Shown here: positions 1 to 34,346 of the stretch, piece by piece | Position numbering within the stretch: the stretch's first letter is position 1 | Layout of the letters: each line of letters starts with the position of its first letter | DNA from: Acidobacteriota bacterium | Lineage (GTDB): Bacteria; Acidobacteriota; UBA4820; DSQY01 | Direction: 5' to 3' | Assembly: GCA_049967655.1 (NCBI GenBank) | Contig: JBMFSH010000030.1 | Span: 1 to 34,346 of the forward strand | Length of the DNA stretch: 34,346 bases | Position numbers and translations under genes: made by a program | The notes under the pieces: generated by a model | Seen by the model: the letters and a program-made list of their open reading frames with translations, nothing else | Databases searched by the model: none | What the model was told of the DNA's origin: nothing

Positions 1-1490
1 TTCTGCCGTTCGAAGACGGCCTTGAGGCCGATCTTGTCGGAGCTCTTGACGTAGGCCTCCTCGGGGGTGATGAGGCCGCGCTTGACGAGGTCCACCAGCG
101 AGTCGTTCATGGTGACGTTGCCGGCGGCCCGCTGGGTCTGCATGAGTGAGGCGATCTGGAAGGTCTTGCCCTCGCGGATGAGGTTGGCGATGGCGCTGCT
201 CACGAGCAGGATTTCGTAGGCCGCCACCCGCCCTCCGCCCACCTTCTTGCAGAGCGTCTGGGAGATGACCCCCTTCAGCGTCTCCGAGAGCATGACGCGG
301 ATCTGGGACTGGCGGTCGGCCGGGAACTGGTCGATGATCCGGTCCACCGTGGAGGCCGCCGTGCTGGTGTGGAGAGTGCCGAAGACGAGGTGGCCCGTCT
401 CCGCCGTCTCGATGGCGATGGCCACCGTCTCCAGGTCGCGCATCTCGCCCACGAGCACGATGTCCGGGTCCTCCCGGAGGGCGGCCCGCAGGGCACGCTT
501 GAAGCTCTGCGTGTGCGTCCCAACCTCCCGCTGGTTGATGAGGCATCGCTTGTTTTTGTGCACGAACTCCACCGGGTCCTCGATGGTGACGATGTGGTCG
601 GTGCGGTTCCGGTTGACGTAGTCCACCAGCGAGGCGAGCGTGGTGGACTTGCCCGAGCCCGTCGGCCCCGTCACCACGACAAAGCCCTTGCTGAGCCAGC
701 AGAGGTCAACGACCTCCTTGGAGAGGCCCAGCTGCTCGACGGACCAGATTTCGGTGGGGATCTGCCGGAAGACACCGCCCATGCCGAAGCGGTCCCTGAA
801 AAGGTTGCACCGGAAGCGCGCAAGCCCCTCCATCTGGTAGGCGAAGTCCGTGTCGCGGGTCTCCTCGTACTCCTTGCGGTTCTTCTCCGGGCAGATGGGG
901 AGGAGCAGCCCGGCCATCTGCTCGGGGGTGATGGCGGGGTGATCCATCCTCACGATTTCCCCGCTGATCCTCAGGATGGGAGGCTCACCCGTCGTGAGGT
1001 GGAGGTCCGAGGCTCCCCGGCCCACCATCTCTACGAAGAGAGCCTCGATGGGGCGGTTGGGATCGGTGGCAAAGCTGGCGGCCGCGGGCGCTGTCGGAGC
1101 GGGAGGCGCGGGAGCGGGAGCCGCATGGACGGAAGGCGAGGGCGGCCGCGGGCCCGGTGGAGGGGCGGCGGCAGCGGGAGGAGGCGGGGCAGCCTTGGCG
1201 TGCTCCTCGGGCGTCACGCGCGCGATGAGCGCACCGCCCGGGAAGGCCACCTGAACGAGGAAGCCCCTGTAGATGAAACGACACACACTCCTTGTGTCCA
1301 GGAGAGCCTGCTCCGCCGGGCCGGCCATCTCCTTGAGGTAGGCCAGGAGCTGGGGCTCGGCGAGGGGGGCCTTGAGGACGGGCACGGTGCCGCCCTCCAG
1401 GACAAAATGCGGGATCTCTCCCGATTGCAGCTCCAGGGATTGCGCCCCACGCGCCGCCATAGCCTCCAAGATCTTGTCGAAGGCCGCCAT
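1..1490 (-). CDS. pilT: Type IV pilus twitching motility ATPase PilT with an extra N-terminal domain and Pro/Ala linker; 3' end runs off the window
   Basis: Translated by hand from ATG at 1490 (not in the ORF track because there is no stop in the window). Contains GASDLHL, Walker A GPTGSGKSTT, TIEDPVE, ALREDPDIVLVGEMRD, GHLVFGTLHT and AIANLIRE (PilT AIRNLIRE-like motif). Confidence 0.9.
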   Translation of the reverse strand, partial: MAAFDKILEAMAARGAQSLELQSGEIPHFVLEGGTVPVLKAPLAEPQLLAYLKEMAGPAEQALLDTRSVCRFIYRGFLVQVAFPGGALIARVTPEEHAKAAPPPPAAAAPPPGPRPPSPSVHAAPAPAPPAPTAPAAASFATDPNRPIEALFVEMVGRGASDLHLTTGEPPILRISGEIVRMDHPAITPEQMAGLLLPICPEKNRKEYEETRDTDFAYQMEGLARFRCNLFRDRFGMGGVFRQIPTEIWSVEQLGLSKEVVDLCWLSKGFVVVTGPTGSGKSTTLASLVDYVNRNRTDHIVTIEDPVEFVHKNKRCLINQREVGTHTQSFKRALRAALREDPDIVLVGEMRDLETVAIAIETAETGHLVFGTLHTSTAASTVDRIIDQFPADRQSQIRVMLSETLKGVISQTLCKKVGGGRVAAYEILLVSSAIANLIREGKTFQIASLMQTQRAAGNVTMNDSLVDLVKRGLITPEEAYVKSSDKIGLKAVFERQ

Positions 1491-1491
1491 G

Positions 1492-1965
1492 CTACCCCTC
1501 CACCACTTCGATGGCCATGACCCACTTCAAGTTCACGAGGTGCAGTCCAGAATCCGCCTCCAGCGGGAGGAACCCGGTCTCTCGGTTGACCACGTCCGAA
1601 ACCCGCTGCTCGCCCTCCGGCGCGATGGCGTAGAGGATCCCCACCAGCGGCTCCCCCTCCGCGAAGCGGCATCGGATCCGATGGGTCGGGGCGCCCAGCC
1701 TCGCCTCGTAGAAGTACCACTCCACCTCCGCCGGCTCCTCCACCAGGACCCACCGCACCGCGTCCTTTCGGAGCAGGACGAGTCCGTTCCCCTCCTCCAG
1801 CACGGGGAGGAAGGGTTCGGGGCTTCCCAGGAGGTCGCTGACGGTCTCCCGGCCGCGGTGGGTCTGGGCCGAAGGCGAGAGAAAGAGGACGCGCTCCACC
1901 ACGCCGGAGGCGCCGAGATTCAGGCGGACCCTGGCGCGCTCCTTGGGCACCTTGTAGTCGCTCAT
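1492..1965 (-). CDS. Hypothetical protein with two internal repeat domains
   Basis: 157-aa ORF with AAGGAGAGG RBS upstream; stop lies 1 bp before the pilT start. Two similar halves: VSDLLGSPEPFLPV..GLVLL and VSDVVNRETGFLPL..GLHLV. Confidence 0.75.
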   Translation of the reverse strand: MSDYKVPKERARVRLNLGASGVVERVLFLSPSAQTHRGRETVSDLLGSPEPFLPVLEEGNGLVLLRKDAVRWVLVEEPAEVEWYFYEARLGAPTHRIRCRFAEGEPLVGILYAIAPEGEQRVSDVVNRETGFLPLEADSGLHLVNLKWVMAIEVVEG

Positions 1966-2171
1966 GGCCTCTCCTTACGCCCCCACCCTACACCATGCGC
2001 GGGCTGGCGGTCGAGGCCGCCTGGCAGGCTCCCCTGGAGATGGGCAGGTGAACAAAGGTGCCTCGCGGCCGGAACCGCACTCCTCTTCGGCCCCGGGCAA
2101 CGGGGGCGGTATCAAGGATTGTTTTGTCCGGCGGTGCCGGCCCGGGAGAGGGCAGGCGCCTAATGTTGATG

Positions 2172-2192
2172 AAAAACCGCGCCTCCGCGGTT
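2172..2192 (-). terminator. Probable intrinsic terminator after yceI
   Basis: Inverted repeat AACCGCG-cctc-CGCGGTT with an A-run on the + strand (U-tract on the - strand), about 15 bp after the yceI stop. Confidence 0.55.
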
Positions 2193-2206
2193 CCGGACGC
2201 GCGCCC

Positions 2207-2857
2207 TCAGCCCGCCTTGCCGGCCTTGCCCGCCTTCTTCGGCGGCGCTTCGAGCTTCCGCACGCCCTCGATGTGGATGGTGATCTCCACGTCATCGCCC
2301 AGGAGCAGGCCGCCGTCGTCCAACACCTTGTTCCAGGTGATGCCGTAGTCCTTGCGGTCCAGCGAGGTGTGGAGGGAGAAGCCGATGCGCTCGTTGCCCC
2401 ACGGGTCCTTGACCTTGCCCGTGAAGGCGACGGGCAGGACCACCTCCCGCGTGACCCCGTGCATGGTCAGCTTCCCGTGGACGTCGTAGAGGTCCTTGCC
2501 CTTGGGTACGATCTTGGTGCTCGCGAAGGTGATGGTCGGGTATTTGTCGACGTCGAAGAAGTTGGCCGAGCGTAGGTCCTTGTCCCGCATCTCCACGTGG
2601 GTGTCGATGGAGCCCGCCTGGATGGTGAACTGCACGGAGGAGGAGGCGGGATCCTTCGGATCGGCCTGGATGCTGCCCGAGAACCGGTTGAACTGACCCT
2701 GCACCCTGGAGATCAGGTGGCGGATGCTGAACCCCACGGATGAGTTGGCCGGGTCGATCTGAAAGGTCTGGGCGGGCTCCGCCGCGAGCAGGCCCACGGC
2801 GGTGAGCGTCGCGGCGGCCACGAGGAGCATCGGAAATCGGACGGTCCTTTTCATCAT
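2207..2857 (-). CDS. YceI-family periplasmic lipid/polyisoprenoid-binding protein
   Basis: Signal peptide, then IDPANSSVGFSIRHL, GQFNRFSG, SIDT..RDKDLRSANFFDVDKYPTITF, GKLTMHGVTREV and DRKDYGI motifs. Start trimmed to MMKRT after an AGGAGAG RBS. Confidence 0.92.
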   Translation of the reverse strand: MMKRTVRFPMLLVAAATLTAVGLLAAEPAQTFQIDPANSSVGFSIRHLISRVQGQFNRFSGSIQADPKDPASSSVQFTIQAGSIDTHVEMRDKDLRSANFFDVDKYPTITFASTKIVPKGKDLYDVHGKLTMHGVTREVVLPVAFTGKVKDPWGNERIGFSLHTSLDRKDYGITWNKVLDDGGLLLGDDVEITIHIEGVRKLEAPPKKAGKAGKAG

Positions 2858-3029
2858 TTTCTCTCCTGTTCGACTGCGGCAGCGCCGTGCGAAGCGGCCG
2901 CTCAGACGTCTTCCGGCCCGCACCGCCTCACGGGAAGCAACGGCGGGGCCAGGCGTTTATTTCCCCCCGCGCTTCGAACTCCTCCGCTGGTGGGCCTGGA
3001 AGGACCTGCTGGCTCTCCCGTCCTGCTCC

Positions 3030-4253
3030 TCATCCCTCCGCGGCCACGGCGGAACGCGCGGCGTCCTGCCGCTTGGCCTCCTGCGCTCGCCGCAGCATGA
3101 GGAGCGCCAGCACCCACGAGACCGCCACCACCGCGGCGGCCGTGAGATAGGGCGCCGGGACGCCGATGCTCTCGAAGGCGTAGACGCCCCAGAAGGGCCC
3201 CGTGATGCGGGCCAGGGAGGACATGGACTGGTAGAGGCCCAGAACGCCTCCCTGCTCGTTGGCCGAGGAGAGCCTGGAGACCAGCGAGGAGAGGGTGGGC
3301 TGCACGAGCCCGGCTCCCAGGGCAAGAGGCATGAGGAAGACCATGAGGAGGGGCACGGAGTGTGCCACGAGCATGAGGAGGTAGGAGGGGATCAAAATCA
3401 GCGTGCCCGCCACCACCAGGCGTCGCTCGCCGAAGGCCTTGGTCAGTCTTCCAATCAGGCCGCCCTGCACCACAGCCGCCAGAACGCCGACAAAAACGAA
3501 GAGGTAGGTGACGTGGGTGACGCTCAGGTCCAGCCGATGGTTCAAAAAGAGCGCGAAGGTGGACTCGAAGTTGGCGAAGGCGAAGGTGGAGAGGAAGAAG
3601 ATCAGGAGAACCAGTCCGATCTGCGGGTGGCTCAGGGCGTCGCGCAGGGCCTTGGCGGAAAACCAGCCCCGCTTGGGCAGGGAGGCGCGGCCGGCCCTGC
3701 TGTCCGCGGTCCACGTTTCGGGCAGCCAGAAGGTCGCCACGATCAGCGCCGTGAAGGAGAGCCCCGCCGCGAAGAATCCCGGCCATCGCTCTCCGTAGTG
3801 GACCGCCAGCCCTCCGATGGCCGGCCCCAGGATGAAGCCGAGGCCGAAAGCCGCCCCCACCAGCCCCATACCGCGGGCCCGCTTCTCCGGCGGCGTCACA
3901 TCCGCGATGACCGCCTGCGCCGTGGAGACGTTGGCTCCCATGGCGCCCGCCACGACGCGCGAGAGGAAGAGGAGCACGAGCGAGTTCTGGAGCCCAAAGA
4001 GAAGGTACCCGAGACATGATCCCACGAGGGAAAGGAGCAGGATGGGCCGCCGGCCGAAACGGTCCGAAAGCCTCCCCAGTACCGGGGCGAAGAGAAACTG
4101 CATGAGCGAGTAGATGGCCATGAGAAGGCCGAACACGACCGGGCTGGGGTGGTACCTCTGGCCGTAGAGCGGCAGCAGCGGGATCACGATGCCGAACCCC
4201 ATCAGGTCGATGAAGACCACGAGAAAGACGATCAGGAGGGTGGGCTTTTTCAA
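3030..4253 (-). CDS. MFS transporter, TetA/DHA1 drug:H+ antiporter family
   Basis: About 12 hydrophobic segments, motif A GRLSDRFGRRP, antiporter motif GFILGPAIGG; TTG start with AGGAG RBS. Confidence 0.92.
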   Translation of the reverse strand: MKKPTLLIVFLVVFIDLMGFGIVIPLLPLYGQRYHPSPVVFGLLMAIYSLMQFLFAPVLGRLSDRFGRRPILLLSLVGSCLGYLLFGLQNSLVLLFLSRVVAGAMGANVSTAQAVIADVTPPEKRARGMGLVGAAFGLGFILGPAIGGLAVHYGERWPGFFAAGLSFTALIVATFWLPETWTADSRAGRASLPKRGWFSAKALRDALSHPQIGLVLLIFFLSTFAFANFESTFALFLNHRLDLSVTHVTYLFVFVGVLAAVVQGGLIGRLTKAFGERRLVVAGTLILIPSYLLMLVAHSVPLLMVFLMPLALGAGLVQPTLSSLVSRLSSANEQGGVLGLYQSMSSLARITGPFWGVYAFESIGVPAPYLTAAAVVAVSWVLALLMLRRAQEAKRQDAARSAVAAEG

Positions 4254-4310
4254 GGGTTCAGTCTCCTAGGTTGAAGGGTTTGGAGAGACGGCGCGAGCCC
4301 CGGGGTGCGC

Positions 4311-6038
4311 TCACGGGGCTTCAAGGGGGACGAGGCTGAAGCGCTCCACGTCCACGAGGCCCTTGTCCGTGAGCTTGAGGCTCGGAATCACCGGAAGGGC
4401 GATGAAGGCCAGAGTCATGAAGGGGGCGGGGAGCGGGCAGCCGCATTCGCGCGCCGCCTCGTGGATCTGCTGGAGGGAGCCAGCCACCTCCACCGCCCCG
4501 GCGGTGGACATGAGGCCCGCCACGGGCAGGGAGAGGGTGGCCAGAACGCGCCCCTCGCACACCACCGCGAAGCCGCCGCCCATGGTGGCCACGACCTTCG
4601 CGGCGTGCGCCATCTCGTGGGGCGAAACCCCGACCGCCACGCAGTTGTGGCTGTCGTGGCTCACCGTGCTCGCGAAGGCCCCCGTCTTCAGGCCGAAGCC
4701 GGAGACGAAGCCGAGCCCCACGTTGCCGGTGCCGCGGTGGCGCTCGATCACGGCGGCGAATTGGAGAGGCTTGGAGGCCCCCGCCTCCGCCGCGTTTCCC
4801 GTTTCGCTCCTCGTGGTGATCTGCGCCGGCTCCACGCCGATGACCCTCACGCGGCCGGAGGCGGGGAAGCGGCCCAGCCGCGCTTCAAGGTCGGGCGGCA
4901 AGTGGACCGAGGAGAGGATCCCGGCCGCCTCCCTCCGGGCGATGGGGGCCAGCAGGCGTCCCTCCTCCGCCACCTTGAGCCCGTCGTGGTAGACCGAGAG
5001 GACCTCGAAATCCCGCAGGTCCCGCAGCACCACCAGATCAGCGCGGAAGCCGGGCCCGATGCCGCCGCGGTCCCTGAAGCCGTAGAGGACGGCGGGGTTG
5101 AGCGTAACGGCGCGCAGGGCCCAGAGCGGGTCCAGCCCGGCCCTCACGGCCACCCGGAGGGCGTGGTCCAGGTGCCCCTCGCGCACCAGGTCGTCGGGAT
5201 GGCGGTCGTCGGAGGCGATACAGACCCGGTGCAGGTTGCCGGCCGTGACCGCGGGAGCCAGGGAGGCCAGGTTTTTGGCCACGGAGCCCTCGCGCAGGAG
5301 CACCCACATGCCCCTCCTGAGCTTGGCCAGGGCCTCCTCCGTGCTCCCGCACTCGTGGTCCGTCAGGATCGCCGCGTTCAGGTAGGCATCCAGGTCTCGC
5401 CCCTGAAGGCCGGGAGAGTGGCCGTCCACCATGAGTCCCCGGCGCTGGGCCGCGAGCACCTTGGCGAGAACCTCGGGAACCCCGTGAATCACTCCGGGGA
5501 AGTTCATCATCTCCGAGAGGGCCACCACGTCCGGGTAGGCCCCCATGGCGCCATCCAGGTCGGCCGCCTCCAGCGACGCGCCGGCCGTCTCCATGTGGGT
5601 CGCCGGCACGCAGGAGGGAAGGGTGAAAAAGAGGTCCACGGGAAGGCCCTCGGCGGCCCGCCTCATGTAGGCGTAGCCATGGAGCCCCAGAACGTTCACG
5701 ATCTCGTGCGGGTCGCTCACGGTGGCTCCGGTCCCGTGCGGCACCACGGCTTCGGCGAAGCCCTCCGGCGTAAGCATGGAGGATTCCACGTGGATGTGGG
5801 GGTCGGTGAAGGCCGGGCTGAGGTAGGCGCCCTTCAGGTCCACCACCTCGCGCGCCCTGCGCTCGCCGCCCCCCAGGGCGCACACCCTGCCCTCGGCCAC
5901 CGACACCGTGGTCTCCAGGATCTCTCCGGTGAAGGTGGAGACGACCCGGCCGTTGACGAAGAGGAGGTCGGCCGGCTCCTCGCCCCGGGCCACGCGAATC
6001 CGCTTGGAGAGAGACCCGATCCCCGTTTCCGCCGTCAT
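4311..6038 (-). CDS. ade: Adenine deaminase (amidohydrolase family)
   Basis: 575 aa with DPHIHVESS, SDPHEIVNV, LPSCVPAT, EMMNFPGV, DGHSP, DHEC, REGS, SDDRHP and HDSHN motifs typical of AdeC. Confidence 0.95.
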   Translation of the reverse strand: MTAETGIGSLSKRIRVARGEEPADLLFVNGRVVSTFTGEILETTVSVAEGRVCALGGGERRAREVVDLKGAYLSPAFTDPHIHVESSMLTPEGFAEAVVPHGTGATVSDPHEIVNVLGLHGYAYMRRAAEGLPVDLFFTLPSCVPATHMETAGASLEAADLDGAMGAYPDVVALSEMMNFPGVIHGVPEVLAKVLAAQRRGLMVDGHSPGLQGRDLDAYLNAAILTDHECGSTEEALAKLRRGMWVLLREGSVAKNLASLAPAVTAGNLHRVCIASDDRHPDDLVREGHLDHALRVAVRAGLDPLWALRAVTLNPAVLYGFRDRGGIGPGFRADLVVLRDLRDFEVLSVYHDGLKVAEEGRLLAPIARREAAGILSSVHLPPDLEARLGRFPASGRVRVIGVEPAQITTRSETGNAAEAGASKPLQFAAVIERHRGTGNVGLGFVSGFGLKTGAFASTVSHDSHNCVAVGVSPHEMAHAAKVVATMGGGFAVVCEGRVLATLSLPVAGLMSTAGAVEVAGSLQQIHEAARECGCPLPAPFMTLAFIALPVIPSLKLTDKGLVDVERFSLVPLEAP

Positions 6039-6111
6039 CTGCTCCTCCCTGCCTCAGAGTTCATGGAGAGGGATTTCTCTTGGAGGTGCCGCCGCACCGC
6101 CGGCTGGAGGC

Positions 6112-6870
6112 CTACGCCTCGTTCTCCACCTCAATGAAGAACGCCTCGAGGCCCAACTCTCTTTCCAGGTGCGCGGCGAGGGCGCGAATGCCCACCCTCT
6201 CGGTGGCGTAGTGGCCGAGAGCGGCGAAGCCGAGGCCCTCCTCGCGGCAGAGGTAGGTGACCGGTTCGGAGGCCTCCCCCGTGACGTAGGCGTCCAGTCC
6301 CTGTGCGACGGCCTGCTCCGCCTCCCGAGCGGCGCCGCCCGAGACGATGCCCACCGTCTCCACCTCGTCCCGCAGCGGGGGAATCGCCAGGGCCCTGTGC
6401 CCGTAATAGGCCTCCAGGCGGGCCAGGAAGGCGTCCCACGGCTCGGGACCCGGCAGCGACCCTCGGACGCCGATGGCCGAGCCCTTGTAGTCGCAGAAGG
6501 GGGCGACCTCCCTAAGACCCAGCTCCCGCGCCGCCACGGCGTTGTTGCCCACCTCCGGGTGGGCGTCCAGGGGCAGGTGGTAGGCGAGGAGGTTGAGTTC
6601 GGCGTCGAAGAGGAGCCCCAGCCGCCGGCGGAGGAGCCCCACCACCGGCCTGGCGCCCTCCCCTTTCCAGAGGAGGCCGTGGTGGACCACGAGGGCGTCG
6701 ACACCGCCCTGGGCCGCCCGCTCGAAGGCCTCCGAGCAGGCGGAGACCGCAAAGGCCGCGCGGCGCACTTCCTCCCTCCCCTCCACCTGGAGCCCGTTCA
6801 GGGAGGCGTCCTCGTAGAGCTCCACCTTGAGGTAGCTCGCCAGGTACCGTTCCAGTTCGGACCGCTTCAT
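6112..6870 (-). CDS. Nif3-like dinuclear metal centre protein (YbgI/DUF34)
   Basis: NGLQVEG, VVHHGLLW, YHLPLDAHPEVGNN, YVTGE and GHYATE motifs. Confidence 0.93.
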   Translation of the reverse strand: MKRSELERYLASYLKVELYEDASLNGLQVEGREEVRRAAFAVSACSEAFERAAQGGVDALVVHHGLLWKGEGARPVVGLLRRRLGLLFDAELNLLAYHLPLDAHPEVGNNAVAARELGLREVAPFCDYKGSAIGVRGSLPGPEPWDAFLARLEAYYGHRALAIPPLRDEVETVGIVSGGAAREAEQAVAQGLDAYVTGEASEPVTYLCREEGLGFAALGHYATERVGIRALAAHLERELGLEAFFIEVENEA

Positions 6871-6897
6871 GCCCCCTCCCGCCGGATGTGCCGGTGG

Positions 6898-7641
6898 TCA
6901 ATCATCCGGACCCGCCGTGCGGAGGAAGACCTCGGCGGCCCGGATGTCCTCGGGCGAGTCCACGGCGCAGCCCGGCCACTGGACCCGGGCGGCCCGGATC
7001 ATCGCGCCCCTCTCCAGCGCCCGGAGCTGTTCGAGGCTCTCCGTGCACTCGAGTGTACCGCGGGGCCAGCTCGTGAAGGCCGCCAGGAACTCCTTCCGGA
7101 AGGCGTAGATGCCCACGTGCCGCCAGAGGGGCGCCCTCTCGAAGGCCACCTCGCGACAGAAGGGCACGGGGCTGCGGGAAAAGTAGAGGCAGAGGCCCTC
7201 CTCGCCCAACGCCACCTTGACCACGTTGGGATTATCGAATTCCTCCCGGCTCCGGATCGGCGCCACAAGCGTGCCCATGGGCAGTGAAGGATCCCGGGAC
7301 ATGAGCTCCAGCAGCGCCTCCAGGGCCGAGGGATCGAGGGTAGGCTCGTCGCCCTGGAGGTTCAGGACCACGTCGCACTCCATTCCCCTGACCGCGGCTT
7401 GGACCCGGTCGGAGCCCGTGGGACAATCCACCGGAGTCATCACGGCCTCGCCCCCGAAGCTCACCACCTCCCGTGCGATGCGTTCGTCGTCAGTGGCCAC
7501 CACCAGTCTGTCCAGGCCCCTCGCCCGCGCGGCCCGCTCCCAGACCCACCGGATCATAGGCCTGCCGAGGATGGGGGCCAGGGGTTTTCCCGGGAACCGC
7601 GAGGAACCGTAGCGTGCCGGGATAACGGCGACGGTGCGCAT
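6898..7641 (-). CDS. kdsB: 3-deoxy-manno-octulosonate cytidylyltransferase (CMP-KDO synthetase)
   Basis: IPARYGSSRFPGKPL, VATDDERI, GSDR, NLQGDEP, YFSRSP, HVGIYAF and ESLEQLRALE motifs. Confidence 0.96.
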   Translation of the reverse strand: MRTVAVIPARYGSSRFPGKPLAPILGRPMIRWVWERAARARGLDRLVVATDDERIAREVVSFGGEAVMTPVDCPTGSDRVQAAVRGMECDVVLNLQGDEPTLDPSALEALLELMSRDPSLPMGTLVAPIRSREEFDNPNVVKVALGEEGLCLYFSRSPVPFCREVAFERAPLWRHVGIYAFRKEFLAAFTSWPRGTLECTESLEQLRALERGAMIRAARVQWPGCAVDSPEDIRAAEVFLRTAGPDD

Positions 7642-7658
7642 GCTTCCTCCCGAATTTC

Positions 7659-7667
7659 ATTGTACCA
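7659..7667 (-). promoter_or_regulatory. Extended -10 promoter candidate for the kdsB operon
   Basis: Minus strand reads TGgTACAAT, followed by a GGAGG RBS and the kdsB ATG. Confidence 0.45.
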
Positions 7668-7813
7668 AAGCGGCCACGGGCCGGCCACGAACGGGGATGG
7701 ACCTTTTGCCGCAGCGCCATTTGCCTTGGGTCTTCCTGGAGATGCCGTGAGTTCGAGATGAGGAGATGAGGGGATTTCGAGAAGAACCGGAGTACCGTGA
7801 AGCTGTGGGTCTC

Positions 7814-7850
7814 CCCATGTCCCCTGTGCCATGTCCCCTGTCCCATGTCC
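7814..7850. repeat. 7-bp tandem repeat, 5 units (SCCMTGT)
   Basis: CCCATGT CCCCTGT GCCATGT CCCCTGT CCCATGT read directly. A degenerate 8-bp GNGA-periodic tract lies just upstream at 7739-7786. Confidence 0.8.
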
Positions 7851-7878
7851 TCACCCCCACCGCCGAGCCCTCTTTCCC

Positions 7879-7906
7879 TTGACAGGGCGGCTCATCCGCG
7901 TAGAAT
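7879..7906 (+). promoter_or_regulatory. Sigma70-type promoter candidate for the Ig-like lipoprotein
   Basis: TTGACA-16 bp-TAGAAT, about 90 bp upstream of the ATG at 7997. Confidence 0.6.
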
Positions 7907-7996
7907 TTCAGGAGGTAAGGTCACCCGGCCACCCGGGAGCGGCGGCCGCTGGAAAGGCTGACGGGGCGGTGCCCGCCCTCGAAGGAGGCTGTAGAG

Positions 7997-8827
7997 ATGA
8001 GGGGGAAGTTCTGGGGAGGCTGGGCTCTGGCCGTGGTCGTTTTGGCGGCCGTCGGTTGCTCCAGACCGACGAAGGTCGAGGTCAGGCCGGACCACGTCAT
8101 TCTCCGAGAGGCTGGCGGCAGGAAAAATCTCCTGGTCACGGTTCTGGATCAGAAGGGCCGCCCCATGGACAAGGCCAAGGTCACCTTCGCCAGCTCGGCG
8201 CCCGACGTGGCCGAGGTGGATGCGTCCGGAGTCGTCAAGGCCAAGAGTTCCGGAGAGGCGATCATCAGCGCCACTTGCGGCAAGGCCACGGGGGCGGCCC
8301 GGGTGGACGTGAAGATCGTCTCCTCCCTCAAGCTCGCCCTGCCCGATTCGGGCTCCGTCGGGCCCGTCAACACCGTGGTCCCCCTCCTGGTCTCGGGCAA
8401 GACTGACCAGGGGGAGAAGGCGGAGCTGGACGGGATCGTCTTCAACTCCTCGGCTCCCCAGGTTGCCGCGGTGGACGGCAAGGGCGACCTGACGCTCCTC
8501 TCCACGGGTGACACGGTGATCACGGCCACCATCGGGAAGACCACGGCGACCCTCCCCGTGAAGGTGCAAATCGAGGTGCCGGCGGCGGTCAAGGTGGACA
8601 AGCCCACCCAGGAGGTGCGCCTGGGCGAACCGTCCCCCCTCGATTTTACGGTTCTCTCGGACCTCGGCCGGCCCATGAAGTCTGTCCCGCTCACCTGCAC
8701 CTCGTCCAACGAGAAGGTTCTGCGGGTGGACGCCAACGGTACGGCCACGGGCGTGGGCAGGGGGACGGCCGTGGTGACGATCACCGCCGGGACGGCCAAG
8801 AACACCATCAGGGTGGTGGTCCGCTAG
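7997..8827 (+). CDS. Lipoprotein with three bacterial Ig-like (Big_2) domains
   Basis: Lipobox-like LAAVGC. Three repeats: FASSAPDVAEVDASGVVKAKSSGEAII, FNSSAPQVAAVDGKGDLTLLSTGDTVI, CTSSNEKVLRVDANGTATGVGRGTAVV. Confidence 0.88.
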   Translation: MRGKFWGGWALAVVVLAAVGCSRPTKVEVRPDHVILREAGGRKNLLVTVLDQKGRPMDKAKVTFASSAPDVAEVDASGVVKAKSSGEAIISATCGKATGAARVDVKIVSSLKLALPDSGSVGPVNTVVPLLVSGKTDQGEKAELDGIVFNSSAPQVAAVDGKGDLTLLSTGDTVITATIGKTTATLPVKVQIEVPAAVKVDKPTQEVRLGEPSPLDFTVLSDLGRPMKSVPLTCTSSNEKVLRVDANGTATGVGRGTAVVTITAGTAKNTIRVVVR

Positions 8828-9058
8828 CTCCGTTCACCGCGGTGTCCACGGCTCATCAATCAGGGACTACCGGCGTCCCCGCCGGCGAGGCACCAAGGGT
8901 GGGGTGAGGCTCCATGGGCTTGGCTCGTGGAGCGGGGAGGGAATAGCCCTTCCCGCCAAATAGACAACCTCTTTTCCCTGGTGAACGACAACTTGTCTCG
9001 AAGGCAACGCTCTTTTAATCGCGGAGTTTGAGTTCTAGGATCTCCCAAGGAGGCCGCT

Positions 9059-10042
9059 TTGCGAATCGGCATCAACGGACTGGGAAGGATCGGACGGGGG
9101 TTTCTGAAGACCGTCTGGAAGGACCCCCGGCTTCAGGTCACCGCGCTGAACGACGTGGCCGAGGGGGCGGTCCTGGCCCACCTCCTGCGCCACGACTCCT
9201 ACTACGGCCCATGGAACACTCCGGTGACGGAGGTCCCCGAGGGTATCTCCGTGGGGGGGCGTACCATGCCGCTCTACCACTGCGCCTCGCCGAACGACAT
9301 CCCCTGGGAGGAGTGGGGCGTCGAGTGGGTCGTGGAGGCCACCGGCAAGTTCAAGAGCCGCCGGGCGATGGAGGGGCACCGCTGCAACGTCCTGCTCACG
9401 GCGTCGAGCCAGGAGGCCGACCGGCAGGTCGTCTTCGGCGTGAACCACGAATCGATCCGGCCTGGAGAGGTTCTCCTGTCCGCCACTTCGTGCACCACCC
9501 ACTGCGTGGTCCCTCCCCTGTGGGCGCTCCACGAGCGGTTCGGGGCCCGTTCGGTGCTCTTCAACACGGTCCACTGCTACAACGTGGGCCAGACCCTGGT
9601 GGACGCGCCCCAGAAGGATCTCAGGCGGGCTCGCGCGGGCGCCCTGAACATCATCCCCACCACCACGAGCGCTTCGCTGGCCCTCGAGGCCGTGCTACCC
9701 GACCTCAAGGGCAGGATCCGCGGGATGGCGGTGCGCGTTCCGGCCCCGGCCGTTTCCCTCACCGAGATCACCATCCAGGTGGAGCGCACGGCGAGCCCCG
9801 AGACCGTAACCGCCTGCCTTCAAGAGGCGGCGGACGGAAGCCTCAAGGGCATCCTCGCCCTCTCCCGGGAGGAGCTGGTATCCCAGGACTTCCTGGCAAG
9901 CACGGCCTCTTCGACGGTGGACCTGCCCCTGTTGCAGGTCCAGGAGGATCTCGTGAGGCTCATCGCCTGGTACGACAACGAATGGGGGTACGTCCACCGG
10001 CTGGTGGACCTGCTCGCCTACCTGGAGGGGAGGCAGACGTGA
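9059..10042 (+). CDS. gap: Type I glyceraldehyde-3-phosphate dehydrogenase family protein (divergent)
   Basis: GINGLGRIGR, VVEATG, catalytic SCTTHC, RRARAG, NIIPTTT, GMAVRVP and WYDNEWGY motifs. TTG start after AAGGAGG; GTGA overlap with pgk. Confidence 0.9.
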   Translation: MRIGINGLGRIGRGFLKTVWKDPRLQVTALNDVAEGAVLAHLLRHDSYYGPWNTPVTEVPEGISVGGRTMPLYHCASPNDIPWEEWGVEWVVEATGKFKSRRAMEGHRCNVLLTASSQEADRQVVFGVNHESIRPGEVLLSATSCTTHCVVPPLWALHERFGARSVLFNTVHCYNVGQTLVDAPQKDLRRARAGALNIIPTTTSASLALEAVLPDLKGRIRGMAVRVPAPAVSLTEITIQVERTASPETVTACLQEAADGSLKGILALSREELVSQDFLASTASSTVDLPLLQVQEDLVRLIAWYDNEWGYVHRLVDLLAYLEGRQT

Positions 10043-11226
10043 ACAGGTATCTGTCGGTGCGCGACCTGCCGGTACTGGACAGGAAGGTTCTGGTCCGGGT
10101 GGATCTGAACGTCCCCCTCCGAGAGGGGCTGATCCAGGACGAGACGAGGATTCTGTCCGTCCTACCAACTCTGACCTCCATCCTGGATCGGGGAGGGGCG
10201 GTCATCGCCTGCTCCCATCTGGGGCGCCCCAAGGGAGCCGTGGTGCCGGCCCTCTCGCTCGGCCCCGTGGCCCGTCGGCTGGCGGAGCTCCTGCCCGATA
10301 GGACGGTATTCGCGGCCGGAGACGTCGTGGGACCCGACGCCAGGGCGAAGGCCGCGGGACTAAAGCCGGGGCAGCTGCTCCTTCTGGAAAACGTGCGCTT
10401 CGAACCCGGCGAGGCTAAGGAAGACGAGGCCTTCGCGGAGGCCCTACGGTCCCTCGCCGATCTCTACGTGAATGACGCCTTCGGCTCGTGCCATCGCGCG
10501 CACGCTTCCGTCCACGGCGTAGCCAAGCTCTTTCCTAGGGCGGCGGCGGGGCTGTTGCTCGAGAGGGAGCTCCAGTACCTCGAAGGGCGGCTGAACGATC
10601 CGGAGCGTCCCTACGCCGCCTTCCTGGGCGGGGCCAAGGTCTCGGACAAGGTCCCCATCCTGGAGCGGCTCCTCGACCGGGTGGACTCCCTCTGCGTGGG
10701 CGGCGCCATGGCGCTGAACTTTCTCGCCGCTCGGGGGCTTCCCACGGGAAGAAGTCTCATCGAGCCCGATCTGGCGGGGGTCTGCAAGGCCATCCTCACC
10801 CGAGCCGGAGAGAAAAAGGTCCATCTGCTCCTCCCCGTGGACCACGTGGCTGCGGCCGCCTTGGAGGCGGAGGAGGCCGAGGTGGTGGACGCGGACGCCC
10901 TGCCCGAAGGGCTGGCCGCCTTCGACATCGGCCCCCGGACCATCCGGCGGTTCAGCGACATCGCGCTCGCCAGCCGAACCCTCTTCTGGAACGGCCCCAT
11001 GGGGGTCTTCGAGCGGCCCCTCTTCTCCACCGGGACCATCGAACTGGCCAAGGCGGTCGCCACATCCGAGGGAGTGAGCGTGATCGGAGGGGGAGACTCG
11101 ATCTCGGCCGTGCACGCGGCGGGCGTGGCCTCCTCCATCGACCACATCTCCACCGGAGGAGGCGCCTCACTGGCGCTCGTGGCCGGGGAAAAGCTCCCCG
11201 GCCTGGAATTTCTTTCCCGCCCCTGA
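10039..11226 (+). CDS. pgk: Phosphoglycerate kinase
   Basis: RVDLNVP, SHLGRP, LLENVRF, VNDAFG..HRAHAS, GGAKVSDK, WNGPMGVFE, GGGDS and HISTGGGA motifs. True start is GTG at 10039, overlapping the gap stop. Confidence 0.96.
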   Translation: MNRYLSVRDLPVLDRKVLVRVDLNVPLREGLIQDETRILSVLPTLTSILDRGGAVIACSHLGRPKGAVVPALSLGPVARRLAELLPDRTVFAAGDVVGPDARAKAAGLKPGQLLLLENVRFEPGEAKEDEAFAEALRSLADLYVNDAFGSCHRAHASVHGVAKLFPRAAAGLLLERELQYLEGRLNDPERPYAAFLGGAKVSDKVPILERLLDRVDSLCVGGAMALNFLAARGLPTGRSLIEPDLAGVCKAILTRAGEKKVHLLLPVDHVAAAALEAEEAEVVDADALPEGLAAFDIGPRTIRRFSDIALASRTLFWNGPMGVFERPLFSTGTIELAKAVATSEGVSVIGGGDSISAVHAAGVASSIDHISTGGGASLALVAGEKLPGLEFLSRP

Positions 11227-11264
11227 GCGTCCTTCCGCCCGGACGCCCGTCCGACCAAATGAAC

Positions 11265-11291
11265 AGGGGGCCCGTCCGGGCCCCCTTCTTT
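11265..11291 (+). terminator. Intrinsic terminator after pgk, between convergent genes
   Basis: AGGGGGCCCG-tc-CGGGCCCCCT inverted repeat followed by TCTTT. Confidence 0.7.
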
Positions 11292-11314
11292 ACAACCTGC
11301 CATCTAGCTTCGTT

Positions 11315-11872
11315 CTAGAAGCGCACCGCGAGACCGATCCGGCCGTCCACGGTGTTGATCTTCTCAACATCGTTGAACCCCATGTGGGTATAGGTCGCCT
11401 GCAGGTTGATGCCCACGTTCTTGGTGAAAAAATGACGATAGCCGACACCCGCTTCGGCCGCCCACTTGGTCTCGCTGCCGAAGGCAAAGCGGCTTGGAGA
11501 GGGAAGGGCATTGAGCGTGTAGGAGAAGGAGTCCCGTCGTGCGAACCCGGCTCCTATGAAGCCGTAGACCTGATCGTTCTCCGTCAGCGACGTGGCGTAC
11601 TCGGGCGCCAGCATGAAGGTCCAGATGTGATCCTTGACGGAGGAGTCCTTCACCTTCCCCTCGAGGTAGCCCATGTCGAAGTTGAGCTTGAAGTTATCCG
11701 TGAAGGCATAACCCAGGCGGGTCGAATAGTTCCACCCGCTGTCCATCCACTTGTTGCTGTTGTTGTAGCCGGCGTTGAGATCCCAGAACCAGGGGTTGCT
11801 GGGAGCCTGGGCGAAAAAGGGAAGAGAGCCGAAGGTCAGGAAGGCGGCGACCAGAAGCACTTTTTTCATCAT
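11315..11872 (-). CDS. Outer membrane beta-barrel protein (OmpA-like transmembrane domain)
   Basis: Signal peptide, alternating beta-strand pattern (YGFIGAG, AEAGVGYRHFF), C-terminal Phe (GLAVRF), GAGGAGG RBS. Confidence 0.85.
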   Translation of the reverse strand: MMKKVLLVAAFLTFGSLPFFAQAPSNPWFWDLNAGYNNSNKWMDSGWNYSTRLGYAFTDNFKLNFDMGYLEGKVKDSSVKDHIWTFMLAPEYATSLTENDQVYGFIGAGFARRDSFSYTLNALPSPSRFAFGSETKWAAEAGVGYRHFFTKNVGINLQATYTHMGFNDVEKINTVDGRIGLAVRF

Positions 11873-12017
11873 GTTCCTCCTCGTTTGTGTTGGTACGACC
11901 AGTTGTTGGAAATCCTCCTATACCGACGTTTTGAGATAAGCAAAAGCCATACCAGCGACACGGATCGGGGGCGTGGTCCGTCCCGTCGCTGAAAATACGG
12001 AGGCAGCCGCCCATAGA

Positions 12018-12049
12018 CCGGTGGACGGCGCTCGCGCGCCGTCCACCGG
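12018..12049 (-). other. Perfect 14-bp stem-loop with GNRA loop downstream of the LysM gene (terminator or mRNA stabiliser)
   Basis: CCGGTGGACGGCGC-tcgc-GCGCCGTCCACCGG; the loop reads GCGA on the - strand; no clear U-tract. Confidence 0.6.
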
Positions 12050-12076
12050 GGTCCGTCTGGATGGAAGTTCTTCGGG

Positions 12077-13531
12077 TTACTCCATTTGCACCCTGTCGCC
12101 GAAGGTGATCGAGGAGTTGGAGGAGATGATCTTGACACAGGCGGTACGGCCCTCCGTCGTCAATACAACCCCCTCTCCTAGGTACATTCGGATGGCCTTG
12201 ACCGCGTCTCTTTGGCTGTTGCGCAGATTGTCCTCCCGGGCCAGGATGTCACTCTGATGCTCCTTCTCGGACTTGCTCTCCGTCCCCACCCCGGCTTCCG
12301 CCGTTCCGCCCTCGGCCATCGACTCTTCGGGGCCCTCGTACTTGCTCACCTTCGGCATGCGGAAGAGATCCTTCGGGCCTACGTTGATCTTCTGCTGGCG
12401 GAAGAGGTCCCTGGTGGTTTCCGTAAAGGTGCCGGTCTGCCCGGGGAAGCGGTAGAACCAGAGCTTGTCGCCGGGAAGGAGCCCCTCCCTGGAGCCCAGG
12501 TCGATGTAAACGATCTGACCGTCACCCATGTTCTGGATCCGATCTTCCGACCAGACAACCCGGCCCTGGGGCTTCGTACTGGGAGGCAGATCCAACGGGA
12601 TGGATGGGCTGCGCTTGATGTCCCAGGGGAGAGGGATGACCTGCCAGGGGACTAGCACGTCTCCATAACGGATCTCGTCACAGGATTGTGAAATCTCCGC
12701 GATGCTGGCGTGGGGCTGGACGGCCAGCACCTTGGCCTGGCCTACCCGGCGGACGTAGCGTCCGAGGCTCCTGCCGGTGATGGGGTGGCTCACGGTCTGT
12801 CCCGGCTCGAGGATGGAGAAGAGCATGCCCGGCTGCATCCCCTCGTCCTTGCCCTCGTTCAGGTAGACCACGTCTCCCTGGGCGAGGGATTCGCGTTGCC
12901 GCTCCGGCGAGGAGAGAATGGTCAGGTGCGGCCTCTTGAAGTGCCTTGTGATGAAGCCCGAACAGTAGACGTCGTGGGAGGAGATCGGAGGCATGGGGGC
13001 CTCCTGCTCCAGCTCCAACCCTCCCGCCTTGGCCTTCTCGGGCTGCTTCGGCGGGGGAGGTTCAGGCTCGAGAGGCACGTGCTCGCTCACGACCTGCGGC
13101 TTCTTGATGTACAGGGGGTCGCCGGGGTAGATCCAGTGAGCATCCTTGATGTAGGGGTTTTCGTCCCAGATCTGGGGCCACAGTTGCCAAGTTCCCAGCT
13201 GGGCCTGGGCGATCTTGGAGAGCGTGTCGCCCGGCTTGATCGTGTACACCTGGACACCCTCGGGCGGCTTTTCCGGAGGGGTGTAGGGGGTCCAGTGGCC
13301 GTCCGCCTCTTTGACCAGGTGTTTTGGGGGTACCGGTGATCCCTTGTAGGTCTTGGCTTTCTGCAGCATCTCAGGAGAGACGGCAGGCGTCCCTGGCTGA
13401 GCGGCCGGCTTCTCGGCGGCCTTCTCGGGTGGCTGGGAGGGTTTCTCCTGCTGAGCGCCCGCGGTCACCCCCCACCCGAGTCCCAGCACGAAGGGTAGGA
13501 TGAGCGTGAAATACGGCATCCGAATTCGCAT
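12077..13531 (-). CDS. LysM peptidoglycan-binding domain exported protein
   Basis: Signal peptide, LysM YTIKPGDTLSKIA...WPQIWDENPYIKDAHWIYPGDPL, and C-terminal beta domains (GDVVYLNEG, IVYIDLGSREGLLPGD). Start set at MRIRM after a GAGGGGAG RBS. Confidence 0.88.
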   Translation of the reverse strand: MRIRMPYFTLILPFVLGLGWGVTAGAQQEKPSQPPEKAAEKPAAQPGTPAVSPEMLQKAKTYKGSPVPPKHLVKEADGHWTPYTPPEKPPEGVQVYTIKPGDTLSKIAQAQLGTWQLWPQIWDENPYIKDAHWIYPGDPLYIKKPQVVSEHVPLEPEPPPPKQPEKAKAGGLELEQEAPMPPISSHDVYCSGFITRHFKRPHLTILSSPERQRESLAQGDVVYLNEGKDEGMQPGMLFSILEPGQTVSHPITGRSLGRYVRRVGQAKVLAVQPHASIAEISQSCDEIRYGDVLVPWQVIPLPWDIKRSPSIPLDLPPSTKPQGRVVWSEDRIQNMGDGQIVYIDLGSREGLLPGDKLWFYRFPGQTGTFTETTRDLFRQQKINVGPKDLFRMPKVSKYEGPEESMAEGGTAEAGVGTESKSEKEHQSDILAREDNLRNSQRDAVKAIRMYLGEGVVLTTEGRTACVKIISSNSSITFGDRVQME

Positions 13532-13571
13532 CGCTATTCTCCCCTCACACACGAGACCCAATCTCCAATTA

Positions 13572-13600
13572 AGTGTATTGAACGGCCAGAAAAAAGTCAA
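13572..13600 (-). promoter_or_regulatory. Sigma70 promoter for the LysM gene
   Basis: TTGACT-17 bp-TACACT on the - strand within an AT-rich intergenic patch. Confidence 0.7.
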
Positions 13601-13695
13601 GCGTTTGGTCTAAAACCCAATCTAATAGTTAAGGTTTTTTGTCCTCCCCGCGCGTGAATTGGCTCGCCTGCTCTCGCGGATCGCCCCTTTCGCCA

Positions 13696-15495
13696 TCAGC
13701 GGTCTAACTCCTTGATCCTCTTGCGCATGGCGATGGCCCTCGGATCCCTCAGGCTGACGGCCTGGGCCTTGTCCAGGTAAGCTCGGCACCGGGCGAACAG
13801 CCCGTTGTTCAAGTAAAATTCTGCCAGATCCAGCAGATATTCGATCTCCCCCGGGTTCAGCTCGATGGCCCGCTGAAACTCTCGTTCGGCCATGTGCTTG
13901 GCCCGGCTGTTGGTGTTCTTCTCGTAGATCTTCGCCATCAGGTAGTGGGCCTGAGCCGAAAAGCCGTTGTGGAAGAGCGCCAGCCTCAGGTGCTGGGAGG
14001 CATCGTGCCACTGCTCCTGGGCCATGCAGTCGATGGCCCGTTGGAGGCAGAGCTGGGCCTCCTGCTGGCGGCTCTCCGAGATCTGCCTGAGTGCGGTGTC
14101 GGCCTGGGCCACCGGATTCGGCCCCACCTCCGCCTCGGCGCTCTCGGCCCTTGCCTCGGCCTTGCGGTCTTCGAGGTAGCTGTTCTGCAGGAGGAGGAGA
14201 GACTCCCCCATCTTGGCGGTCAGAAAGAAGAGCTCCTTCTGGTGCCTCTTGAACACCTCCGGATGCAGATTGGCCTGGCTGAGGCGCTCCTTCAGCGCCT
14301 CGTGGGCCTTCACCGCCTCGGCCGGCGCGCTGCCCGGGGGCACACCGAGGACCTTGTAAGGGCTGATGCCGGGGACCTTGAACGCCTGGACCAGGTTCTG
14401 GATGGCCTCCGACTGCCGCTGGATCAGGGCGGTCTCCTCATCGAGGCGAACCGCCAGGCCGGACAGCCGGAAGGGCGGCTCCACGGCGGGCTCGCTGGCG
14501 AGGAGGCCGAGCAGGAGGAGCAGGTACACCCCGCCCAGGAGCTGCCGCCCAGGCAGAATTCCCGTCTGGAGCAGGTCGGACACCGCCACCGGCTGCTGGC
14601 ACTGCTGGAGCAGGTAGCCGTGATGGGGTTGGATGGGCAGGTCCTCAGGGAGCATCTCCTCCACCCTGCCGACCTTGACGCCCGGCCTCTTGAGCACGGC
14701 CATCGCCTCCTCCGGGATCTGGTCGACCAGCTGCACCAGGAGGGCGGGGATCTCGATGGGCAGGAGTCCCTCCGGTATGACCACCGGCTCCGACCGGCAG
14801 GCCATGGGAGCGTGCAGGGGCAGGGAGGCGAGCAAGGAGAGGGTGGCCTGCTGTTTGACGGGCGCCATGGGGGCCGACCGAGCCAGCCTCTCCTCCAGCG
14901 CTGCCAGAGCGAGCTGGGGGTCCTCCCCCTGTTCGCCGCACTCCAGCCCGGCATCCAGGAGGCCCGACCGGTAGCGCTCCCAGTAGAGGGGGTGGACCAG
15001 GGTCCAGAGCCTTCCCTCACCGAACAGGAGGTGCAGTTCACCAGCCTGGGTTTGGACGGCGACCCTCCGGTGGGTGAAATCCACGAAACCCTCCCCCAGC
15101 AGCTCGATCAGGCTCATGCGGGCGGGGCCCGCTGCCTCAGCGAGACGGGCCAGGGCCTGCCGGCACGAGGACTCATCCAGGGGCCGCGGCAGAAGGACGG
15201 CCACCCCGGCGTCCCGGGCGCGGGTCTCCAGCTCCTCTCCCACTCCGGCGGCCGCCACGATGGCCACTGGAGGAAGATCGGGGAAGCGGCCCCTGGCCGT
15301 CCTCACGAAGGACAGCCCGTCCCACTGCCCGGCCAGCGTCATGTCGGCCACGATGGCCGTCGGCCTGCAGTCGGCCAGGAACTCCACGGCCTGCGCCACC
15401 GTGCCCCTCTCCTGGAGGTCCCAGGCCCTGGGAAGGGCCGCCCGGAGAATCTTGAGGAGGTCGGTATCGCGCGTGAGAACCAGAAGGGTGTTCAT
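13696..15495 (-). CDS. Multidomain protein: atypical receiver domain, DnaJ-like segment and C-terminal TPRs
   Basis: Start MNTLLVL overlaps the RuBisCO stop (ATGA). Receiver-like IVADMTL..DGLSF..LLPRP; J-like SPYKVLGV..HPE; TPR-like AQAHYLMAKIY, AEREFQRAIELNP and YLDKAQAVS. Confidence 0.78.
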   Translation of the reverse strand: MNTLLVLTRDTDLLKILRAALPRAWDLQERGTVAQAVEFLADCRPTAIVADMTLAGQWDGLSFVRTARGRFPDLPPVAIVAAAGVGEELETRARDAGVAVLLPRPLDESSCRQALARLAEAAGPARMSLIELLGEGFVDFTHRRVAVQTQAGELHLLFGEGRLWTLVHPLYWERYRSGLLDAGLECGEQGEDPQLALAALEERLARSAPMAPVKQQATLSLLASLPLHAPMACRSEPVVIPEGLLPIEIPALLVQLVDQIPEEAMAVLKRPGVKVGRVEEMLPEDLPIQPHHGYLLQQCQQPVAVSDLLQTGILPGRQLLGGVYLLLLLGLLASEPAVEPPFRLSGLAVRLDEETALIQRQSEAIQNLVQAFKVPGISPYKVLGVPPGSAPAEAVKAHEALKERLSQANLHPEVFKRHQKELFFLTAKMGESLLLLQNSYLEDRKAEARAESAEAEVGPNPVAQADTALRQISESRQQEAQLCLQRAIDCMAQEQWHDASQHLRLALFHNGFSAQAHYLMAKIYEKNTNSRAKHMAEREFQRAIELNPGEIEYLLDLAEFYLNNGLFARCRAYLDKAQAVSLRDPRAIAMRKRIKELDR

Positions 15496-16769
15496 CCTTG
15501 TCCCTTCCAGAAGGCAAGGGCCGTCCGGAGTTCGGGGGCCGACGAGGAGGCGTGTTCGAGCGTCAGTCCGGCGAGAACCGCCTCCACGGCCTGTCGGACG
15601 GCCTTCGTCCCCGCTGCGGTCCCGCCGGGATGGCCGTGGATCCCTCCGCCGAACTGGAGGATCACCTCCGTCCCGAACAGGGACATCAGAGCCGGAACGT
15701 GTCCTGGGTGCAGGCCGCCCGAGGCGATGGGCATGGCGGGCAGGATACCGCGCCAGTCCTGCCCGTCGGCCATCGCCCCATCCTCGGAGGGCCAGGCCCT
15801 CAAGGCCCGCGCCGATCGCAGCACGGCCTCCCGGCTCCCCTCCATCTTGCCCACCGCCGTTCCCACGTGAAGCTGATCGATTCCCGCGAGTCGCGCCGAG
15901 CGCGCCATCACCTCCATGGCGATCCCGTGCTCGGGTAGGCGCGTGAAGGCCGCGTGCATGGCCCTGTGCCCGTGAAGGACCAATCCCATGCCGGCTCCGC
16001 GGAGGCTCTGGACCCCCGACCAGCCGGCCGTCACCAGGTCGACCATGGCGAAGCGGCCGCCGAGGTGGGCCACGAGCCCCATCCTCCTCAGCATGACCTC
16101 CGTGGGGGCGGTGACGTTGGGGATGTACCCCTTGGCGGAGCCGGTCGCATCCTCCGCCCGCTTCGCCGCGTCGAGGCAGGCCCGGAGCCGCTCCTCGAAG
16201 GGACAGAAGCTCTGGGAGGTGAGGTTCTCGTCGTCCTTGACCACGTCGCAGCCCGCCACCATGGCCTCGTAGACCACCTGGGCCTGGGCCTTGGGATCCA
16301 GGCCGATCTTGGGCTTCACGATGGTGCCGACGAGGGGGCGGCCGGTGACGCCCAGGACCTCCCGGATACCCTGGATTCCTCTGGCCGGGCCCGGGAAGGA
16401 GGCAGCCAGGGCTTTCGGGAAGCGCACGGCCTCCAGGCGAAGCCTCCTCACCTCCTTCATCCCGAAGATGTTGCCCGCCACCGAAGAGAAGACCTGGGGC
16501 ATGTTGCCGCCCTCGAAGAGGACGGCGCCGTAGGCGATCACCACGCCCCGATCGTCCGCGGCGAGGACGCGCGCCCTCAGCCTCTCCCTCAGCTCGGGAG
16601 TGAGGGCCGCCACGTCGGTCCAGGTGCCGATGGAAGACTCGGCGGCCAGAGCATTGGCGGCCTTCTCCAGGGAGGTGCCCGCCTCCGGTTCCACGCGGAA
16701 CCGGCATACCAGGTCGTCCTCCAGCGGTTCACCGCCCAATTCCAGGTAGGGAAGCACTTCCCCGGGCAT
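15492..16769 (-). CDS. rbcL: Form III (archaeal-type) ribulose-1,5-bisphosphate carboxylase large subunit
   Basis: 425 aa with AESSIGTWT (E60/T65), GNIFGMK (N123), GTIVKPKIGL (K175/K177), KDDENL (K201/D203/E204), HGHRAMH (H294/R295), DQLHVGTAVGKMEG (H327/K334), ASGG (S379) and QFGGGIHGHP (G403/G404); spinach numbering. GGAGGAG RBS. Confidence 0.93.
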   Translation of the reverse strand: MPGEVLPYLELGGEPLEDDLVCRFRVEPEAGTSLEKAANALAAESSIGTWTDVAALTPELRERLRARVLAADDRGVVIAYGAVLFEGGNMPQVFSSVAGNIFGMKEVRRLRLEAVRFPKALAASFPGPARGIQGIREVLGVTGRPLVGTIVKPKIGLDPKAQAQVVYEAMVAGCDVVKDDENLTSQSFCPFEERLRACLDAAKRAEDATGSAKGYIPNVTAPTEVMLRRMGLVAHLGGRFAMVDLVTAGWSGVQSLRGAGMGLVLHGHRAMHAAFTRLPEHGIAMEVMARSARLAGIDQLHVGTAVGKMEGSREAVLRSARALRAWPSEDGAMADGQDWRGILPAMPIASGGLHPGHVPALMSLFGTEVILQFGGGIHGHPGGTAAGTKAVRQAVEAVLAGLTLEHASSSAPELRTALAFWKGQG

Positions 16770-16779
16770 GGCACTCCTC

Positions 16780-17646
16780 CTATGAACGTTCTCGCGCGGG
16801 GAGCGCGGGAGGGCAGAGGGCCAGGATATCCTTCACGAGCCCCCTTTCAGTAATGAAGGCCGTCACGTACTTGAGGTGCACCTTGTCGAAGGCCGGGTTC
16901 AGGACCAGGACCCCCGCCGGCGCGTCGGGCCACACCTCCGCCGGGTCCCGCTGCTCCACGGCCTCGTCGATGTGGTCCCGGACCACCTTGAGCGTGAGGG
17001 TCGCGCAGTAGGTGGGCACGTCGTACCGGCTAGCCACCACGCAGAAGATGCCCGTACCCACCTTGTTGATGAGGTATCCCGACGGGAGCACGGCGTCGGC
17101 ACCGAAGAGGAAGAGGTCGGCTCCGTCCAGCGCGACCTTGGCGGCAGCGTCCACCATGTGCCTCACCTCGATGCCCTCCCGCGCCAGCTCCGCGGCCGTG
17201 ATGCGCCCCTGAAAGCGGGGGCGGGTTTCCGTGTTCAGCACCGTGAAGCGCTTCCCCAGGCGCCAGGCCTCTTTGAGCACCGAGACCGCAGAGGAGGAGT
17301 GGCAATGCGTGAAGACCGTCATGCCGTCGCTCACCAGGTCTGCTCCGGCGCGGGCCATGGCCGCCTCGTCCCGGCGGACCTGTTCCAATAGCGCTCCGGC
17401 CCGCTCCGCCGGCCTGCCGGAGGCATCCTCCCCTTCCGCGCCGGACAGGAAGAGCTCGAGGAGATTTCTCAGCATGGGCTCGTTTGGACGGGCTTTAGCG
17501 AGAAGTTCGGCCAGGGCGCGACGGTCCGCTCCCGGCTCCACCGACAACTCCGCCGCCAGGGCTTCGAGGGCCGCCTTGGCGATGGCGTTGGCGCCCTGGA
17601 TCTCCAGGTTCCGAATGCGCGCGGCGGTGGTTTCCACGAGACCCAC
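16780..17646 (-). CDS. Ribose-1,5-bisphosphate isomerase (eIF2B alpha/beta/delta family)
   Basis: IQGA, ARP, THCHSS (catalytic Cys), NTETRP, GADA (catalytic Asp), NKVGT, NPAFD and ITERG motifs. Lies between the NMP phosphorylase and RuBisCO; GTG start with GGAGG RBS. Confidence 0.88.
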   Translation of the reverse strand: MGLVETTAARIRNLEIQGANAIAKAALEALAAELSVEPGADRRALAELLAKARPNEPMLRNLLELFLSGAEGEDASGRPAERAGALLEQVRRDEAAMARAGADLVSDGMTVFTHCHSSSAVSVLKEAWRLGKRFTVLNTETRPRFQGRITAAELAREGIEVRHMVDAAAKVALDGADLFLFGADAVLPSGYLINKVGTGIFCVVASRYDVPTYCATLTLKVVRDHIDEAVEQRDPAEVWPDAPAGVLVLNPAFDKVHLKYVTAFITERGLVKDILALCPPALPARERS

Positions 17647-17658
17647 GGGCGGTCCTCC

Positions 17659-19140
17659 CTACTGGATGACGAACATTTCCGGGTGCCGCTGCCAGTAATC
17701 CCACGCGAAGCCGAGGTCGGCCTCGTGCTCAGCGTGGATGCGAAAGAGCGGCTCGCCCTCCCGCACCGCCTCCCCCGCCTTCCTCAAGAGGTCCAACCCC
17801 GCGCCCAGATCCACGGGCGCCCCCGCGAGCTTGGCGCACTTGGCCACCAGGTGGTTGGCGACAGAGGCCACGGTGCCCGCCCGCGACGCCAGCCCCTCCC
17901 GCACGAGCGGCCCGGGGCGCACCGGTTCCCTGGCCCCCTGGGCGGCGATGAGGCGGAGCATCTTGTCGCGGGCCCTCCCGCTCCTCAGGATCTCCTCCGC
18001 CGTAGCCCTTCCCCGCCCCCCACGCACGGAGGGGTCGAACTCGATGATACGCCCGGCCAGGTCCAGGCTCTTGTCGAGCAGGTCCTTCGGGGCATCGGGA
18101 TCACACCGCAGCACCTGCATCACGTCCCGGGCCTCCAGGGCGGGGCCCACCCCCCGGCCGATGGGCTGGGAACCGTCCGTGAGCAGGGCCTCGACGTGGA
18201 GACCCATCCTGTCTCCCACGTATTCGAAGAGCTTTCTGAGCTGCACGGCCTGGGTGAAGCTGGCCACCTTCGCCGTGGGCCCCACGGGGATGTCGATGAG
18301 CACGTGGGTCGAACCGGCGGCCTTCTTCTTGGAGAGGATGGAGGCGATCATCTGCCCCGGCGCGTCCATGTTCAGCGGACGTTCCACTCCGATGATGATG
18401 TCGTCGGCTGGGGAGAGGGCGAAGGAGCCACCCCACGCGAGGCAGCCGTTCTCCTTCTCCACGATGGCCTTCAGGCGCTGAAGGCTCAGGGAGACCCCCG
18501 CCAGGGCCTCCATGGTATCCGCCGTGCCGGAGGGGGAGGTGATGGCACGGGAGGAGGTTTTCGGAATCGTGAGCCCGTAGACGGCCACGATGGGCACCAC
18601 CACCATGGTGGTCCGGTTGCCCGGGACGCCGCCGATGCAGTGCTTGTCCACCACCATCTCGCGGCCCCACTCCAGGCGCTCTCCGGTGTCGGCCATGGCC
18701 TCGGCGAGGTAGACGATCTCGTCCCGCTCCATGGCCCCCTGGGCCGTGGAGACCACGAAGGCCGTCAGCTCAACCTTCGAGTAGCGGTTCGAGACGATGT
18801 CCTGAACGATGTACCGGTAGTCCTCCCGTCTGAGCACCTCCCCGCGGATCTTCTTGCGGATGAGCTCCACCGAGCGCACTGGGTCCGGGTGTCGCACGCT
18901 CACTTCCGTGCCTTCGGGAAGGCCGAGCTTCTGGTAGGCGTACTCGCACAGGCCGATCTGGTCCGAGTCCAGGAAAGGTTCGTCCACCACGTCCAGGACC
19001 CCCACGATGCCGCGTCCGTTCGCCATGACCTCCACCTTCGAGAGGGCGCCGAACCCTTGCGCGCGGCAGAGGTCGCTGTCCCTCCGCAGGTAGAGGATGT
19101 ATTCGCGGTAGGTGTCGATCTTCAGCCTCTTGATGCGCAT
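17659..19140 (-). CDS. AMP/nucleoside-monophosphate phosphorylase (thymidine phosphorylase family with N-terminal extension)
   Basis: About 493 aa from MRIKRL. An N-terminal extra domain precedes a DeoA-like core with DKHCIGGVPGNRTT, PKTSSRAITSPSGTADTME, LSPADD, ASILSKKKAAGSTH, IDIPVGPTAK and QPIGRGVGPALEARD. Confidence 0.9.
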   Translation of the reverse strand: MRIKRLKIDTYREYILYLRRDSDLCRAQGFGALSKVEVMANGRGIVGVLDVVDEPFLDSDQIGLCEYAYQKLGLPEGTEVSVRHPDPVRSVELIRKKIRGEVLRREDYRYIVQDIVSNRYSKVELTAFVVSTAQGAMERDEIVYLAEAMADTGERLEWGREMVVDKHCIGGVPGNRTTMVVVPIVAVYGLTIPKTSSRAITSPSGTADTMEALAGVSLSLQRLKAIVEKENGCLAWGGSFALSPADDIIIGVERPLNMDAPGQMIASILSKKKAAGSTHVLIDIPVGPTAKVASFTQAVQLRKLFEYVGDRMGLHVEALLTDGSQPIGRGVGPALEARDVMQVLRCDPDAPKDLLDKSLDLAGRIIEFDPSVRGGRGRATAEEILRSGRARDKMLRLIAAQGAREPVRPGPLVREGLASRAGTVASVANHLVAKCAKLAGAPVDLGAGLDLLRKAGEAVREGEPLFRIHAEHEADLGFAWDYWQRHPEMFVIQ

Positions 19141-19186
19141 CTTCCGTCCCCCCGGTCCCGGCGTGTCTTCAACAGAACGCCTTTCA

Positions 19187-19192
19187 ATTATA
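19187..19192 (-). promoter_or_regulatory. -10 box candidate for the phosphorylase-isomerase-RuBisCO operon
   Basis: Perfect TATAAT on the - strand about 47 bp upstream of the ATG at 19140; no recognisable -35. Confidence 0.45.
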
Positions 19193-19278
19193 CACAAGCC
19201 GCCCGCCACGGCGCCCGGCTCCGGTCGGGAATCGTAAGGCACGAGACAATCACCCCCCCGCCCTATGGTTCCCTCCCC

Positions 19279-19334
19279 AATCGCTTAATCGCCTAATAGG
19301 TTAATCGCTTAATAGCCTAATAGCCTAATCACCC
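19279..19334. repeat. 8-bp tandem repeat, 7 units (AATMGSYT)
   Basis: AATCGCTT AATCGCCT AATAGGTT AATCGCTT AATAGCCT AATAGCCT AATCACCC read directly. Confidence 0.88.
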
Positions 19335-19348
19335 AGCCACCCCCCGCC

Positions 19349-21481
19349 TCACCGCCTGCCCCCCGCTTTCGTCTTCCTCCGGCCTCCTCCTTCCGCCGGC
19401 CATCCCTCCAGCAGGAAATGGGCCTCGCCCATGAGCCTGTCCACTCGCATGAGCCGCACGCAAACCTCGTCGCCCACCGTCAGAACCGCCCCGGAGTACC
19501 GCCCCCTCGCCGAGAGGCCGTCCCTGTCCACGGTGATGAAGTCTCCCTCCACCGCGTTGAAGGGACAGATGCCTTCGATCAGGTGCTCCACCAGCTCCAC
19601 CCGTGCGCCGAAGCGCGTGAACCCCAGCACCACCGCATCGAAGGTCTCCCCCAAGCGGTCCGCCAGGAAGGCCATCTGGAACCAGGCCACCACCTCCCGC
19701 TCGGCCTGGTCCGATGCCCGTTCCGTGGCGGAGCAGTGGACCGCGAGGGCCTCCAGGTCCGCCCCCGGCGCCGGAGAGCCCCAGAGCGCCCCGGCCAGGT
19801 TCCGGTGCACCAGCAGGTCCGGGTATCGGCGGATAGGGGAGGTGAAGTGGCAGTAGTGGGCAAAGCCCAGGCCGAAGTGGGGCAGCACCGCCGCGTGATA
19901 GCGCGCCTGGGCCATGGCCCGCAGGATCAGGTAGGCCACCAGCTTGGCCGCCCTGTGGCCCTCGGACTTGGCGAGCACGCGCTGGAGGGTGAAGGGGTCG
20001 GAGAGGTCACCCCGGCTCGCCTCACCCAGCCCGAGCGTGTTCAGGAGGGGCCGGAGGGCCTCCAGCTTCTCCGCGTTGGGCTCGTCGTGGACCCTGAAGA
20101 GGATGGCGATCTTCTGGCGCAGGCACTCGGCTGCGACGGCGCGGTTGCAGGCGAGCATGGCCTCCTCCACGATGCGGTGGGAGGCGAGCCGCACCGACGG
20201 GAGCACCTCCTCGACGCGCCCGGAGAGGCCGAATCGAAGCCCCGCCTCCGGCAGGTCCAGGTCCAGGGTGCCCGAGGCCAGGCGCCGCTGGAAGAGCCCG
20301 CGGGATATCTCCAGCGCCGCCCCCAACAGGCCCGCCACCTCGGGCGCGGCGCTCTCCCTTCCCTCCAGGACGGCCTGGGCCTGTTCGTAGGAGAGCCTCG
20401 CCGAGGAGCGGATGACCCCCCGGTGGAACCGCGCCAGACGCACGCGGCACTCCTCGTCCAGCTCCAGCTCCGCCGTGAGGGTCAGGCGATCTCGCTGCGG
20501 CTTCAGGGAGCACAGTCCGCTCGAGAGGGCGTGGGGCAGCATGGGATAGACGGTTCCGGGCAGGTAGGTGCTGTTCCCCCGGCGGCGGGCCTCGGTGTCG
20601 AGGGCGGAATCCGGCTTGACGTAGTGGGCCACGTCGGCGATGTGAACCCACAGCCTCCAGCCGTTGCCTGCCCGCTGCACGGAGAGGGCGTCGTCGAAAT
20701 CCTTCGCATCCTCGGGATCGATGGTGACCGTGGGAAGGGAGCGGAAGTCCTTCCGTTCCTGAAAATCCGACGGACGGGGGTCCTCCGGCAGGGTCGCGGC
20801 CTCCCGCTCGGCCGCCTCGGGGAAGTTCTGGGCAAGGCCGTACCGCGTCTCCGCCGCCAGAATGGGCGTGCGGGGATCGTCCAGAGGCCCCAGGACGCGG
20901 AGACCCGTGGAGAGGGCCGCTCCTCCATCGGACTCCAGCTCCACGCTCGCCACCATGCCTTCTGCGCCCGTGCCGCGGGGAAGCGCGATGGGTGCCCGCG
21001 AGCTGCCCATGGGCAGGAGAAGGCCGCCCTGGACGATGCCGACGACGGGCCGAACGTTTCTCTCCACGATCTCCAGGACCCTGGCCTCGGGCCTGCCGCC
21101 GGCCTCCCGGCCACGGGCACCGCGCCCGCCTCTGGGCCGCCCCGGAACTTCCTGGGCCAGCACACGGTCCCCCTCCAGGGCACCGCCCGTTTCCCTGGCC
21201 GGCACGAAGAGGTCGCCCTCGGCCCCGGATCGGTCGGGGGTGATGAAGCCGAAGCCTCCTCTGGCGGCGTGGAAGAGGCCCGTGAAGGTGCCGCCAGTTC
21301 TCGCCAGACGGTACCTCCGGTGCACCAGGGCCACCACGCTTTCCCGCAGGAGGGACTCCAGCACACCCGGGAGGGCCTTCCGCTCCCGCGGCGACAGGCC
21401 CAAGCCAGCCGCCACCTGGCTCCTGGTGCAGGGCTGGGAAGCCTCCGCGAGGAAATCGCGCACCCTCTCGCGCAGGGTCAT
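19349..21481 (-). CDS. rnr: Ribonuclease R
   Basis: N-terminal HTH, cold-shock domain GFGFI, RNB motifs TIDPEDAKDFDDAL, VHIADV, YPMLP..LS..LCSL, HFGLG and HFTSPIRRYPDL, S1 domain, basic tail. Start ATG 21481 (or GTG 21484). Confidence 0.94.
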   Translation of the reverse strand: MTLRERVRDFLAEASQPCTRSQVAAGLGLSPRERKALPGVLESLLRESVVALVHRRYRLARTGGTFTGLFHAARGGFGFITPDRSGAEGDLFVPARETGGALEGDRVLAQEVPGRPRGGRGARGREAGGRPEARVLEIVERNVRPVVGIVQGGLLLPMGSSRAPIALPRGTGAEGMVASVELESDGGAALSTGLRVLGPLDDPRTPILAAETRYGLAQNFPEAAEREAATLPEDPRPSDFQERKDFRSLPTVTIDPEDAKDFDDALSVQRAGNGWRLWVHIADVAHYVKPDSALDTEARRRGNSTYLPGTVYPMLPHALSSGLCSLKPQRDRLTLTAELELDEECRVRLARFHRGVIRSSARLSYEQAQAVLEGRESAAPEVAGLLGAALEISRGLFQRRLASGTLDLDLPEAGLRFGLSGRVEEVLPSVRLASHRIVEEAMLACNRAVAAECLRQKIAILFRVHDEPNAEKLEALRPLLNTLGLGEASRGDLSDPFTLQRVLAKSEGHRAAKLVAYLILRAMAQARYHAAVLPHFGLGFAHYCHFTSPIRRYPDLLVHRNLAGALWGSPAPGADLEALAVHCSATERASDQAEREVVAWFQMAFLADRLGETFDAVVLGFTRFGARVELVEHLIEGICPFNAVEGDFITVDRDGLSARGRYSGAVLTVGDEVCVRLMRVDRLMGEAHFLLEGWPAEGGGRRKTKAGGRR

Positions 21482-22236
21482 CACCGCCTCCTTCCCTTGG
21501 TCCGGAGCCCTGCCACCGCCAGGAGGGGCTCCCCTGCAAGGACTCGCCTGGGGTTCTCGATGCAGAGGCGGCGGGCCGACTCGATGCCATAGCGGCGCGC
21601 CACGCTGCGGACGGCCTCCCGAAAGAGGGGCGCCCGTCCGCTGGCCGAGTGCGCATCGGAGGCCAGAAGGTGCACCCACCCCCTGTCCAGGAGCGCCCAC
21701 GCCGCGCGGCGTATGGCCTGACCGAAATAGCCCACCAGGCTGTGGGTGGTGAGCTGGAAGGGGATTTGGGCCGCCGCCAGGAATGCCAGGCTGCCGGGGT
21801 CCCGGGTCACGTAGGCATACCGCTCCGGGTGGGCCAGGATGGGTTCCACACCTGCCATGCGCAGGTCGAAGAAGACCTCCTCCACCCCGGGAGGGCGCAA
21901 AAGGAGCGGGAGCTCCACCAGGAGGTAGCGGCCCGCCTCGCCCATGGGAATCAGCTTCCCGGCCCGGTAGGCGGAGACCAAGCGGGGACCGAAGGAGATT
22001 TCGCTCCCCAGGTGCACCGTGAAACCCAGGGATTCCGCCGGTTCTCTCCAGGCCTCGAAGGCCTCTCTGAGCAGGGTCGGCGTATTGGGGAACCGAGGCG
22101 GCGCGATGTGGGGAGTGACGCAGAGAGCGGAGATCTTCTCGCGGCGGGCCGCCTCCAGACATAGGGCCGACTCCTCCCAGTCGCCCACCCCGTCATCCAC
22201 TCCGGGAAGTAGGTGGCAGTGCAGGTCCACGTACAT
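21481..22236 (-). CDS. PHP-family metal-dependent protein-tyrosine phosphatase (CpsB/CapC/YwqE-like)
   Basis: DLHCHLLPGVDDG, TPH, GSE, LLVELP, LAHPERY and LASDAH motifs. Start at MYVD after a GAGGAG RBS; stop overlaps the rnr start. Confidence 0.88.
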   Translation of the reverse strand: MYVDLHCHLLPGVDDGVGDWEESALCLEAARREKISALCVTPHIAPPRFPNTPTLLREAFEAWREPAESLGFTVHLGSEISFGPRLVSAYRAGKLIPMGEAGRYLLVELPLLLRPPGVEEVFFDLRMAGVEPILAHPERYAYVTRDPGSLAFLAAAQIPFQLTTHSLVGYFGQAIRRAAWALLDRGWVHLLASDAHSASGRAPLFREAVRSVARRYGIESARRLCIENPRRVLAGEPLLAVAGLRTKGRRR

Positions 22237-22437
22237 GCCTTCTCCTCTCGGCTCGGCCTTATCCGGGTCGTTCATGGTAGCATGAACGCTCGGGATACTA
22301 GGGAGTTCCCACCGGAAGAGTCCGGGGGGAGAAGTTGAGGATGGACGGAAGGCACGAGAAGCGCACGATGCCTATTCACCACCGGCCCGCCGCAAGCCCT
22401 CCCCTTCCTCCACCCTCCACCAACCAAGGGAGGTTCC

Positions 22438-22863
22438 ATGCGCAAGTCCTGGGACGCCTACTTCATGGACATCGCGAGGGAGGTGGCGAGCCGGGCCACC
22501 TGCGACCGGAAGCACGTGGGCTGCGTGCTGGTCAAAGACAAGTACATCATCGCCACGGGCTACAACGGCTCCGTGGCTGGTCTCGCCCATTGCGACGAGG
22601 CGGGGCACATGATGGTCAACGGCCACTGCGAGCGCACCAGCCACGCCGAGGCCAACGCCATCGTGCAGGCCGCCAAGCACGGCGTCTCCACGGACGGCTG
22701 CACGGCCTACATCACCGCCTCCCCCTGTTGGGCCTGCTTCAAGCTCCTGGCCTCGGCGGGCATACGCCGGATTGTCTTCGGTGAATTCTATCGCGACGAG
22801 CGGATCTTCGAGGCCGCCGAGGTGCTGCATATCGAGCTGGCGGACGCCTCCAAGGGGAGCTGA
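22438..22863 (+). CDS. dCMP deaminase / ComEB-family cytidine deaminase
   Basis: WDAYFM, RATC, VGCVLV, TGYNG, HAEANAI and SPCWAC zinc-binding motifs. Confidence 0.92.
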   Translation: MRKSWDAYFMDIAREVASRATCDRKHVGCVLVKDKYIIATGYNGSVAGLAHCDEAGHMMVNGHCERTSHAEANAIVQAAKHGVSTDGCTAYITASPCWACFKLLASAGIRRIVFGEFYRDERIFEAAEVLHIELADASKGS

Positions 22864-22965
22864 TCTGGCGGCGCGTGGAGTCCGCCCCGGGCCTGCCTTT
22901 CCGCACTTGGCCCGCTCAGGAGCCGGTCTCCAGGTGCTCTCCATCACCGAGGGAGGGACCGCATC

Positions 22966-23835
22966 GTGACCACGGGGGAGTGGCTCCAGCGCGCGGCGGC
23001 ATCCCTTCGAGCGGCCGGCGTTCCCGACCCGGCCAGGGACGCCCTGCTCCTTCTCTCCGACGCCCTGGGACGGGACAAGGCACACCTCCTGGCACACCCC
23101 GAGCGCCCACTGGCGGAGGCTGAAGCGGTCGGGCTCCGAATGCTCCTGGAACGCCGGAGGCACCGGGAGCCGCTCCAGTACATCCGCGGATTTCAAGAAT
23201 TCTGGGGCCGAAGGGTGAAGGTGGGGCCCGGCTGTCTGATTCCCCGTCCCGAGACCGAACACCTTGTGGAGGAGGCCCTCCGGCTCGTGGCATCCCTGGC
23301 GAGCCCGCGCTTGGCGGAGCTCGGAACGGGCTCGGGGTGCATTCTCCTTGCCCTGGCTTCGGAGCGCCCGGAGGCCAGACTCTACGGGCTTGAGAGGGAC
23401 CCGCGCGCGCTGGCCTGGAGCCGGCTCAATCTGGCGGACGCGCCGGGCGTGAGCCTGATTCCCGGAGACATGGCCCAGGAGCCGCCCCTCGAAGGCCTGG
23501 ACGCCGTTCTCTGCAACCCCCCCTACATCACCGACGAGGAGTGGAGCGGGCTGCTCCCGGAGGTCCGCTGCTTCGAACCGGAGGGGGCCCTGCGGTGTGG
23601 CGCGGAGCCGCTCCGGCCCTACCGGGAGGCCGGGCTGTGGGCGGCCAAAGCCCTGCGCCCGGGAGGATTCCTCTTGTGCGAACTGGGGGTGGCCCAGGCC
23701 AGGCGGGCGGCGGCCCTCAGGCGCCTCCGTCCGGAGCTGCGGTGGGTCCGAGGTGTGCGAGACCTGGCGGGGCGCCTGCGGGTGGCGATCTGGAGGCTGG
23801 AGCCGCTCAGGGAATCGGCTTCACCCGGTCCTTGA
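22966..23835 (+). CDS. prmC: Release factor glutamine methyltransferase
   Basis: EPLQYI, LIPRPETE, ELGTGSGCI, CNPPYI and RDLAG motifs. Confidence 0.92.
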   Translation: MTTGEWLQRAAASLRAAGVPDPARDALLLLSDALGRDKAHLLAHPERPLAEAEAVGLRMLLERRRHREPLQYIRGFQEFWGRRVKVGPGCLIPRPETEHLVEEALRLVASLASPRLAELGTGSGCILLALASERPEARLYGLERDPRALAWSRLNLADAPGVSLIPGDMAQEPPLEGLDAVLCNPPYITDEEWSGLLPEVRCFEPEGALRCGAEPLRPYREAGLWAAKALRPGGFLLCELGVAQARRAAALRRLRPELRWVRGVRDLAGRLRVAIWRLEPLRESASPGP

Positions 23836-26800
23836 TGTCCCTGTAGTTGGCGTTGACCGCGTAGACCTCGCGGAAGAGCTCCTGCGCCTCGGGGAGCCTG
23901 CCCTGCTCCTGAAGGGTCTCAGCCAGGTCGTACTTGAGACCGATGTAGGCCTGGTCGGAGAAGCCCGGCGCCTCGATCCCCTTGCGGTACCACTTCTCGG
24001 CGAGGTCCACCATGCCCTTCTGCCGGAAGCAGATGCCGAGCATGGAGCAGCACTCCACGAAGTACTGCGGCGAGCGCGCCGCGATCTGGAATTCCCCGAT
24101 GGCCTCGTCGAGGAGCTCCATCTCCTTGTAGGCGATACCCAGGTTGTAGTGGGTGGCGGAGTCCTCCTCGCTGACCTTTCGCTCCACCCCCTTCTTGAAC
24201 TCCTCGAAGACCTCCTCGAAGGACATCTCCTCGGGAGACTTGGACGATTCGTCGAAGAGGGACTCCTCCTCGGCTTCGAGCCCTTCCAGCGCTTCGCTGA
24301 GTTCGGAGGCGAGGTCGTAGTACTCGTCCTTCTTGGGGCCATCGGCGGCGAAGCTCTCCTTCTCCTGCGCGATGACCTCTTCGGGAAGGAGCTCCTGAAG
24401 GGAAACCTTCAGCTTGGTCCGTCCCCTCCCTCCCGCGCTCGGTTCCTGGGCCGGGTGCAATCGTCCCTCCTCCTCGGCGGCTCCGACGGTGCTCAAGATC
24501 TTCGACATCTCGGAGGAGAGCGACGCTTCTTCGGCCGCGAGGCTGGCCATCGGCTCCTCGGCTTTGGGCTCTGGAGAGACCTCGGGTTCCGCGGTGTCTT
24601 CAGGGGCTGCCGGTTCCGCCTCTAGCTCCAGCTCCTCCAGTCCACCCGCCTCGATGGAGAGAACCCCTTCCGAGGGAAGGCCTTCCGGCGCCCCTTCGGA
24701 TTCCGCCGGTTCGGCGGGTGCGGAGACGCCCAGGCGGTCGGCCAGGGAAAGCACCCGCGGATCATGCGGCCACCTCGCCCGCAGTCCCTCCAGCGCCCGC
24801 TGGGCCTCTCCGAAGAGCTCCTGGCTGTAGTAGAACTCGGCCTCCTCCAGCAGCTCCGCCAGGTCGGACCGGTCCTGGAGCTCCTCGGCGGAGATCTGAA
24901 CGGCCATGGATTCCACGGCGGGCGCCGGCGTCTCCTCCTGCAGGAACGCCCCGGTGGGCTCCTCCTCCAAAGGTTCCTGCGCCGGCTCGCCTGGGATCGC
25001 CTCTTCCAGGACCGGCTGGTCCTTCCCATCGAGGACCGGCTCTTCCGCCTCGGTGGCACCCGCGAAAGGCCCTTCGGTTTCCACCGGGGAAGACTCTTCC
25101 AGCTCGGCCTCCAGGATGATCTCCGGCGCCCCCTGGCCGGCTGGCGGCGCTGGCTGGTCCAGGGAGATGACCACCTCGGCCTGCTCGCGGGAGGGCTCCT
25201 CCACGGTCCCGAGAAGCTCCAGGTCGAGTTCCGGGAAGGAGGCGGGCACCGCCTTCGCCTTGGCGGCCTTCGGCCGGGCGGCTTCCTCGATCGGACCGGT
25301 CAGGGCGCCCGCGCCGGCAACCTCGGCGGGAGGAGCAGGGACGCCTTCGAGGAATCGCTGGATCTCCTCGCTGTTGGGATCCAGAGCGCGCGCCTCCTCC
25401 ACCAGGTTCTCGTACGTCTCCCCGTCCCCCTGGCCCTGAAATACCTGGGCGAGTTTGAGGATCTGCCGGACCGCCTTGGCGGTGTGTTTTTTGCTCTTGT
25501 AAATGGCGATGAGCTTCTGATGCGCGTGGATGTGGTCCGGAAGCTTCTTCAGGACGGACTGGAGTTCGGCGATGGCCTTCTCCGTCAGCCCATACTTCAG
25601 GAAGACCTCCGCCTCCGTGAGCTGTTCCCGGATGATTTCGGCCTCCCGGGCATCCAGGGCCGGCTTGGGGGAGACCTTCTCGACGCGGGCAGGCTCCTCG
25701 ACTTCCAGTTCGATCGGTTCCCCTTCGGCGGGAGGGCTCGGCGCCGGCGCCTCGGGCAGGTCCGCCGGGCGGGCAAAGGAGGCGGTCACCTCCGCCTTGG
25801 GGATCTGGAGATCCTCCATGTCAATCTCGATCTCCAGCTCTCCCGTCTCCTCGGGGGCGGGCGCAACCTCCTCTGGCTCCGGCTGTTTGGGCGGAGCCGC
25901 GTTCATCGCCCGTGCGTTCGCCTCGGCCTCCGGTGGCCCCTGCACTGGAGCGGGCGCCTGGAGCGGGCGCGCTTCCCCGGGGGTCGGGGCGTGCCTTCCG
26001 AGCTTGGTCTCCACGATCTTGAGGCGCTCCCGGTGGACCGGCGAATCCGGCTCGAGCCGCACGAGCTCCAGGAGGGCCTCTCTCGCCGAACCCAGCTCCC
26101 CCGCCTGGTGCGCCGCCTGGACGTAAGAATCGAGCGCCCGCAAGAGCCTCGGCTGGTTGCCGCTGCGCCTCAGCAGGTCGCAGAAACCCATCATGGTGGG
26201 CAGGTGGCCGGGCAGGTACCTGAGTAGCTCCTCGTAGAGGGCCTCCACGTCGGGGAGCCGCTCGGGCTCGCAGGTGCGTCCCCATTCGGACAGCAGGTCC
26301 GAGGCGGCGTCCGGCCGCTTCTGGAGGCCGTACAGCCTCACCAGGCGCCCGCGGGCGGCGACGCTGCCGGGGTGGTTCCTCAGGATGGCGTCGCAGACGG
26401 CCTCGGCCGCCGGATAATCCTGCCTCTCCGTGAGCACCTCCGCCTTCAGGAGCAGGAAACCCTCGGAGGTCGGGTGGCGCTCCAGCAGCTGTTCCAGGAT
26501 CTGGAGGGCCTGGTCCCCCTGCTGCCGGGCCAGGAGGTTTTTGACAAAACTCTCCAGCAGGCGGATGTTGTCAGGGTTGATCTGGAGAGCCCGCTCATAC
26601 AGCCTCGCCGCCTCCTTGGCGAGGCCCTGGGCGAGGAAGAGGTTGGCCGCCTTGAGGTATTCCTTGACCGCCTCCTCCGTGCGATCGAGCTTGAGCAGGT
26701 TATCGCCCACCTGAATCCGGACCTTCAGGTTCTCGGGCTCGATCTCCAGGATCTTCTTCTGGACGCGGACCGTGGCCTCCGCGTTTCCGCTCTGGGCCAC

Positions 26801-27166
26801 CAGTTGGGCCACGCGTTCAAAGGCGAGCCTGGCCTCCCGGGCGAACCCCTGCTGCTCCGAGAGGCTGGCCAGCATTTCCCAGGCCTCCAGGTGGTCGGGC
26901 TGCTCGCGAGTGGCGATCTTCAGGGAGGCCACGGCCTTGGTCGCGAATCCGCTCTTGTTGTACAGCTCTGCCACGCGCAGAAACATGGGCACCGCCGCCG
27001 CCTTGTTCCCCATGCGGAGATAGAGGTTGCCCATCTGGTTCAGCGTCTGGATATCCCTCGGGTTGTCCTCGGCCAGCTTCTGAAGCTCTCGGATGGCGTC
27101 TTGAACACGGTTGGCCCTCAGGAGCTTATCCGCGTTGGCCCTGGTCTTGGCCCGATCCAAAGGCAT
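23807..27166 (-). CDS. Large TPR protein: N-terminal TPR array, acidic Pro/Glu-rich linker, C-terminal TPRs
   Basis: 1119 aa with many TPR-like units; central EAEVFLKYGL and EAEFYYSQ helices; C-terminal DSATHYNLGIAYKEMELLDEAIGEF. Start overlaps the rnhB stop. Confidence 0.88.
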   Translation of the reverse strand: MPLDRAKTRANADKLLRANRVQDAIRELQKLAEDNPRDIQTLNQMGNLYLRMGNKAAAVPMFLRVAELYNKSGFATKAVASLKIATREQPDHLEAWEMLASLSEQQGFAREARLAFERVAQLVAQSGNAEATVRVQKKILEIEPENLKVRIQVGDNLLKLDRTEEAVKEYLKAANLFLAQGLAKEAARLYERALQINPDNIRLLESFVKNLLARQQGDQALQILEQLLERHPTSEGFLLLKAEVLTERQDYPAAEAVCDAILRNHPGSVAARGRLVRLYGLQKRPDAASDLLSEWGRTCEPERLPDVEALYEELLRYLPGHLPTMMGFCDLLRRSGNQPRLLRALDSYVQAAHQAGELGSAREALLELVRLEPDSPVHRERLKIVETKLGRHAPTPGEARPLQAPAPVQGPPEAEANARAMNAAPPKQPEPEEVAPAPEETGELEIEIDMEDLQIPKAEVTASFARPADLPEAPAPSPPAEGEPIELEVEEPARVEKVSPKPALDAREAEIIREQLTEAEVFLKYGLTEKAIAELQSVLKKLPDHIHAHQKLIAIYKSKKHTAKAVRQILKLAQVFQGQGDGETYENLVEEARALDPNSEEIQRFLEGVPAPPAEVAGAGALTGPIEEAARPKAAKAKAVPASFPELDLELLGTVEEPSREQAEVVISLDQPAPPAGQGAPEIILEAELEESSPVETEGPFAGATEAEEPVLDGKDQPVLEEAIPGEPAQEPLEEEPTGAFLQEETPAPAVESMAVQISAEELQDRSDLAELLEEAEFYYSQELFGEAQRALEGLRARWPHDPRVLSLADRLGVSAPAEPAESEGAPEGLPSEGVLSIEAGGLEELELEAEPAAPEDTAEPEVSPEPKAEEPMASLAAEEASLSSEMSKILSTVGAAEEEGRLHPAQEPSAGGRGRTKLKVSLQELLPEEVIAQEKESFAADGPKKDEYYDLASELSEALEGLEAEEESLFDESSKSPEEMSFEEVFEEFKKGVERKVSEEDSATHYNLGIAYKEMELLDEAIGEFQIAARSPQYFVECCSMLGICFRQKGMVDLAEKWYRKGIEAPGFSDQAYIGLKYDLAETLQEQGRLPEAQELFREVYAVNANYRDIKDRVKPIP

Positions 27167-27798
27167 CAGGCATCCCCCGAAACGACGCCCCGAAAACTCC
27201 TGCGGTGGAGCGGGGACGGGCCGAGGCTTCGCAACGCCCCCAGGTGTTCCACCGTGCCATACCCCTTGTTGCGGCGCAACCCGTAGCCAGGGTAGCGAGC
27301 ATCGAGTGCTCGAATGAACCTGTCCCGGGTCACTTTGGCAACAATCGAGGCCGCCGCCACGCTGGCCGAAAGCGCATCGCCGTGGATCACCGCTTCACCA
27401 CCACAGGGTAAAACAGGAAGGTGGGGGCCGTCTACCAGCACGTGCTGGGGCCTCAACGGAAGCCCCTCCAAGGCGAGGGACATGGCCCGCAGAGCGGCTC
27501 TCAGGATGTCGGTGGCATCTATCTCTTCGGCTGACACTGTTCCCACCGCGTAGAGGTGGCCGTCGGCCTTCAGCTGTTCGAAAACCGACTCGCGGCGGGG
27601 CTCGGAGAGCTGCTTGGAGTCCACATAAGGCGAGAGGTCCCGCTCGGCGTCCAGGATCACGGCCGCGGCCACCACCGGGCCGAAAAGGGCTCCCCGGCCG
27701 GCCTCATCGACGCCCGCCACGCGGGCGATCCCGCGGGCCCACAGGACCCTCTCGAACCCGAGCAGGTCGGCCAATGACGCCTCCCCGGAACGGTTCAA
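27166..27798 (-). CDS. rnhB: Ribonuclease HII
   Basis: [42 protein letters not shown] and HRRSF motifs. Confidence 0.95.
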
Positions 27799-28145
27799 TC
27801 CCTTCGGAGCTCTTCGATGCGGGCCTTCTTCCCCTTCAGCTCGCGCAGGTAGTAGAGCTTGGCGCGGCGGATCTTGCCTTCGGACACCACCTCGATCTTG
27901 TCGATGATGGGGCTGTGGAGGGGAAAGATGCGTTCCACGCCCATCCCGCCGCTGATCTTCCGGACGGTAACCGTCTCCCGAAGGCCACCGTGCTTGCGGG
28001 CGATCACCACTCCCTGAAAGACCTGCAGCCGCTCCTTTTCGCCCTCGCGCACCTTGACGTGCACGCGGACCGTATCCCCCGCCTTGAAGACGGGGACGTC
28101 TTCGCGCTGCCCCTGTTTCTCGATCGCCTTGATGTGCTCACTCAT
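27795..28145 (-). CDS. rplS: 50S ribosomal protein L19
   Basis: [43 protein letters not shown] and RRAKLYYLR motifs; start at MSEH. Confidence 0.97.
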
Positions 28146-28842
28146 GAGAAGCCTCCATCCTAACCTGAGCCCCGAACAGGTCGGGGCGTTTCGACTGCGT
28201 CTCCCTCCGGGCCGACTCTCGGCGCCAGCGCCGGATGACCTCGTGGTTGCCGGACAGGAGAACCTCCGGCACCCTCCAACCCCTGTACTCGGCGGGACGG
28301 GTGTACTGCGGGTACTCCAGAAAACCTTCGCTGAATGACTCCTCCTGGGTGGAGGCCTCGTCTCCCAAGGCACCCGGCAGCAGGCGGACCACCGCATCCA
28401 GCAGGATCATGGCCGCGGGTTCGCCTCCCGAGAGGACGTAGTCCCCCACCGAGACCTCCCTCTGCACCAGGTGGTCCACGACCCGCTGGTCCACCCCCTC
28501 GTACCGGCCGCAGAGGAGCATCAGCGACGGCATGAGAGCCAGCTCCCCGGCCAGGCGCTGGGTCAGCACCTCGCCCTTGGGGCTCAGGTAGATCAGCGGC
28601 GACCCGGGCACCTCCTGCCGCACATGCTCCACGCACCGGAAGATGGGGTCGGCCATGAGGACCATGCCCGGGCCACCTCCGAAGGGAGCGTCGTCCACCG
28701 TGTGGTGCCGGTCCTGCGCGAAGCGCCGGAAGTTGTGAAGGCGCACGTCGGCCACGCCCGACTCCAGGGCCCGCTTGACGATGGACTGGCCCAGGATGCC
28801 CGAGAACATGTCGGGAAAAAGGGTCAGGACGTCAATCCTCAT
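28138..28842 (-). CDS. trmD: tRNA (guanine-N1)-methyltransferase
   Basis: [50 protein letters not shown] and [10 protein letters not shown] motifs. Confidence 0.97.
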
Positions 28843-29359
28843 CGTCTTCTCCCGGCAACCCAGGATACCCCTCGGGCAGGTCCACCCGAACCCTGCGGAG
28901 ATCCTTTTCGAGCCCCACGCCCAGACCCTTGACGGCCGGTATTTCCACCTCTCCGGCGGGGGTCTCCAAAAGGAAGGACCAGTAGACCGGCCCCTCCACC
29001 GCCGCTGCGACGGTCCCGATGACCCCCCTCGTTCGGTCCACCACCTCGAAGCCGACGATGGCATCCGCATCGAAGGTCTCCTCGGCGTCGGGAGGCACCG
29101 CCTCGGCCGGAAGGCACAACTCCTTGCCGCACAGCCCCTCGGCCTTCTCCAGAGCGTCCACTCCCACGAGGGCCAGGACCTCCCCCTTGGCGTATTCAAA
29201 AAACTCGCCGACGGTAAAGGTCTCCGGGCCCGACGGCATGGCGATCCAGACGGCGCTGCCGCGGTCGAAAGGCGGGAAACCTCGCCTGTAGCGGGTCACC
29301 CAAACCTGTCCGCGGAACCCTCTGGGCTTCACGATCCGGGCCACGGGGGTGAGGGCCAT
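28832..29359 (-). CDS. rimM: 16S rRNA processing protein RimM
   Basis: [23 protein letters not shown] and [12 protein letters not shown] motifs; conserved position between rpsP and trmD. Confidence 0.88.
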
Positions 29360-29430
29360 GGGACCAGTTGACCTCGGTCCGCGCCGCTGGCCCGCGAGGG
29401 CGCCACGGTACGGGGCACCGCGCTGGCCGA

Positions 29431-29679
29431 TCAGGCCTGCGCGCTCTGCCTGGAAATGGCGATGAGCTTGGTCACGCTGGCCGAGGGCTTGGCGCCACGG
29501 CTCAGCCAGTAGTCCACCCGCTCCAGGTTCACCTTGACCTCGGAAGGGTTCGGCAGGGGGTCGTACACTCCGACCTCATCCACGTTCTGGCCGCCCGGAC
29601 GGTTCCTGCTGTCGGAAACGACGAGGCGGTAATAGGGCCGATGCTTCCTTCCGATCCTCTTGAGACGTATGGCCAGCAA
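29431..29679 (-). CDS. rpsP: 30S ribosomal protein S16
   Basis: AIRLKRIGRKHRPYYRLVVSDSR, VGVYDP and YWLSRGAKPS motifs; TTG start after AAGGAGGT. Confidence 0.96.
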   Translation of the reverse strand: MLAIRLKRIGRKHRPYYRLVVSDSRNRPGGQNVDEVGVYDPLPNPSEVKVNLERVDYWLSRGAKPSASVTKLIAISRQSAQA

Positions 29680-29718
29680 TGCAACCTCCTTGCTGCTCGC
29701 AACACGGAGCAAATATAT

Positions 29719-29748
29719 ATATTACAGGGTATAAGCCCAACCTGTCAA
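29719..29748 (-). promoter_or_regulatory. Sigma70 promoter for the rpsP operon
   Basis: TTGACA-18 bp-TAATAT on the - strand in an AT-rich patch. Confidence 0.65.
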
Positions 29749-29796
29749 CCTCTATTTCCGGCCACCCCTTCGCTCGAGCAACCGGGCGGCGGATAT

Positions 29797-29825
29797 GAAG
29801 AGAGGAGCGGGCGATCCCGCTCCTC
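29797..29825 (-). terminator. Probable terminator after fusA
   Basis: GAGGAGCGGG-cgat-CCCGCTCCTC 10-bp stem followed by TCTTC on the - strand. Confidence 0.6.
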
Positions 29826-29858
29826 CCGGGTCATCCTGCCGTCCTGACCGCGAAAGCC

Positions 29859-31952
29859 CTATTCCTGCTCCGCCTCCTTGGCCTGCTTGGCCTCCTCCAC
29901 GATCTTCTGCTGGATCTGGGCGGGGACCTCCTCGTAGGCGGCGAACTCCATGCTGAAGGTCCCCCGTCCAGCGGTCAGCGATTTCAGCGTGGAGGCGTAG
30001 GTGAGCATCTCCGCGAGGGGCACCTGGGCCTTGATGATCTGGTTGGCGCCCTTCTGGGACATCCCCTGAATGCGGCCCCGGCGGCTGTTGAGGTCCCCCA
30101 TGACGTCGCCCATGTTCTCCTCGGGAACCACCACCTCCACGAGCATCACCGGCTCCAGGAGCGTGGGTTTGCACTTCTCCATGGCCTCCTTGAATCCCAT
30201 GTGGGCCGCTATCTTGAAGGCCATCTCGGAGGAGTCCACGGGGTGGAAGCCGCCGTCGAAGAGGGTGATCCGCAGGTCCACCACGGGGTAGTGCGCCAGG
30301 ACGCCGCGTTCGAGGGATTCGAGCATCCCCTTCTCCACCGCCGGGATGAAGTTCCGCGGCACGGCCCCGCCGAAGATCTCGTCCTTGAACTCGAAACCGG
30401 CGCCGCGGGGCAACGGCTCCATCCTGATCTGGATGTCGGCGAACTGCCCGTGGCCGCCCGTCTGCTTCTTGTGCCGGGCGTGGACCTCGGCGCGTCCCTT
30501 GATGGTCTCGCGATAGGGCACCTTGGGCTGTTTGATGTTCATCTCGACGCCATAGCGGCGCTGCACGCGCGCGGCGACCACCTCCACGTGCTGGCTGCCC
30601 GACCCGGACACCAGCGTCTCGTGGGTCTGTGGGTCCCGGCTGACGGTGAGGTTGGGGTCCTCGTCCACCATGCGTTGGAGGGCCGCCATGATCTTGTCTT
30701 CATCCCCGCGAGACTTGGGTTCCACGGCAAAGGAGATGGCGGGGATGGGGTACTTGACGGGCGGGAAGACCAGCATGCGCTCCTTGGCGCAGAGGGTGTT
30801 GCCGGTGACCGTCTCCTTGAGCTTCATGACGGCCGCGATATCGCCCGCCTGCGCTTCCTCGCATTTCACGTGGTCCTTTCCCCTGAGGTGGAAGAGGCCC
30901 GCCATGCGTTCCGGTGCGTCCTTGGAGGGGTTGATCAGGGTGGCGTCGGCGGTGACCCGGCCCGAGACCACCCGGAAGATGGTGATGCGGCCCTGGGCGG
31001 GATCGGAGATGGTCTTGAAGACGAAGGCACTGGCGGGAGCGTCCACGTCGGCCGGCACCTCGAACTCTTCGCCGCCGCCCACGGGCGTGGCCCGGAAAGA
31101 GCTACGCGCGTTGGCCGGGGGGGCGAACTCCACGAGGAAGCTCATGATATCCGCCACTCCCATGTTGCGGAGGGCGGAGGCGCAGAGAACAGGGAAGATC
31201 TTGTCCTGGGAGATGCCGATCTTGAGGGCGGCGGCGAGCTCCTCGGGAGTCAGGTCGCCCGCCTCGAAGTACTTCTCCATCAGCTTCTCGTCGAGCTCGG
31301 CCACCATCTCGACGAGCTCGGCACGGGCCTTGGCCACCTCTTCGGCCATGGAGACCGGGACCTCCTCCTCGGTGTAGCTTCCGGACTCGTCCTGGGCGTA
31401 CCGATGGGCCTTGCCCTTGACCAGGTCGACCACGCCGGCGAACTCCTTCTCCTGCCCCAGCGGGAGGAACACGGGCACGGCCAAGCGCCCGAAGTTCTCG
31501 CGGATGCTCGCCAGGCTGCGGTCGAAAGAGGCATTTTCCCGGTCCATCTTGTTGATCACCAGGATGCGGGGGACATTAAACTCGTCGGCGTACTCCCACG
31601 CCTTGCCCGTCATCACCTCCACACCCGATACCGCGCTCACGAAGATGAGGGCCGAGTCCGAAACCCGGATGGGGCCCCTGGAATCGGCGATGAAGCTGCC
31701 GTAACCAGGGGTGTCCAGAATGTTGATCTTGGCCTTCTGCCACTCCACGAAGGCGAGGCTCGAGGAGATGGACAACTTCCGCTGGATTTCGTCCTCTTCA
31801 TAATCGGTGGGAGCGGTCCCCTCCTCCACTTTACCGAAGCGGTTCACCGCCTTCGCCGTGTAGAGCATGGCCGAGGCGAAGCTGGTCTTCCCCGTCCCCC
31901 CGTGGCCGATGAGAGCAACATTGCGGATGTCCTGCGGTCCGTAGGCCTTCAT
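29859..31952 (-). CDS. fusA: Elongation factor G, EF-G2-type paralogue
   Basis: GHGGTGKTS, RKLSI (canonical RGITI), DTPGY (canonical DTPGH), NKMD, KKQTGGHGQF, HPVDSSEMAF and LLEP motifs. Outside the rpsL-rpsG-fusA-tuf operon; start at MKAY. Confidence 0.92.
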   Translation of the reverse strand: MKAYGPQDIRNVALIGHGGTGKTSFASAMLYTAKAVNRFGKVEEGTAPTDYEEDEIQRKLSISSSLAFVEWQKAKINILDTPGYGSFIADSRGPIRVSDSALIFVSAVSGVEVMTGKAWEYADEFNVPRILVINKMDRENASFDRSLASIRENFGRLAVPVFLPLGQEKEFAGVVDLVKGKAHRYAQDESGSYTEEEVPVSMAEEVAKARAELVEMVAELDEKLMEKYFEAGDLTPEELAAALKIGISQDKIFPVLCASALRNMGVADIMSFLVEFAPPANARSSFRATPVGGGEEFEVPADVDAPASAFVFKTISDPAQGRITIFRVVSGRVTADATLINPSKDAPERMAGLFHLRGKDHVKCEEAQAGDIAAVMKLKETVTGNTLCAKERMLVFPPVKYPIPAISFAVEPKSRGDEDKIMAALQRMVDEDPNLTVSRDPQTHETLVSGSGSQHVEVVAARVQRRYGVEMNIKQPKVPYRETIKGRAEVHARHKKQTGGHGQFADIQIRMEPLPRGAGFEFKDEIFGGAVPRNFIPAVEKGMLESLERGVLAHYPVVDLRITLFDGGFHPVDSSEMAFKIAAHMGFKEAMEKCKPTLLEPVMLVEVVVPEENMGDVMGDLNSRRGRIQGMSQKGANQIIKAQVPLAEMLTYASTLKSLTAGRGTFSMEFAAYEEVPAQIQQKIVEEAKQAKEAEQE

Positions 31953-32007
31953 AACCCCTCCTTCGTTGCGCCAAGATCCGGAGCGTTGTGCAGAAGTCGC
32001 AGCGGGT

Positions 32008-32036
32008 ATTCTATAAAGTTCCCGGAGGTGCGTCAA
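32008..32036 (-). promoter_or_regulatory. Sigma70 promoter for the fusA paralogue
   Basis: TTGACG-17 bp-TAGAAT on the - strand. Confidence 0.68.
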
Positions 32037-32163
32037 GAAACAGATCGGTCGGGGGTTCGGGGGTCCAAGGCCTGCCCGGCGCAGCTCTCGCGGCCTGCCG
32101 GACTCGGCCGTCGGAGCGGCCGCCCCGGGGGCGGACACCGGCCGTGGGGTAAATCCCCCGGCC

Positions 32164-32943
32164 TCAGCCCTCCTGCTTCTGGATCTCCTCCTCGACCTGG
32201 TAGAAGACCCTGTAGGCCCGCTCGTGGTCGCGGATCCCCTGCGCCAGGATCTTGTCGAGGCGGCGGACGTCCTTCTTGCTGACCGTCAGGTTGGCCCCCA
32301 GGATGAAGGCCGAGCTCGTGTCCATGGTGGAGAGGTCCGCCGAGACGAAGGCCACGAACATCTTGCGGCGCGCGTCCGGGGCCAGGGCGTTGATGGCCTG
32401 GAGGATCTGGTAGCCCCCTTCGTTGTCGTCCGGGAAGCGGTTGTCCACTGTGACCACGTCGTAGCGCTGGTGGGCCAGGGCAGAGAGGGCGGCGGCCTTG
32501 GACGTGGCCAGCTCCACCTTGAGCCCCAGCTGCTGCAGCGACTCCGAGATGGCTACCTGAAACAGCGCCTCATCCTCGCAAACCAGGGCGGTTCTCTCGC
32601 GCTCCTCCTCGTCCCCCCAACCCTCGCCGTTCAGGGAGGCCTTCGCGGGGGTGAGCCCGAGCTGGCGGAGCACCTCGGCGGCGACCTCACGCTTCAGCCT
32701 CTCCCACTGCGGGCTTCCTGGGGCGATCTCCGGATGATTCGGCTGGGCCGGGCCCTCCGTCGATGCTCCGGCGGGGGGTTCCGAAGGGAGCGGCGGCGGG
32801 GCAGCGGCCTGCGCGCCGTGGGGCGGCGGTCCGACGGGGATTCCCGATCCGCAGGCGGGGCACTTCACGAGCACCGGCTTGGGCGGCAGCTTCGACTCGT
32901 CGACCGACAGGACCTTCTTGCAGGCTGGGCAGGCGATCTGCAT
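32164..32943 (-). CDS. Zinc-ribbon (MJ0042-like) plus receiver domain protein
   Basis: CPAC-x19-CPAC N-terminus, Pro-rich linker, receiver domain LVCEDE..VTVDNRFP..FVSAD..GANLTVSK. Confidence 0.82.
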   Translation of the reverse strand: MQIACPACKKVLSVDESKLPPKPVLVKCPACGSGIPVGPPPHGAQAAAPPPLPSEPPAGASTEGPAQPNHPEIAPGSPQWERLKREVAAEVLRQLGLTPAKASLNGEGWGDEEERERTALVCEDEALFQVAISESLQQLGLKVELATSKAAALSALAHQRYDVVTVDNRFPDDNEGGYQILQAINALAPDARRKMFVAFVSADLSTMDTSSAFILGANLTVSKKDVRRLDKILAQGIRDHERAYRVFYQVEEEIQKQEG

Positions 32944-32946
32944 GAG

Positions 32947-34188
32947 CTACTCCATGAGGTCCTTGATGTCCACCCCGAGATCGGGCCCGAGCGGTGGCGC
33001 GGCCGCCGGCTTGGCCGCTGGGGCTCCCTTCTGCGGAGCCTCCGCTCCAAGCGCGCCGGCGGCCGGATGCCTCGTTTCGGTTCCGGCGGCGGCGATTCCC
33101 GACATCTTGAGGGCCAGGTTCGGCGCGTTGGTCGCGAAGGAGATGGCCGTCTCCCGGCTGACCACGCCCTCCCGCCACAGCCGCTCCAGCTCCTGGTCGA
33201 AGGTCTGCATGCCGTCGAGCGCGCCGTCGTTCATGGCGTCCAGGAGGCTCTTGCCCTCCATCTCGGACTCGCCGTGCTGGATGTAGTCCCTCGTGCGCTC
33301 GCTCGTGCGCAGAACCTCGCAGACGGCCAGGCGCCCCGACCCGTCGGCCTTTGGCACAAGCCTCTGGCTGACGATCCACTTGAAGGTCTGCGAAAAGCGC
33401 GTTCGGATCTGCTGCTCCTCGTTCTTGGGGAAGATGCCGATGATCCTATCCACGGTCTTGCTCGCGTCGATGGTGTGCAGAGTGGAGAGCACGAGGTGGC
33501 CGGTCTCGGCCGCCTCCAGCGCGATCTCCGTGGTCTCCAGGTCGCGCATCTCGCCCACGAGGATCACCTTGGGGGCCTGGCGCAGGGCCGCTCGAAGGGC
33601 CAGCGCGAAGGAGGGCACGTCGGCGCCCAGCTCGCGCTGGTTGATGGTGGCGCGCTTGTGGCGGTGCAGGTACTCGATGGGGTCCTCGATGGTGACGATG
33701 TGGTAGGCCTTCTCCATGTTGATCCGGTTGATGATCGCCGCGAGGGTCGTGGACTTGCCGCTGCCCGTGGGGCCCGTCAGCAGGACGATGCCGTTGCGCT
33801 CCTCGGCCACCTGGTTGAGCTGGGCCGGGAGGCCCAGCTCCTCGATGGTGGGGACGCCGTTGGGGATGACCCGGAGCACGATACTATAGGTGCCCCGCTG
33901 CGAGAAGATGTTCACGCGGAAGCGAGTCTTGCCCGGGATGGAGTGCGAGAGGTCGGCCGAGCCCTGCTTGAGAAGCTTCCGGATGAGGTGGCGGTCCCCG
34001 CGCAGGAGCTGGAGGGCTATCTGTTCGGTCTGGTACGACGTGAGCGCCTTCAGCCCCTTGATCGGCACCTCGCGCAGCTCGCCGTTGATCTCCACCTGCG
34101 GCGCCCGCCCCACGGAGAAGTTCAGGTCGCTCACCTGGGGCGACACCGCCAGCATGAACTCCAGCAGCGGATTGATCTGATCGAACAC
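32947..34188 (-). CDS. PilT/PilU-family type IV pilus ATPase
   Basis: VSDLNF, RFRVNIF, GPTGSGKSTT, TIEDPIE, ALRQAPKVILVGEMRD, GHLVLSTLHT and GMQTFDQ motifs; GTG start after GGGGAGGAG. Confidence 0.93.
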   Translation of the reverse strand: MFDQINPLLEFMLAVSPQVSDLNFSVGRAPQVEINGELREVPIKGLKALTSYQTEQIALQLLRGDRHLIRKLLKQGSADLSHSIPGKTRFRVNIFSQRGTYSIVLRVIPNGVPTIEELGLPAQLNQVAEERNGIVLLTGPTGSGKSTTLAAIINRINMEKAYHIVTIEDPIEYLHRHKRATINQRELGADVPSFALALRAALRQAPKVILVGEMRDLETTEIALEAAETGHLVLSTLHTIDASKTVDRIIGIFPKNEEQQIRTRFSQTFKWIVSQRLVPKADGSGRLAVCEVLRTSERTRDYIQHGESEMEGKSLLDAMNDGALDGMQTFDQELERLWREGVVSRETAISFATNAPNLALKMSGIAAAGTETRHPAAGALGAEAPQKGAPAAKPAAAPPLGPDLGVDIKDLME

Positions 34189-34346
34189 CGGCTCCTCCCC
34201 ATCCCTGGGCTCAGCGGCCTGTCGTCTAGGATGCGACCTCGCGGAGCCCAATGCAAGCCCGCGAGTCGACCCCAATCCCGCGATGGAACGGGGGAAAGAG
34301 CATGGAAAGCAGGCTGGGCAAGCCATTGAAGAAGGGGCCCTTGTCA

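Follow-up and report, generated by a model that had tools for sequence, protein, structure and literature searches.

The locus described here raises the question of what a form III RuBisCO does in a diderm bacterium when its gene lies directly behind two genes of apparent nucleotide breakdown. The stretch analysed, referred to below as the window, comprises 34,346 nucleotides of contig JBMFSH010000030.1. It carries, on the minus strand, three intact genes separated by gaps of 12 and 10 bp, encoding in this order a phosphorylase, an isomerase and a form III RuBisCO; the gene coordinates confirm the co-orientation and spacing reported in the initial annotation of this DNA. The features relevant to the argument are:

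19349..21481, minus strand, RNase R-like gene (NCBIfam match), 208 bp upstream of the operon
19187..19192, minus strand, putative -10 box TATAAT, 46 bases ahead of the phosphorylase ATG
17659..19140, minus strand, NMP phosphorylase-like gene, 493 aa, of the bacterial TIGR02645 clade; predicted reaction NMP + Pi -> base + ribose-1,5-bisphosphate
16780..17646, minus strand, predicted ribose-1,5-bisphosphate isomerase of the eIF2B fold, 288 aa, best model TIGR00511
15492..16769, minus strand, form III RuBisCO large subunit, 425 aa, above the TIGR03326 cut-off
13696..15495, minus strand, TPR protein gene, 599 aa, downstream; its ATG overlaps the RuBisCO stop codon (ATGA)

The phosphorylase start is placed at the ATG at 19140, and not at the GTG at 19242 given in the ORF list, because the relatives of the protein measure 493 aa.

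The host is a member of the Acidobacteriota, probably of the order UBA4820 (genome G000, completeness 99%). The presence of kdsB (above cut-off) and of an outer-membrane beta-barrel within the window agrees with the earlier proposal of a diderm, non-CPR host, as does the Acidobacteriota genome itself. All three genes were found in 28 of the 29 genomes of the order; in 24 of these 28 they lie on one contig in one gene order, and in the other four they are split over contigs in a way compatible with the same order. A search of 375 other Acidobacteriota genomes gave no orthologous RuBisCO, and G029, the sole genome of the class from outside the order (completeness 78%), does not have the operon. 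Gene order and flanking genes recur in independent genomes, which rules out a chance arrangement and a CPR or archaeal host as well as a chimeric contig, the last two named in the initial annotation as a possible refutation. The base composition of the three genes (GC 0.68-0.70, GC3 0.86-0.91) falls in the range of seven neighbours, EF-G left out (0.67-0.71 and 0.84-0.90, respectively), with 0.667 for the genome, and the GC of the operon tracks that of its hosts from 0.39 to 0.71. Host-matched GC and order-wide inheritance rule out a recent transfer of the operon and bear out the long residence that had been suspected by eye. The genes are under purifying selection, with dN/dS of 0.12-0.16 against a genus-mate, the values for neighbours being 0.14 and 0.20. 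In another genus-mate genome, G003 (98% complete), internal deletions affect the phosphorylase and the isomerase, with loss of the catalytic Cys and Asp of the latter; the route is therefore dispensable in that organism.

The RuBisCO passes the type III model TIGR03326 with 509.8 bits (cut-off 497.45). Alignment to 6hun and 8u66 revealed all of the active-site positions checked, K175, K177, K201-D203-E204, H294, R295, H327, K334, S379, G381, G403/404, E60 and N123 (form I numbering); the KDDE motif and all other checked positions are invariant in the 26 RuBisCO rows from the order. Scores and residues thus rule out a RuBisCO-like protein. The nearest named RuBisCOs are bacterial (Ammonifex, Desulfothermobacter, Thermodesulfobium and WOR-3; 52-57%). 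In trees built without named Thermococcales, Archaeoglobi, Thermoprotei or III-c rows, the enzymes of the order form their own clade (100/99) with a weakly supported sister group (71/76, AU p 0.22), and a common clade with Ammonifex, Thermodesulfobium and WOR-3 is not established. An orthologue, P0477, 61% identical to the window RuBisCO and placed in the same clade at 100/99, has been flagged as active at < 0.5 per second at 30 C (PMC12663927). It is identical with RBC10_74 (NMB99940.1) of de Pins et al. 2025, and in the available portion of that paper it figures as one row of a kinetic screen, without description of operon, pathway or lineage. The supplement of the 2025 survey also lists form III in Acidobacteriota (PMC12663927), so the novelty claimed for this lineage was overrated: the pathway is known from archaea and CPR, and it is the gene build and the host that are new.

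The isomerase scores best with the ribose-1,5-bisphosphate (R15P) isomerase model TIGR00511, ahead of the MtnA models and under the cut-off (180.3 vs 314.1), its best solved relatives being 3a11 and 5yfj. Its Cys115 and Asp184, kept in 21 of 21 rows, align with the catalytic Cys133 and Asp202 of the Thermococcus kodakarensis enzyme. MtnA has such residues as well, and for this reason the catalytic pair alone does not fix the substrate. The scores and residues, along with a separate true MtnA encoded on contig C2 of the host, rule out a role in the MtnA pathway. In the tree, CPR-type sequences and the isomerase fall together in one broad group (97/92).

The phosphorylase passes TIGR02645 (582 bits, cut-off 435) and misses the AMP phosphorylase model TIGR03327 (498.5, cut-off 535). 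Its best solved relatives are 4ga5 and 4ga4 (E 1.7e-105), followed by thymidine and pyrimidine nucleoside phosphorylases at E 2e-39 or weaker; the latter align from residue 84-91 only and the long models from residue 2, the extra N-terminal domain (~85 aa, absent from thymidine phosphorylase) being present. The nucleotide-binding motifs align with those of the T. kodakarensis enzyme and are invariant in all 15 full-length rows from the order. NCBIfam scores, solved relatives and active-site residues thereby uphold the enzyme identities assigned at the outset. Phylogenetically, the phosphorylase is nested (100/100) in a bacterial clade labelled 'thymidine phosphorylase family', with proteobacterial members as its sister (98/97) and 55-60% identity to members of the clade, and a branch of 0.94 separates it from the archaeal and CPR enzymes. 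The AU test rejects its grouping with CPR-type rows (p 2e-88), which, through this gene, rules out a single archaeal or CPR donor for the entire operon; a weaker test, in which the order was kept out of the PRPP-synthetase-linked clade, gave p 0.02 under a simpler model, for a group named after the tree had been seen. The designation 'archaeal-type' used initially therefore holds for the pathway and fails gene by gene, with a phosphorylase of a bacterial clade, a CPR-type isomerase and a RuBisCO whose nearest named relatives are bacterial.

The bacterial TIGR02645 clade is large, widespread and often plasmid-borne, one plasmid gene being that of a Novosphingobium. No characterised member of it was found, so the substrate of the window phosphorylase is deduced from the neighbouring genes. 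Other bacterial members are accompanied by a ribose-phosphate diphosphokinase (PRPP-synthetase)-like gene and/or an MBL hydrolase, with neither an isomerase nor a RuBisCO nearby in the loci fetched, whereas the neighbours of the window gene are predicted to consume R15P. The operon may well reveal the function of these long 'thymidine phosphorylases' as NMP phosphorylases making R15P.

Taken together, the operon probably encodes an NMP shunt, and with it the central part of the pentose bisphosphate pathway, leading from NMP via R15P and RuBP to 3-phosphoglycerate. The phosphorylase would split AMP, CMP or UMP, its presumed substrates, with phosphate into the base and R15P, the isomerase would convert R15P to RuBP, and the form III RuBisCO would carboxylate RuBP to two molecules of 3-phosphoglycerate, destined for lower glycolysis. 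A heterotroph would in this manner recycle the ribose of its own or of scavenged ribonucleotides with no Calvin cycle. The operon would have been assembled once, from genes of different histories, before the order diversified, and been inherited afterwards. We infer NMP as the substrate, the direction of flux, the source of NMP and co-transcription. It should be mentioned that several observations weigh against an NMP shunt: the phosphorylase and the isomerase score under the archaeal family cut-offs, the pentose phosphate pathway of the host is complete, the assayed RuBisCO orthologue is slow, and G003 has lost parts of two of the genes.

The metabolic surroundings of the operon were considered as well. 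The host has the combination by which an NMP shunt is recognised, all three genes with PRK absent. The PRK/uridine-kinase family (PF00485) is missing from all 30 genomes of the class (control positive in 11 of 14), which rules out a Calvin cycle and leaves no other RuBP source found. With PRK absent, the three genes linked and the residues invariant, a nucleotide-fed RuBisCO without autotrophy, as first proposed, is still the best reading. The usual bacterial route of ribonucleoside breakdown was not found either: BLAST with single E. coli proteins, which may miss diverged or unrelated enzymes, detected no deoB, deoD, deoC or short deoA, the single PNP-family gene is an MTAP, and there is no ribokinase among the five PfkB matches. 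The PfkB gene beside the MTAP gene reaches a score of 50 with the R1P kinase model, far below the cut-off of 330; it occurs in 122 of 151 Acidobacteriota genomes, and this phylum-wide spread speaks against the MTAP-PfkB pair as a pathway-specific entry of nucleosides.

The pathway of T. kodakarensis consists of the NMP phosphorylase TK0352, the R15P isomerase TK0185 and the RuBisCO TK2290 (PMC9700705). In common with it, the window has the same three activities by homology, the solved relatives 4ga5 and 3a11, the catalytic Cys/Asp and RuBisCO residues, and no PRK. Unlike the archaeal system, it belongs to a diderm bacterium, forms one tight operon and has a phosphorylase from another clade; no R1P kinase was identified in its host. 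The archaeal rationale for the NMP shunt does not apply, given that the pentose phosphate pathway of the host is complete. In CPR and DPANN, RuBisCOs of form III-c, III-like and II/III occur with deoA and e2b2 (Jaffe et al., bioRxiv 10.1101/386292; Wrighton et al., PMC5113843); in the available portions of these two papers, Acidobacteria are not mentioned. The CPR resemble the present case in the bacterial host, the sometimes consecutive genes and an isomerase of the same broad group. However, the window host is a respiring bacterium of 2-4 Mb, the operon is fixed in its order and patchy in CPR/DPANN, and its phosphorylase falls outside the CPR-type group. Form III RuBisCO with PRK has been described in the Thermodesulfobium/Ammonifex group (Frolov et al. 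2019, as cited in PMC12999727) and in WOR-3, the latter reported without AMP phosphorylase and isomerase (PMC12542636, in its available portion). These non-CPR bacteria, several of them sulfate reducers, hold the nearest named RuBisCOs, but the order of the window host has the phosphorylase and the isomerase and no PRK.

Of the other explanations, the one that survives best, although unlikely, sees the phosphorylase as a reversible enzyme that mainly swaps bases on R15P (pools of AMP, CMP and UMP; re-use of adenine and uracil) and stands in for missing salvage transferases, with the isomerase and RuBisCO draining surplus R15P. The equilibrium would favour nucleotide synthesis. Such a role would suit the absence of apt (TIGR01090) from all 29 genomes of the order and its presence in the operon-less G029, yet this contrast involves one outgroup genome, 78% complete; it would also suit the absence of the uridine-kinase/PRK family in 30 of 30 genomes and the lack of a upp match in G000, but Hpt, PyrR and adenine deaminase, all present in the host, offer alternative salvage. 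Moreover, base swapping requires a supply of R15P, and neither phnN (by BLAST) nor a clear R1P kinase was found. It is compatible with the NMP-shunt reading. Taken broadly, with R15P as a central hub replacing apt, upp and uridine kinase or, at its outer edge, feeding a PRK-free CO2-fixing loop, it does not become a likely account. Somewhat less probable still is that the phosphorylase and the isomerase have a different sugar phosphate or a nucleoside as substrate, e.g., a modified nucleotide or a 5'-substituted nucleoside, with RuBisCO taking the resulting ribulose derivative. Both enzymes do score below curated family cut-offs, and a long branch (0.94) leads to the phosphorylase; on the other hand, all checked carboxylase residues are kept, the RuBisCO orthologue carboxylates RuBP, if weakly, the isomerase is nearer to R15P isomerases than to MtnA, which the host has separately, and the nucleotide-binding motifs of the phosphorylase match those of T. 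kodakarensis.

Very improbable is a PRK-free Calvin-like loop, in which transketolase and transaldolase would regenerate ribose-5-phosphate, to be led via PRPP, nucleotide and the operon back to RuBP. Powered by H2 and sulfate respiration, such a loop would serve as a redox sink or fix CO2 on balance. G000 does hold tkt, two transaldolase-family genes, rpe, rpiB, prs, hpt, gap, pgk, PFK (GGDD motif), an uptake and a group 3b-like hydrogenase and dsrA, most loci of family f1 have gap and pgk 4 kb away from the operon, and the nearest named RuBisCOs come from a group in which form III enzymes serve the Calvin cycle (PMC12999727); but the loop cannot close cheaply where the order lacks apt and G000 gave no upp match, searches for FBPases of classes I, II and V found none, transaldolase (19 of 30 class genomes, none in genus g5) and dsrA (over cut-off in 18 of 30, none in family f2) are patchy against a constant operon, the RuBisCO orthologue is slow and its sister group weakly supported, and gap-pgk is oppositely oriented.

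On the preferred reading, the NMP shunt, known from archaea and the reduced cells of CPR, would also belong to an entire diderm order, most members of which have sulfite reductase genes. As this order already owns a pentose phosphate pathway, the benefit of the shunt becomes a testable question. The genomic context hints at what the enzymes annotated as 'thymidine phosphorylase family protein' act on, and RuBisCO matches in these Acidobacteriota are not to be counted as autotrophy.

As to the surroundings of the three genes, T-A-x-A-x-T of the -10 box is invariant in 8 of 8 aligned upstream regions, where mean column identity is 40%, suggesting that the operon has its own promoter; a consensus promoter scan did not list the box because a -35 box is absent upstream of the phosphorylase gene. 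Of three metatranscriptomes, one has two short contigs of low depth that match the RuBisCO gene (97% alike) and the isomerase gene (89%); they are not established as RNA and are too weak as evidence of expression. The TPR gene, whose sole profile matches are TPR families, was not found in G026 over the 6.5 kb that follow the operon; it occupies the same position across family f1 and in G025, with 25-47% identity outside the genus, and from its overlap with the RuBisCO gene it is probably co-transcribed with the operon, probably without belonging to the pathway. Most loci of family f1 have the RNase R-like gene directly upstream; G012 lacks it at that position, and the loci fetched from family f2 did not show it. 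The encoded enzyme is a possible source of NMP.

The operon in the window is real and conserved, and its three genes, read from the sequence, lie where the initial annotation had placed them, on the minus strand with gaps of 12 bp (phosphorylase/isomerase) and 10 bp (isomerase/RuBisCO). With two neighbours, the features are as follows.

19140-17659, minus strand: long phosphorylase gene, 493 aa
17646-16780, minus strand: isomerase gene, 288 aa
16769-15492, minus strand: form III RuBisCO gene, 425 aa
13696-15495, minus strand: TPR gene, 599 aa, start overlapping the RuBisCO stop; only TPR families match
4314-6038: adenine deaminase gene, 9.5 kb past the downstream end of the operon

An RNase R-like gene (rnr) lies on the same strand, 208 bp upstream of the operon, and the synteny survey proposed earlier showed that loci across family f1 share the arrangement rnr, operon, TPR gene, LysM gene, pgk/gap. 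All eight aligned upstream regions keep a T-A-x-A-x-T box unchanged, which in the window lies 46 bases ahead of the operon. Between rnr and the operon (19279-19330) there are 6.5 imperfect 8-base repeats (AATCGCCT-like), an array whose copy number varies among genus-mates and which is absent in more distant aligned loci. By eye, the TPR gene product resembles a receiver domain at its N-terminus and a J-domain in a stretch ahead of the TPRs.

The host genome (3.14 Mb, 99.3% complete, 0.5% contaminated) probably belongs in the order UBA4820, a class and order of Acidobacteria in the accessible part of the GTDB preprint. Among the 30 class genomes (29 of the order and G029 outside it), the phosphorylase is present in 28, including all 23 of high quality, and so is the orthologous isomerase, with RuBisCO in the same 28; the operon is missing from G024 (67% complete) and G029 (78% complete), the sole isomerase match in the latter being MtnA-like (38%). 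The genes share a single contig in the same order in 24 of the 28, and in the other four are spread over several contigs in a manner that fits this order. RuBisCO-family matches were found in 47 of 401 phylum genomes, 26 in the order (at least 58%) and 21 elsewhere (at most 46%); two of the latter were placed in the tree, both with form I-sized representatives. The long phosphorylase occurs in 7/375 phylum genomes outside the order; in the six loci fetched from these seven genomes a PRPP-synthetase-like gene adjoins it in five, and neither isomerase nor RuBisCO was found. The phylum tallies take in genomes flagged as unpublished (G076 and G168), with no material change from them. The RuBisCO query has at least 448 relatives, of which 80 genome loci were retained; the best 19 (57-96% identity) are labelled Acidobacteriota, Acidobacteria, Thermoanaerobaculia or Aminicenantes, one of them UBA4820, and the other 61 (48-55%) are archaea, except one Thermotogae and one Krumholzibacteria contig. 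On a Krumholzibacteria contig (L090:4457-8121) RuBisCO, the long phosphorylase and the isomerase lie in a Bathyarchaeia-like layout; the isomerase there hardly differs from those of Bathyarchaeia, which points either to recent transfer or to wrong binning of the contig. Additionally, in a different Acidobacteriota family, f9 (L109-L112), RuBisCO is present in 4/4 genomes (42-46%) and groups with form I-sized representatives, and two RuBisCO relatives, P0248 (726 aa) and P0249 (742 aa), are longer at the N-terminus by some 320 residues, about as many as an isomerase fusion would add.

The GC content of the operon tracks that of its flanks in four loci (0.71/0.71, 0.62/0.60, 0.59/0.52 and 0.39/0.37), and in comparison with one genus-mate the three genes have dN/dS values of 0.12, 0.16 and 0.15. 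Another copy, in G003, a member of the genus (L004, G003:C27:5644-7182), has lost about 195 aa of the phosphorylase and about 55-70 aa of the isomerase, including the catalytic Cys, with RuBisCO and the flanking genes intact despite these deletions; a 214-aa isomerase of this kind, P0181, is on record. Operon genes are frameshifted in G020 and G022; in G020 neighbouring genes are frameshifted as well, which points to assembly indels.

The operon probably encodes the NMP shunt, by which the ribose of ribonucleotides would be recycled to 3-phosphoglycerate: the phosphorylase would convert NMP and Pi to base and R15P, the isomerase R15P to RuBP, and RuBisCO RuBP and CO2 to two molecules of 3-phosphoglycerate. 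The NMPs may stem from RNA turnover or from AMP; rnr adjoins the operon, a functional tie being only putative. Adenine set free by the phosphorylase could be reused via the adenine deaminase of the window and Hpt, in a genome without apt. That the operon serves mainly as a base-salvage hub is unlikely. In the host genome prs, hpt, pyrR, MTAP and MtnA are present, and BLAST gave no match there for deoB, deoC, deoD, apt, phnN, glpX or upp; apt was found in 0/29 genomes of the order (G029 has it). The MTAP gene is followed directly by an unassigned PfkB kinase gene (L122:6357-8167, host contig C5), and this kinase is conserved in 122/151 Acidobacteriota.

Somewhat less likely still is action of the phosphorylase and isomerase on another substrate. 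The phosphorylase exceeds the broad TIGR02645 cut-off (NCBIfam) and scores 498.5 on the AMP phosphorylase model, below the cut-off of 535, and the R15P isomerase model is the best NCBIfam match of the isomerase, yet at 180 against a cut-off of 314; RuBisCO reaches 509.8 on the type III model (cut-off 497.45). Among solved structures, 6hun is the best relative of RuBisCO; the isomerase is best matched by 3a11/5yfj and the phosphorylase by 4ga5/4ga4, and 4ga5 and 6hun are archaeal pathway enzymes. Residue counts were restricted to rows with 75% query coverage, which left out broken copies: the 26 RuBisCO positions checked do not vary across 26/26 rows from the order, nor do the phosphorylase motifs across 15/15, and at 14 isomerase positions the 21 rows show no change, bar two rows with undetermined letters at three of the positions. 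Cys115 and Asp184 of the isomerase match Cys133 and Asp202 of the T. kodakarensis enzyme, named as catalytic in the accessible text of PMC6423476, where 3a11 is an archaeal pathway enzyme.

A PRK-free CO2-fixing loop is very improbable. The PRK/uridine kinase family was found in 0/30 class genomes; transketolase, a transaldolase-PGI fusion, a short transaldolase, rpe, rpiB, zwf, gnd and pgl are present in the host, and FBPase class I or V was not found there. The host PFK has GGDD, the motif of the pyrophosphate type. A diverged class II aldolase-family gene occurs in 26/30 class genomes; G000:C37:2026-2850, the only such gene in the host, diverges strongly (52 bits; its open frame spans 550 aa), and neither a class I aldolase nor a standard FBPase was found. 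The host also has uptake and group 3b-like hydrogenases, and is among the 18/30 class genomes with dsrA above cut-off.

The phylogenies called for by the initial annotation set the phosphorylase among bacterial rather than archaeal or CPR proteins, and gave 97/92 for the isomerase and a weak 71/76 for RuBisCO. The best phosphorylase matches outside the order reach 56-60% identity (7792 matches among 8000 scored candidates), the named ones being 'thymidine phosphorylase family' proteins of Gamma- and Zetaproteobacteria; 123 plasmid records match, and in the two plasmid loci opened the gene has a ribose-phosphate diphosphokinase gene, an MBL hydrolase gene or both as neighbours. The phosphorylases of the order (100/99) are, in a 55-row tree, sister to proteobacterial members (98/97), within a bacterial clade (100/100, on a branch of 0.94) from which archaeal and CPR-type rows are excluded; judged from sequence, this makes the operon a mosaic, at least as far as the phosphorylase is concerned. 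With a 33-row subset, grouping with CPR-type rows was rejected (p 2e-88), and a position outside the bacterial clade weakly so (p 0.02, with a simpler model and a group defined once the tree had been seen). Recruitment of the phosphorylase into the operon is the simpler story, since a PRPP-synthetase-like neighbour is found on both of the flanking branches in the bacterial clade; alternatively, the order may keep the ancestral context, as the rooted tree sets the bacterial clade beside CPR/DPANN rows (89/86, the root lying on one very long branch).

The next isomerase matches outside the order share 42-51%, the named ones being Peregrinibacteria and Patescibacteria, and a 62-row tree, with rows picked around the closest matches and no Thermococcales, joins the order with these and metagenome rows against Bathyarchaeia (97/92). 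The closest named RuBisCOs are those of Ammonifex thiophilus (57%) and Desulfothermobacter (55%), followed by Altiarchaeota, WOR-3 and Thermodesulfobium (50-54%). A 50-row tree, from which 27 of 77 rows (long, redundant or form I-like) were dropped, has DPANN, Altiarchaeota, Bathyarchaeia and Asgard rows on one side of a 100/97 split and the order, WOR-3 and the Ammonifex group on the other; the sister group of the order is weakly supported (71/76), and a tree joining the order to archaeal rows was not rejected (p 0.22).

What is new relative to the known NMP shunt is the host, and a phosphorylase from another clade. The initial annotation had allowed that the operon might already be characterised in this lineage; a full-text search, covering sources other than subscription papers and bioRxiv supplements, found no such description in Acidobacteriota, nor do the accessible parts of PMC10103415, PMC9426519, PMC12999727 and 2026 preprints report it, and an Acidobacteriota survey, one of five papers that name UBA4820, never mentions RuBisCO. 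In the accessible parts of the literature, the NMP shunt is described in PMC9700705 and the RuBisCO pathway of CPR/DPANN in 10.1101/386292 and PMC5113843, where Acidobacteria go unmentioned; PMC7495880 counts 22 MAGs that have the full set of three genes, among genomes of 14 phyla that bear RuBisCO, and these may include non-CPR bacteria. WOR-3 differs in having form III RuBisCO with PRK and without phosphorylase and isomerase (PMC12542636, accessible text). Acidobacteriota are named among form III hosts in the available SI of PMC12663927, and the accessible part of its Data 3 gives NMB99940.1 the flag 'active<0.5s-1', which no other of the 20 form III rows in that part carries; the 400 residues shown for NMB99940.1 match P0477, a RuBisCO orthologue of the same clade as the window protein.

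Follow-up and report, generated by a model that had tools for sequence, protein, structure and literature searches.

The window (the whole stretch of DNA analysed, 34,346 nt from an Acidobacteriota bacterium) contains a gene for a RuBisCO large subunit, rbcL, and the question that it raises is what such an enzyme does in this host and where it came from. The preliminary description took the protein to be a true carboxylase of archaeal Form III-b, acquired from Archaea and working outside a Calvin cycle. We found that the first and last parts of this interpretation could be upheld, but that 'archaeal Form III-b, acquired from Archaea' could not be maintained as stated. The features concerned are as follows.

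4311..6038, minus strand: adenine deaminase (TIGR01178, 551 bits against a cut-off of 472.5), a candidate route for freed adenine
9059..11226, plus strand: gap-pgk pair, which could take up 3-phosphoglycerate; a candidate link to the operon
13696..15495, minus strand: TPR-containing protein, 599 aa, overlapping the rbcL stop (ATGA)
15492..16769, minus strand: rbcL, RuBisCO large subunit, 425 aa, intact ORF
16780..17646, minus strand: e2b2, putative ribose-1,5-bisphosphate isomerase, 288 aa, Peregrinibacteria/CPR-type by family, PDB match and tree
17659..19140, minus strand: deoA, AMP/NMP phosphorylase family, 493 aa, proteobacterial type by family, PDB match and trees
19187..19192, minus strand: candidate -10 box (TATAAT), some 47 nt before the start of deoA
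19349..22162, minus strand: rnr, RNase R / RNase II family exoribonuclease, directly upstream, start codon uncertain

A conserved three-gene operon

It can be seen from these positions that rbcL is the third gene of an operon, deoA-e2b2-rbcL, with gaps of 12 and 10 nt that contain ribosome sites, the one for rbcL being a GGAG between e2b2 and rbcL, where the gap is 10 nt. Both genes preceding rbcL had been overlooked in the preliminary description; they would provide the rest of an AMP / pentose bisphosphate pathway.

The start of deoA was placed at the ATG at 19140, the GTG at 19242 given by the ORF finder being too early since the orthologs have 493 aa. The deoA product scored 582 bits with TIGR02645 (cut-off 434.6) and 499 bits with TIGR03327 AMP_phos, under the cut-off of 535. 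Its best PDB match was 4GA5 with 357 bits, compared with 105-139 bits for thymidine and pyrimidine phosphorylases, and it aligned to 4GA5 at GGVPGN, SRAITS, T203, D256, S264 and K288, positions whose roles in the phosphorylase we assume. It was 57-60% identical to proteobacterial homologues and 34-43% identical to CPR phosphorylases; in the literature searched we found no assay for the proteobacterial subfamily to which it belongs.

For the e2b2 product the best family was TIGR00511 (180 bits, under the cut-off of 314), and the best PDB matches were R15P isomerases of the T. kodakarensis / P. horikoshii type at 150-138 bits versus 98 for MtnA. The protein has a THCHS motif with what we take to be the catalytic Cys, together with a downstream Asp that presumably also acts in catalysis. 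Where T. kodakarensis has IRGA it has IQGA, an Arg-to-Gln change common to CPR homologues. We also considered whether e2b2 might be the MtnA of methionine salvage and rejected this, as a separate true MtnA scoring over its cut-off is encoded on contig C2. Five e2b2-like matches were found in WOR-3 and Ammonifex, and the three from WOR-3 that were placed in the tree fall with MtnA.

Of 29 genomes from this Acidobacteriota order, the same 28 contained both rbcL and e2b2, the remaining one being 67% complete, and a RuBisCO of this type was found in 0 of 371 sampled genomes outside the class. The hosts are Acidobacteriota with genomes of 2-4 Mb. The two genes were adjacent in 27 of the 28 genomes (in the 28th they are split at contig ends), deoA was directly upstream at all 22 genome loci with flank reaching it, and the trio was intact while its flanks differed between families. 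In the congener G003, deoA is truncated and e2b2 is gapped in the assembly.

Among the flanking genes, rnr was upstream of deoA in 11/11 other genomes of family f1 with enough flank and at 0/3 loci of family f2. The TATAAT box was also seen at L016, L017, L018 and L025 and was absent from L020 (five loci viewed); a sigma-70 scan upstream of deoA did not call a full promoter. The gene for the TPR protein is probably co-transcribed with the operon, and its product stands outside the salvage pathway. This protein is 25-50% identical beyond the genus and was found in f1 and at one f2 locus, other genes taking its place at L107 and L109. Contig pieces from run X2 covered 216 nt of rbcL (6 differences, depth 2.1) and 152 nt of e2b2, although contigs cannot show transcription.

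The operon probably encodes carboxylating nucleotide salvage

We consider it likely that deoA-e2b2-rbcL encodes a carboxylating nucleotide-salvage pathway, the AMP / pentose bisphosphate pathway, rather than serving autotrophy, and that it was assembled once and inherited vertically thereafter. RNase R and RNase II release nucleoside monophosphates, and RNA turnover would thus feed the phosphorylase, which would convert NMP and phosphate to base and ribose-1,5-bisphosphate. The isomerase would then form RuBP, and RuBisCO would combine this with CO2 to give two 3-phosphoglycerates for glycolysis or gluconeogenesis, while adenine would be recovered through adenine deaminase and HGPRT. The substrates of phosphorylase and isomerase are those we infer for them; the link to RNase R and flux through the pathway in vivo are likewise presumptive. 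As one CO2 would be fixed per nucleotide consumed and RuBP would not be regenerated, the route would be heterotrophic salvage and not autotrophy, and finding this order's rbcL in a metagenome should not be taken as evidence of the latter. Assembly would have taken place at or before the ancestor of the order, from parts with different nearest relatives and in a presumed order.

In favour of salvage, the best solved relatives of both the deoA and e2b2 products are archaeal enzymes of this pathway; against it, neither product reaches the equivalog cut-off noted above. An ortholog of the RuBisCO from the same order (61% identity) has been flagged 'active<0.5s-1', with no rate listed (PMC12663927 Suppl. 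Data 3); this is NMB99940.1, the first 400 printed residues of which match P0052, the G028 protein. The slowness of this ortholog, the IQGA sequence of the isomerase, the defective deoA and e2b2 of G003, and the lack of a match to E. coli gpmM, the only phosphoglycerate mutase family searched for, can also be set against salvage. Moreover, the need for a salvage route is unclear because the host, unlike Thermococcales, has another pentose route. In favour of salvage, queries with E. coli deoB, deoC, deoD and phnN found no match in the host genome. An MTAP-PfkB pair on contig C5, considered as a nucleoside entry through a ribose-1-phosphate kinase, matched weakly (49.5 bits against a cut-off of 330).

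Some of these observations would also suit an operon that chiefly removes a side product or signal, such as excess AMP or R15P in the control of energy charge, with the gain of carbon being incidental. A slow enzyme, a redundant pentose route and the lack of APRT (0/29 genomes of the order; present in one class member outside the order, which is without the operon) are all consistent with such a role, as is the coupling to the downstream TPR-protein gene in family f1. However, that gene was lost at two f2 loci where the trio was kept, and the chemistry would be identical to that of salvage; we regard removal as the main role as unlikely.

RuBisCO groups with bacterial enzymes at the base of Form I

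The history proposed in the preliminary description, in which the gene is of archaeal Form III-b and came straight from an archaeon, has several points in its favour. The rbcL product scores 509.8 bits with NCBIfam TIGR03326 rubisco_III, over the cut-off of 497.45, and passes PRK04208 as well, and its best PDB match is 6HUN (400 bits), which we take to be an archaeal enzyme. Many proteins of DPANN, Altiarchaeota and Methanosarcinales are 47-55% identical to it, and one archaeon, Fervidicoccus, is counted in Form I-beta by PMC13454268. Nevertheless, Ammonifex RuBisCO likewise passes TIGR03326, and therefore this model is no marker of archaeal origin; beyond the order, the closest relatives that bear a name come from bacteria (Ammonifex with 57% identity, a WOR-3 genome with 57-60%), and both partner genes are also nearest to bacterial proteins.

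With LG+G4 and 86 rows, rbcL fell in one clade with WOR-3, Form I-beta and Form I (support 100/99), and this clade was recovered with LG+C20 PMSF and 38 rows (99/98). Grouping of rbcL with Form III-b, which was represented by Archaeoglobi rows with no named Thermococcales or crenarchaeal row, was rejected (AU p=0.023). Grouping with a Form III set from DPANN, Altiarchaeota and Methanosarcina was absent from the best trees and was 30 log-likelihood units worse, but at AU p=0.051 it was not rejected at the 0.05 level, so an ultimate archaeal ancestry would be a borderline case. The check by phylogeny suggested in the preliminary description separated rbcL from Archaeoglobi III-b and also from Form IV. 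We conclude that direct acquisition from an archaeon is quite improbable.

Within the clade, rbcL and Ammonifex/Thermodesulfobium Form I-beta are separate branches of a polytomy, although their union was not rejected (AU p=0.156). In the trees rbcL is outside the branch of L078, the sole named Patescibacteria row, whose form was not independently assigned. Only one column passed the filter for signature residues of the wider clade, and the placement therefore rests on the trees. Three orthologs are labelled clade 'I', subform 'UNK', RbcS false and prk false in the supplement of PMC13454268. Relative to Form I rows the protein ends about 18 residues earlier and is without their insertion near the C-terminus. 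A small subunit, for which the preliminary description had found no gene in the window, was also absent genome-wide, three RbcS query proteins from other loci finding no match in the host genome (99.3% complete); both the small subunit gene and the C-terminal extension of Form I in the strict sense are thus lacking. The anatomy of the product resembles that of Form III, and its position is in the bacterial clade basal to Form I.

A recent horizontal acquisition was rejected, as the GC content of rbcL (0.70; GC3 0.88) matches its neighbours and the genome (0.67) and tracks that of the host across the order from 39% to 73%. Because it is order-wide, matched to the host in GC and under constraint (dN/dS 0.14 against a congener; 0.12-0.16 for all three operon genes), we judge rbcL to be an old gene of the order and no recent import. 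A single donor for the whole operon was not supported: deoA and e2b2 follow one another in the same way at loci of the Peregrinibacteria type, but the phosphorylases encoded there have 41-43% identity to the present one and group elsewhere. The operon is a mosaic of a RuBisCO from the basal Form I clade, a proteobacterial-type phosphorylase and a Peregrinibacteria-type isomerase.

No phosphoribulokinase and no Calvin cycle

As the preliminary description had noted for the window, no gene for phosphoribulokinase (PRK) was found, and the genome-wide search that it proposed was likewise negative: the host genome has no PRK-family gene, and queries with three PRK proteins taken from other loci gave no match. 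The family was absent from all 30 genomes of the class, including the 23 of at least 90% completeness, with the control positive in 11/14, in agreement with the view that there is no Calvin cycle.

A cycle closed without PRK would be another way of using the enzyme. The genome encodes transketolase, two transaldolases, Rpe, RpiB, Prs, tpi, gap and pgk, together with HGPRT, PyrR/UPRT and PyrE, and its PFK carries the GGDD/PKTIDND motif, which we take to indicate the reversible PPi type. Yet APRT, which would be the simplest closing step, is missing throughout the order, transaldolase was present in 2 of 5 genomes tested, the locus is devoid of pentose-pathway genes, unlike that of Ammonifex, and the tested ortholog is slow. 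We therefore view such a cycle as very improbable.

The product is predicted to be a true carboxylase

All of the carboxylation residues listed in the preliminary description map onto the ORF (spinach numbering is given first and was anchored on aligned Form I rows): E60=E44, T65=T49, N123=N100, K175=K152, K177=K154, K201=K178, D203=D180, E204=E181, H294=H268, R295=R269, H327=H301, K334=K308, S379=S350 and G403/G404=G374/G375. They are invariant in 84/84 distinct orthologs, the sole exception being E60/T65 in one row that is truncated at the N-terminus, and the three motifs quoted, including HRAMHAAFTR and QDW..PIASGGLHPG, are present. Form IV cannot be dismissed on these residues alone, because the two Form IV rows compared also retain K175, K201, D203, E204, H294, R295, H327 and K334; however, these rows deviate at K177, H298 and G380, where the rbcL family is invariant, scores with MtnW and OiaX, the models for Form IV, are far under the cut-offs, the protein sits among true RuBisCOs in the tree, and with its low dN/dS and an ortholog flagged active we give practically no credence to the idea that it is a RuBisCO-like protein of Form IV or a relic in decay. 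The residues and the active ortholog bear out the earlier reading, and the sequence supports assignment of the product as a genuine CO2-fixing RuBisCO. It had also been put forward for kinetic and O2-tolerance screening; in view of the ortholog it is a weak candidate for a fast enzyme, but the idea of O2 tolerance survives because host family f1 has an A-type cytochrome c oxidase.

Comparison with known systems

The AMP / pentose bisphosphate pathway of T. kodakarensis was reportedly described by Sato (2007) and Aono (2012, 2015). It consists of AMP phosphorylase, R15P isomerase and Form III RuBisCO (PMC6389311, PMC12542636). The present operon has the same three enzyme families, with both partners finding their best PDB matches there and with no PRK. 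It differs in its host, a bacterium that has a non-oxidative pentose phosphate pathway and also, in family f1, an A-type cytochrome c oxidase, in an rbcL apart from Archaeoglobi III-b, and in the proteobacterial type of its phosphorylase. CPR Form III-c clusters of deoA, e2b2 and rbcL (Jaffe et al., PMC6389311) likewise have the three genes consecutively in a bacterium, with a RuBisCO history different from that of the partners. Here, in contrast, the host is no reduced CPR cell, the operon is fixed order-wide and not patchy, rbcL does not fall in the clade that holds the CPR row L078, and the phosphorylase is nearer to proteobacterial ones. Acidobacteria are not mentioned in the text of PMC6389311.

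RuBisCOs of Form I-beta (Ammonifex, Thermodesulfobium) and WOR-3 have been placed at the base of Form I (PMC13454268; PMC12542636), and they share with rbcL the supported clade, a length of about 420 aa, the lack of a small subunit and 51-60% identity. A PRK-family gene follows rbcL in 4/4 WOR-3 genomes and 1/1 Ammonifex genomes tested (5/5 for the sister lineages). In Ammonifex thiophilus prk is beside rbcL, a Calvin-type context that was not encountered in the Acidobacteriota order, where PRK is absent and nucleotide-salvage genes precede rbcL. WOR-3 is reported to be without AMP phosphorylase and isomerase, and Acidobacteria are unmentioned in the main text of either source (PMC13454268; PMC12542636). 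The nearest precedent is an archaeal Form I-alpha RuBisCO proposed to act in a pentose bisphosphate pathway (bioRxiv 10.64898/2026.09.21.753380), also a Form-I-related enzyme in a nucleotide-salvage context; that case concerns one archaeal MAG and a different subclade, unlike the bacterial, order-wide operon of three genes. In the literature searched, including PMC10103415, PMC7304191, PMC12628685 and part of the PMC13454268 supplement, we found no report of the operon in Acidobacteria; the pathway and the sequences were already known, and it is their combination that we did not find in print.

A PRK-free branch within the clade

Descriptions of the clade basal to Form I have so far come from prk-linked anaerobes, and a PRK-free branch with a complete salvage operon, in 28 of 29 genomes, is now added to it. 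It has yet to be settled how RuBisCO passed from the salvage of nucleotides to the Calvin cycle. We tentatively suggest, as a possibility and not as the expected outcome, that the order is sister to all prk-linked members of the Form I-containing clade, its RuBisCO still in the older salvage role (a topology that was not rejected, AU p=0.285), and that f1 gained or kept O2 respiration, in which case its enzymes may have adapted to O2 independently. The order would then still display the condition that immediately preceded the enzyme's recruitment into the Calvin cycle. The mosaic origin of the partners is equally compatible with a switch made later, from a prk-linked donor. Whether relic or reversal, the switch between the two roles of RuBisCO would have happened inside this clade. 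Besides archaea and reduced CPR cells, carboxylating nucleotide salvage would also have bacteria of complete metabolism among its hosts, and the proteobacterial-type phosphorylase gains a context in which the fate of its product is obvious.

No heme-copper oxidase was found in the hosts of four f2 orthologs, which, were the sister reading true, would offer a built-in contrast for the O2 adaptation of small-subunit-free enzymes. With some 80 natural sequences, whose hosts include both those that have an oxygen reductase and those that do not, the order allows such adaptation in the absence of a small subunit to be tested directly.

An operon around the RuBisCO gene

The preliminary description missed the operon around rbcL, in which two pathway genes lie directly 5' of it on the same strand:

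15492-16769, minus strand: rbcL, an uninterrupted ORF of 425 aa
16780-17646, minus strand: e2b2, eIF2B-family protein of 288 aa, directly 5' of rbcL
17659-19140, minus strand: deoA, phosphorylase of 493 aa, directly 5' of e2b2

The intergenic gaps are 10 nt (e2b2-rbcL) and 12 nt (deoA-e2b2), each with ribosome-binding sites. The rbcL product scored 509.8 bits on the curated type III RuBisCO model (cut-off 497.45) and also passed the large-subunit model; scores on the Form IV models fell far below their cut-offs. Its best PDB match was 6HUN, an archaeal enzyme. The carboxylation residues listed from the first reading are all present, and are invariant across 84 distinct orthologs save one truncated row. 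Two compared Form IV rows deviate at K177, H298 and G380 but retain many of these residues; the list is therefore suggestive, and our verdict comes from tree and context.

The e2b2 product was nearest to solved ribose-1,5-bisphosphate (R15P) isomerases (150-138 bits versus 98 for MtnA), with THCHS and a downstream Asp conserved, and a distinct true MtnA is encoded elsewhere in the host genome. The phosphorylase was nearest in the PDB to 4GA5 (357 bits, versus 105-139 for thymidine and pyrimidine phosphorylases), the T. kodakarensis AMP phosphorylase, and could be aligned with it at the binding and catalytic positions. Both partner proteins scored below their equivalog cut-offs. The AMP/pentose bisphosphate pathway comprises a phosphorylase, R15P isomerase and RuBisCO (PMC6389311, accessible text), and the deoA, e2b2 and rbcL products are, as predicted from sequence, its three enzymes.

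Distribution and inheritance

Close RuBisCO relatives are mostly labelled Acidobacteria/Acidobacteriota. We found rbcL in 28/30 genomes of the class, including all 23 with a completeness of 90% or more, and in 28/29 of the order, the lone missing genome being 67% complete. The single genome from the class's other order (G029, 78% complete) gave no rbcL or e2b2 match; it carries adenine phosphoribosyltransferase (APRT) at C256:2481-2972 and an A-type oxidase. Likewise, e2b2 occurs in the same 28 genomes, next to rbcL in 27 of them, with a single weak match (36%) elsewhere, and deoA lies 5' of e2b2 in 22/22 genome loci with a long enough flank. As the sampled genomes are kin, these counts reflect one origin and not independent events. 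An RNase R gene lies upstream of the trio in all 11 other genomes of the host's family (f1) with sufficient flank, and in none of three loci from the order's second family (f2), where the flanking genes differ; the trio behaves as one unit, kept together while its flanks change. Over a range of 39% to 73%, the GC content of rbcL tracks that of its host. By a simple count, dN/dS of the three genes was 0.12-0.16 in comparison with a congener. In one congener (G003:C27; L004, L017) the deoA match ends at residue 283 and the central part of e2b2 is missing, through decay or misassembly; G020 and G022 likewise have a split or short e2b2.

A further 371 genomes of the phylum gave 22 matches to rbcL, none of this type: five were at 42-46% identity and the remainder at 27-36%. 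Four loci were retrieved for the five, and the three scanned were strict Form I. Elsewhere in the phylum, L096-L099 (in G053, G152, G035 and G113) encode strict Form I RuBisCO near transketolase, with the small subunit RbcS in 3/4 loci, and their hosts are candidate Calvin-cycle Acidobacteria; in another family, f9, 4/4 genomes gave a match.

Phylogeny of the three proteins

The closest named RuBisCOs outside the order are bacterial (Ammonifex thiophilus 57%, Desulfothermobacter 55%, Thermodesulfobium 52%), and identity to a genome in the phylum of Ca. Stahlbacteria (WOR-3) was 57-60%. For trees, 313/393 profile hits were kept (at least 340 positions, single domain) and reduced to 217 at 85% identity, from which 86 and 38 rows were hand-picked, excluding Form IV and very long branches. 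The order, WOR-3, the Ammonifex/Thermodesulfobium type (I-beta) and Form I were joined with support of 100/99 (LG+G4, 86 rows, query composition skewed) and 99/98 (LG+C20 PMSF, 38 rows), in trees whose named rows include no Thermococcales, crenarchaeal, I' or I'' sequence. Branching inside this clade lacked resolution in both trees; AU tests gave p=0.285 for the order's RuBisCO outside all other members and p=0.156 for it with I-beta. The archaeal Form III-b placement proposed in the preliminary description was not supported in that form, as grouping with Archaeoglobi III-b was rejected (p=0.023); for a DPANN/Altiarchaeota/Methanosarcina set p was borderline at 0.051. In the accessible part of PMC13454268, the bacterial sequences of WOR-3 and I-beta lie at the Form I base, separate from IIIB; three Acidobacteriota orthologs carry the clade label 'I' in its tables (one with subform 'UNK', RbcS false, prk false), Acidobacteria being absent from its main text as accessible. 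These placements and labels agree independently with the basal-Form-I position found here. Among the collected proteins, P0371 and P0374 (726-742 aa) have a C-terminal RuBisCO domain and the size of published isomerase-RuBisCO fusions, and P0394 (1265 aa) has one at the C-terminal end of a longer protein.

The phosphorylase is sister to a proteobacterial 'thymidine phosphorylase family' (57-60% identity, support 100/100), apart from archaeal and CPR enzymes (34-44%), and the isomerase clusters with proteins of the Peregrinibacteria type, joined by a single archaeal row (42-50%, support 100/98); both trees used hand-picked rows and a simpler model, and do not give the direction of transfer. On these comparisons the operon is a mosaic of genes with differing nearest relatives. 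For none of its three genes is the nearest named relative archaeal; the pathway itself probably has archaeal ancestors further back.

Metabolic role

The phosphoribulokinase (PRK) family was matched in 0/30 genomes of the class (controls positive in 11/14), and RbcS and PRK queries found no match in the host genome. The search for a genomic prk proposed at first reading thus came back empty, so there is no Calvin cycle. RNA turnover would supply NMPs, which the phosphorylase would convert to R15P, the isomerase would turn this into RuBP, and RuBisCO would yield two 3-PGA. We consider it probable that the trio salvages RNA-derived NMPs, with one CO2 per nucleotide and no autotrophy. A PRK-free CO2-fixing cycle is possible on paper but very unlikely: APRT was found in 0/29 genomes of the order, and in one class member outside it, itself without the operon. 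Lack of APRT closes the most direct way around PRK and prevents futile cycling with the phosphorylase, a comparison based on one outgroup genome.

The PRK family was unmatched in the order, whereas in WOR-3 a PRK-family gene lies directly 3' of rbcL in all 4 genomes carrying rbcL (4/151 sampled), overlapped by rbcL in L116, L118 and L119, and likewise in the one A. thiophilus locus tested (rbcL in 3/61 of its order), where tal, tkt, rpe and gap homologs also occur. One clade thus holds two metabolic contexts. For WOR-3, the accessible text of PMC12542636 reports a Calvin cycle, with AMP phosphorylase and isomerase missing.

The host genome has tkt, two tal, rpe, rpiB, prs, tpi, gap-pgk, enolase, HGPRT and adenine deaminase genes; E. 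coli deoB, deoC, deoD, phnN, glpX, fbp and gpmM queries found no match. Enolase genes lie at G000:C16:32310-33581 and C62:1620-2873 of the host. Two HAD-family proteins (29% to E. coli Gph) and a GlcD-like gene (32%) adjoining a GlcF-like gene are putative in function. A heme-copper oxidase subunit was matched in 23/24 other f1 genomes, 16 strongly (E <1e-100), and 0/4 of f2; the host's own scored 660 bits on CtaD, slightly short of the 670.75 cut-off. At G000:C5:98353-100166 (L162:2353-4166) an MTA/nucleoside phosphorylase adjoins a PfkB-family kinase, a pair kept in 4/5 genomes tested. This pair might supply ribose-1-phosphate to the R15P pool; the match to a ribose-1-phosphate kinase model is weak.

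Activity and earlier reports

The ortholog NMB99940.1, labelled Form 3, was screened in PMC12663927, whose accessible data give no rate and the flag 'active<0.5s-1' (A. degensii RuBisCO: 3.4/s), and is listed as 'attempted' in those of PMC13454268. Its 400 printed residues match P0052, identical to the RuBisCO of G028 (f2) and 61% identical to that of the window. No assayed f1 RuBisCO was found in the accessible data sets of the two papers. The pathway is already known from archaea and CPR bacteria (PMC6389311, in part), and a pentose bisphosphate role has been proposed for the Form I-alpha enzyme of one archaeal MAG (bioRxiv 10.64898/2026.09.21.753380, accessible text). RuBisCO sequences of the order are already in published trees; in the open-access literature we found no report of an order-wide three-gene operon in Acidobacteria, of its mosaic origin, or of the order as the branch without prk in the clade that leads to Form I.

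Other features of the window

13696-15495, minus strand: fast-evolving 599-aa protein, TPRs at its C-terminal end, in translational coupling with rbcL
19279-19329, minus strand: degenerate 8-nt unit ATTRRGCK, repeated in a short tandem array that separates rnr from deoA
23807-27166, minus strand: SgmX-like TPR protein, type IV pilus machinery
3-1490, minus strand: PilT/PilU ATPase, type IV pilus machinery
32947-34326, minus strand: PilT/PilU ATPase, type IV pilus machinery
3030-4253, minus strand: MFS transporter, best match Tet(A)-family models, far below cut-offs

The 599-aa protein exceeded a family cut-off only for a single TPR repeat model. The ATTRRGCK array is longer in two congeners and is not present in three other loci viewed; with 24 pattern matches on 9 host-genome contigs, on both strands, the unit is a dispersed intergenic repeat of the genus, unrelated to the operon.
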